From Octopus vulgaris (lineage: Eukaryota), in assembly GCA_951406725.2 (NCBI GenBank), contig OX597818.1, positions 96,968,001 through 97,032,000 on the forward strand: DNA of 64,000 bases, given 5' to 3'. How positions within the stretch are numbered: position 1 is the stretch's first letter; the number at the start of each line of letters is the position of its first letter. A program made the position numbers and the translations under genes. The notes beneath the pieces were generated by a model. That model had not been told where the DNA came from. It made no database searches and saw nothing but the letters and a program-made list of their open reading frames with translations. This document shows positions 1 through 64,000 of the stretch, piece after piece.

Positions 1-128
1 TATATATATATATGTATATACATATGATGCTAAAGTCAAGTAGACAGGACTAAGACAAAAAAATAATCATGAGTGATAATTAACCTAATATTTGACTGGG
101 CTTTGTTGATTCAGCAAGCTGTAATTAC

Positions 129-277
129 CTGATGGTTGTCTATAAAACCTGCAGTTATTATCACAGTATAACCATGCCAGATCTTTGCTGTTGTTATCAC
201 AAGAGCACAATGCAGGAATGTCTATTGATAATTGCTGGCATTTCTTTTCCAGTTTCTCTTGCAGATAGTACACCTGT
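129..277 (-). CDS. CCDC15: CCDC15-like exon with Cys-rich C-terminal motif (QVYYLQEKLEKKCQQLSIDIPALCSCDNNSKDLAWLYCDNNCRFYRQPS)
   Basis: tttctccag|A acceptor, CAG|gtaatt donor. IPALCSC...CDNNCRFY matches the CCDC15 LPPLCCC...CANNCIFY motif as recalled. The gene continues left of the window. Confidence 0.8.
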
Positions 278-714
278 CTGGAGAAACAATACAAAGCAAT
301 TATTATTATTTTTTTTTTTTAGAAAAAAAAATTTGTCAGGTACATATAATAAAAACTGCATTTCAAAAACAAAATCTACAATAATAGAGAACAACAACAT
401 CAAATATACACACACATCGTCAACATAAGTTACCTGTGAATTAGCAGGACAGGAGAACAGAAATAGGAAAGGACAACAAACATCATTTGGCTGCATCTAT
501 GTAGATGTTCCTTCAGCCAGCTGTCAGTAATGTTTAACTATCCTGAACTAAAACACTTATTAAATGCATGTCAAAGACACATGTAAAGCAATGCATAAGC
601 ATACAGAAATATGTTTATGCACACAAAGTCACAAGCACACATCTCATATGAACATATGTTTCACCCACAAACTTTCAATTTAATTTTTCATCTTTGTTTA
701 TAATTAAAAAAATA

Positions 715-960
715 AATGTGCCCTTTTAAAGCCTTGCCAGGGTCATGGGCCAGGTTTCCCGGTTTCTATGGCATATGTGTTCCCCAGCTGGATGGGACGC
801 CAGTCCATCACAGTGTTACTCATTTTTGCCAGCTGAGTGGACTGGAGCAATGTGAAATGAAGTGTTTTGCTCAAGAACACATGTCGCCCAGTCCAGGAAT
901 CGAAACCACAATCTTACGATCATGATACTGACACCCTAACCACTAAGCCACGTGCCTCCA
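715..960 (-). mobile_element. tRNA-derived CORE-type SINE
   Basis: Minus strand reads tRNA-like A box (tggcttagtggttagg), B box (gtttcgattcc), then a CORE-like gtgttcttgagcaaaacacttcatttc..tgctccag segment. Confidence 0.7.
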
Positions 961-1208
961 CCATCTTTGTTTATAGGTATCTTTTATCTTGTCTTTTCCT
1001 ATTCATATGTTTCAGTCATTGGACAGTGACCATGCTGGAGCACTGCCTTCAGGGGTTTTAGCTGAACAGATCACCTCAAGTACTTATTTTGTTTAAAGTC
1101 TGGTACTTACTCTATCAGTCTTCTTTTGCTGAACTGCCAAGTAATGGATGCATAAACAAACCAAGACTGGCTGTCAAATAATCTTGGGGGACAGACACAA
1201 AGACATAC

Positions 1209-1850
1209 ATGTGTGTGTGTGTGTGTGTGCTTACATGCATGCATGCATGGGAGGTGTATATGTGTGCATGTGTGTGTGTATGCTTATATGCATGCATGTA
1301 TGGGGGGGTATATGAGTGCATATGTGTGTGTATGCTTACATGCGTGCATGCATGGGGGATGTATATGTGTGCTTACATGCGTGCATGCATGGGGGTGTAT
1401 ATGTGTGTGTGTGTGTGCTTACATGCATGCATGCATAGGGGGGTGTATATGTGTGCATATGTGTGTGTGTGTGCTTACATGCATGCATGGGGGGTGTATA
1501 TGTGTGCATATGTGTGTGTGTGTGTGCTTACATGCATGCATGCATGTGGGATGTATATGTGTGTGTGTGTGTGTGTGTGCTTACATGCATGCATGCATGG
1601 GGGGTGTATATGTGTGTGCTTACATGCGTGCATGTATGGGGGATGTATATGAGTGCATATGTGTGTGTGTGTGTATGCTTACATGCGTGCATGCATGGAG
1701 GGTGTATATGTGTGCATGTGTGTGTGTGTGTGTGCTTACATACATGCATTCACGTGGGGTGTATATGTGTGTGCTTACATGCGTGCATGCATGGGGGGGG
1801 TATATATGTGTGCATATGTTCATGTGTATGAATGTATGTATGTATGTATC
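1209..1850. repeat. Compound (TG)n/CATG minisatellite
   Basis: About a dozen units of gtgcttacatgcatgcatg(g)n tgtatat(gt)n. Accounts for the C/V/M-rich ORFs here. Confidence 0.9.
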
Positions 1851-2118
1851 ATAGTTTTGAGGACACACTTTCTTTCCTCACCATTTTTCTTTCTATCCCT
1901 CTCTCTCTAACTTCTTTCTTCTACCTTGTTGCTACTGCTACTAGATCAATCTTAGCAATTTTGTCTTTCATTCATAAATTCTTTCATTCCTTCTTGTTCA
2001 TTTTGCAACAAAAGTCATACACCTATTTTCCTTCATCCTAGCAATCTTTCAGTGAGTTTGTTGTATACAGTGCCCAGTCAAAAACTATAATCCTTCTTAT
2101 TGAACTGTATTATATGCT

Positions 2119-2525
2119 ACTCTTTTACTTGTTTCAGTCATCTGACCATGGCCATGCTTGAGCACCGCCTTTAGTCAAGCAAATCGACCCCAGGACTTAT
2201 TTATTGTAAGCCTAGTACTTATTCTATCGGTCACTTTTGCCGAACTGCTAAGTTACAAGGATGTCAGTTGTCAAGCAATGTTAGAAGGACAAACACAGGT
2301 ACACAGACACACACATATATACATATACATATATACGACACACATATACATATACATATATACAACGGGCTTCTTTCAGTTTCCGTCTACCAAATCCACT
2401 CACAAGGCTTTGGTCAGCCCAAGGCTATAGTAGAAGACACTTGCCCAAAGTGCCATGTAGTGGGACTGAACCCGGAACCATGTGGTTGGTAAGCAAGCTA
2501 CTTACCACACAGCCACTCTTACACC
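2119..2525 (-). mobile_element. Bipartite tRNA/CORE SINE with internal microsatellite
   Basis: Head ggctgtgtggtaagtagc..ggttcagtcc, CORE-like ggcac(c)ttgggcaagtgtc, (CA/TA)n middle, tail ..tgaaacaagtaaaagag. Other copies or halves near 1005, 6395, 8275, 17700-18258, 24200, 28245 and 36400. Confidence 0.8.
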
Positions 2526-2959
2526 TATACTGTCTATAATTTTACATTTCTTTTGCATGTTGTCACTCTCAATGGCCTAACACTTTCTCTTTGTAATGTT
2601 CAACTCCACAGTGATATTTACATACACCGGGGCAACCAGAAGTATCATAGCATTAAAATCTACATACTTTAAACATACTGATTCTGTGCTAATTCTGGTC
2701 CTCATGGCTAACTAGAGGCTTTTCATGTACAAATGCCATTTTCTATTAATTCCACGGTTCATTTGTTTCCACAACTGTCCAGGCTGTCTTGTTATTTGAT
2801 AGACTTGGAAACAAGCAGGGTTGGTGTCAGAAAGGACATCCTGACTTTGAATACTATTCCAGCCTATGCTCTTCTGACCCATGCAAGTATAGAAAAGTAA
2901 AAATAACAGTGATGACAACAATAACAACAACAACAATGACAACAACAGCAACGACAATA

Positions 2960-3838
2960 ACATCATCATCATCGTTTAACGTCCGTTTTCCATGCTAGCA
3001 TGGGTTGGACGGTTCAACCAGGATCTGGGAAGCCAGGAGGCTACACCAGGCTCCAGTCTGATCTGGCAGTGTTTCTACAGCTGGATGCCCTTCCTAACGC
3101 CAACCACTCTGTGAGTGTAATGGGTGTTTTTTACGTGCCACTAGCACAGGGGCCAGAGGAGGCTGGCAACATCCACGATCGGTTGGTGCTTTTTACGTGC
3201 CACCGGCATGGACGCCAATCAAGGCGGTGCTGCCATCAGCCACTTTCAGCTGGTGTTTTTTACGTGCCACCGGCACGGGTATCACAACTACAATTCCATT
3301 TGAATTTTATTTTGATGTTGATGTACTTGACTCAATAGGTCTCCTCAAGCACAGCAGGTTGCCCTACGATCCAAGGTAAGCACAGCAGGCCGTCATGCAA
3401 GCCATGGACTTCATTTGTCAGGTCTTTGCAGTCACAGCATATCTCCAGAAGTCTCGGTCTTTCATCATTGTCTCAAAGGTCATGCTTGACCACCTCATCC
3501 CATGTCTTCCTGGGTCTACCTCTACACCGGATTCCTTCAACTGTTTGGAAGTGGCACTTCTTCGCACATCTCTCATCAATCTGTAGTACATAACCATATC
3601 AACGCAAATGTCTCTCCTACACACCACATCCGATGCTTCTTATGTCCAACATTTCTCTCAGGGTGCTTACACTCTGTTGTGCATGCACATTGACATTATA
3701 CATCCAGTGAATCATGCTAGCTTCATTTCTTTCAAACCTACGCATGTCTTGCGCAGTCACGGCCCATGTTTCACTGCCGTCAAGCACGGCAGTTCGCACA
3801 CATGCGTCGTACAATCTACCGTTCATTCTAAGCGAGAA
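2960..3838 (-). mobile_element. RTE-clade LINE 3' fragment
   Basis: Decayed ORF2 end (GRLYDACVRTAVLDGSETWA, DRDFWR), the family 3'UTR and a (GAT)n tail. Confidence 0.85.
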
Positions 3839-3894
3839 ACTACATAGATAAGTTCTGTTTGAATAGAAAAAGAAATCCAACAATTAGTCTTTAC

Positions 3895-3986
3895 CGTTGA
3901 TAGAAACTGCACATTCTATTTAGTTTAGAATGTTTTCTAGACCAGTCATGTATTTCCAGTTCAAAAATTTCATGTTGTGTTTTAGG
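3895..3986 (-). CDS. CCDC15: CCDC15-like exon (PKTQHEIFELEIHDWSRKHSKLNRMCSFYQ-R)
   Basis: 92 nt, tttcag|CCT acceptor, CG|gtaaag donor. Phase 2 end (CG) joins the A of the next exon to give Arg. Confidence 0.7.
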
Positions 3987-4072
3987 CTGAAAGTTTAGAG
4001 GATTATTGGACTGTTCTTTCCATTTCTTTTCATAAAATGAGCTGAAATTAAGAAATTAATTTGATTATCATC

Positions 4073-4308
4073 TTCTTTCTTTATTGCCCACAAGGGGCTA
4101 AACACAGGTGGGGACAAATAAGGACAGACAAAGGGATAAAGTCAATTACATCGACCCCAGTGTGTAACTGGTACTTAATTTATCGACCCCGAAAGGATGA
4201 AAGGCAAAGTCGATCTCGGCAGAATTTGAACTCAGAACGTAACGGCAGACGAAATACTGCTAAGCATTTTGCCCGGCATGCTAACGTTTCTGCCAGCTCA
4301 CTGCCTTA
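4073..4308 (-). mobile_element. tRNA-derived SINE (family with gtcgactttgcctttcatcctttcggggtcgataaa central domain)
   Basis: Full-length copy. The same family recurs at about 4812, 7400, 9474, 11074, 13481, 14268, 20335, 23085, 29004, 30495 and 31555-31940. The central domain resembles the Meta-type SINE domain as recalled. Confidence 0.85.
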
Positions 4309-5546
4309 ATTTGATTGACTATCAATAATCCAAACCAAATAAATGTAGATAGAGAATACATTTTCTTAGAATTAGTCAACTCTAAGGCACAAGAAAAAAA
4401 TATTTCCTAGCTAGCCGGTCAATTGAAGGGAAGTCACCAAAACCTAATTAACAAAGTGAATTTGAATCTTGTTATAATTATTATTACTATTCATACTCAT
4501 CAAAATTCCATGATCATTTAAAAAACTTTATGATTGTTGAAAATTTATAGAGAATTATGATATCCATTTTGGCGGGATGGGGAAGCATTTGATTCTTGAG
4601 ATGGGGTGAAGTCCACAGAGGTAGGACTGAAAGTTCAGTCTTTTGAGATAACTTTGAAAACTATATTCTTCATTGTAAATATACATTTTTCTCTACCTTG
4701 AGAGTTGCTGATTATTATTTCATTTTATTTCTTAAAGTCATCAAATAAACAGTCATAACTATCAATCGACATTAAAGAGATAATTTATTCATAATATTAA
4801 GTTGATTAAGTTGATTAGATCGACCCCAGTGCGTAACTGGAACTTAATTTATCGACCCCGAAAGGATGAAAGGCAAAGTCGACCTCAGCGGAATTTGAAC
4901 TCAGAATAAGTGTGTCACCAGAAGAAAATAAGTGTGTGTGTGTGAATTTAAGTCATAATATATGGATTCAACTAACCCAGTGGTACTCATAAAAAAGTTC
5001 CTTAATGTATCCTTCTAGAAAGCACATAGAATATAGAGTATGATACAAAAGAAAAACATAATGAGTGTATACAATTATAAATAAAAAGAAAAATATATCT
5101 TACCAATGGATATGCTCATTTAACAACAATTGTTTTGCAGCTTAATAAACATGTATAAATAATTTATTTTATCATAGCTGGATGCCCTTCTTGACACCTA
5201 CAGCTGGTTGGCATTAGGAAGGGCATCCAGCTGTAGAAACTCTGCCAGATCAAGATTGGAGCCTGGTGCAGCCATCTGGTTCGCTAGTCCTCAGCCAAAT
5301 CGTCCAACCCATGCTAGCATGGAAAGTGTACATTAAACAGTGATGATAATGATGATGATATTTTATAATAACTGATAAATTACTTACATATCTCTATTAA
5401 AATATGTATATACAATTTTTTAATTAATGCAGATATTAATCTTACTCATCAAGTTAAAAGAATTCCATGTTTAAAATAATTCATTTTAAACACGGAATTC
5501 TTTTTAACTTGATGAGTAAGCTTAATATCTGCATTTATTTAAAAAT

Positions 5547-6392
5547 ACTCTCAGGGTGCTTACACTCTGTCATGTGTGCACACTGACATTATACATCCAG
5601 CGGATCATGCTAGCTTCATTTCTTTCAAGCCTATGCATGTTCTCCACAGTCACAGCTGTGAAGCACGACAGTTCATACACATGCATCATACAATCTACCT
5701 TCACTCTGAGCAAGAGGCCTTTGTCACCAGTAGGAATAGAAGCTTTCTTGTGGTAACACTCTCTGAGCATCCACCCCCACTACTAACTTGGTGACCTAGG
5801 TAGCGGATGCTATCAACTACTTCTATTTTCTTCCCCTGGAGTGTGATGGAATCTGTTTTCTGAGCATCTGTAGTGTTCATTGCCCCTGTGCATCTGCCGC
5901 ACATGAAAGCTATCTTCTTGGTTAATCTTCCTTTGATGTTGTTGCACCTCTTATGTGTCCATAGCTTACATTGGGTACATCTTATGGAGTTTCTACATAC
6001 ACTTTTTCTACAGGGCCACCTACCTGAGGGGGGGGGGGGGTGATGTGTTCACCTTCCTGCTTACTAGAACATTGGTCTTTGCTACATTAACTCTAAGGCC
6101 TTTTGATTCTAAACCTTGCTTTCACACCTGAAATTTCTTTTCTAGTTCCGGTAGTGATTCTGCTAAGAGGGCCAGGTCATCAGCATAGAGGAGCTCCCAG
6201 GAGCAACCTGTCTTGAATTCCTCTGTTATTGCCTGGAGGACTATGACGAATAAAAGGAGACTGAGGACTGAACTGTGGTGGACCCCTACTTCTACCCAGA
6301 GTTCTTCACTATACTCATTGCCAATCCTAACCTTACCAATGGCCTCTCTGTATAGATCCTGTACAGCCCTTATTAACCATTTGTCAATCTCC
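5547..6392 (-). mobile_element. RTE LINE internal fragment with RT motif
   Basis: ORF 6122-6394 contains WELLYADDLAL. A downstream Cys-rich segment is shared with the 25675-27395 copy. Confidence 0.88.
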
Positions 6393-8569
6393 ATTTGTGT
6401 GTTTGTGTGTCTGTGTTTGCCCCCCCCCCCACATCGCTTGACAACCGATGGTGGTGTGTTTACATCCCCGTAACTTAGTGGTTCGGCAAAAGAGACCGAT
6501 AGAATAAGTACTAGGCTTACAAAGAATAAGTCCTGGGGTCGATTTGCTCAACTGAATGCAGTGTTCCATCATGGCTGCAGTCAGAATGACTGAAACAAGT
6601 AAAAGAGTATATCTCAACACAACCCAAAGACAACCAAAAGTTTGTGAGTGAATTTGATCCACAGAAACACACAAGAGTATATAGGCATGTATACATGTAC
6701 GTATACATGTGTCTGGGCGTGTGTGTGTGTGTGAGTCTTCTCAACTTCACATTGTGCACTAATTGTAAACAGATACACCATCATAGAGCCAGTGTCGTTT
6801 GATTGCAATCTTCCATGAAAACATATTTCAACTAGGGGAAAATATTGCTCTACCTCAAGAAAAAGTTGATGATTGGAAGAGGATCCAATTATAGAAAATC
6901 TACTAAATATTTGTGCAACCCAAGTAAACGAGGGAAAATGAGTATCTGGATGGATGCATAAATGCATATATGCGACATACTACTTGAATGTGCAGTGACT
7001 AAAGTACTGTGTCATGTCCGAAACTCGCTAATTAAAATTCATGTGGAGCGTGGGTATACGTACGTAAGTACGTAATTTGCCATACTTTAAATATTGTAAA
7101 ATTATGTATATTCTGTTAACTTCAAGTGCTTGGACTAGAGTTCAGGGACTCCGTATGTATATTTTACAGACAACCCCTACCGTAAAATATAATTTTCAAA
7201 ATACTTTAAATGAAACAAAAATTGTTTTAGAGAAAAAGTTTATACAATATGTTTCTAAAATAACGTTATTTGACAATGATGAATAGCACATCTTTTATAA
7301 AATAAATTTATAATTGTATTACAAGATATCTTATGTCACAGAATCCAAGACTTTTTCCTTTATCAGAACGTTAATTCCTTCGCGTGATGGAAAATATTGA
7401 TTTCAATTTTTGGCACAAGGCCCTGCAATTTTAGAGAGCGGTTAGTTCATTACCGGTGTTAAACTAGTACTTATTTTAACGACGTCGAAAAGATGAAAGG
7501 CAAAATCGACTTCGGCAGAATTTGAACTCAGAACGTAAAGAACCTGAAGAAATGCCACTAAATATTTTTGGCCGGCGTACAAACAAGACTTGACGCCTAT
7601 ATGACGAAAAGTGTTAACCTCGAAAAGGTTTTCAAGTTAAAGGTACAAGGGAGGTAATTGTCATTACAAGGGAGGTAACTTTGGTCTCCTTTAAAACTAC
7701 TTCACAGATAATTTTTTATTTCATACGCCAAACAATGAAAGCAACTGAAGTAAATTACCGTATTTTAAAGTGTATAAGGAACCCTTTTTTGTTAAAAATT
7801 TGGTTTAAAAATTATAGGAGTTTCTTATACATAGATAGTATTATAATCCCTTAAAAAAATATGTGTGTGTGTGTTCCGCTTGACAACCAATGTTGTTGTT
7901 TAGTCTCAAGTTAACCTTGAGCAGAGTCTAACCAAAAGCGTTTAGTCGTAATTACCTTTTAATTAATTTTTTTTTAATGCAATCGAAGTACTAGATCCCG
8001 TATTTGACACACACACACACTGCATGTCATTGTAGTCAGATATCATTTTCTCTAGATTCGGATCAACCTCATAGTAAGAGTGAAATTGGGTTGACGAAAA
8101 CTATATAGAAATCAAACAGGTGGATTGTACCTGTAATTCAAACAGTCTTGTCGCAAACTTACATGCTGATTCTACTTAAGAATTATATTAAAGGTTCATA
8201 TATCTTTGAAATGCTCAGCCACTAACACAATAATTGAATTACAGGTATAATCCACCTATTTCATTTCTATATAGCCTCGGGTCGACCAAAGACTTGTGAA
8301 TGGATTTGGTAGACGGAAACGGAAAGAAAATCGTTGTATGTGTATGTGTGTCCCACCATCACTTGACAACCGGTGCTGGTATGTTTACGTCCCCGTAGAA
8401 TAAGTACTGGGGTCGATACATTCGACTAAAAATTCTTCAAGGCAGTGCCCCATCATGACTGCAGTTTCATGACTGAAACAAATTAAAAATAAAGATACTT
8501 GTAACCTGCAAGCTTGAAAACGTATCTCCAGAAAATTTGGTTTAAAAATATGTATCTTTTTCAGAAGTA

Positions 8570-8948
8570 GAGGAGCAATGGCCCAGTGGTTAGGGCAGCG
8601 GACTCGCGGTTTCGATTCCCAGACCGGGCGATGTGAGTGTTTATTGAGCGAAAACACCTAAAGCTCCACGAGGCTCCGGCAGGGGATAGTGGTGATCCCT
8701 GCTGTACTCTTTCACCACAACTTTCTCTCACTCTTACTTCCTGTTTCTGTTGTACCTGTATTTCAAGGGGCCGGCCTTGTCACTCTCTGTGTCACGCTGA
8801 ATATCCCTGAGAACTACGTTAAGGGTACACGTGTTTGTGGAGTGCTCAGCCACTTACACGTTAATTTCACGAGCAGGCTGTTCCGTTGATTCGGATCAAC
8901 CGGAACCCTCATCGTCGTAACCGACGGAGTGCTTCCATTCCATTCCAT
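8570..8948 (+). mobile_element. tRNA-derived SINE (another family) with (TTCCA)n tail
   Basis: A box tggcccagtggttagg, B box gtttcgattcc, flanking tttttcagaa duplication. Decayed relatives near 8125, 36780 and 38850. Confidence 0.75.
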
Positions 8949-9710
8949 TTTTTTTCAGAAAGTTATAAAGCAACAAAGTCGAAAAGAAAATACCAATTTT
9001 AACTATGCCGATATTTGCAAGCTTAAGGCATGCTACAAGGAAAATAATCTTTTACCTTCTTTTTCAGACATTACATCATTCATGGCTAAGATGTCATAGT
9101 AAACATGTAAAAATCTCTGAGTGAAAAAATAATATTTTTAATGTAGCTTACTTCGAGAAAAACAGCCTTAAGAAATTAATTCAGATAGTGTATAATGAAG
9201 ATAGCAACTTTGGTGCCTGGGGGGGTGCTTCAGAATATTCGGAAGCGGGCACCAATTTGTAATAATGCTGAAGTGGAGTAAATCTGATGGTGCACCATTG
9301 AATAAATGGTGAACGGGAGTGGCGTCCAGTGTACTGGCTTAGCGAGTAAGATGTCATATTTATCAATACCAGTAGACGATATCACAGGCTATCGTATACG
9401 AAACCTGTGATCACTGATGCAATGTAATTCTACGTGAAAGCTGAATAATTAGCGATCTATTTATTATTCCCGTTAAGGCGGTGAGCCGGCAGAATTGTTA
9501 GCGCGTTGGGCAATATGCCTAGAAGCATCTCTTCCGGCTCTTTAAGTTCTGTGCTCAAATGTCGCTGCAGTCAAATTTACCTTTCATCCTTTCAGCGTAG
9601 ATAAAATAAAGTACCAATCACGTACTGAGTGATGTAATCGAATATCCCTCGCTTCCTCTTTAAATTACTATCCTTATTCCCATTTAAAAATTAAATTAAA
9701 TAAATTTCTG

Positions 9711-10119
9711 GGATCTTTTCGGTTTGAACGGCAGTTTTTTCTAGCGGTGTCATATGAAATTGTCACCCATAATTATGACCCTAGTATCGATCTATTGCAT
9801 TTCAATCTGTTTTAGGGTTAGGGTTAGGGGTGGGGGGAAGGGTATCTTTTTTTCTTCACAAATGTAAATAAACCCAATCTGTTTCTTAAACGAGGGACAT
9901 TTTCATACGGCACAGAATGTTGATTACCTCAATGGACGTCAGTGATTGGTTGAAATTGCAGAAATTGAAGAAAAAAACAACCAATATCTTACAAACTATA
10001 GAATTTTCTCAATAAAGCCAAGAGAAAAAGATGTTTTATAAACACATTCTACCAGTATACGAAGTTTTTTAGTTACCAAGAAATTATGTTAAAAACTGCC
10101 GTTCAAACCGAAAAGATCC
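9711..10119. mobile_element. MITE with GGATCTTTTCGGTTTGAACGGCAGTTTTT TIRs and 8-bp TSD (Merlin-like)
   Basis: 29-bp TIRs, TSD AATTTCTG on both sides, internal TTAGGG repeats. GG termini with an 8-bp TSD suggest the Merlin superfamily. Confidence 0.85.
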
Positions 10120-10579
10120 AATTTCTGCTTTAAAAAAGGTAATTCCAGAGTTTTACTTGTCTGGCAGTTTTACTTGATCTGAGACTGTTCGTTGAAACTA
10201 AAGCTGCGTGGAAGACTCATTCTAGCTTTTCAAAAACACACAAAAACTGTTAACTTGCTGTGGAACTGTGTCAGCGACCAAGTCGTAGACTGTGACGAAA
10301 ATTTTGACACCAAGTCAGCGCCGTCTTAAGACATAGGTACACTGTGCAGTTAACAGCGGACGTCAAGGGACTAGAGGTTTGATTATGATTTATGTATGTT
10401 TCGATTTGTTGTCAATAAATAAATATTATAGGGCCTAACGCATTGATTTGGCTGGATGCCTCTAATGCTGCTAAGACCTAGTAATAGAAGATTTAGTGAA
10501 GTTAAGTTTCTGTGCCTTCCCTTCTGTAAAAGATGATACGTTGCGGATTAAATTAAATTACCTCCCTTTATATATTTCC

Positions 10580-10800
10580 AGTAAATGCTTGAAATAGAAA
10601 AAGAGAAAATGCCGTAATCTATCGACAAATTCTGTGAATCACAGATTTCAGTGTGTGGTTTTTGAAACATTGCGGATAGAAGACCGCTAACAAAGAAGTT
10701 TTTGACTTCGTTGATATCTCAACACACTAAATTATCAGATAAGTTTCCGGGAGAGTGACTGGTTGTTCTAGCGTCTTCGCCTTGCCGAACGCTTTAATGT
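10580..10800 (+). mobile_element. Decayed CRE-clade non-LTR retrotransposon 3' end (RLE C-terminus)
   Basis: With frameshifts reads KCRNLSTNSVNHRFQCVVFETL..PLTKKFL..RESDWLF*RLRLA. DNA similar to 37860-38110. Confidence 0.6.
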
Positions 10801-11073
10801 TTCTCAAAAGAAAATTTAGAGGAGGAAAACCAATTTCTTCTGGTGTCGTGTATAATTGAATGGAGTGTACCTGCTTCTATTTTAATTATTTTTTTACTAA
10901 TAAACTTTTGCTTTTCGTTATTTATTTTCTTCCATCTTTCTCCGGTTTTTTTAAAATCAATTACTTCCCTTAGTTGCTAGGTTGTGGATAGTTATCTCCC
11001 TTAGACCGTACAACGAAACATTTTATTATAGGAAATGACTCATTACGAATGCTTTACATCAGCGGTTCTGAAC

Positions 11074-11441
11074 CCCACAAGGGGCTAAACACAGAGGGGA
11101 CAAACAAGGACAGACATAGGTATTAAGTCGATTACATCGACCCCAGTGCGTAACTGGTACTTAATTTATCGACCCCGAAAGGATGAAAGGCAAAGTCGAC
11201 CTCGGCGGAATTTGAACTCACAACGTAACGCAGACGAAATACCGCGAAATGCTTAGCGGTATTTCGTCTGTCGTTACGTTGTGAGTTCAAATTCCGCCGA
11301 GGTCGACTTTGCCTTTCATCCTTTCGGGGTCGATAAATTAAGTACCAGTTACGCACTGGGGTCGATGTAATCGACTTAATACCTATGTCTGTCCTTGTTT
11401 GTCCCCTCTGTGTTTAGCCCCTTGTGGGTAATAAAGAAATA
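11074..11441. mobile_element. Head-to-head fold-back SINE pair
   Basis: Arms 11074-11245 and 11256-11428, flanked by an 11-bp TSD GGTTCTGAACC. Confidence 0.9.
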
Positions 11442-11561
11442 GGTTCTGAACCGGAATCCATATCGCCCCGGAGGATCCATATAAGATTTTGTTTGCTCCA
11501 CTCACAAAATAATAAATTGGTGATTCACAATAGTATTTTAAGGAACCCCTGAAAAATTTGG

Positions 11562-11973
11562 GGATCTTTTCGGTTTGAGCGGCAGTTTTTTAAAATAATT
11601 TCCACGTAACTAAACACTTTTAAACTTTGTATACTGGTAGAACGTGTTTATAAAACATCTTTTTCTCTTGACTTTATTGAGAAAATTCTATAGTTTGTAA
11701 GATATTTGTTGTTTATTTTCTTCAATTTCTGCAATTTCAACCGATCAATGACGCCTGTTGAGGTGAAAACATTATGTGCCGTATGAAAATGTCCCTCGTT
11801 TAAGAAACAGATTGGGTTTATTTACATTTCTGTAGAAAAAAAAGATACCCTTCCCCCCACCCCAAACCCTAAAACAGATTGAAATGCAATAGATCGATAC
11901 TAGGGTCATAATTATGGGTGACAATTTCATATGACACCGCTAGAAAAAACTGCCGTTCAAACCGAAAAGATCC
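11562..11973. mobile_element. Second copy of the Merlin-like MITE (opposite orientation)
   Basis: Same TIRs, TSD AAATTTGG/AAATTTTG. Confidence 0.85.
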
Positions 11974-12493
11974 AAATTTTGCTTTATATGTATGTATTTG
12001 TATGTATTGTAACAAACAGCTCGGTTTCTTTCTCTAACATTTTACATAGTTGAAACTACACAATGTATGAAAAACAAAATAGGAAATTTGAACAAAGTAT
12101 CTATAAAACTTAGTTTTTAACATCAAATGGCTATGGGGCCTACCAGAATAAAATAGTGATTAAAGGCGTCCGTAAATGAAAAAAAAAAAATGGTTGAGGA
12201 CCCCTGCTCTACGTTGTTATTTGTTATTCTTACGATAGAAGTAGCATGGCACCTCCCTCTCTTTTTCTCTCTCTATTTCTCAAACACACGCACACACACA
12301 AACCACATCCTACTGTCTCTTCCCCTAAGCATAGACTACTTTTAGAAATTCACGCGAGAAACAAGCTTTTTACCACACAGCCATGCATGCACCTCAAAGT
12401 TTTTGATATTTATACAGCATTTCCTTAAATACATTGAGAAATATTTGCCAGTTCAGTTTCTGTTGACAACACATGTAGCCCAGCTTGATCTAT

Positions 12494-12945
12494 CATCATC
12501 ATCATCGTTTAACGTCTGTTTTCCATGCTAGCATGGGTTGGACGGTTCGACTGGGGTCCGGGAAGCTAGGAGGCTATGCCAAGCTCCAGTCTGATCTGGC
12601 AGTTTCTACAGCTGGATGCTCTTCCTAATGCCAACTACGCCGTGGGTGTAGTGGGTGCTTTTTACGTGTCACCGGCACAGGGGCCAGAGGAGGCTGGCAA
12701 ACAGCCACGATCGGTTTGTGCTTTTTACGTGTCACCAGCACGGACGCCAGTCAGGTGGTGCTGGCATCAACCACGTTCGGATGGTGCTTTTTACGTGCCA
12801 CCAGCACAGGTATCTTAACTACAATTTCCATTTGATTTTTATTTTGATGTTGGTGTTGACGTTGACGTACTTGACTCAATAGGTCTCCTCAAGAACAGTG
12901 GGTCACTCTACGATCCAAGGTTAGTACAGCAGGCCGTCCTGCGAA
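12494..12945 (-). mobile_element. RTE LINE 3'UTR fragment
   Basis: (GAT)n tail and 3'UTR shared with the 2960 copy. Confidence 0.8.
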
Positions 12946-13190
12946 ACACAAAAACCATAGCAACAATGACGATCAACACTCTTCACAACAGACTCAACAA
13001 TTATGCAGCAATTAACTGATCTCCCTTTATTTAAATCTATTTATAGTTAAATAGATTATAGAGTCTTTGACAGGAATGATCTACACAAGCTAATAAAAGA
13101 CACATCAATTATATAGTATTATTGATACTCGGAGCAGTTAACTCTGTCTCTTGTATCATACACTATTTATAGTTAAATAGATTATGTCAG

Positions 13191-13789
13191 GGGAGGGGGC
13201 TCCAAAAGGGGTCTCAGGGAGTAGTGTCCCTGCCTTCCTGAGTTAGTTTTCCACCATATTTCTTAAAAATCGTGGTAGAGGCCTTGACCTTGGGACCACT
13301 CATGTCTAGAAACTGAGGTTGGGGGTAAGCAAGGACATGCTCCCCATAGAAAATCCAGCTCTGAGGAAGCCGCATGATAGCAAAGGAGAATGGGTACCAC
13401 CCAGCCCAAAGGTTGGGGTGGGCTAAGATTGGTTTGAAAAAGGGGGATGGCCAAGACGAGATGGTGTAATTTTCGTTTTAGGCGGCGAGCTGGCAGAATC
13501 GTTAGCACACCAGGCGAAATTCTTAGCGGTATTTCGTCTGCCACTATGTTCTGAGTTCAAATTCCGCCATGGTCAACTTAGCCTTTCGTCCTTTCGGAGT
13601 CGATTAAATAAATACCAGTTATGTAATCGGCTTAATCCCTTTGTTTGTCTCCTCTATATTTAGCCTCTTGTGAGCAATAAAGAAATAAGACAGCGAGATG
13701 GTGTGAGGGCAGTTGCTATGGCATTGAGGTAGATCCGGCCACCCCCATTAACGGGGACAAACCGAGATTTAAAACACTGGATGATGATG
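13191..13789 (+). mobile_element. Short RTE-related retroposon with (GAT)n tail and a nested SINE (13481-13690)
   Basis: 14-bp TSD ATAGATTATGTCAG at 13177-13190 and 13790-13803. The nested SINE is flanked by CGAGATGGTGT repeats. Confidence 0.7.
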
Positions 13790-15324
13790 ATAGATTATGT
13801 CAGTGAGAGTTAACTGTCTTTGACAAAGATGATACAGAAACTCTTCAGTAGTAGACAAACATTACAGTAACACCTGCTCACCTCACTTTATTCCTCCCCA
13901 CCATTAAAACACCTTTCCTTTCCACTTCTTCCTCCCTTTCTATTTTCTGTCTTTTGTTTTCTTTCCCTTCTTTTATTTCTTCTTTTTTATTTCTCCTCTT
14001 TTTCCCTTTATATCGTTTCCTTTTTCTCCTTCACGCACATATATGTGCATGTGAATTCCATCATTTCTTCAGTCATAACTTACCTGAAGGCTTTGTACCC
14101 CCACAAGAGAAACCCAAAGTAGCAAAAGGCTGACTTAATCAAAATTAAAATATTAATCTCTGCTATATGATTGAGTACTCTTTCTTGCAGCAGTCAACAC
14201 TAAATGCATGCTACGACTTATTTATGACAGTAACCAGTAAAAGCATTAGAGAATATTATTTATTCTAAAGGCAGCGAGCTGGTAGAATCGTTAGCACACT
14301 GGTGTTAGCAGTATTTTGTCTGCCACTAATCGAATTAATCCCTTTGTCTGTCCTTGTTTGTCCACTCTATGTTTAGCCCCTTGTGGGTAGTAAAGAAATA
14401 GGTATTTCGTCTGCCATTACGTTCTGAGTTCAAATTCCGCTGAGGTCGACTTTGCCTTTCATCCTTTCAGGGTCGATAAATTAAGTACCAGTTACGCACT
14501 GGGGTAATTGACTTAATGTCCTTGTTTGTCTCCTCTATGTTTAGTCCCTTGTGGGCATTAAAGAAATAAGAATGTTATTTATTCTAAATCTCTGCACTCT
14601 GAGTTTCAAATTCTACTAAGGTCAACTTTATCTTTCATCATTTTAGGGTCAATAACAAAAAATTATATATCTAGGACAGTGGACAGGCAGAACTGTAAGA
14701 ATGTTGGACCAAATGCCTTGCAATATTTATTCGTTCTTTTAATTCTTTCATAGTTTATTTGAGTGGCAGGCTTAACTTGTTGCCAAGTTTAACATCAATT
14801 CTTTACACATGTGGTCAAAAATAACAGTACATTTCACAGATTTCTTACCAAACCTAGACCTACTCAAAAATGGATAAAACAATGGTTTCAATTATAACAG
14901 ATGAAAATTGTTTAAGTTCTTATAAAGGTAAAACAAGGAGGCCCCTAAAGATCAGAAGAGAGGTGCATAAAAAACCTTTGGCTCCTGTGATACTAATCTA
15001 CTTGAGGCTACCTCTGGTTCAGTTATACGAATGTCATGTTTATAGTGACCTATATTAAAACCTACCATCAAAATTTTATGTTAATTTATATTCCAAACAC
15101 TAGTTTAATAATGATAAAGTTATTTTTCAAATTCTTCATTAGTTTCAAAATTAATTGACACAAAATTAATGCAATTCATTAGAAATATGATAATGAAAGG
15201 CTAATGAGAGAAGAAAACCTAGTACTGATGATGTCCAGAGATGAAAGCAACTGAAACACAGACTTTCATTTCTAACAAAGGGATTAATATTCAGAAGAAT
15301 TATAATCTCATTTTAGTACTTTTT

Positions 15325-15558
15325 GATTTGGTTTGCAAGATTCTTTATATGAGTTCGTGTGTTGAAGCATATTCTGTTGTGTCTGGGGAGAGTCATTTTC
15401 TTTTTGTGCCTTATAATGTAACACACTCACCAGTAAAATTTCCACTTCTTTCTTACTTTTATTTTCCTAAAATTTTCGTTGCATCTTGCAACCTTTTCAA
15501 TAGTCTTGACATTATAAGGCACAAAAAGAAAATGACTCTCCCCAGACACAACAGAAAA
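15325..15558 (-). mobile_element. Short repeat with inverted partial copy (Penelope-like fold-back architecture)
   Basis: Same sequence as 29291-30051. ctgttgtgtctggggagagtc.. is followed by its reverse complement. Confidence 0.55.
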
Positions 15559-15617
15559 TACTTAAAAGTGTTATTCAACAAAATAATAATTCAACATTAT
15601 TAACATAGAATACGTAC

Positions 15618-15780
15618 ATAAATTGCTTTGCATTCAAATTACTTCTCTGCTGAATTAACTTAATCTTTTCACGGTCCATCTCCATGAACATTTTACGGGT
15701 CAGTACACGCTGCATCATCTGTTGTTTCATTCTCTTCCAATCCATATTGTTTTTCGATAGAGCCGTAGGTAGTTTAGCAC
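15618..15780 (-). CDS. CCDC15: CCDC15-like exon (GAKLPTALSKNNMDWKRMKQQMMQRVLTRKMFMEMDREKIKLIQQRSNLNAKQF)
   Basis: 163 nt, phase 1-2, tgcag|GT and AT|gtacgt. RKMFMEMDRE resembles the conserved CCDC15 RRLFMDIERE motif. Confidence 0.78.
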
Positions 15781-16111
15781 CTGCAATATCATCGTAACTA
15801 TGATACCAACAGAGATGTAAGAACAACGGAGTAAATCAGATAAATGGTAAGTGGTTTCGTGGCTACAGTTCTAAACTGCATCTAAACTGCATTCTCAAAG
15901 TTAATTTATTAGAGATGATAAAACAGCTACAAATGTGAGCATGAATACTGCTATTAAAGGAAATAATGATGAAGAACTCTCAAGCCTATTCCTGTTGTGA
16001 AAAGTATGTATAAGCACCTAATTACTGTCAATGTAGCATTACAAACATGAAATCTTACCCTGCTAGGCTGATACTTTATTGACTTAGTTATTTCCAATTC
16101 TCTGATATTCG

Positions 16112-16580
16112 TTAGCCGCTCTGGCAATGATCACACTCGGATGGTGCTCCTAGCACCCTACTAGCATGGGGCACAAGTGCCTTACTGGCACTTATGCCCT
16201 GTGTTAGTAGGGTGCTAAGAGCACCATCCGAGCATGATCGTTGCCAGAGCAGCTATCTGGCCTCCATACCAGTGGCACGTAAAAGACACCATTCGAGTGT
16301 GATCGTTACCAGCATCGCCTAACTGGCACCTGTGCCGGTGGCATGTGTAAAAAGATTTGAGCGAGGTCGTTGCCAGTACCGCCTGACTGGCCCCCGTGCC
16401 AGTGGCATGTAAAAGCACCCACTGCACTCTCGGAGTGGTTGGTGTTAGGAAGGGCATCCAGCTGTAGAAACTCTGCCAGATCTTGATTGGAGCCTGATGC
16501 AGCCATCTGGTTCGCCAGCCCTCAGTCAAATCGTCCAACCCATGCTAGGATGGAAAGCGGACGTTAAACGATGATGATGA
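16112..16580 (+). mobile_element. RTE LINE 3'UTR fragment with 5' fold-back
   Basis: Tandem ~60-nt units, ggtgttaggaagggcatccagc motif, (GAT)n tail. The 5' end is an inverted duplicate. Similar 3'UTR pieces at 5203, 18385 and 24470. Confidence 0.8.
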
Positions 16581-16951
16581 TAAATGAGGCTGAAAAAGTA
16601 TATATATTTCTTCTTTCCCCACTTCATTTATGTTTAATTTTGAATTCTAATGGCTACTTTACTCTTTCACAATAACAATGGCTATATTACTTGTTGGCTG
16701 CTGCCAGCTCAACCATCCCCTCCATGGTTCTTGACAAACTAGGCCCAGTCACCAACCTATCATAAGTTCCTTTGGTAACTGACTGCCCCTCTTCCTCTTA
16801 CATCATGGAGACATGTATTATTCTCAGAGGCCAAGGAACAACCATGGTGAACTCCTCTATGACAAACTCTATCCTCATGCCTACATGAGAGAGATACGTG
16901 GCCTCTTCAATTGAAGGCTAAGAGGTTATGTGCTCTGAACAAACCCATTAA

Positions 16952-17162
16952 CCCATTCGTTACCAACCCGGCTGTGGCTCTGTAGTACGAATGTCTTGTT
17001 TTCATAAGTTTTGAATTAAAATCTTCCATCAAACCTTAGTCACAATTTATGTTCCTAACACTAGCTTAATGATGGCTAAGTTATTTTACTAAATTCTTTG
17101 TTATATTTTAAATAATTGAAAGAAACACAGAGCAACTCAAAATAAATACGGTAACGAAAAGG
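16952..17162. mobile_element. piggyBac-like MITE
   Basis: TTAA|CCCATTCGTTACC ... GGTAACGAAAAGG|TTAA. Partial relatives at about 15055 and 57140. Confidence 0.75.
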
Positions 17163-17546
17163 TTAATATATAAAACAGACCCTGCTTTAATCTCACAGAG
17201 ACATGAACTCTGCATGCCACACTATCAGTAACCTATCTAGGAGAATAGTAACACTGAATAAAAATTGATACAGAATAGGGAAATACTTCAGTTTTCTTTC
17301 TGACAGACTCTCTAGTCTTGCATCACAATAAAATACACCCAGTCAATGCCATAATGTAATTGATGATATGAAAAAAGCATCCATCTGAAATATTATGCTA
17401 AAAAGAGAAATAACTAACACAGATGTACCTTCCACGAGCCACAATGCAGCAACCTAACAAAGAAGGAAGTAACTAAATAAAAACTTATATAAAGGAGACT
17501 CTTTAGTCCCTCTTTCAGCTAACCTCTCTAGTTAAAATACACTTAA

Positions 17547-17894
17547 CCCTTTAGAATTTAAACCTGCCATATCTAGCCAATTTATTCTACCTGTTTTAGG
17601 TTCAAATTGGTCAGATCCAGCCTCTTACACCTGCCCTACATTCTAAAAATAAAGTCACATCATCAAAATCTCAAAGTTATGAGATAATGCCTGATTAATT
17701 CTTTTACTTTTTTACTTGTTTCAGTCATTTTGACTGTGGCCATGCTGGAGCACCGCCTTTAGTTGAGCAAATCGACCCCAGGACTTATTCTTTGTAAGTC
17801 TAGTACTTATTCTATCGGTCTCTTTTGCCGAACTGCTAAGTTACAGGGACGTATACACACCACCATCAGTTATCAAGCTATGTTGGGGGGACAA

Positions 17895-17925
<31 letters not shown>

Positions 17926-18317
17926 CATATATACGATGGGCTTCTTTCAGTTTCCATCTACCAAATCCACTCACAAGGCTTTAGTCGGCCCGAGGCTATA
18001 GTAGAAGACACTTGCCCAAAGTGCTACGTAGTGGGACTGAACCCGAACCATGTGGTTCATAAGCATGCTACTTACCACACATACACACGCATATACAACG
18101 GGCTTCTTTCAGTTTCCAACTACCAAATCCACTCACAAGGTTTTAGTCGGCCCGAGGCTATAGTAGAAGACACTTGCCCAAGGTTCCACACAGTGGGACT
18201 GAACCCTGAACCATGTGGGTTGTAAGCAAGCTACTTAGCACACAGCCACTCCTATGCCTCTAAACAATGTAAATAGACAAGCACTGCATCTGACAGAATA
18301 ATCTGAATGCTAAAAGG
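17547..18317. mobile_element. piggyBac-like MITE with nested SINE copies
   Basis: TTAA|CCCTTTAG ... GCTAAAAGG|TTAA. Relatives at about 49880-50235 and 57843-58030. Confidence 0.7.
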
Positions 18318-19154
18318 TTAAAATACACTTAATCATGATAGACTGCATAGAGTTCATGCTGTAAAGTGTTTGGTTATAGAAGGGCATCATCATCATCGCT
18401 TAACGTCCACTTTCCATGCTGGCATGGGTTGGACGATTTGACTGAAGTCTGGCGAACCAGATGGCTGCACCAGACTCCAATCTGATCTCGCAGAGTTTCT
18501 ACAGCTTGATGCCCTTCCTAACACCAACCACTCCAAGAGTGTAGTGGGTGCTTTTACGTGCCAGTCAGGTGGTATTAGCAATGGCCACGCTCAAATGGTG
18601 CTTTTTATGTGCCACCTGCACAGGAGCCAGTCCAGCAGCACTGGCAACGACCTCGCTCAGATGTTTTTCACATGCCACCAGCACAAGTGCCAGTAAGGTA
18701 ACGCAGGTAGCGATCACGCTCAAATGGTTCTATTTTTACGTGCCACCAGCACAGAGGCCAGCTTATTGCTCTGGCAATGATCACGCTCATATGGTACTCT
18801 TAGCACTCCACTAACACGGATAAAAACATGTTAAACAGATATAACAACGAAGATTGAAATGGTATGTTTTATTTTCAATGGTTTGGTCTGGAATAAATGG
18901 TTTGTGTCATGTCCTTTACAGATCTCCAGTGACCAGTGAGATCAATGCAACTGATGCTCTTGTTGAACACCTCCAGGTAGATGGATGTGGAGAGAAACAT
19001 GAGTGTGCGGGAATAAGACAAGTTTAGTAGTGTGTGAGATATAGAGACATAACTAAGAAGACCCACTTTCAGAACAGGAAGGTCTGTGGCTAATGGTGAA
19101 ATTCTGTGCGATATGTCCAATAATTACCAGTCTGGAAAAGATGATGTAAAATAG

Positions 19155-19490
19155 AGTTGTTGTTGATGATGATGACAATGGTAGCATCAACAATGGGGGG
19201 GGGGACAATGACAACAACAACAGCAATGATAATGAAGAATGGTAATGATGGTGACCATGATGATGATGATGTTCATGATGACAAGAACAAAGAGCAGAAA
19301 GGAGAATGTTGTGGTGGCAGTGGTGGTGATGATGACAACAACAACAAAGAATGATGATGATAATTATGATGTTCATGAGGACAACAAAGAAGAAAAAGAA
19401 GAATGATTGAGGTGGTGATGATGATGAGGAGGATGGAGAGGAATGTGGTAGTGGTGAAAATGGTGGACGTGAAGTCAACAGCAGCAGCCA
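19155..19490. repeat. Degenerate trinucleotide low-complexity tract (GAT/CAA/GGT)
   Basis: Runs of gat, caa and ggt. Produces the poly-amino-acid ORFs. Confidence 0.8.
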
Positions 19491-19697
19491 TACCTCATAG
19501 GTACAAAACACTGAAATGCTCCTGTACCTTTTTAGAACAGGTTTTCTCTACAAAGCAGCTAATTACAACATCAATATTTTATTCCTTCAAAGTCACTTCT
19601 TGTACAATGAAATAAATAAAAAAAAAAACAATTGAAAATGTAAATAAATTCAAAGAACATACAACTTTTCTAAGCTGTGACAAAAGAAAACACATAC

Positions 19698-19764
19698 CTA
19701 TGCCGTTATTAAAGTTCTTTACCATTTTCTTATAATCTAATGGAAAAGAAATTTTTCCAGATGC
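19698..19764 (-). CDS. CCDC15: CCDC15-like exon (ASGKISFPLDYKKMVKNFNNGI-G)
   Basis: 67 nt, ttttattttctag|GCA acceptor, ATAG|gtatgt donor. Phase 0-1 links the flanking exons exactly. Confidence 0.7.
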
Positions 19765-20009
19765 CTAGAAAATAAAATATTTTTTAATAAATTTCAGTTT
19801 TTTTTCTTCTTCATTTCTTCTGACTTCTAAAGTTCAATTCTGAAATTTAAATATTAAATGTGGTTGATTCCAGCCTGCACAAAGTTCTCTTGTTCTTTAA
19901 TAATATTACACCCTGAACTCACCTATTACTTTACTCTAAAACATATATATTGAGTTCTAACTAATAATTATTAGCATCACTCAGCCAAAGTGAAATCATT
20001 ATATACATA

Positions 20010-21570
20010 CCAGGTGGTATCAAAAAGCTCCCAGACTAGTTCTGTAGTGTGCCAACAGATGGCAGCACATGGTTATGTGCAAAGTGAGAGTCTGCAGTGA
20101 CCTTCATGAGGCAATGTGCCAAGTGATATTATTGTGTTTAGTTTGCAAGTTGTGAAATTTGTGTTTTGGAGATCATGTATATGCTGTAGTCTATGGTTTT
20201 TGTCATTAACAGGAAGTTGGAACAAAGAGCCTACATGAAATTTTGCATTAAACTTGGGAAGTCTGCAACAGATATTGAGCATGATTCAAGAAGCTTATAG
20301 TGACAAGGCAATCAGTTGTACACAATGTTTTAAGTTATTTCTTTACTGCCCACAAGAGGCTAAACATAGAGGGGACAAACAAGGACAGAGAAAGGGATTA
20401 AGTCGATTACATCGACCGCAAAAGGATGAAAGGTAAAGTCGACCTCAGTGAAACTTGAACTCAGAACATAGCAGCAAACGAAATACCGCTAAGCATTTCG
20501 CCCAGCATGCTGACGTTTCTGCCAGCTTGCTGCCTTATGTTCCAAGTGGCATGGGTGCTTCATAAGTGGAGGAAAATCCCTGAAAAACCTGCCATGACCA
20601 TCACCCCCAAAAATGCGGAGAAAATTCATCAGCTTGTGCATGGGGATCGTCAGAGGACAACCAACAACATTGCTGATGTTGTTGATCTATCATATGGGTC
20701 CTTGAAGGCAATCCTAACATCTGAATTGAACATGTGTGCCTCTGCCAAGTTTGTCCTCCACCAGCTGACCACTGAGCAGAAAGAAAATTGCACTGTGGTC
20801 TGTCAAGATCTCTGTCAGTGCACTGCTGAAGACCCATCCCTCATGTCGAGGATCATCACCAGTGAAGACAGTTGGGTCCACATGTACAACCCTGATGAAG
20901 CAGCAGTCATAACAACAGAAGGGCTTTTCATCTTCATGACAGAGCCACAGCTCAACCAAGAGCACACTCATCGTTTTTTTTCAACATCTGCAGTAGTGAG
21001 CATCAAGAATTCTTCCTCCAGCGCCAGACCGTCAATTGAGAGTTCTGCTATGATGTTTTGAAGTAATTGATGGAGGACATTCAACAAAAGCAATTGGATC
21101 TGTGGAACACAAAGAATTGGATTCTTCATGCTGACAATGTATCGTATCACTGAGCTCTCCTCACATGTGAGCTTCTCGCCAAGCAGAACATAGTATCACT
21201 TCCACACCCACCCTATTTACTACACCCACCCTATTCGCCACACCCACCCTATTCACCACACCCACCCTATTCGCCACACCCACCCTATTCGCCAGATTTA
21301 GCACCTGCAAAACTTCCATCTCTTCTCCAAAATGAAAATGCAGCTCAAAGGTCGTTATTTCAACGCAGTTTTCAAGATCCAGAGCCAATCCCAGAAGGTC
21401 CTCTCTTACAGAAAACAATTTCCAGGCTGGATTCCAAAAGTAGCAAGAAAGCTGGAACTGATATATCACTGCACAAGGTGACTATTTCAAAGGAAATGAT
21501 GTTAAAACTTAGGTAAATAATTTATTTTTCATTAAATATAACTAATCCAGGAACTTTTTGATACCACTTA
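20010..21570 (+). mobile_element. Decayed mariner transposon with nested SINE (20335-20537)
   Basis: TA flanks, TIRs gtggtatcaaaaag(c/t)tcc. Transposase remnants DRQRTTNNIAD, SAKFVLHQLT, RIITSEDSWV, LHADN and HPPYSPDLAP. Confidence 0.88.
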
Positions 21571-21611
21571 TATGTCTGTATGTATATAATATACATATAA
21601 ATGCACATATA

Positions 21612-21660
<49 letters not shown>

Positions 21661-21749
21661 TCACTCTCCCTCTGTATATATGTGTATGTGTGTGTATAAA
21701 TTTATAAAAATATGTATAAATTATGTATATATATATATATATATATACA

Positions 21750-22790
21750 ATCATCATCATCATCATTTAGCATCCACTTTTGATGCTGGCATGGGTTAGA
21801 TGGTTTGACTGGAACTGATAAGCCAGAGAGCTGCACCAGGTTCCAGTCTAATTTTGGCTTGGTTTCTACAACTGGATGCCCTTGCTAACACCAACCACTC
21901 CAAGAGTGTAGAGGGTACCTTTAACATGTCACTGGAACAGGTGTTTTTATGTGTCACTGGCATGGGTGCTTTTACATGTCACTAGCAGGGGTGTTGTTAA
22001 ATGTCACCAGCATCGGCCACAACTACAATTTCACTTGGCTTGACAAGTCTTCTCAAGCACAGCTAATCGCCAAAGGTCATGATCACTCATCATCACTTCA
22101 AAGTTCATGCTTCACCACCTTATCCCATGTCTTCCTGGATCTACCTCTCACACAGATTCCCTCCACAGTTAGAGATCAGCACTTCTTTACACAGCTGTCC
22201 TAATCCATATGCATTGCTTGACCATACCAATGCAGTTGTCTCTCTTGAACACCATATCTGCTGCCTCTTATGCCCAATTTTTCTCTCAAGATGCTTACAC
22301 TCTGTCATACATACATACTGACATTGCACATCCAGCAGATTATATTGGATTCATTTCTTTCAAGCCTTTACATGTCCTCTGCAGTCACAGCCTATGTATC
22401 ACTGCCATATGGTATAGCTGTCTGCACACAGGCATCATACTGTCTGATTTTTAGTCTGAGGGAGAGGTCCTTTGTTGCCAACAGAGATAGGAGCTCTCTG
22501 AACTTTGCCCAGCCTATTCTTATTCTATCAGCTACACTCTCAGAGAATCCACCTCCACTGCTGACTTGGTAACCTAGATAACGAAAAGCTATCAACTACT
22601 TCTAAGTATCCCATCTGGTACTTGATGGTGTCTACTTTCTGTACATTTCTAGTGTTTATTGTTCCTGTGCATCTGCCACACACAAAGACTTTTTCCCTGT
22701 TAACCTTCCTCTGATATTGCTGCACCTCTTATGTGTCCATAGCTTGCACTGTGTACATCTTATGAAGTTTCTACCTACACCTTTTCCTAC
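21750..22790 (-). mobile_element. RTE LINE 3' fragment (older)
   Basis: FRYLG..RIRIGWAKFRELL motif and (GAT)n tail. Confidence 0.8.
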
Positions 22791-23575
22791 ATATAAGTTT
22801 TAGGGTTAGTGACAAACAAAATATACACCACCGGAAGTTCTTGTTGACAAACAACAGCAGTAATTTTATTCAGCTGAATACACATCATTGATTGGTTGAA
22901 ATTACCGAAATACAAGAACTTTAAGGTGAAATTACTTCGTAAATCTAAGTTTTTTCTCAAAAATGCTAAGAGTAAAACATGTTTTATATAACACATTCTA
23001 CCAGTGTCCGAAGTTTGAAAGTGTTTAGTTACAAAAAATTATTTTTTAAATCTGCTGGTTAAAGTGAAAAGATTGAATGATAATAATCCTTTCTACTATA
23101 AGCACAAGGCCTAAAATTTTGGGGAAGGAGCCTAGTCAATTACATCGACCCCAGTACTCAACTGGTACTTAATTTATCAACTCCAAAAGGTGAAAGGCAA
23201 AGTTGATCTTGGCAGAATTTGAACTCAGAACATAAGGACAGGCAAAATGCCGAGTGGAATTTTGCCTGGCATGCTAATGATTCTGCCAGTTTGCCACTTT
23301 ATAATAAGTAAAAATAATTAAGAACAGCCAGGATTGTTTGAAAGGTTCTTGATATCTAAAGAAACTAGTTGTGACCCAGTATCAAGAACACTGATTCTAA
23401 ATGTAACACATTTGTGCACGCCTTTAAATAATAATTTCTTAGATTGGCACAAGACCACAAATTATCTTCATCCTGGTGCTTAACTGGTTTATTTTAGTGA
23501 CCTTAAAATATGACCCTAAAACATTAAGAGACAAAGACAATCCCTGCATAAAGTGAACAACAGTAATAAACTTAC

Positions 23576-23824
23576 TTCTTTTGTCTTATCAGAGCTAACA
23601 GATACGACAGTTTTTCCTGGATTTAATTTGGCAGTACCAGTTGTTAAATTATTTATAGTTGTGTGATTTGATTTACAATGATTCTTGGGTTTGTTTAATG
23701 TAGTATCAACATTACCAGAATCTGCTATGAATTGTTCAGTCTGGGAAGTTTTGTTGGTATTTTGCTGGGATGATTGTAATTCAGTATTCATGCAGTTTCT
23801 CAAGACATCTTGGGCTACATCAAG
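23576..23824 (-). CDS. CCDC15: CCDC15-like exon (LDVAQDVLRNCMNTELQSSQQ...SSDKTKE)
   Basis: 249 nt open frame, tttcag|CTT acceptor, GAA|gtaagt donor, phase 0-0. Confidence 0.75.
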
Positions 23825-24983
23825 CTGAAATTAATCAATGTTCTATATTTTACATATGATGATTTCCAAAAAATTGAAATTTAGTTGACATAAAATTCAT
23901 ACAAAGCTGTAGGTAGACAACCACGAGGGAAATGAATCATCAGCTGAAAGGTAGGCAGATGGCATCCTGACACTAGCTAAGAAGGTATTTATGTCTGTAG
24001 GCCTTTAAAACAATTAGCAAAAGTTTGGTACATATAACCAAACCATGCCCTCTTGTGAGATGGTCGACTGTACTTTTGGTCTCAGTCATATATTCCACTT
24101 AGCAATAAACAAATACTACAGGATGATGCAATTCACTGCTGAGAGCAGCAAGACTGCTAAAGTTGATAAGCATTTTCAGTATACCTTAAGTGCAGACACA
24201 GATATGTGGTTGACAAGACGCTTCCCAACGATGTGGTCTCAGGATCACTCCCACAACGTGGCACTTTAGGCATGTATCTTCTACTACTTGGTAGACAAAA
24301 AAAAAGATGAAAGAAACATGTATGTATGTATGCATCCATGTATGTATGTACGTATAGAATGACAAAGTAATAAACAATTATGTGATGAACTTTGTTCATC
24401 TTCTAGCTGTTTCTGGTATACGGTGCAATGCACTCATAGTTGAGTGTTTGGGTTTCGCCCTAGAGCTTCACTGAAGCTTGATTTGGCAGAGCTTCTACGG
24501 CTGGATGCCCTTCCTAACGCCAACCAATCTGAGAGTGTAGTGGGTGCTTTTACGTGCCACCGGCATGAGGGCCAGTCAGGCAGTACTGGCAATTGTCACG
24601 GAAAATCGTGTTTTTTCATTTTTTTATGTGTCACCTGCACACCAGCACAAGTGCCAGTAAGGCAACGCTGGTAACGATCACATACAGGTATTGACACGAA
24701 TGACTAAAACATTTGCTGGCAGTGCTCCTCTATGGCCACAATCACTATACATGAGTGTGAGACCCAATTTTGACCATAGGCTCAGGAACAGGGGGCACAG
24801 GGAGTGCAAGTGCACTATCTACAATTCTTATGGTGCAATGTAAACACTTTGAAAGTTTTGGGTTGGAGCAGGGTTAGCATCTAATAAGCAAATTTCATTC
24901 CTACACATATAGCTTTGACTGCCAGTTCCAACAATGTAACATTACAATAAGACCTCCTTTAATGAAATCCTTAATTTACTCAC

Positions 24984-25133
24984 CTCTTTCATGCTCAGTT
25001 CCAATTCTTTCTGCTTTTTCTTTTGTTGAATGGCTGCAACACGTTTTCTGAGACGATTTTGAAACTGTCGTTGGCGGACTTCTTTCTCTTGTTGCCGTTT
25101 TACATTTTTCTCTTCTTCTTCAACAGCCAACAG
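24984..25133 (-). CDS. CCDC15: CCDC15-like exon ([50 protein letters not shown])
   Basis: 150 nt, phase 0-0, ag|CTG and GAG|gtgagt. Charged coiled coil resembling the CCDC15 motif IEEE..QEALKHFQKQVKYRV..KKQQLQKS. Confidence 0.8.
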
Positions 25134-25422
<289 letters not shown>

Positions 25423-25597
25423 TCCTTACACATCTCACGGCTGTTTTCATTCCTCAACTTCACTCTGTATTTCATATCTTCGCTATAATAACTCTGATGA
25501 AGGGATAAATAAAATACCCTGGAAACAGCTGTTAGATCTTTTTATAAATGTTCTGAAAACTATTCACAGCATTGGATTTTTTTATCTCATTCTGTTA

Positions 25598-25664
<67 letters not shown>

Positions 25665-25674
25665 TGTATGTATA

Positions 25675-27395
25675 TCATCATCATCATCATCATTTAACGT
25701 CCGCTTTCCATGCTAGCATGGGTTGGACGAATGACTGAGGGCTGGCGAACCAGGTGGTTGCACCAGGCTTCAATCTTGATCTGGCAGAGTTTCTACAGCT
25801 GGATGCCCTTCCTAACACCAACCACTCCGAGAGTGTAGTGGGTGCTTTTACGTGCCACCGGTACTGGACCTCACTCGAATCTTTTTACACATGCCACTGG
25901 CACAGATGCCAGTAAGGTGATGCTGGTAACGATCACACTCGAATGGTGTCTTTTACGTGCCACCGGCACGGAGGCCAAATAGCTACTTTGGCAATGATCA
26001 CGCTCGGATGGTGCTCTTTAAGGCGACGCTGGTTACAATCACACTCCAATGGTGCCTTTTAAGTGCCACTGACATGGAAGCCGCTTAGCCACTCTGTCAA
26101 TGGTCACACTCATATGGTGCTCTTTGCACCCCGCTAGCACGGATGCCAGTCATCAAATTTGATTTTGATTTTTGATTTTTGATTTCACTTGCCTCAACAG
26201 GTCTTCGCAGCAGAGTTTTAGTGTCCAAAGAAGGAAAAGGTACGCATAAGTGGGATGGTAACGCCCCTGGCATAAGCCACAAGATTATGGTCTCATTTGG
26301 CTTGCCAGGTCTTCTCACGCACAGCATATTTCCAAAGGTCTCGGTCACTAGTCATTTCCTCGGTGAGGCTCAAAGTTCAAAGGTCATGCTTCACCACTTC
26401 ATCCCAGGTCTTCCTCTTCCTGGGTCTACCTCTTCCACAGGTTCCCTCAACCGCTAGGGTGTGGCACTTTTTCACACAGTTGTCCTCATCCATTCTCGCT
26501 ACATGACCATACCAGCGCAGTCGTCTCTCTTGCACACCACATCTGATGCTTCTTAGATCCAACATTTCTCTCAAGGTACTTACACTCCGTCGAGTATGCA
26601 CACTGACATTACACATCCATTGGATCATACTGGTTTCGTTCCTTGCGAGCTTACACATCTTCTCAGCAGTCACAGCCCATGCTTCACTGCCATGTAGCAT
26701 GGCTGTTCGTACATATGCGCCATACAGTCTACCTTTTACTCTGAGCGAGAGGCCTTTTGTCACCAGCAGAGGTAAGAGCTCTCTGAACTTTGCCCAAGCT
26801 ATTCTTATTCTAGCAGCTACACTTTCAGCGCACCCTCCCCCACTACTGACTTGGTCACCTACATAACGGAAGCTATCAACTACTTCAAGTTTTCTTCCCT
26901 AGAATGTGGCGGAAGTTGTTATCTGCACATTTTCAGTGTTTATTGCTCCTGAGCATCTGCCACATACAAAAACTATCTTCCCCGTTAGCCTCCCTTTGAT
27001 ATTACTGCATCTCTTATGTGTCCATAGCTTACACTGGGTACATCTTATAGAGTTTCTACCTATGCCTCTACTACAGATTGAGCAGGGCCATCTACCTGAA
27101 GGGATTTGTGGTTTGCCTGCCTTTCTACTTATTAGGACTTTGGTTTTAGCTAGGTTAATTCTAAGGCCCTTCGATTCTAATCCTTGTTTCCACACCTGAA
27201 ACTTCTCTTCTGGTTCTGATAGTGACTCAGCAATTAGAGCAAGGTCATCAGCATAGAGGAGCTCCCAGGGGCATCCTGTCTTGAATTCCTCCGTTATTGT
27301 CTGGAGGACTATGATAAATAGGAGGGGGCTGAGAACTGACCCTTTGTGGACCCCTACCTCTACCCTGAATTCTTCAGTGTACTCGTTGCCAACTG
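25675..27395 (-). mobile_element. 5'-truncated RTE LINE (RT C-terminal half, ORF2 end, 3'UTR)
   Basis: ELLYADDL near 27250, GLRINLAKTK, GSEAW, LRWYGHVARM, RGRPRK and a (GAT)n tail. Confidence 0.92.
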
Positions 27396-29290
27396 TGTAA
27401 AATAATGCAATCTTCTCATCAGGACAGAAAGAGAACCTATCTCAACAACAAGACATTATAACAATTTTGATGACTGCATAAATGATAAACAGAATGCTAT
27501 TAAGTATTTTAAAAAAACTGTTAGTAGATCTGACGTCAAAGGCAGACCCTAGGAAGAGAAGGGGTAAAGAAATATTAAGTAGAGAACAAATAAAGAGGGA
27601 TATATTGGTTAAAAAAATGTTCAAAGGCTTGGAAGTAGATTTCTCTATTGAAGTAAAGTGCAACTATACAGACTGGTAAAAATCACTTATATGAGCTAAA
27701 GGTATGTTTCTGCCAGTGCTTACATTTGTAAGATCGCTCTATATGTGTGTTAACAAGACAACAATAAAGATTTTAAGTTAGATTGGTTCATCCTGTCCAT
27801 ATCTTTCCCTTATGATAAGGGCAAAGGATTTTGTAACATTTGCAACTCTGAACTCTTCCATATTCTCTTCTCTAAGAATCCTTCATTTTCAATATCATCT
27901 TTTCCACTTTATTTTATTCCAATTTTCTCTTTCCGTATCTCCAGTTATCTTTCCCTCCCCTCTGATGTACATCTTTGCTTTGCCATTTCTCAACTTTTAA
28001 TGCACTTTTATATCAGTCACTCGCTCCCCTCTCACCCTTTGTCCCCATTCACTATAACCAACCCTAAGAACCCCTGACCTCCATCTGTCGATGTACATAT
28101 CTCTCTCTTCCTCTGCTCCACCCTCCCTCCTCCCACATCATCTCACTATTTGATGATCGATCTGCAGACTTATTATATTCCTGTTTAACTTTTTAAGAAC
28201 GACCCTATCCTTTTATATAACTATTTCTCTCTTTGACCAGGATGCAGGTATGGCTGTGTCGTACGAGGCTTGCTTAACAGTACTGTCCCACCTTCAGCAA
28301 GTGTCTTCTTCTATAGACCAGGGCTGATCAAAGCCTTGTGAGTGGATCTGGTAGAAAATGAAAGAAGCATGGATGGATGAATGGACACATGCATGCATGC
28401 ATGTATCCTTTTATATGATTGTCCTCCCCCACTACTTGAAAACCAGCATTGGTTTGTTTACATCTTGCGATTTGGCAGGATTTAAAATATTGCCAATAAA
28501 AGCACACACGCTGATTATATTTTACTTCAACTAAATCACACTTTAAAAAAATTAGTACTGTGGTTGATTTGTTCAACTCAATTCTTCAAGGCAGTGCCCC
28601 AGCATGAGCGCAGTCTAATAACTGAAGCAAGTGAAAGATAGATGTTAAGCAAATACTAGCATATATCAATTCATTTCTCTATTTCTTCCTGAAACAACTG
28701 TTGTCCTCTTCTTCTCTAGTCATATTCTCCTCTTCTAATTCTTTTATGGGGAAAATTACTGGGGATCCTTTTGGCAGCATAAAGATAACAATTGTCTCTT
28801 CTCTTCTGATAATTCTTTCAAGAACTGGGAATTTTTTTTTTTTTTGTTTTTTAAATTTTCTTACTAGTCTTTTTCTTCTCTCTCTCTCTCTCTTTCTCCA
28901 TATGTGTGTTTTACTAAGAATACAAAAATAATTTCTTCATTCTGCTAATTCTGGTACATTAACTTCCTTTTTTAGTGAGACTTCCTTATATTTGTGCATT
29001 ATCTGTTTCTTTATTACCCACAAGGGGCTAAACATAGAGGGGACAAACGGATTGAGTTGATTACATCGACCCCAGTGCATAACTGGTATTTAATTTATTG
29101 ACCTCGAAAGGATGAAAGGCTACGCATTTCGCCTGGCGTGCTAAAGGTTCTGCCAGCTCACTGCCCTAGTTCCTTATATTTGTGTATTATCGTGTGTGTG
29201 CGCGCACTCTCATGTTGTAAGCCATCTATCTCTTGGTTTATCATAGTATCATATAACAAAGATAATCATATCTATTTTTTGTTTTTGTTT

Positions 29291-30051
29291 TGGGATTTGG
29301 TTTGCAAGATTCTCTATGTGAGTTCGTGTGTTGAAGCATATTCTGTTGTGTCTGGGGAGAGTCATTTTCTTTTTGTGGTTTATAATTTAACACACTCACC
29401 GGTAAAATTTCCACTTATTTCTTATTTTCATTTTCCTAAAATTTTTGTTGCATCTAGCAACCTTTTCAATGCAGTCAAGATTATTGAAAAGGTTGCAAGA
29501 CGCAACGAAAACTTTAGGAAAATAAAAATAAGGGATCTTTTCGGTTTGAACGGCAGTTTTTTCTAGCAGTGTTATATGAAATTGTCACCCATAATTATGA
29601 CCCTAGTATCGATCTATTGCATTTCAATCTGTTTTAGGGTTAGTTATGGTTAGTTAGGGTTAGGGTGGGGGGGAAGGGTAACTTTTTTCTTCACAAATGT
29701 AAATAACCCAATCTGTTTCTTAAACGAGGGACATATTCATACGGCACAGAATATTTTTTAACTCAATAGACGTCACTGATTGGTTGAAATTGCAGAAATT
29801 GAAGAAAAAACAACAAATATCTTACAAACCATAGAATTTTCTCAATAAAGCCAAGAGAAAAAGATGTTTTATAAACACATTCTACCAGTATACAAAGTTT
29901 AAAATTTTTTAGTTACCTGGAAATTATGTTAAAAACTGCCGTTCAAACCGAAAAGATCCAAAATAAGAAATAAGTAGAAATTTTACCGGTGAATGTGTTA
30001 AATTTATAAGGCACAAAAAGAAAATGACTCTCCCCAGACACAACAGAATAT
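29291..30051. mobile_element. Second copy of the fold-back element, interrupted by a MITE
   Basis: Inverted arms about 29338-29470 and 29483-30051 after removing the MITE at 29533-29959. Confidence 0.6.
29533..29959. mobile_element. Third copy of the Merlin-like MITE
   Basis: Same TIRs, perfect TSD AAAATAAG. Inserted inside a fold-back element. Confidence 0.85.
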
Positions 30052-31351
30052 CTATACATGTTGCTTTTCTTATGAAGTCTTATTCCACAACCGGTTCCTA
30101 ACGCAGTCATTTCATATTTATCTCCCTTGCATTAAGAAACTGAGAACATTTAAGCGCTCGCTTCGTCTTCTTGATTACCCCAAATACACATCTAGGAGAC
30201 ATGTGACTTCTTTGAAGGACAAATCAAGAAAAATGTACACTAATATTTACACTGGAGAGACAAGGTTCCTTTTGTCATAGTGAAAGGGACCCAGCTGGGC
30301 GAGAGACTATTTCAGAATATAAGCAATGTAAGTTGAAGAGATTGCTTCTTTCAGAAAGACAGACAGAAAACAGGAAGAACATCGTTGTTTTTTGTTATTA
30401 GTAAATCGAGTGTAGACGATGGAGGTATAGTCTAAGCAGGAAAATGGGGCTGGTGCAAGAATTAAATTGAGACAATTAAACTGAATAATTATTTCTAATT
30501 TTGAGACAAGACAAAGGAACTTTTTAGGGAAGTGGAAGTCAATTATATTTACCCCAGAGCTCAACTGGTACTTATTTTATCAGCTCTGAAAGGACGAAAG
30601 GTAAAGTTGACCAGTTTGGGGGAAGAGGTAAATTGGTTACCTCAACCCCAGTATTCAACTGGTACTTATTTTATCAACATTGAAAGGATGAAAAGCAATG
30701 TTGACCCCCAACAGCATTTGAACTCAGACAATAGGGTCAGAAGAAATACTGCTCAACATTTTTTCTGACGTGATAATAATCCTGCCAGTTTGCCACCTTA
30801 GGCGCTCACTATATTAAAAATTCTTAGAATCTATGCCTATCTGGAGAAAACAACAGGAAACTACTCCTATTTACTTAACTATATGATGTGGATACTTGTG
30901 TAGGAAGTTTCATTTTTGTATTTGTTTTGATGAGAAAGTATATGTTGAAACTAGTAGTGTTGTATTTTAGGTGGGTCATATTGCCAATAAAAGCACACAC
31001 ACACTGATTATATTTCACTTCAGTTTTATTACTAGTCAGTTAGATAAATAATCAATTTTTTAGTTGATTAATTTGTCAAAGTTCCTCTATGAGAAAAAAT
31101 TGCATGTGCAGAGCCTTTGAGTAAGGGATGCAAGGGGGGACATCATACCCAAATCTCAGAAAATGTTTTTATATAGTGAAAGGAAGGGGTGTTACCACCA
31201 CCACTCAGCCCCACAAAAAATAGGGTCCTACCCTTGATAAAATTCCTTAGTATAGTAGTGTTAGAGGCAAACTGCCAGAGATCTAGACCTTTAGATGAGC
31301 CTAATTTATGGGAGTAATTATTAGTCACAGCATCTATGAAATAAATTCAGT

Positions 31352-31528
31352 CAGTGTTTCTCAACCATCTGATGTGTAAAAAATCCTATTATATTTTTAT
31401 AATTAAATATTATTAATAATTGTATAAAAAAATTTGTGAAAATATTTCATGTATTGTAAAAGTATAAACAATTTATAACAAAATCTTATATGACATCCAA
31501 AGGCCATATGGACGGTTGAGAACCACTG
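31352..31528. mobile_element. Short hAT-like MITE
   Basis: CAGTGTTTCTCAACC ... GGTTGAGAACCACTG termini. Confidence 0.6.
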
Positions 31529-33083
31529 ATTCAGATGGTTTCTTGACTATTGATTTCAATTTTGGCACATCAACAATTTTGGGAAAGAGGCTAAGTCAAT
31601 TAGAATGACCCCAGTGCTCAACAGGTACTTACTTATCAACCCCAAAAGGATGATAGGCAAAGTCAACCTCGGCAGAATTTGAACTCAGAATGTAAAGGCG
31701 AATGAATTGTTGGGTGTGCTAACGATTCTGCCAGCTCACCATCTTTGAATATTCTTTTCTACTCTAAGCACAAGGCCAGAAATTTTGGGGGAGGGGGGCC
31801 AGTCAATTAGATCGACTCCAATACACAACTGGTACTTGATTTATCGACCCCGAAAGGATGAAAGGCAAAGTCAACCTTGGCAGAATTTGAACTCAGGATG
31901 TAAAGACATGCTAACATTTCTGCTGACTTGCCGTCTTACCATCTTTGAATATTGCTAACAGTTTTTTTATTATTTAAGTGCTTTTTGAGTGCCACTGTCA
32001 TACAAGCAATTCATTTCTAGTATTCTGAGAAAATGTCTAGCTATGGAGAAATATTACCTTGTTTGGAAATAAGTGAAAGGTGGTGACAGGGGCATCTGGA
32101 TGTAGAAAATCTGCCTCACTAAATTTCATCTGGCCCATACAAGAATGGGAAATTGGACGTTAAAACAATAACGATATAAAGTTTTTCTAGTCATACAGAA
32201 GGCATGCTGTTTGAAGAATACGTTAGGTATATTGTTGCATGATGGTAATGTTAGGTGGTAGTGAATGTGCCCCTTGCACTGCCTTATCCATGTCTTGCAC
32301 ATGTCAATGCTTTCTTGATATAGCTTGCGGCATGACTAAACACATAACATGGAGAAATAAACAGGAGTAATCTCCTATTGTTTTCTCTCAGCAAATATGG
32401 ATCCTAAGATTTTTTTTTAAAGTGATATAGTATATAAGTTGTGCAATGTGTATGACTGGTAATCTAGACAAGATGTTTAATTAATATGTATGTCTAATAC
32501 ATAATTACATTCAATGTTATTTGAAAAAAAGGTATGAGTTGAATTTACTCCAGTATTCTTTCGTTTTATGATCAGAAAATGAAGATGGAAATATTGACAC
32601 TATTTGGCAATGTATAAGCAAATGTATTGAATAAACTTCGCACCTTAAAAAAAAATTTAATTCTTTAGAAATCGATTTTACAATAAAAAAAAAAAAGCTT
32701 TCCAAATTTGTTATTTCCTATTCCCCACACCTGTAGAATATATTTGGTTTTAACTTTCTGCGAATTTTGTTCCAATTCTACGTTTAAAATACGGAGGAGA
32801 TAAATATTTTAATGCTGATTGCTCAAGATAATTTTCTACTTTCCTATAAAGATCATAAACCGAAAGAATAACATTTTTTCCTTTCCTGCTTTACGGTCAC
32901 AATGGGGGGGGGACTTAAATACTTTCTTTATTTCATACACACTCATTATTAACATCCACTTAAAATATTTACCCTCTATTTTTCTTTCATTTATGATCAG
33001 AAAATGGAAGTGGGACATGGACACTGTGCGACAATACCTAGATGGGCGTGTCGAATACAAACACATACATATATATATATATA

Positions 33084-33240
33084 TCTTCTTCGGCTGTCCG
33101 TCGTAGGTGGACGTTGACTGTTCTCGTTCGGAAATCATCTCTAGTATGTTTGCATGTGGGCTACAATGCCTGCTCTTGATTTGCAACAACGATGACATCT
33201 GCTTCACGTGATGCTACTTGGCACAGCGGAGAAGTGACGC
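33084..33240 (-). mobile_element. 3' tip of an RTE/BovB-like LINE with C2H2 finger
   Basis: *SRCHRCCKSRAGIVAHMQTY* followed by ..tacgacggacagccgaagaag tail. Confidence 0.55.
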
Positions 33241-33738
33241 CTATTACTCTAAACGAGAAGAACTATGTATTTTAGATGTTTATTTGGTAGTTTATTATCG
33301 CTTTAAAGATATCATGGGCAACCTGAAACTCGTGAGACTTTCTGAATGGCATGTCTAACGAAAAATTACCTTGAATGTTTTTAGTTGTGTAGCCCGCCTA
33401 ATGATGAGCCATATATCATGCGTCCCGCTTCTCGGAAAAGATAGCCATGTCTTCTTTCTAAGTTCAGTGAGAAGTGGGCGACAAGTCTCTTGAACAACTA
33501 ACACTCAAAACAATTGGGCCTTTAAGGCTTTAGCCAGCGAGAGATGTGATTATAGTTGTTTATTCCAGGTCAACCTTGATCGAGTATACTCTTAGTGATC
33601 CTGGTCTTTGTTGTTGTTTTTTGTTGGGAGATTTTGTTTGTTTGTTTTTTGGGGGGTTTTTTGCAGTCAAAGATACACTTAGTATGAAAACAAAACACTT
33701 GATTTAAAAGAAATTCTCTGAACAACTTTTGCACTCAC

Positions 33739-33837
33739 CCAAGCAGACTTTTTTTCACAGGTGTATCTGACTGCCCAAGTATTATTCGACGCAGGAGTAA
33801 TCCTCCCAGGAAAATCATAATTTATCGCATTCTTCAT
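33739..33837 (-). CDS. CCDC15: CCDC15-like gene, probable first coding exon (MKNAINYDFPGRITPASNNTWAVRYTCEKKSAW)
   Basis: ATG at 33837, 33 open codons, strong donor TGG|gtgagt, phase 0 matching the next exon. Lies 150-200 bp downstream of CCAAT/ETS motifs. Weak resemblance to the CCDC15 N-terminal IVPVGAW..AYLIEEE region as recalled. Confidence 0.6.
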
Positions 33838-33979
33838 TCCTCTACTTCGATGGGAAGATAAAATTTTGGAAACCTATTATTCTTACTATTGTGACTATCG
33901 CCGTTGTTTTAAAAAAGGGTTGTTTCCATTTGTTGCTACAACAAACCCTATTTAGTTAAATGGAATCAAACATGACATC

Positions 33980-34060
33980 TCGGCTTGTGATTGGTTGAAA
34001 ATGTTTTTAAAAACCGTCGTCTTGGATATTTTTGTGTTTTACTTCCGGTTGTCACTGCAC
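33980..34060 (-). promoter_or_regulatory. Candidate CCDC15-like promoter (CCAAT box and ETS-type CCGGAAGT)
   Basis: gtgattggtt near 33987 and acttccggt near 34041, just upstream of the ATG at 33837, in CpG-retaining DNA. Confidence 0.45.
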
Positions 34061-35239
34061 TGATTAACTTTTTAAGTAAACAAACTTAGTAAAACTATTT
34101 AATCTTTCCGATGTACAATCTTGAACGAAGGAAGAAAAAAGATTTTAAAATTTTAGTGTTTAACAAAATGAATGATAATGTTCCAAAAAAGAATTTAATC
34201 TGCGTGCCAAATTTCATTATTCCGAAAATTTGGTTCATACTGTTGTTGAATGATCTGAGGACTGCTTTCTGGTTCATGTTACTTATAGTCATGTAAAAGT
34301 CATTAACGTCGTAACATATTACTTGCCTCATGTCTGAAACTATGTATATATATATACATATAACGTTGTCAAATATGTTTGAAAATACTAACCTCCAGTG
34401 CAAAACGAACAAGAACACAGAGAAACGACGAACGTACTACAACCCAATAAAAAAATAAATAATTTTACAGGAGTGACTCTTTGCGTTTTATAGTATATTT
34501 CATGAACATAAAATAGCATACTTCAAAATTTTTGTAGATACGCGTGTAGTGCATTCGTAAAAATACTTTATTAATCAATTAAGGGGCCAGTGATTACTAA
34601 GACTAATTAAACTGCTTTTTATAGTAAATTTTATAACAAAGCGTCATATTTTAGAATCTTTGGAGATCTTTTGTACAGATTGGACAGTTTTACCCATACC
34701 TCATCATAAAGTACATCAGTATTTCTATTGATTCTGGAAAAAAGATTTCAATGGAATTTAATACTGCAATGAGGTAGACATGGATTTTAGCGTGCTACTG
34801 TGAGCGCTAATCCGACTAACTTCATTGTGACGCAAGAGCTTATAGGTGTGCGACCTGTAAGAAATAACAGCCAAATTTCCTTCATATCTCAGCCTATCGT
34901 CTTTAAAAAAGAGAAAGACATTTTGGGTAACTTAATCGTAGATACTTTGTACCAGAAATATGAACAAGAAGATCATGAATGGGACCTGGGACTAAACATC
35001 AACAACAAGGGTTCTTTTCAGTTTCAACTACCTCTTCTAACTTTACCGAAAACTTCTACACAGGTACAGTTTTTCATAGCAATTACGAAAATCACAACTA
35101 TTTCCCGGTAATTTTGCAAACATACACACAACCGACAAGGACGAGTGATTACAATACCCTGCTTTCGCTTACGCACGCAGGATAAAAAAAGTTACGAAAC
35201 TTAAGAGATAGAAATTTTTTGACTCTGAAACATTCAGTC

Positions 35240-35454
35240 ATAAAAATCCTTAAGTACCGGGACGTACCAGTGAACCATTTCTTCTAACAAATGGCGTCCT
35301 CGACGTTTGCAGGTGCTGGGCCGCTAACGGCGAAGTTCTTAATGAGATGTCAGGTGATGCCTGTGAGGGCGCTTGGCTTTTCCAACACCTTAGCCTCGCC
35401 ATCACCCGTGGTAATGCCGCAAGCGTGCTGGCTTGCTTTAGTAGGTTCCGTTGA
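35240..35454 (+). mobile_element. Decayed CRE-clade non-LTR retrotransposon 3' end (RLE C-terminus)
   Basis: KILKYRDVPVNHFF*QMASSTFAGAGPLTAKFL, then after a frameshift SGDACEGAWLFQHLSLAITRGNAASVLA, matching the CRE-type FQRLSxAIQRGNA terminus. Confidence 0.75.
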
Positions 35455-35609
35455 ACTTGTGGTATGCTACTAATTGAGGCACTTGGAGTTGAATTGAGTT
35501 TTTCCTTTCTTTTTTATTTTATTTTCTCCCGGTTTTGGATCTATATCTTTAGTATGGTTTTGCGTTATATTCCAATAAAATGTTATATGTATATTGCAAA
35601 TCTGAAGAG

Positions 35610-35752
35610 CCTAACCGAAAAGATACCCCGTAACCCTTAACCATAATCCAAAACCTGAACCCTACCCTATGTCTCTAATCCTAAACTGTAACCTTCAAGA
35701 CAAATCTAACCTTAAACCCAATCCTAACTATAAACTAAATCCAATACTAACC
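35610..35752 (+). repeat. Degenerate telomere-like (CCCTAA)n tract
   Basis: Runs of cctaac, taaccc, aaccct, atcctaa and acccaatcctaac with about 6-nt periodicity. Confidence 0.6.
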
Positions 35753-37589
35753 AATGATGTCTTATAAATAGTATTAAATTTAAGTAAGTGTTACTGCCTG
35801 CACCAGAAAAAAAAATGAATTGTACCCTCAAATATTATTTTGGGACCGTAAGGTTTGGATTCCCAATACACAAAGAGCAGTCCGAGTAAATGAGAGAAAA
35901 AACATCTCCAAAGTGCTGGCCAGTGGAATTGAACCTGGAATATCGTTGGCTGCATCGTAAATTTCTTTACCAAATAGTCATGCCTAATTTAAAAGGTTCT
36001 TCAAATACCTGTTTTGATGTAAACGCTTAATATACTTTTAATTCCGCCGAGGTCAACTTTACCTTTCAATATAATTTACTTATCCCCCGACCTCTGAAAA
36101 CTGCTTGCCTTGTGCCAAAATTTGAAATAAATATTTCCATAGTACTTTAATAGCAATTTTTGGGATAGTTTTTTTAAAAAATCATAAAATAACTCATGTT
36201 TAGTAAGTGGAGATCTGATCTTAAATCGAACTTGGAATACGAAAATGCCCAGTTGAAAGATAAACAAAAGCCCACTTTCCTTTCTCTATTTGCAAAAAAG
36301 AGATCAATTAGAATATTATGAAATACAAATAGATATTAGGGTTTTTTTTCTTTTATCTTTCACTTGTTTCAGTCATTAGACTGCAAACAAACACACATAT
36401 ATATATATAAACAGACTTCTTTCGGTTTCTATCAAACCTACTCGTAAGGCTTTGGTCGACCCAAGGCTATAGTAAAAGTACGTTCCCAATGTGCCACGCG
36501 GTGGGGCTAAACCCGAAACTATGTTGTTGGAAAGCGAACTTCTTACCATACACCCACACCTTTTTTTAATTTTTACCACAACCACACACAAAGATACATT
36601 AAGTCCTACTCCGAAGGCGATGGAGATACAGGGCTCGTCCGGGTTAAGATACCAATGTTTTGCTTCGTAAACACCAAACGAACTTTAAGAACGTCAAAAG
36701 GACAAGGCACGACGGAGGAAATCTTGGATGCGTTTCTACTAAACTACCGAGCTACGCCAAACCCAGTGTCAGACAACCGCCCACGTGCCGAAGCAGATGA
36801 ACGGTCAGTTATGGTTAACTCAAGATAACAGATACTACGTCAGTTACGTGAACTGAACGTGCAAGCGGATGAGCACTCCACAAATACGCGTATCCTTAAC
36901 GTAGTTTTCAAAATACAGTGTCTAACAGACATTCTGTGTCATGCTGAACTCGGAACGTAAAGACGGACTAAATGCCGCTTAACATTCTGTCCGTCTTGCA
37001 AACGATTCTGTTGGCTCACCACCTTAATAATCATAATTTATTCTTTGATTGACAAAAAGATACTAATCGAAGTGTGCGATAGTGGATTAAAGCGTTAGAG
37101 TTGATAATCAGTTGGAATCTAATAAGTTCTGGTGTGGAAGGCGGCGAATTGACAGAACGTTAGAGCAAATCCGTTTAGGTTTTGGTTTCAAAAGGAAAGA
37201 CTTCCTCCCGTGCCCCCCCTCCATTTTCTCGTAATTTTTTTTCTTTTCTTTTTTTCAATAACCTACGTCTCCTATTAAGGCGACTGATTGGCAGAATCAT
37301 AAAAGCGTCGGAAACGGTTAAATGTGTGTTTTTGACGAACGTAAAGAATACGTATACGCGGTGCTTAGGGTTAGGGTTTTTGTTACGCCGAAAACGAGTG
37401 GTGTACGTATTCTTTTTACATCCGCCGTGTTTTTCATTCCTCCGGAATTTATCCAAAAAGTGCAAGCCAATTGTTAGGGTCGGTAGTATTGACTATTTAC
37501 CCTAAAACTTGTTGGCCTTGTACTGAAGTAGGTGTTATTGACGTAAGCTCTGGAGTTAGCCAATGCTCTGGAGCTCTTTACAGATTTAT

Positions 37590-38030
37590 CCTGTTGACTG
37601 AATACAGATCGCTATAAACGTAATCATTAAATGAACCGGCAAATGAGACTGTCTAGCGATGATGAGAAGGGCCCAATAGACTTACTCTTTATCCCTTGGG
37701 TTAGAAGCCAATGCCTGATACGGGAGACTACAGTTAGCTGCTCATTTGCTCTATAACAAGTCTTAACGCTACGGTGGAGGTGAGGAAAGGTAATTGCACT
37801 CCTAACCAAACGAAATATGACACTGAAATACAGTATTCCTTCAGTAAATTACATTCTTCAATCTTTGGCCTTTAAAATGATGCGGGTGCCGGACTACTGA
37901 CAAGGAAGTTTTTTGACTTCATCAAGTGTCCTGCCTCACTGAAGCATCATATAATTCTCGGGAGTGCGCTTGGTTGTTCCAGCATCTCAGCCTGGCAGTT
38001 ACGGGTACTAATACCAGGGGTGTTTGCGGG
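37590..38030 (+). mobile_element. Decayed CRE-clade retrotransposon restriction-like endonuclease domain
   Basis: EP..RLSSDDEKGPIDLLFIPWVRSQCLIRETTV..LKYS..NYILQSLAF..AGAGLLTRKF..RECAWLFQHLSLAV aligns by eye with the CRE motif EPxGLxRDDGKRPDGLTLIPWxxGxxLxWDxT..KxxKY..FxPxAxET..FQRLSxA. Confidence 0.75.
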
Positions 38031-38131
38031 GTTTCTTATTAATCTTTAGAGGGTGAGGACACTAATTTCTCTGGTGTGATGCATAAAGGAGCGTTCATGT
38101 TTCTGTTTTCATTATTTACTGGTTCCTCATC

Positions 38132-38193
<62 letters not shown>

Positions 38194-40974
38194 CTTACTA
38201 TATACATTTGTGAATTATGTTCTTTTACCAGTAAAGTATTTTCGCTTTGTAATCTATGTCAGTCTATTACAATGTTTTTCTTCCAGGATACATAACACTG
38301 GCTACCCGTGATATGCACTGTAGTGAAGAAAGAAATTTAATCCAATTTCATTCATGATTTGTATCAATTTAAATGGGTTTTTTTTTTAACTAATGAAGTC
38401 AATAGACATGGACATCTTTTGACAGATATCTCTTATGATAAAAGTCAAACAACTGATTCCTGTGTCTATGCGTGCAGGTATCTATATAAAAACTGATTAA
38501 ACCAGCTGTTGTTGTAAAGATGCAAATGATCTCTTGGTGTCCTTTTGGTCTGTCTTGTAAGTATAACGCAGGTGTCAGGCCAATCAGAGCGATGGTCAAA
38601 TTGTGCTGTCTCAGTATATGCTGGAGCCTGTTAAGTTGTAAAGATAATTTAGCTGAAGATCACGAGTTAAATCTATATCCCTCGGATACAATTTGACTCC
38701 GATTCTATGTGATACAGATCAGATCCGTGGTCTTCTAAATGACGAATCCAATCTAAAAGGCTCTAGTTTATACACGAAGCATCGCACTTTTCAATGGATC
38801 ATTTGAGGAAAGGACGACATAATCGTTAATTACTTGTGCTCTATCGACCAAATAGCGAACCACCGTGAGTGTCAGCCCATAGTATTCAATGTTACACAGA
38901 CACGCATGCAACAGTTGATAAAATCTGAAAACTCGAACTAACAATGTGCCCTAACCCTTGTTTCTTCGCTAATGATTTTCAATGGTTGTAAAACGACGAA
39001 CGCAATTAGTAAATGAGCTCTATATAGTCTGCATAAAACAAGATTTTATATTTTCTACATTTTTCTAATCGGTTCCTTGAACTATTTCAAAAAGCATCTT
39101 TATCTATGACGTAATTTACATAGAGAAACTTCGAACTAGACACACAAAAAGTTAATGAAGCATATTCGGTATTCATGGACTGCATCTCTTCATATTTGTA
39201 GCATGGCTGACTGATTTAGTGGAGACAAGCAAGAGTTCATTGATGAGATATTATCTTTTAGTCCTTACAGTCCCTATTAACAATAATTTATTTAAAAATA
39301 TTGCTGGTCATGACTTATCCACACAATAAGCTTATTTATTTTTCTTTGGATAATAAACTATTAAAGAGGTGGGGGCGAATTTGGTTTTGATATTGATAAC
39401 AAAAATAAAAAGAGCAAACTATCAAATTTTTGTGTAAACATAGAGATTGGACATTGAAACTATATTATCACTGAATTTTGTACAACACTTTATAATCAAC
39501 CTACCAAATCCTTATCGATTAATCGGTTGCAAAATTCGTTAATCTAAATGTCTATTTTCAGAGCTTAGGTAGTAAGATTATATAATTTCTAAAGAGTTGT
39601 CGTTTCAGTGGATCGAAATTGACGTAATAGAGGTTGAATTCGATGGAATTGGGGGAGACCACCTCCACTTCGGTCAAGAATAATGATGACAAATGTTTTA
39701 AAAACAAAATAACTGAAGTTTCTAGCACGTTTTAGATATTCGTGTCGATCCCAAAAATCATTTGCGAAATAAAACTCTAACGGAAACTGACTTTAATGAC
39801 TACTATATCATGCACATGAAAAATTACGTAATTAAGATTTTAGCAATGACAGCAATCCCACCTGAAATATATGGGGATAGAGGTAGTGTGAATTTTTGCA
39901 GATTTCGAGAGAATTAACTAAGCTTAAGTCGAAGAAAATAGTTCTAAGTGGGAAATGAAACTGCTATACAATTTAACAAACATATGCTTTCTGCATCGAT
40001 ATATTTTTATTTCTTTTATTTATAAGTTTAGTCCTGGTCCACCAGTTGGTCCATATCCATTTGAACACATTAAAAATTCAAAGGGGTTTCTGCTTTCAGT
40101 TACTAAAAGTCATTATTTCAGATTAAGAAGGGTAGTTTGTTAAAACCATCTATTTTTATAAAAAAAAAGAAAAGGTTTTTTTATCTGAAATAAATCTCGC
40201 CATTAAGCGTGAGGTAAGCTTCCGGATTGAGCCCGCGAACCGGTTTCGATTCTTAGTGTAAGTTAATTTACTTTACGAAAAACGCTAATATTCTTGTGAA
40301 CACCATGTCTTGTTATTTTCATTTTCAAATTTATAGCTTTAAAATCTTAAAAGTAAATTAATTGCCCAAGTCTATGGTAACTGTCATGTAAGAAAGGTAA
40401 GCTACCGGCGAGTGGAGACGGTGTCGCGGTTTCGATTTAAGGTTATTATTATACGAGAAAGAATCACAATTTCACTTCACATTATAAATATGAATCGCTG
40501 ACCATGGTATAATAGCGATATTTCTAGTTTTCCAACACACCTACGAAACTGTGTTAGTTTCCTATTTCAAAGTAATTTTAAAAAGCAAATATATCAAATG
40601 TCCCTCGTTTCTCAACTGTTTTCGTAAAATCTGTTATAATACATGTTATATATATTGCTGTTTTTCTTACTAAATTTTAGGCATCCTCACTTAAACGAAA
40701 AACTACTAAATCTAAGTATTTTTAGGTGGGAGCATATGAGAGTAAAAATTATGACAAAAATAAACGATTCATAAAGAATTTATCATCATTAGATATTCGA
40801 AAGTTTGCATAACAGAGTTTGTGTTTTTTATGCGTATATTCGTACCAATAATAGATTGTATGGCTAAATTTTGTACAGAATATTTAAGAGACACGTAAAA
40901 ATTTATTTAACATATTCAAACACTTGATAAGTTAAACACGAATATTCCTACGTAACATGATGGCTTTGGCAATT

Positions 40975-41413
40975 TAAAAATGACGTCATCTCTTATTAGC
41001 ATAAAGTCATAAATTTAGTCTCTACATCAACTTCGTTAATTTCATAGTCATTAAGATGATAAAGTAGTTTGTTGCAACTCCCCTATAATGTAGCTTTGTC
41101 GAATAATATCTTTAAATAATATTGCACTGCAACAGAAAAAATTTTTAATGCGGTGAAGAAAGTGAGAAAAAAAAAATAATCCAGTCATTCATTAACATAG
41201 CAATAAGTACTCTCGTACACAAAGTTGTTTCATTTTTAATTGATTTATGAATACCAAATATTTGTTTCAACAAAAAATAAAACTATAGTTATCAAATTAT
41301 TTTTCAAAAATAATCTCTTGGTATTTTAATGAGTTAATTTTACAAAATTACTTATAGCAAAATTAAATCTCGTTTGTATAAAAATGCATGGGTATGAAAA
41401 AGAATACAAGAAA
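40975..41413 (+). promoter_or_regulatory. Candidate PP2A-A proximal promoter/5'UTR
   Basis: Palindromic CRE site TGACGTCA at 40981-40988, TATAAAA near 41377, and AAAATGGCG (YY1-like/Kozak) at the start codon. Confidence 0.35.
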
Positions 41414-41494
41414 ATGGCGACCAGTGAACAGAGTGATGAATCCTTGTACCCGATTGCTGTTTTAATTGATGAATTAAGAAATGAAGATGTTCAG
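41414..41494 (+). CDS. PPP2R1A: PP2A 65-kDa regulatory/scaffold subunit A, coding exon 1 (MATSEQSDESLYPIAVLIDELRNEDVQ)
   Basis: SLYPIAVLIDELRNEDVQ is the signature N-terminus of PP2A-A. aaaATGG start context, CAG|gtatat donor, phase 0. Confidence 0.95.
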
Positions 41495-44400
41495 GTATAT
41501 GTTTTCCCTCATCTTTGTCAATTTTTTTATATTTACAGCAAACAACATTGTGTAATTGATCGTTGTTTTGTATGAACCGGTCACTATTTATCGTTCCCTT
41601 TACCGCCCGTCTACTATGCCCCCTTTCCTATGATACCGTCCACAACTTGTGTGTCCTCTTTTAATACTTCGAAATTCATCTTTTACTTTCACTCCATCGA
41701 ACCAATTTAGCATTTAATTTTATTTAGATAATATATTAAATCACGAAATCGTTCCGATATGTAGTTTTATTCAGTACCATGGAGGATTACATGACTTCAT
41801 ATGTATGTGTGTATACATATGTATGTAGTATGTATGTATATTGATGTAGGTATTTCCCGTGACGATAGTTACTAATAGCTTTCAATTTTTCCTGTTCTCA
41901 TCCCATAAACTAATTTAATTTCTAGTTATAATTTTATTGCCTTACTCTGACCCTATTATGACTAATGTTGATTAAAAGTAAGACATTTGGAGGGGCCTTC
42001 TTCAACGTAGATTATAATTTTAAGTAAGATTAGTTGGAATATGGCAACTTATTTTTTTTTACTTTCTGTTTAACTACTCGTATAAAATATCGAAGAACAG
42101 TTCATAAATACAACGGTTCTCTCTCTTTTTGTTGTATCCTTTGACTATCATACCTTCATTTAACTAACAGGTCGTCTGTTTTTATTTCCAAATTTTTAAT
42201 TCCACTTTTCACTTACGGTTCATCAAAGAGTAAAAGTGTCAAATTCCTATCACTATTACGGTATATTTTATTAACCGATGTATATGTTTGTTAGATAACG
42301 TCATTGCCAGACTTTCTGAAAAAATTGAGTTTTAATAACAGAATTCGGAGCGAAATGATGTACAAATTTCGTTAGATTATTTTTGTTACTGCCGTTTTTA
42401 CCCTCCTTTTTTTACCGAATGAAATATTTACAAACTCGTTGTTACGCACATATTTTGGAATATAATAATAATAATAATGGCCTTTCTATAGGTTATCTTT
42501 AAAAACTTTATTATTATTTTAAAGCGGGGGGGGGGGGCGTTGTAAGAATTCTTTGGCTGGAATTCTAAAATGTTAATCTAACTCCAACTAGGCCGTTGTA
42601 ATATTAAGAATGGATATGATATACTATTTCTTTTTTGCTGCTTTTTTTTAATGAAAATGCTTCGAAGGAAGACGAACTACGTCTTGGTCACATCCAGCTC
42701 ACATTAATCAATATCTTATGACTTTCTCATTAAGTCACTCTATTTTATGGTTTGCACTACCTCTTAATTTCTAAATGATATTTTAAGGCGTCATTTTCTA
42801 TTAAAGTTTATCACGTCATTTAATGCTAAGTCAGAACGCTTTTTTTTTTATCGTATGTGGTATGTGTGTACATAAAGAATTTCAGTATTTTTGTCTAAAT
42901 TAGTTATGGCTTTTGCTAATGCTACTGCTATCGTTGTCATTTTATTAAAGATGCAACAGTGTAGTTGTATGGTCCCTGTGAACGAAATCTCCAACCCGGT
43001 TTCAAATTTTGTTTGGAGCCATTCCACATCATTAACTCAATTTCACATTTTGGGGTTTAATTTGAATTGTAGAGTTCAAGTTTGAAAGAAAAGGGGGAGT
43101 AGGAAGATTTCTTTCATATCTATTTAGTTTCGAATCGTAGGAAAATTAATATTCTGTAAGATATACCTGAAATCTCAAATTTTGGAATGCTAATTCTACA
43201 GTCCCGGCGACGCATCTAAAATGCTACAATCAATTCGCTACGAAAGAGGTTTAATAAATGGCTTGTTTTTTTTTTTTTTTACAACGCTAAATTTTCAGTA
43301 TTACTGAATTTAGTGTTCTTTATTTTTCAAACTTGATAAGTTTTGTGGTCCTTTGTAAGTATTTGTCCGCTATCTTAGTAAATGTTTAGTATCTGTCAAA
43401 AGATACTTCCGTTTTCATTTCAATTATGTCAGCTGAACTAGTTTCCATTCTTATTCTGAATGACCCAGCCTTTTTTTTTTTTTTCCCGACTATTAATCTT
43501 TAAAAGATTATTTCGGTTTCTGATTTGTAATTGTGTATTCTAGCTTGTCAAAACTATTTGTACTTTCAATTTAAGCCACACACACACGCACACACACACA
43601 CACACACACTGTGTGTGTAATATATGGCAAGTGGCTTCCTATAGCCTTGTGAGTAGGTTTGTTAAAGGAAACTCGAAGAAACCTGTCGTGTGTGTGTCTC
43701 GCCTTGACATTGCACATTAGTTGTAAACGATCAGTAGTCATACTTATACAAGTGATGTTCCTTTCCAATCTTGCCGGACCCTGAAGAAAAATTACTTTGC
43801 TTGGAAACTAGAGTCGGGGACAGGAAGGGCATCTCGTTGTAGAAAATCTTCCTCGGCGATTCCATCTGACAATGTTTGTATGGAAAAATGAACGTTAAAA
43901 CGATATATTTATACACAAGCTTTTAATGATTTACTCTGCTGGTGGATGTCAAATTTTTTATAGATGACGGTTGACTCACTTGGCTCTTTTACATGTACTC
44001 CCCCTCCCCCCGAAGACTTCTCACTAGTTGCTTGACAACTTTCACTTGTATTAGTGTCAGAAAAGAACACCTGGTATTTGCTATAAAGTGGTTGGCATTA
44101 GGAAAGGCATCAAGCCCTAGAAACTGTGCCAAAGTAGTTATTACAGTTCAATGAATTCTGTCAAACTGTCTAACCCATACCAGCATTGAAGGCAAGTGTC
44201 AAATGATGTACTGAGGTTGATGATATTGGCTAAACCCCTCTCCTCAAAATTGTTGACATTGTACCTAAATTAGAAATGCTTATTACAAGGCATAAGTTTC
44301 AGCTATGTAGTATTTGTCAATGTAGTAAAAATGTTTCTCTACTGAAGTATTTGAGCAACCTTTCAATTTAAAGTTTGACTGATTTATATATAATGTCCCC

Positions 44401-46849
44401 CATACTCAAATTAAATGGGAGCTGAAGAAGGAGACCAAGAAGAGCTTGGGACAATGAGTAGACTAATCTGAGGACATTACAGCTTATGCAGATGACAAAA
44501 GACTCTTGACAGATGATTCATGGTGCTGAAGACTTGATGATGGAAGCCCCATCCAAAAATGCAAGCATGGTAATTAGAAAGTCCCAAGAATGGTGGCATT
44601 GATGTAGATTGAGAAGGTCATCATCTTAATGTCCACTTTTTCATCTCTCATGGGTTAGACGAAATTTTCTGAGGTAGACTTTTTAAGGTTGTACATCTCA
44701 CATGTTTCCAGGTAAGATGATGCTTATTTACGAGCATGTGATGACAAGGCAAAACAAATATAATGCATCAACAACACACACACATGAGTGGTTGGTGTTA
44801 GGAAGTACATACAGTTCTAAAAATCAATCCAAAAATGAAATTTGAGTGGGATGCTGTCCTGCAAACTATCTTTGACTGTGGTGGCCTGTACTAACCATGC
44901 TAGTATGGAAAGGAGACATAAAACTGATATATAAAATTCAACCTCACCAATCTTACTCTGGAAGCCTTTATATAAAATATTACTTCCACAACAAACAAAC
45001 ACTATCAAAACAGGATACTTACATTTTCAGTTATCCTTTTAAGTATATTGTCATATCCAACTTGGTAAAACTGTTCCTCAAGTTAGGGAACTTAGGAAAT
45101 GGCTTGTAAATCTAGAGACATAGGCTTCTTTCTCTGTCCCCCTCACCATTTTTTCCAATTTGTGTGGGCCTTAAAATAACTTGGATCATTAACATTGACT
45201 CTGGAGTGGTATTTTTATATGCTAACGACCCACTTCTAAACTATCAAAAAGGTGCTGTAAAAGTGAGAATAGTTTTGAAGTAGGGGAAAAAAAAAGAATT
45301 GGTGACATAAACAAGACTCCAAAACTATTTAATAATCAGGTACATTAGAAACTTAAGTACTGTGTATTGGTATTTGAAAAATGTTATTAAAAATCACCCT
45401 TGTAATTAGCCATTAAAATCCCCCCCCCCCCAATCTCTGTTGGATATTCTTTCTGGTGTTCCTTAATGAACTGAATATTGGTTCTTATTTCAGAGCAACT
45501 AGTTTTAGTTTTATACTTTGTTTGCCAACATTCTTTTATACCATCATAAGATATCTCGAGTAATAAGCAATACAGCATCTTAATTTTATTAGATTAGTTT
45601 CGTTTGAAGTATATCAAATGTATCCTGGTAATTAAATTTCAATGCACTTTTACTAAATTTTTTTAGAGCAGTCTCTCAGAAATTTCAGTTAATCTTAAGC
45701 AACTTATTCTTTGATTACAGAATAAGTTGTAATTTCTTTAAAACCTTTTGGGGTCTCTTGAATTCACAAGTAGCTACTATTAGTAACAGAAAAAATTACA
45801 TAAATCTGTCACTATGCCTTTCATGTAACAATTAGAAAATATTCATTACATTTAGCTTTGCAAATTTTATGCAATTATAATTCAGTTTCAAAGGGGGTCC
45901 TTACTGCCCCCTCACAGGGTACTAAAAACCATGGCCATGGTAAACAATACAGATATTTTAAGTTCCTGTCTTCTATCATACTTTAATCTCTCAACACTTA
46001 GTATAAAGCCTCCTCTTCTATTCTCACTCAGTTGAGGAGGCTTTATAGCCTGGTATGTTGCATGGCAACTTTACTAATACTGGCACCACAAACAAAAGCA
46101 CTCAATTCATTCTGTGGTTATGGTTAGGAAGGACATTCAGCCATAGTACCATGTCAAAGTAGGCTTTAGAGTACAAAGCAGTCCCCTGATGTGCTGGACC
46201 CTGTTGAAATGTCGACCCTATACCAGCATGAAAAAGGTTTAATGCTGATTATTCACTACCTTTATATTATATAGAATAAAAGTTGGTGGCAGTTATATCC
46301 TAGTGTTTCAGCTGGTTGTTTGACAAAAAATATTAGGAAACACTGGTCTAAACTAATTATGAAGGTTATTTTATTTTAAAAATATTTCTCCATTTAAGTA
46401 TCCTTCACAGGTCATCTTTCTCCTTGATTCCTTTTTGCTCAAATTTAACAATCATTTCCATTCTGCATTACTATTATAATGGTTCAACACTTTTTCCTAT
46501 ATTTTTGTCACTGCTTATCAAATCCAGAAGCATGGACTTAGTAACAGATTTTCTGCAGCCCACTTATTTGCATCATATTACTAGCATTTGTTAAACTCTT
46601 CAGTTTAATTAGTTTATTTCATCTTGTGTGAATAACAAAGCTAATAAAATGGTATGCAAACCATATTGAGATTTCTGGTTTTTCTTGCATATAAAACTTA
46701 GCACTGAAATTTTTGTAGTTATTTTTCAAAGCTTCTTTTTTTCCTAAAACAACTTTGAGCTGCTGTATTGGGTAGTTGATTACTCAAATCACTGTACTAA
46801 AAGATTTATCCATTTTTACTCTTAATATGCCTTAAAATTGCAAGTGATA

Positions 46850-48200
46850 CCTTCATGCATTGCACAATTCCCAAGCTCTTCTACTGCCTAAACTGCAGCC
46901 AAACCTAATTCCTTGTCAAAACAAATCTCCAACTTTTCCTCCACTTCCCAACAATGATGGTTGTGAGCAGCACCCCTTCAAAGGAAATTTCCACTTGTGC
47001 TGGCCAATTTGCATGCAATATTGCACTGTACACACTTGGAAAATCTCTCTTTACATTAAATCTATCTCCTTCCACCCATTGAATTCAACATTTTGCATAT
47101 ATGCACATTGAATATCTTGGGTGCTTCAAACCAACAAGGCCACCAGTCATGACTCTTCTTTACTATCCTTAAACTTCATTCTCCAAAGTTCACCTAATTC
47201 TGATCTTAGTCATGAGCCTATCCCATTCCCAAGAAAGAAAGCCCTTTGATACCTGCAGTTATTGTTCTATTACACTCACTTTCAAAGTCTCATGTATTAG
47301 AGACATCCAATTGCAACATTCTCCAACACCTTAAGTTTTGTTATTTAATACTCAATACAGCTTCCATAAAGATCCACCGAAAGCTTACTTCTCTATGTCA
47401 CCCATCACTGGGTGAAATTTGAAAGCAATTTTGTTGTTAGTATATGAATCTCTAATTGAAACTGCTTGCCCTTGGACTCCATTTGCCTCTTATCTTGGAT
47501 CTCTGCAAGCATACCCCTCATCCTATCAATATAGCTGTCCCCCATGGTTTTATACTTCAGTGTTCTACTTGCCATGATATCCAACAACATCCATGTTTAT
47601 GCAGACAATAGGTTTCTTCCCTAATTGTCTGTCTTAATTCCATGAACACTGAGAAGGTATGGGGACATACTAACCTTTTCTTTCAACAGCAAACACAAAC
47701 ATCATATCAGGAAAGCAGCATGCAACTAAGCCCTTGCTATCTCCAAGTTTCTTTAATAGAAAAAGCACATCCTTATGTAGTTAAAGTCTGTATCAAAAAG
47801 ACTGGCCCTTCTTTTCACAGTCAAAAAAATAATTCAGACCCCAGGAATTACTGACACTCTTCAAAGTTCAGACATCCTCTATTGTTCCCACATTTGGTAC
47901 AGTACTCATGTACACAAACATCATAGACTGCATCCAGAGAAAGACCTCTGGTATAAGTTCACTCTCATGTACCAGCCTCTGACCAACTGAAATGCTGTTT
48001 CTATCTTTTCTATCACACTATATACCCCTATATATAACTCCAGCTCCTTAGACTGTGTAGTGTCATGTCACCTCTACTCAGTCACTCCCAACTTATACAT
48101 TTCTCATTGTCCATGTTCTGTCCTTCTCAGAATATCAACCCTCTAGAATTCCCTTTCTTGCAAGTGTGAACTTGCAATAATTTAAGTCAAACAATAATGG
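46850..48200 (+). mobile_element. Ancient LINE (CR1/Jockey-like) RT relic
   Basis: Scattered motifs IHVYADN (about 47590), YCSHIW (about 47880) and DCIQRK (about 47927). Confidence 0.45.
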
Positions 48201-51200
48201 CATCAGTTTCACAAATGTTGGAGAGCCTGCAAAGGCTATAGTTACTGTCTTTTCTGCCATGCCCAGTAAGTATTGAAAAAAAAACCCACCCAAGCTCAAT
48301 TGGTTCATGACTTGAGTGGATGGGATAAAATCTCTTGCATACAATTGTTGTAGGTAACATTTTCTGAAGTTTTATTGTCCATCAGGTGGGAATAAGTGAT
48401 AAATCTGAGGACCCTTGAATCCTGCATATACATACATGTATTTTTTTGGTGATAAGACAAAAATTGCTATTAATTGGTCCAAGTATTTATAAATATTAAG
48501 CATTTGAATTTAGAAATAAGTGCCCAAGAGCAAGAAACTTATGGTTTTGATTTTTTTTGTTACAGATATTTACATTTGAGAAAAGCATGTGCATTGGGCT
48601 TGTGTAATCCCCTTTATTGTAAATAGTGGCTTTGTATTTAACTCCTATTTTATGGTTTTATCAGAAAAGGTCATTTTCCACCCCCATTTGACATATTTAC
48701 TTACATAGTTTGCAAATCCAAAGGTTAAATTTTACTTGCATTTTAAATATAACTGAAATAATTATAATAAATTGGAAAGCTACATAGAAAATATATTATG
48801 AAAAACTCTTCCTCAAATGGTATGTTTGATTATAAAAGTTAACCATTCATTTCTTATTGATCTCATTCGTTGCAATCTACTAGCTACAAATTATGGAAAT
48901 TACATTTTGTTTGTAACCTCAGGTTTATCCCAGGTCAAACAGACCTGAGGTGTGTGCACAGTTGGTTGAATAACTAGCTGTGATCCATAGCTTCAGATCT
49001 ACCATATCTCCATTTAGTTGAGATTATACTGCACATTCTGATGCTGTCCACTATCCAGCTTGATTTTGTATGTCAAGATTTTTTTCTGGTATCCTCAGCT
49101 GAGGCAGGCGCAGAGAACTGTTTCTGAAAATGACTAATCATTTCATGCATTTGTGTAACATTAGCTTTTCCTGTTAGCTTTGGTAAGGTATTTCAAATTG
49201 TATATAGTTTGCTTTAGCAATTGTTATTCTCCAGTTCCAGATGGATGCTTTCCACATCAAAATGTAGAATAACACTTATTTTCTGCAAAGCATTAATAGC
49301 GCAGTGCAGTGTTTAATGTACTTGTATTATTATGCACTTGACTGTTCAAATTTTTTCTTATGCTGACCTTCCATGCTGCAAAATGGAAATTGTATTTTAA
49401 AAAAATATGAAGCTCTATCTCAGCTCTTTATATATTTATTTATTAATCTTAGAAAAGTTATTAAATCAAATATCAGCATAACTTAAAATCATATTGACAT
49501 GATAGTATTAACACTTCACTTGCGCACTCTTTTCATCTCCTTGACTGTTGATAGATATCCTTTCTGAGAAACTTAATGCATTTGAATAAGAATAGGTCAT
49601 TTGTATACTTTGGCTATTGTCAGAAAACTAATATTGTTGGCTATTTCATATTTACCCTACAGGTTTCAATTCAAATGTCAAAACACAATGTATTTCACTG
49701 ATAAGAATGTTGGGAAGAAATTGTCATTTGTTTGAATAAAGCTTTTGTTTCAAAGAGCCAATGAATAAACAAGGAATGATTAGATAATACATGATATCAG
49801 AAACTTTCAGGATTTGAAATATAACTTTTCAAATACTTCCTTCTTTACTCTTTGATTCAGCTAGTTGAAATGGTTTAACCCTTTTGCATTTAGACCAGCC
49901 GTATCGGACCTAAATATTCTGCTCTTAAGTTAAAACTGGCCTGGTCTGCCCTCTCATAGTCATCCTACCATGTTATTCTAAAACTAAATAATCACATTGT
50001 TGAAATATTGAAGCAACATGACAATGTATAATTAAGTCAAAACACTCATCACCATTTAGTGTTTGTTTTTCATGCTGACATGGGTTAGACTGACAGGAAC
50101 TGGCCAGCCACAATACCACACTGAGCTCCAATGTCAGCTTCGGCATGGTTTCTACAGTTTGGATGCCCTTCCAAATGTCAACAATGTGACTACATAAGCA
50201 ATATATTTGACACAGTAACTTGAATGCTCAATTGTTAATATGCATTTAATATAATTTTCTTTCACAGCTAATTTCGTTTTTATTCTTTTACTGAATCCAG
50301 CTAGTTTAAACTGTCATTTGTATACATCATATCTGTACTAGTAGTCTTCTCTTTTGAACACATCTGATTCCTCTTACATCATGTTTCTTCTCAGCCCATT
50401 TCTGTTCTGTTGTTTATGTACATGAAAATTGCACTTCCAATAGAAAATACATGCACATGTTTTGCTGTTCATGTTTCACTGCTATAACAATATATTTTAT
50501 ACACAAACCTCATACAAACTACTTTTCATTCAGATTAATTTCTTTGTTACTAATAGAGGTAATAGCCCCTTGAACTTTTAAGCCTGTTTTACTCAAGCTA
50601 TTAAACATATGGAATACCACCCTCTACTGATATAAGAAACTGCCAGTCAGCTTTAGAAATGATGGAGCATCCAGTTCTAGGAACAATGCTAAAACAATTG
50701 AACCTGGTGCAACTTGTGAAAAACTGTCCAGCCCACGCCAGCATAGAAAATATTAAATGATGATATAAATAAAACATTTAACTGAGTAACAAATGTCCTT
50801 TGGTTTACAATGTAGTTGAGTTCCATTTATCCCCAGTGGTATTTGAAATTGTGTATTTTTAACAATATCATTAGGAATGCATTCCCCTCAATTCACTCAA
50901 ACAAAATTTGAACAATTATTTATTAAAATGGGAATAATACAATTTTGTGTGCATGCATGCACACACACACACACACACTTTTAATACTGGGTTATATATT
51001 TCATCCAAAATAATGGCGTAACTTTTTTTTTTCATTTACATATTGTTATTGCATATCTATGTGTTTTATAACTATTAAAAATCCAGCCATAAATTTTTTG
51101 TTTATAATAACCATTTTCCAGAAAAATTGACAATTGAAATTTAACAATTCAATCTCAGATATTTAACAAAATATATGTAAAAAAAAAAACAATTCTAATT

Positions 51201-51934
51201 TGTGCTAGTTTTAGTGTAGCCTAGCTAGCTATAGAAGTGAAATGAAAAGCAAATGAAGGAAGGGAATACAATGAAGTGGTGTTTCTGTATGCATAAAATA
51301 ATCTATTAAACAGCAAACTAAGGAACAACTGTGTTGTAGAAAGTTATGCAGATTTTTTTTTTATCTCTATGTATTGGTAAATAAGATTTTAAGAGTATAA
51401 TGATTTAACTGAAATTTTTATTTAAAATGACTAATATTTCAATGTTATTCTGGAAATAAACAATCATATCATTGAAATTTGAAAGCCATATGATAATGCA
51501 GGATTAATTAAAAATGATATAAATAAGCATTACATTTGACAGGGTGAACCATTAAGGTGTTGCTTCTTGCCCAAATAGGTATTAAGTTGATATTTTTTTC
51601 TCTCTTCAGTTATTTAACAATTTTTTTCTTTTGCAGATTTTTTTAATAATAATGTTCCACTATTTGTCATATAAGGGAATGCTGTCAGGTCCCTTTGTTT
51701 TGGGATTTTTTTTAAGCCAGTCTTCTTGGAGGTCATTTTATATGTAATTAAGCTAAATTGTTGCACTAGTTGCTGGTGCAGTAAGCAGTAAATAATCCCT
51801 TTTAAGAAATCAGTCTTTTTACAAGTTATATTTGAGAAAATGGATTTTAGTACTGCTAAGCAAGACATTACTTGTCATATCTCAACTTAATTGATTTAGC
51901 CATTGAAGAGACTAGAACATCAGTGGTGACAATA

Positions 51935-52992
51935 TGAGGGTCGGCTGAAAAGGTCATAGATTGATCAAGATACCTCCAAGGAATGTGACCAAATGAGGTT
52001 TATTTTTCAACAGTGTCCCCCTTGTGGTCCACACACTCTTCCATTAGTGCTTTTACCCCATTGTTGAAGCTTTCATCCTGTTGGTCAAAAAAGTCAGCAG
52101 CAATGATGTCATTATCACAGCATTACTGGTTCTCAGCCAAGTTTTTTTTTTTTTTTTTTTTTTTTTGTTGTTGAGGAACAGATGGGCCTGCTCAGGAGAA
52201 TAGGGAGAGTGATCAACTAGTTCAAAACCACAGCAGCCATAACTGCCTCAGCAAGTTAGCATGCTACTCTCCATTGATGGTATGGCTCTTTTGAGATAGT
52301 CAATAAGCACAATACCATTTGTGTCCCAAAAAACTGAGGCTGTCACCTTCCCTGCAGATGAAACAACCTTCGCCTTCTTTGGAGCAATTGAGGAAAGGTG
52401 TTTTCACTTCATGAATTGTATCTTTGTCTCTGATTCAAAGTGCTAAATCCAACACCCAGCTGGGTTAGGAAATTTTCAAGGAAACCAACTGGATCTGCCT
52501 GAAACAGATTTCCCTGTGATGTATTCATCCTGGTGCATTTTTGATCTGATGTCAGAAAACATAGCACCCACCAAGCAGAAACCCTTGTCATCAGTTCATT
52601 GTGCAGAATATTCTTAACTCTGTTGTAGGCTGTGCTAATAGCATTGGCTGTTTGATTTATAGTTAAATACCTGTCCTCATCACCATGTGGTGAACACAAT
52701 GTTATTCTTGGCGGCAGTTGCAAGACATCCAGATGTTGGGTCATCTTCTAAGTCGACATGTTTGTCCTTGGTTAGTTAAGCCATTTTTCTGCAAGTACTT
52801 GATAACATAACGATGCCAGACTTTGTCCATTTTTAAGAGAAGTTGTTACTAGTTACTTTTGAAGTCTTCGTTATATAGGCAGATGTCAGTTTATCTAGAA
52901 AGAAACTGCAGTTATTAAGAAGAGTTGAAACTAATGCATGCAAAATTTTATAGCTCTAGCATGACTCCATAGAACTTTTCAGCCCATCCTTG
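51935..52992 (-). mobile_element. Decayed mariner transposon
   Basis: TA flanks, TIRs gaggg..gctgaaaag. ORF 52409-52744 carries EDRYLTINQTA..RVSAWWV..FLENFLTQ (mariner WVP/TGDE region). Confidence 0.8.
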
Positions 52993-53491
52993 TACAGTGG
53001 AGTGTCTGGTAGTCTTCCTTTCTGTATTGCATACAATAATGGGGTTTCTTTTGTAAGCTTGCACAGTAAAGAAAATGGAGTGTCTATTAAATACATTAAA
53101 AAATTAATTTGGCAAAATGTGAAAAAGTTCAGCTGCAAGGTATTTTTAGTTGTATACTAATCAGTTTTCTCTTCGTAGATGCAACAAACTCAGGTATGCT
53201 ACTTCTGTATTGATTACAAAAGCTTCATTGTACTTTAAACCATTTACTGTTTCCACCCCCACCCACCCCTTGAGTAAAAGGAAAGATTGCTTAAATGTAA
53301 GTTATTTGGGGGAAATTGTCTATCTTGTTAGGCTCAATTTTTAAAAATTAATTCATTATTCTAGAAATATTCAAAATTATTTGATGAAATTAGAGCATAT
53401 GTAATTTTTTAAATATATATTCCTTGCAATATAATTTTTAGTTTTGGACAATACCAGTTATTACAACAGGACGTCTAAAATTTAGTTTGAT

Positions 53492-54217
53492 CAGTGATTC
53501 TCATCCTTTTGTAGCTCAATGCTCCCATTCACTGAAAAAATCTTAATTTTGCTCAGTGGTTTATTCATATTTTATACAATCCCATCCAGTATGTGCTTTT
53601 GGATATTTGCATGGAAACTACATCCTGTGTTAATCTTTTTTTTTTATGACTATTACTAAAGACAAGGATGTATAGAACAATGCACTAAGTGCCTGTAAAT
53701 TGAAAAGTTAGAACAAATGACGTTACATCTTAATTTTAAAAATACTATCGGCTTTATTACTGGTGTTAATTAATCAAACATTGCTATTAGGCTGTCTTTA
53801 GAAAAAAAAGAAAATACAAATTATACTCCGAAAACTAATGGTTGGTTTGTTTGATCAGGTTCTCTTTTTGTCAAACAGTTTACCTTATGTATTTATATCA
53901 TACTTCACTAACAGTTGTACTAAAATGTACTGAATCCTTTATAAACCAGGTACGGCTGGGATACTAACAATTTTACTTCCAAAATAGGGGTGTTTGTTGC
54001 TTAAACGATAATTCTTCACAAAATGATCTTGCTTTTGCTCACAATGTCCTCGTTTTAATCTGAACAAACAATTTTGTGTAGATGTTTAAAATTTTTTTTT
54101 CCTTTAATTTCCCAAAAGAAAATCACACCTAAACACCCAAGTACCACTTTAACATTTGCTACCCCCTTGTTAACCCCCTAGGCCTCCATTGAGGTGCTAC
54201 TAAGTTAAGAATCACTG
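53492..54217. mobile_element. Old hAT-like non-autonomous element
   Basis: CAGTGATTCT ... AGAATCACTG termini. TSD degenerate. Confidence 0.5.
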
Positions 54218-54372
54218 TTAGATTTGAATATCAGGCCCTAAGAGATGATACAGTATGGAGAAAGATCAAATCCAACATTTCCTCTGATGTTAAACTAATG
54301 TGCAGTAATGTTTTCTCTTACATTTTCACTGATTTTATGTTTTTAAAGGATATTTTTGTTTTTCTGTTTTAG

Positions 54373-54489
<117 letters not shown>

Positions 54490-56347
54490 TGATCCATCTA
54501 TTTCTTGAAGCATATATATTTTTTCGCATGTATGCTGACTGAAGATTAACATTTCTTATTCAAATTTCATGTTCAGGACTTTGCTTCACAGTATAATTGG
54601 CCAATTTTTGTTTCCACAATAGATTAAACACATTTTCCAGTTAGTCTTTACTCCCTTTTGATTTATTATCACTAGAAATTTTAATGAAAAACTATGTGGA
54701 TTTCATGTCAAATGTAATTAGATTCAAAGCTTTACTTCTGTTTACCAGAAATCCCTTCACATTTTTTGTTTATATTCATTTTGCATTCAATAGTCATTGT
54801 TTTTGTCCACTTTTTTCTTTACATATTGATTCTCAAATTCCAAACTTATCATTAAGAAGTAAATTTTCTGCATGCATGTTTCTCGGGCATTTTTAGATTT
54901 TTTTTCTTCTCTCTATTCAAAATATTATTTAGCTAACAGTCTATTGTAATATTTTCAAAAATAAAAATATTTTGTAATGTTTCTTTCTTGGTTCCCTTAG
55001 TGTGTAAAGATGCTTAGTTATGTTGTGAAAATTGCTCAGGATACCCCATGTAATAAGGGCATCTAATCAGGAACTAGATTATTGTAGTTTTGAGCCTTTC
55101 AGGTTTAGTTGCATTTAAAACCTGATCCTGGTTGGACAAACTCTTTTAAGAGCACATGTCAGGAATTCTTGGGCTAGAATGAGTAGACTTAAAATTACCT
55201 CAACCTGTTTCTTGCAACATACTTTCATTTGGTTGGGTTTTTATCTAAAATAAGTTTCGCAAGATTATAGGGTAACATGTAGTGAAAGGTGTTAAGACTG
55301 GGTAAATTGGACCAAATTTAGAACAGTGTATTGAAAATGCACCAAAAGGAATTTCATTATAAGGCCTTAAGCTCATTTGTTTCAGATTACGATGTTCTAG
55401 TCATTTTATATAGGTTTATCTCTTATTAAATATGAAGGAAATACTAATAGAACTAGAATGCTGAGTACATACTTTTAATATGCTTCAATATATTTAACTT
55501 AAATTTAGATTTGATTGATCAGATTTTGTCATTTTATGTCTGCTTTTTATGCTGGCTTATATTGGATGTGTTCTCACCATCCAAGACATCTGTTTAGTCA
55601 CTGTCATTCTGGACAAATGAAGGATCACATTTTGCTTGTACATTCCATTGTTGACAGTTTCTATAGTGAGATACCTTGCTAAGTACCAATTACTTTTCAG
55701 TGTGCTTTTCATTCTGGCACCAACATAACTGAGGTTATCTTGTCCTTAGCAAGATTGAGTTCTCTTTTTCTCCATGTTGGCTGTGTGAATGACATAGGGA
55801 AGGAGAGATAAACAAGAAGGCAATAGAGACAGTAAAATGGAAGGGATAGTGATAGCTAGATATGTTGGTTATTAGTAAGAAGACAGAAAGCAGCATGTGT
55901 GGTATGATGGGATAGACTGAAAGTGAGAAAGTGATAGACATCAACAATGAGTGATGGTAATAGTCATGCAAGATCATTCCCAACCTCCATCACCACAGAT
56001 TGCTATTTGTTCTTTGTCTTTTTTTTATTCTCTCTCTCTCTCTCCCCCACAGATTTCATCCAGATTTCAATACTTTATATTACAATCTTTCATTTTATAA
56101 TGTTATATTATTGTAGTCTTTTCTCTTGCACTAATATTTCACATGTACTGACTACTGCTCCTGTACATCTGTTGTATACAAAGTCTACTTTCTGTCATCT
56201 TGTCTGTGATTCCATTAAATCTCACATGTTTTCTTTCTTTACACAGGACACTTTGTATGAAATTTCTTCCAATGCATTTTCTGTATATTGAACTTTAAAT
56301 TAAACCAGCCAATTTAAACAGCTTCTCTGTTTCTCTCTCACTTACTT

Positions 56348-56384
<37 letters not shown>

Positions 56385-56837
56385 TTTTGTGATTCAAGTT
56401 TCTAGTAATTTGACAACTTGATGATAATTTAGTTCCTCAATGTTCAGGTTATAATTATTAAACAAGTGCCACTTTATATTGAGTTACAAAGTCATAAAAA
56501 TATTTTTTATCAGTTGTCACTTGATTTACATGAATTTGAAGGAAGGTATAGAGGTTATTGCAGTGTGTAGGAAAAAAGATTTGGGTTGAAGTCCATCATA
56601 GGAAGAGTGGAACAAACTAGAAATTGGTAATTGTGAATATGGTAGCATATTCAAGCAATATTGATAAATGTCTGCTACAGTTTTAATATTTGATGCATCT
56701 TGTACAGCATTTAGCTTGTTGAGCTTACTTTGATTTACCCAACTTGATCATGCCATCCATCAAGATGGTTAAAAGCAGCATAATATAACATTTGAAAATA
56801 TAACGTTGGGTGAATTTATATATATATACACACAGAC

Positions 56838-57135
56838 ACAGAGGCTGCAATGTGTAAATTGTCACCATTTTACATTTTTTATTTTTATGCACATCGTTTA
56901 TTTTTTATTTTGTTGGCTGCACTGTCTGAGAAAATCGGCACCATGACACAGTTCACTCTGCCAGAAATTTGGAAACATGTACTGCTTAGCATTCATGCCA
57001 GACGCTCCCATATGAACATTTCAGACTGTTTGGGTGTCAGTCTAAGGACATGTACTGAGAGTGATAAAAATCAAACATCTAGTCAGCATCATGGTGTTTG
57101 GAGTGATTACTAGTGATGGCAACGTTATGCCTCCG
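56838..57135 (+). mobile_element. Tc1/maT-like transposon relic with internal deletion
   Basis: HTH-like ISDCLGVSLRT, then KHLVSIMVFGVITSDGNVMPP. Confidence 0.55.
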
Positions 57136-60100
57136 TCTTTGTGATTAAGGCTTGGTGGAAGATTTTAATTCCAAACTTATGAAAACAAGACATTTGTACT
57201 CAGAGCCAGAGCCGGTTTCAGCCAGGTTGATAACGAAAGGGTTAATGTATATTGGCAAAAGTTATTAACATTTGTATCAAAATCTTAAGACACTACCCTT
57301 TATCACTATCAGAAATGCAGTGAATCATTCAGACTTTTTGGTAGTCTGTGATGCTATTGTTTGCTAATTGTGCTTAGAAGGGTTTCACATACTTATCAGA
57401 AAAATCATCTCTTTAAAAAAAATTACGGCAATGCACTAACAAAGAACATAATGCACTTTATAATAAAACAAAAGTTGTACATATAAAATTTCTTTTTCTC
57501 CCCCCGCCCTTGTTCCATAAATTGATTTGTTTCAGTAAACTATTGGTCTTATTCTGATTAGAGCTTGTCAGTCTTCTGTGGCATTACTTTGTTTCCCTTT
57601 TCTATCCAAGTTTCATGGATGTTATCTGTGCAATTTCATAAATTTTCCACCTTTTCAGTAAGTTTAATTCCTTTTTATTGTAAAATACTCTGCTGTTGTG
57701 TACAGTTTTACTCATGATAGAGGGAAATGATACCTTCTGTGAAGTGACAGGTAATAATAGTTGTGAGAAGCTATTCTGAGCTGTGACAGTTGTCTGGCTT
57801 TTCCAATGGTTAGCTTTTTTTTCCCATTTGGTAAAGGATTGATCCTTTAGCATTCAGATTACTCTGTCAAATGTCATGCTTAGTGATTCACATTGTTTTG
57901 AATTAATCGCCCATTATCTTGTAGCTTGAAGATTTTTATTATTTTTTAGAATAACGAGGGGCTGAATCTGGTTAGCTTGAACATGTTTAGAATATTTGGG
58001 CCAGATATGGCCTATTTAAATGCAAAAGGGTTTAAATGTCTTTTGTACAATCTTCAGTGGGAGTCTTTATTTACATGGTCATCTTCTTCCCCACATACTG
58101 GTCTGTTGCTGGTATCTTGCACATGCAAGTGCTGACACAATTTCAAAATCTGTTTTGGTATGATACTGAAAACAAAGGTCACTGTAAAGTTCATTTACTC
58201 TCCAATAGTTGGTAATCTTGGTCAACTTCTTTATGTCCATTACTATATTAACTTCAAAATAATCCCTGTAATTCTTTCTGGCATGTATGAAATCATAGTC
58301 TCTTCATTTTACTATGTTGTGTAATCATTCCCTTCTGTACATGTATGAAACATTTCAATATGGTAAAATAAAAAGGTAATGACTGTTTCAAGTCAATGAG
58401 AATTCCGAATGCTTAGTTTCTTATGATCTTTTTCTTTCTTTCTTTGCTCTCCATATTTTCATCTGATGTTTTTGGAAAAAGATTTGTTCTAGCTTTTAAT
58501 ATTGCCATTGAGGTTGCTCTCTCTATCAGAAATTCTAGTTTCTGGTGCTACAGCTACCATGTGATTATGCTTGTTGTAGTTTCCATTTGTTATTATTGTT
58601 TCTTGAGAAAATCTTTTAAAATTGGAGGAGTTGCTTACACTGGACATGAAGTTAATATTGTTTCAAATGCAAAAAGTTTAAGAAAAGATAACAGTGCAGA
58701 AAAAAATGTCCCCTAAAATTCAGGGAAAAGACTTGCATCAGTATTCTGATATAAATGTGAAAACATAACTATGAGTAGCATGGTGCAGATTTATGATCTA
58801 TGACCATAAGTCTTAGACAGATTAGTCATGAAAAGGTTAATCTTAAGCCTCTTACCAAGGTAGATAGCATTATCTTCCTTGCATATAACAATGCTTGTAT
58901 TTCATTTTCTCAGCTGGAAGAAATATAGCACTTTATCATTTCGATCTTTTATGGTATTGTGGTCTTAAGAAGTTTATTAGTGATCTCATCAGAAATATTT
59001 TAATATCAGTTGGATTTTACCTCTGGAATAAATTTTCGAAATCTTAAACTTTCTCCCCACCCTAAAGCTTTGAACAATTTTCACTCAGTTGTCAGGTAGC
59101 TTTCTCATCTCATGCTCTAGGTCAGTGATGGTCGATCTTTTTAACTCACCATGTTGAAATTTTATTATTTCTATTATTGGAGTGTCATTTTTATGTATTT
59201 TAGTTATAGTGAAATGCTTATAGATAGGTGGCCTATCATATTTAACATTTATTTTTCTATGATTGTATGGTTCCAATGAAGTTAGTTACTCTTCTCACTT
59301 GTTTCCAAGGACAATATATTTCCCAAACTTATACTGTTCATTGATTTGTGTAAAACAAGTTTGAGCTTATAAAGACATTTAGCTTCAGTAAATCATGTTC
59401 CATACTTTTCACATCTGAATCTCTGATTTCACTTAAACTTTCACCAAACTGTTCAAATATTTGATTAAATCCCAACCATCTTAACATTATTGTACATTAG
59501 TAAACCATTTAAAATCAAATGAAAGTCTTGTTCCTAGTAGCCATCAAATTGACTGTCACAACTCTCTTATCAAAATCTTTAAAGCTTATTTTTATGCAGA
59601 CAACTTACTGATATGTATACAATAGAAACTTTGAGATGATCAGCAGCTTATGTAAATTGTTTTATAAAATCAACATTTCAACCTACAGTATTAAGGGCAC
59701 CAGCAGTCATAGCATAATCTATTTTTCACTAATCTTTCACAAAACACAATCACATCTTCTCCTTGTGTATTTTGAGGCAAATTCACAAACTTCTGAATAG
59801 AATGTCTGAAAATATCACAGAATATTTAATTTAGTGAACAAATACTCAAGCATTCTGGAATTTGATTTTCTATGTTAGCTCTCCTTTTTATCATTCTCTT
59901 TTAACTTCTTAAGCTATCAAATAATGCTGTACATATAACAAAAGCATCACCTAACATAATACTCACCATCAATTGAAGTTACTAAATAGGGAAGTCCTAA
60001 GAATTGAAGTCTTCTGATGAGGAGCAGTTCCACTTTAGCTGTTTAGTCTTAAGTTCTTTTCACAACTGTCTCTTGACAAATATAATATAAAAAGAAATTT

Positions 60101-61202
60101 ATCATCCTTATCAGTAATGACATATTGCTCACTCCCCAAATCTTGAAAATTTCTTCCACTTTATTTTAGCAATTTTAATTTTTTTTTATTATTATTAGTT
60201 TAATGCCATTGATTTGAGAAGATAAGAATGACTTGGAAGCTCCTCCCATCAAAGCTAAAACCAAATGCTTTTCTTTTTTAGCCTATGTTAGGCAAATGAG
60301 TTGCTAATTTATTTAGTTTGTGATATAAAGTGCTGTATCAGATATTCTTGAAAAACAGATTTTTAATCTTTTAAAATTCTTTGTTAAATTTTGCATGTCA
60401 CCTAAAAACTAATAGCATGTCACCATCATTACTCTAGGTCCAGTAGATTTAAGCTATATTTAAACTTGGGAGGGCTTCCATAAGCCATTAATAGATTTCC
60501 ATTGCAAAGAACCAATGGAAAATAAGATCATGTGAAAATGTACTATCAAGAATAAAGGTGGTTTAAGATATCGGTTACCTCTCGTAACAAAGGGATTTTC
60601 TTAACAAAGGGATTTTCTCATGCAAAAAAAAAATGTGATTAAGTTTGCTTCCTCATGGTAGCAGGATGGGAGTATTAAGGGCATGTGGTAACTGGAAAGA
60701 AATGACATGAAAATTAGAACTGAATTGAAAAACCAGCTAAATATTTGTCAACATATTGATGTATGCAGAAGAAACATCTGCCTGGAAGTGCCTGTTGTAG
60801 ATGTAAACTTTTGTTAAGTGAGATCCCAACACACCTCAAGGACACACACAGATAACATGATGTTAGATTTGCCTGACTCTTCTCTTTTAAAATAAGGATA
60901 ACCTAATTAGTTAAGGCTGATGATGATAAACTATTTAGCCTTTTTTTTCTCTCTCTCTCTCTCATTGAGGTAGTTTTCTTTGGCTGATACTCTTCCTGAT
61001 GCCAGCAAGGTAATAATCTCCTAGTCCATAGAACAGCAAACAGCCTGGACATACTTTTGTAAAAGACTGCAAACAAATAACACTTTTGTATGAACATTGA
61101 AGTTTTTGTTTGCAATCGCCATGCAACCTGATCATGAAGTATGGATATGCTTTTAGGGTGGGCTGCAAACAGCTAGATAATCCAGAAAGGATAATTCCTT
61201 AA

Positions 61203-62300
61203 CCCTTTCATTACCAAACCGCCCAAAGCCGCCTGAAAAAAATTTTGGTTAATGTGACCAAACCCGCCCGTATTTACCTATTCACATTTAAATGAGAATA
61301 TCAGAGCAAATCTCTTTAGTACATTCGTGAAAATACGTGATTATATTTCGTAAACAGTTCATCTACAGTTTTGTACAACGATCGCCGTGTAATTTTAATT
61401 CCCTGAATTTTGGGAGATTTTTTTCAACATTTTTTTTGGCATCGATTTTTCTTCAACTTTGAAAATTGATAGGAGTTTCATGTTATCAAGCATTGATTCC
61501 GAATTGGAAAATTTGTGAAGCAAATACTGGGTACTGTTGTGGATTTAGTTTTTATACAGGAAAACTAATGTTAGTCAGCATGGCTTAGGGTACGATGTGG
61601 TCTGGAAGTTATTGTTTGAAGCGATCAATGTGGAAACAAACTTACGCAGAATGTAAACAAACACAAAATGGGGGTTCAAATTTCGGAAAGTTTGTGAAGC
61701 AAATACTGGGTACTGCGTGGATTTAGTTTTTATACAGGGAAAATAATGTTAGTCAGCATGGCCTAGGGAACGATGTGGTCTGGAATTTATCACTTCCATA
61801 CCATAACCAGGGCCATATATTATTTTTTGACCGATTTCTTTAGAACGGTCAAACTTGCAGTGGATTCCAGTATTTCACTTTATTCCACCTTTATGGTACA
61901 CCTGTTGTGCATTAAATTCAACTGATAATCTAGTGATGTGCACAATTCTTCTTTATCAAAATTTTGTTGCATACCCATTTGAATATTAGCTGATGATTCA
62001 TTTTCTATGGTGATGTTTAAACAAAATTTTAATATTTTTACCTTTTGCTCAATTTAAAATTTTAATATTTTTACCTTTTGCTCAATTTACCTGTAATTAA
62101 AGTCACTTTTAGACAAAAGTTATGCAATAGAATTGATTAAGAACCCTTTCTTTAATTATGTTCCAAATATCACATTAATATGTTGATAAGTAAAAAAGTT
62201 ACAGTTATTTAATGAAACAAGCCTAGATTCATGATTATTTTAGAATTTAATTGAAACTCATGAGGGATGTATTTTGGTCAGAAATATAGTAACGAAAGGG
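61203..62300. mobile_element. piggyBac-like non-autonomous element with internal ~100-bp direct repeat
   Basis: TTAA|CCCTTTCATTAC ... GTAACGAAAGGG|CTAA. Repeat copies at about 61510-61610 and 61689-61789. Confidence 0.75.
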
Positions 62301-64000
62301 CTAAGTATTATGTACTCTAAATCTTGGCATATTGTTTTCCTATTTCACATTTGGGAGCCACAATTTAATCCTTTAATTTAGTAAGGTTTGGGTATTTATT
62401 TAGGCTTTAATAATACTAATAAATCACTGGGGAAAGAAGTGCTGAACTTATGTTGCTTTCTAGCCTAAATGACTCGACATTGAGGAATATTTCTTCTCAT
62501 TTGATCTCTTTGTAGTGTTAAGTATTATGGACATTATTTATTCTTCTCTTATTACATTGGCTACTTTTACTAGTGATTACTGTGGTAGCCATCGTCATAT
62601 ATGGTCTTAAATCCTCTTCATACAATTACCATGTACCTTTTTTTCATGCTGCACTGGCATCAGAGAAAAATTTTCTCGCAGGTAGGAAAGTTTTTTAATC
62701 CACAACCAACTATAACTGTGCCTTGATAAACAGTGTTGTTATGTTTGTTCGTATCATGTGTCTTTTCCTCTTCACAACCTCACTTCTTCAGAGCATTTTG
62801 GCATCTTTATATACTTCTAAAATACTTATTTTTTTAAAGCTCATTCAGGAAATTTATAATTTTTAGAGGAGTTTATCTTGTTGGCATTAAAATATAAACA
62901 TAGCTACAATGTTGGGTTCTATTGGTGAGTTCTATAAACATAAGATGAAAGCATGTCTTTAAATTATATTTCATTATTATGTAGTTAATAACACAAGTCT
63001 GTATTGACCTTATATTACCTTTTACAAAAAAAAAATTAAACTACTCCAATTTTTTAAACATCAGTTCCAATATTTATGTTTATGGCATTGTTAGTCCGCA
63101 TGTTTACAAAAAGGTTTTATATTTTATGCTAAACACTATTAAATTTCTGTCTGAATTTTCAAATATTTTCCCATTCACTTGTTCTAGCAAAATTGTGTGA
63201 ATCACATGTATGTGTAGTCAATAGACACATTGTTTTGTAACTTTCATCTCTCAAACACCAACTATTATTTAGTGTACTGCTTTGAAATGTTCACAAAGGT
63301 TGAACATAAAAGCCAATTTAATTTCTGGATCATTGCTATTATGCTGCTTTGACCTGAAAGATATTTCTTGAGTTCTGAAAGATATATTGAACTTTATTGT
63401 ACTGTCCCAAAATCACTGGTTTAGCTATTATGGCTGGGTTAAAAATATTGGTATTAAATTCATCCAATTTCAAAACCCATTACTGAGTAACACAGCACCT
63501 ATTTCTAATAGACTTATATTGACACCAAGTTTGCATGCAAGAGTTCAGCGCATGTCCAGAATCAATGAAAATGGTTTAAAAATTAGCCTAAAAGTTGATA
63601 GTATTATTGCCTAATAAGTAAATGCTAATCTATGTGACTGTCTATTGACATTGTAAAGCAACATTGTTTATTGCATGCTATAAAAAGTTAGGTAGGGACA
63701 TATTTTGTTCCTTCTAAAACAGGACCATAACAAAGTTTTTGTCATATCTTAACTATGACATAAATACTATTTGCTTTTAACTGCTTAGAAACATTAACAA
63801 GCTAATATTAAATTAAAGACTATGTGTTATATGTGATGTTGGCCATGAATTAAATGCTTTAATTATTCTGGTGTAAAATATCTTTTATGTTGACAATTTC
63901 ATATTTTTAAATGGTGAGAACATACTCTGAATTGAGTATTATGCCAAACTTGAATAATTTGGGCAAAATTCCCTATAAGGTTAATGTACAGAATTTTTTT

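What the first reader, a model, noticed from the sequence alone, without database searches (positions are those of the whole stretch)
37590..38190. Hidden CRE-clade (RLE) retrotransposon family: three decayed copies not resolved as a coding domain in the ORF track
Seen: reading through stops and frameshifts recovers a restriction-like endonuclease domain (..SDDEKGP..IPW..LKYS..LAF..AGAGLLTRKF..AWLFQHLSLAV). The same C-terminus recurs at 35240 and 10580, all on the + strand and all in CpG-retaining DNA. This copy runs into a (CT)n(TA)n tract. Known: CRE-clade elements are early-branching non-LTR retrotransposons that are often site-specific (spliced-leader genes in trypanosomes, telomeric repeats for MoTeR and Cnl1). 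Inference: three copies in 27 kb indicate a once-abundant, possibly repeat-targeting CRE lineage in this genome.
Basis: partly seen in the sequence, partly recalled or inferred. Interest (0 to 1): 0.7.

Follow-up and report, generated by a model that had tools for sequence, protein, structure and literature searches.

The report
Dead CRE-like retrotransposon tails, dispersed
These are three broken tail ends of an old, many-copy jumping gene (reverse transcriptase plus restriction-like nuclease, likely of the CRE kind) that lies scattered through the genome and shows no sign of aiming at repeats, so it is mostly an ordinary genomic fossil.

Summary
The three sites (A 37586-38240, B 35242-35580, C about 10520-10930, all +) are 5'-truncated, dead 3' ends of a single-ORF RT + restriction-like endonuclease (RLE) LINE. 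A better-preserved copy's domain folds like the R2 RLE (Z 15.6). Full-length copies elsewhere are about 3.6 kb and carry PHD finger - RT - CCHC - RLE; none seen is intact. There are three subfamilies: A and C belong to the oldest, B to a younger one.

Repeat targeting is not supported. A microsatellite follows 1 of 22 mapped 3' ends (15% in random DNA), a telomere-like tract follows 1 of 91 copies, and A's (CT)n(TA)n tract probably lies inside its own 3' UTR. Abundance is moderate: 948 candidates, and 1 hit in 800 kb of random DNA.

CRE-clade membership is likely, but no RT tree against named CRE proteins was possible. CRE types are already reported in cephalopods. Side results: 4 of 92 copies show L1-style 5' inversions, and copies cluster mildly. 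This scan noted PHD-bearing CRE-like elements before, in other genomes.

The parts
37586..38030 (+). Copy A: decayed coding 3' end (tail of CCHC knuckle, RLE core, C-terminal helix), with stops, a deletion and two frameshifts. The catalytic PD and D positions are not intact. Oldest subfamily.
   Evidence: tblastn with P0005 residues 822-935 and 953-981; protein profile; DNA profiles; tree
38031..38240 (+). Copy A 3' UTR, T-rich, homologous to the UTRs of copy C, L002, L184, L186 and L191. It probably continues about 50 bp past the microsatellite.
   Evidence: MAFFT alignments; the post-tract bases score 50 against L186, reached by 1 of 3040 random windows; the other 5 comparisons were weak or null
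38132..38191 (+). (CT)n(TA)n microsatellite, aligned as an expansion inside the pyrimidine-rich 3' UTR and probably not the target site
35242..35580 (+). Copy B: about 340-bp 5'-truncated 3' end with one frameshifting deletion, stop codon at 35452-35454, and a UTR ending at AATAAA (35574-35579). Younger subfamily S2.
35627..35750 (+). Degenerate CCCTAA-like tract about 45 bp downstream of copy B; the only such case among 91 copies
10518..10931 (+). Copy C: most decayed 3' end plus UTR, oldest subfamily, detectable only as DNA

Best explanation
The three sites are dead, 5'-truncated 3' ends of a dispersed single-ORF non-LTR retrotransposon whose full-length form (about 3.6 kb) encodes a PHD finger, reverse transcriptase, CCHC knuckle and restriction-like endonuclease, likely a metazoan CRE-clade element that would have inserted by target-primed reverse transcription at AT-rich sites without a fixed target sequence. 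Shown: homology, domain order, RLE fold, three subfamilies, variable 5' truncation, 3' ends at AATAAA plus 0-3 A, unique 3' flanks, and no intact copy among those scored. Inferred from the R2/L1 mechanism: the RLE nicks DNA and RT copies the RNA from its 3' end, usually stopping early; this gives short 3' fragments like these three and, in 4 of 92 copies, an inverted 5' part (twin-priming geometry). Inferred: A and C inserted in an early wave and B later, and A's microsatellite grew afterwards in its 3' UTR.
For: Colinear RT-to-RLE matches in long copies. Pfam RVT_1 on the L065 RT frame, E 1e-5, below the gathering score. AlphaFold model (pLDDT 89.6): all 7 Foldseek hits at E<=0.001 are R2 proteins, and VIA Z is 15.6 (rmsd 2.9, 196 aligned) versus 7.1 for the best non-R2 row. 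A profile of full-length relatives ranks R2 (1e-25) above L1 (3e-11) in the PDB. The ordered C-C-H-C, RH, E, [RK]PD, D motif occurs in 127 of 142 relatives. 5' ends are scattered and 3' ends fixed. A microsatellite lies within 100 bp of 1 of 22 mapped 3' ends versus 609 of 4000 random windows. A telomere-like tract follows 1 of 91 copies versus 4 of 2000 windows, p 0.2. Tree end branches: old group 0.22-0.5 (A 0.29, C 0.5), S2 0.06-0.18 (B 0.18), S1 0.04-0.12.
Against: No named CRE, SLACS, MoTeR or Cnl1 protein was available, so the clade is not shown by a tree. The published CRE/SLACS motif spacings matched 0 of 142 relatives; three spacers are off by one and the residue after RH varies. Target-site duplications, reported for all known CRE elements, were not detected above control in 26 copies; one nested copy shows a possible 24-bp duplication. 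Second copies in flanks are more frequent than in random DNA (5 in 357 kb versus 1 in 800 kb, p 0.012), so insertion or retention is not fully random. Only 22 of 92 copies had a mappable 3' end, one of them (L037) a doubtful motif match, and none belongs to the old subfamily of A and C.
Confidence: 0.82

Rival explanations
1. A repeat-targeting CRE lineage (microsatellite or telomeric repeat).
For: A runs into (CT)n(TA)n and B is followed by a degenerate CCCTAA-like tract. RLE clades are mostly target-specific (PMC4640811 passage).
Against: Microsatellite at 1 of 22 mapped ends versus 15% in random DNA, and 14 of 92 versus 31% in the UTR/junction window. Telomere-like tract at 1 of 91. UTR homology resumes after A's tract. 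C has no such tract.
Confidence: 0.06
2. An RLE LINE of another clade (Hero, R4/Dong, NeSL or an unnamed sister of CRE), mislabelled CRE from motif resemblance.
For: No reference tree; motif spacers differ from the published CRE/SLACS pattern; no TSD signal; Hero and Dong types are also reported in cephalopods.
Against: The RT motifs QQGDPxGP (96 of 111 long relatives) and YLDD (101 of 111) and the short RLE tail ending in an 'FQRLSLA..RGNA' helix are what I recall for CRE-type elements (label recalled, not from a call). RepeatMasker CRE types are reported almost only in cephalopods among molluscs.
Confidence: 0.15
3. Insertion was steered by chromatin through the N-terminal PHD finger, giving clustered copies in unmethylated DNA rather than a sequence target.
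For: PHD-like finger in full-length S1 and S2 copies (Pfam PHD E 1.1e-4, 22.6 bits, under the cut-off of 24) and in 36 of 111 long relatives by pattern. Mild clustering (p 0.012). Three copies in 27 kb here versus 0 in 80 kb of neighbouring DNA.
Against: The CpG shift is not significant (9 of 73 versus 20 of 80 flanks below 0.4, p 0.06), and faster decay in methylated DNA would give the same trend. The finger has N where ING-type readers have the cage Trp before the His (recalled). Clustering can come from selection. Between 3 and about 480 windows with three or more copies are expected genome-wide by chance.
Confidence: 0.15
4. Chance peptide similarity, or a local duplication of one fragment.
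For: B versus C is not above control; C has no protein-level signal.
Against: Strong profile hits for all three, none on reversed DNA. A/C and B fall in different well-supported groups. The self-comparison of the window shows no shared flanks.
Confidence: 0.01

Closest known systems
CRE clade of RLE non-LTR retrotransposons (CRE1/CRE2, SLACS, CZAR; related fungal MoTeR, Cnl1, FoTeR). PMC3636483, PMC12857005 and PMC4640811 seen as passages.
   Same: Single ORF with RT followed by CCHC and RLE; same order of conserved residues (C,C,H,C; RH; E; R/KPD; D).
   Different: No spliced-leader or telomere targeting; no detectable long TSDs in most copies; motif spacers differ by one; N-terminal PHD finger where FoTeR has C2H2-type fingers.
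R2 retrotransposons (R2Bm, R2Tg; PDB 8gh6, 8ibw, 9dou, 9nl2, 9nl3)
   Same: Closest solved structures for both the RLE fold (Z 15.6) and the RT profile (E 1e-25).
   Different: R2 targets 28S rDNA; only 13-17% identity in the RLE; this family is dispersed.
RepeatMasker CRE types in cephalopods (PMC10294476, section 7 read)
   Same: CRE-type LINEs are reported almost only in cephalopods among molluscs. The nearest named hit to this family is an Octopus vulgaris hypothetical protein at 58% identity.
   Different: The section gives no sequence, domain or target analysis, so identity with this family is presumed, not shown. Its supplements were not read.
L1 5' inversions by twin priming (Ostertag and Kazazian 2001; seen only as a citation and one passage in PMC6895275; geometry recalled)
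   Same: Inverted 5' segment abutting the 3' segment, with a small deletion or duplication at the switch point (4 of 92 copies).
   Different: Here it occurs in an RLE element, not an APE element.

Membership tests
RLE-type (R2/CRE group) non-LTR retrotransposon | Single ORF with RT upstream of a C-terminal endonuclease | tested here: met
   Long copies align colinearly with RT+RLE proteins P0005 and P0032. The window copies keep only the 3' part.
RLE-type (R2/CRE group) non-LTR retrotransposon | PD-(D/E)XK restriction-like fold preceded by a CCHC knuckle | tested here: met
   The model of the L056 frame matches R2 RLE: Foldseek E 1.4e-5, VIA Z 15.6, rmsd 2.9, 196 aligned.
RLE-type (R2/CRE group) non-LTR retrotransposon | No LTRs; variable 5' truncation with a fixed 3' end | tested here: met
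CRE clade | RT phylogeny grouping with CRE1/CRE2/SLACS/CZAR | not testable with these tools
   No labelled CRE protein was returned; no Repbase or Dfam on hand.
CRE clade | Published REL motif C-x1-3-C-x7-8-H-x3-4-C-x9-10-RH[D/N]-x19-33-E-x9-21-[R/K]PD-x12-14-[D/E] (PMC12857005) | tested here: inconclusive
   A near-literal form of the pattern matched 0 of 142 relatives. The same residues in order occur in 127 of 142, with spacers 9, 8 and 15 instead of 7-8, 9-10 and 12-14, and a variable residue after RH.
CRE clade | Target-site duplications (reported for all known CRE elements, PMC3636483 passage) | tested here: inconclusive
   No excess over mismatched pairs in 26 copies (mean 7.4 versus 7.5). 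One possible 24-bp duplication in L115. Copies are about 20% apart and 5' ends are imprecise.
Site-specific CRE elements (SL-targeting, telomere-targeting MoTeR/Cnl1/FoTeR) | Shared target sequence at insertion junctions | tested here: not met
   22 mapped 3' junctions are all different, only AT/T-rich; no microsatellite or telomere excess.

The most novel reading that the evidence does not exclude
A lineage of animal CRE-like LINEs has given up sequence-specific targeting: it carries a PHD finger at the front of its RT-RLE protein and inserts dispersed, chromatin-guided and L1-like, including twin-primed 5' inversions, which my literature searches did not find described for RLE elements.
Probability: 0.15. 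Interest if true: 0.55.

Novelty: new member of a known kind. Interest (0 to 1): 0.22.

Why it matters
As it stands, little: these are dead fragments of a repeat class already reported in cephalopods, with no host gene found nearby. The family is of modest specialist interest as a dispersed member of a group usually described as target-specific. Its PHD finger and its L1-style 5' inversions bear on how RLE elements choose sites and complete second-strand synthesis. Intact-looking relatives with PHD fingers (P0032, P0040, P0042) would be the material for testing that, not these copies.

Tried and rejected
Pfam and PDB sequence searches on the RLE domain alone gave nothing. The ESM Atlas gave only unnamed eukaryotic clusters. 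Rfam found 0 families in the window and three long copies. The TSD search was run twice: the first (17 copies, no gaps) mis-set at least the L115 5' boundary; the second (26 copies) found no excess. DNA searches with A and C found 3 and 1 matches; they were too insensitive for the old subfamily, which was reached through L002. Microsatellite and telomere targeting were rejected. The first CpG test (p 0.027) used non-independent windows and fell to p 0.06-0.12 with one window per locus. L008 and L021 were left out of the inversion count as ambiguous. A weak hit at 36576-36659 (- strand, E 1e-3) showed no convincing frame and was not counted. Literature: no paper held all of CRE, PHD, non-LTR and RLE. 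One paper held twin priming, inversion and RLE, and it mentions twin priming only for L1. No Repbase-style Cre-1 names were found. PMC8967140 has no mention of CRE. Two classification papers were not held. Subscription papers and Repbase Reports are outside the library and may describe this family, its PHD finger or its targets.

Full report
Observation. The six quoted peptides lie in the three + frames of 37640-38030. Copy A aligns with copy C at 69% over 364 columns (score 192; shuffle maximum 74; window-control maximum 78.5) and with copy B at 108.5. B versus C alone (69) is not above control. All three are hit by DNA profiles built from copies elsewhere in the genome, with no hits on reversed DNA. 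A protein profile from 142 outside relatives detects A and B but not C. The window lies in a 2.8-Gb, 227-contig genome. The nearest named relative is an Octopus vulgaris hypothetical protein at 58% identity.

What it is. A 38-residue piece of B found 948 candidates genome-wide; all 150 scored were matches. Longer copies extend colinearly into an RT. Two copies share a 5' start, which gives a full length of about 3.64 kb (L065). The order is PHD finger, RT, CCHC knuckle, RLE, then a T-rich 3' UTR that ends at AATAAA with 0-3 further A. Pfam RVT_1 and PHD hits on the decayed L065 frames are significant but below the gathering scores. A structure predicted for the 221-residue L056 frame (pLDDT 89.6) matches only R2 proteins at E<=0.001 (7 of 7). 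Its VIA Z is 15.6 and 14.7 to R2Tg and R2Bm, against 7.1 for the next row. A profile of 40 full-length relatives ranks R2 above L1 and group II intron RTs in the PDB. None of the 46 scored (of 7205) candidates for a full-length query was intact; that search used a stricter first look and is a floor. In A, the positions of the catalytic PD and D read PI and E, with stops and two frameshifts.

Subfamilies and age. A DNA tree of 45 rows gives two well-supported younger groups, S1 (end branches 0.04-0.12) and S2 (0.06-0.18). An old group (0.22-0.5) is separated from them by a 100/98 branch. B is S2; A and C are in the old group. S1 and S2 are about 66% identical, and copies within each about 80%. 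So the three window copies record at least two waves of insertion.

Abundance and clustering. Eighty arbitrary 10-kb stretches held 1 hit in 800 kb, and 80 kb beside the window held none. That is about 1.25 per Mb (95% range 0.03-7), or low thousands of detectable copies. Three in one 64-kb window is then expected in 3 to about 480 windows genome-wide, so a selected window can show it by chance. Independent second copies in the flanks of 90 loci numbered 5 in 357 kb, against 1 in 800 kb of random DNA (p 0.012). Two of the five lie in or at the 3' UTR of another copy (L115, L012).

Target site. Of 92 distinct copies, 22 had a mappable 3' end. Their flanks are all different and only T-rich (48 of 88 T at positions 2-5). 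A microsatellite followed within 100 bp in 1 of 22, against 609 of 4000 random windows. A degenerate telomere-like tract followed 1 of 91 copies (B itself), against 4 of 2000 windows (p 0.2), and preceded 0 of 88. For A, alignment with old-subfamily UTRs places the (TA)n run as an insertion inside the UTR. The 50 bases after it match L186 at a score reached by 1 of 3040 random windows; the other five comparisons were weak or null, so this is probable, not certain. The CpG o/e of flanks is slightly higher than random but not significantly (median 0.82 versus 0.74, p 0.12). TSDs were not detected above control in 26 copies. L115, nested in another copy's UTR, shows a possible 24-bp duplication interrupted by 12 bp.

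Mechanism. Shown: anatomy, truncation pattern and junctions. Inferred from R2 and L1: the RLE nicks the target, RT primes on the nick and copies from the RNA 3' end, and early stops give short 3' fragments. Four of 92 copies (L029, L031/L164, L089, L115) have an inverted 5' segment abutting the 3' segment within about 7 bp. In profile coordinates the switch points show 9-, 183- and 33-nt gaps and one 68-nt overlap. This is the geometry I recall for twin priming. The sample was chosen by similarity and many loci have only 1.5-kb flanks, so the rate is rough. The role of the PHD finger is untested; by recall it lacks the cage Trp of ING-type H3K4me3 readers.

Comparison with what is known. [quoted passage not shown] The published CRE/SLACS motif (PMC12857005, passages) is matched in residue order by 127 of 142 relatives but not in spacing. 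CRE types are reported almost only in cephalopods among molluscs (PMC10294476, passages and section 7; supplements not read). No labelled CRE protein could be obtained, so the clade rests on that report and on recalled RT motifs (QQGDPxGP in 96 of 111 and YLDD in 101 of 111 long relatives). The finding works like a dispersed RLE LINE and is probably a CRE-clade member (about 0.8). It fails the site-specificity test of the classical CRE elements. Searches for a paper on PHD-bearing CRE elements or on twin priming in RLE elements found none in the held library. This scan's own notes already record PHD-bearing CRE-like elements in other genomes.

Verdict. Real, correctly recognised as an RLE LINE, dead and dispersed, and not repeat-targeting. 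It is a new member of a known kind, interest 0.22.

Noticed in passing
L029, L031/L164, L089, L115: 5' inversions with twin-priming-like geometry in 4 of 92 copies of an RLE element; L008 and L021 are ambiguous.
   Followed up: partly
L065:3346-3645; L120, L108, L123, L111: PHD-like finger at the front of the ORF in full-length S1 and S2 copies; 36 of 111 long relatives have one by pattern.
   Followed up: partly
P0042; P0015, P0111, P0212, P0242, P0263: One relative has PHD plus an RFX DNA-binding domain before the RT; several others carry a ubiquitin hydrolase (UCH) domain in the same protein.
   Followed up: no
L065:2710 and L120:2764: Both full-length S1 copies begin with a poly-T run followed by TTTCAG, which resembles a splice acceptor (recalled).
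   Followed up: no
L115:3751-6263; L012:341-1766: Nested or abutting insertions of one subfamily in or at the 3' UTR of another; L115 shows a possible 24-bp target duplication.
   Followed up: partly
window 44000-64000: CpG o/e drops sharply from about 1 to mostly below 0.3, suggesting a methylated (possibly gene-body) domain; no long coding ORF was seen there.
   Followed up: no
window 26377-27441 (-), 6122-6547 (-), 20459-21061 (+): RT fragments of another LINE (RTE-like by recall) and a mariner-like transposase remnant (by recall).
   Followed up: no
window 11074-11428: Near-perfect inverted repeat (97.8%) formed by two head-to-head copies of an abundant short repeat, just downstream of copy C.
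   Followed up: no
window 36576-36659 (-): Weak hit (E 1e-3) to the family profile; possibly a fourth tiny fragment or chance.
   Followed up: partly
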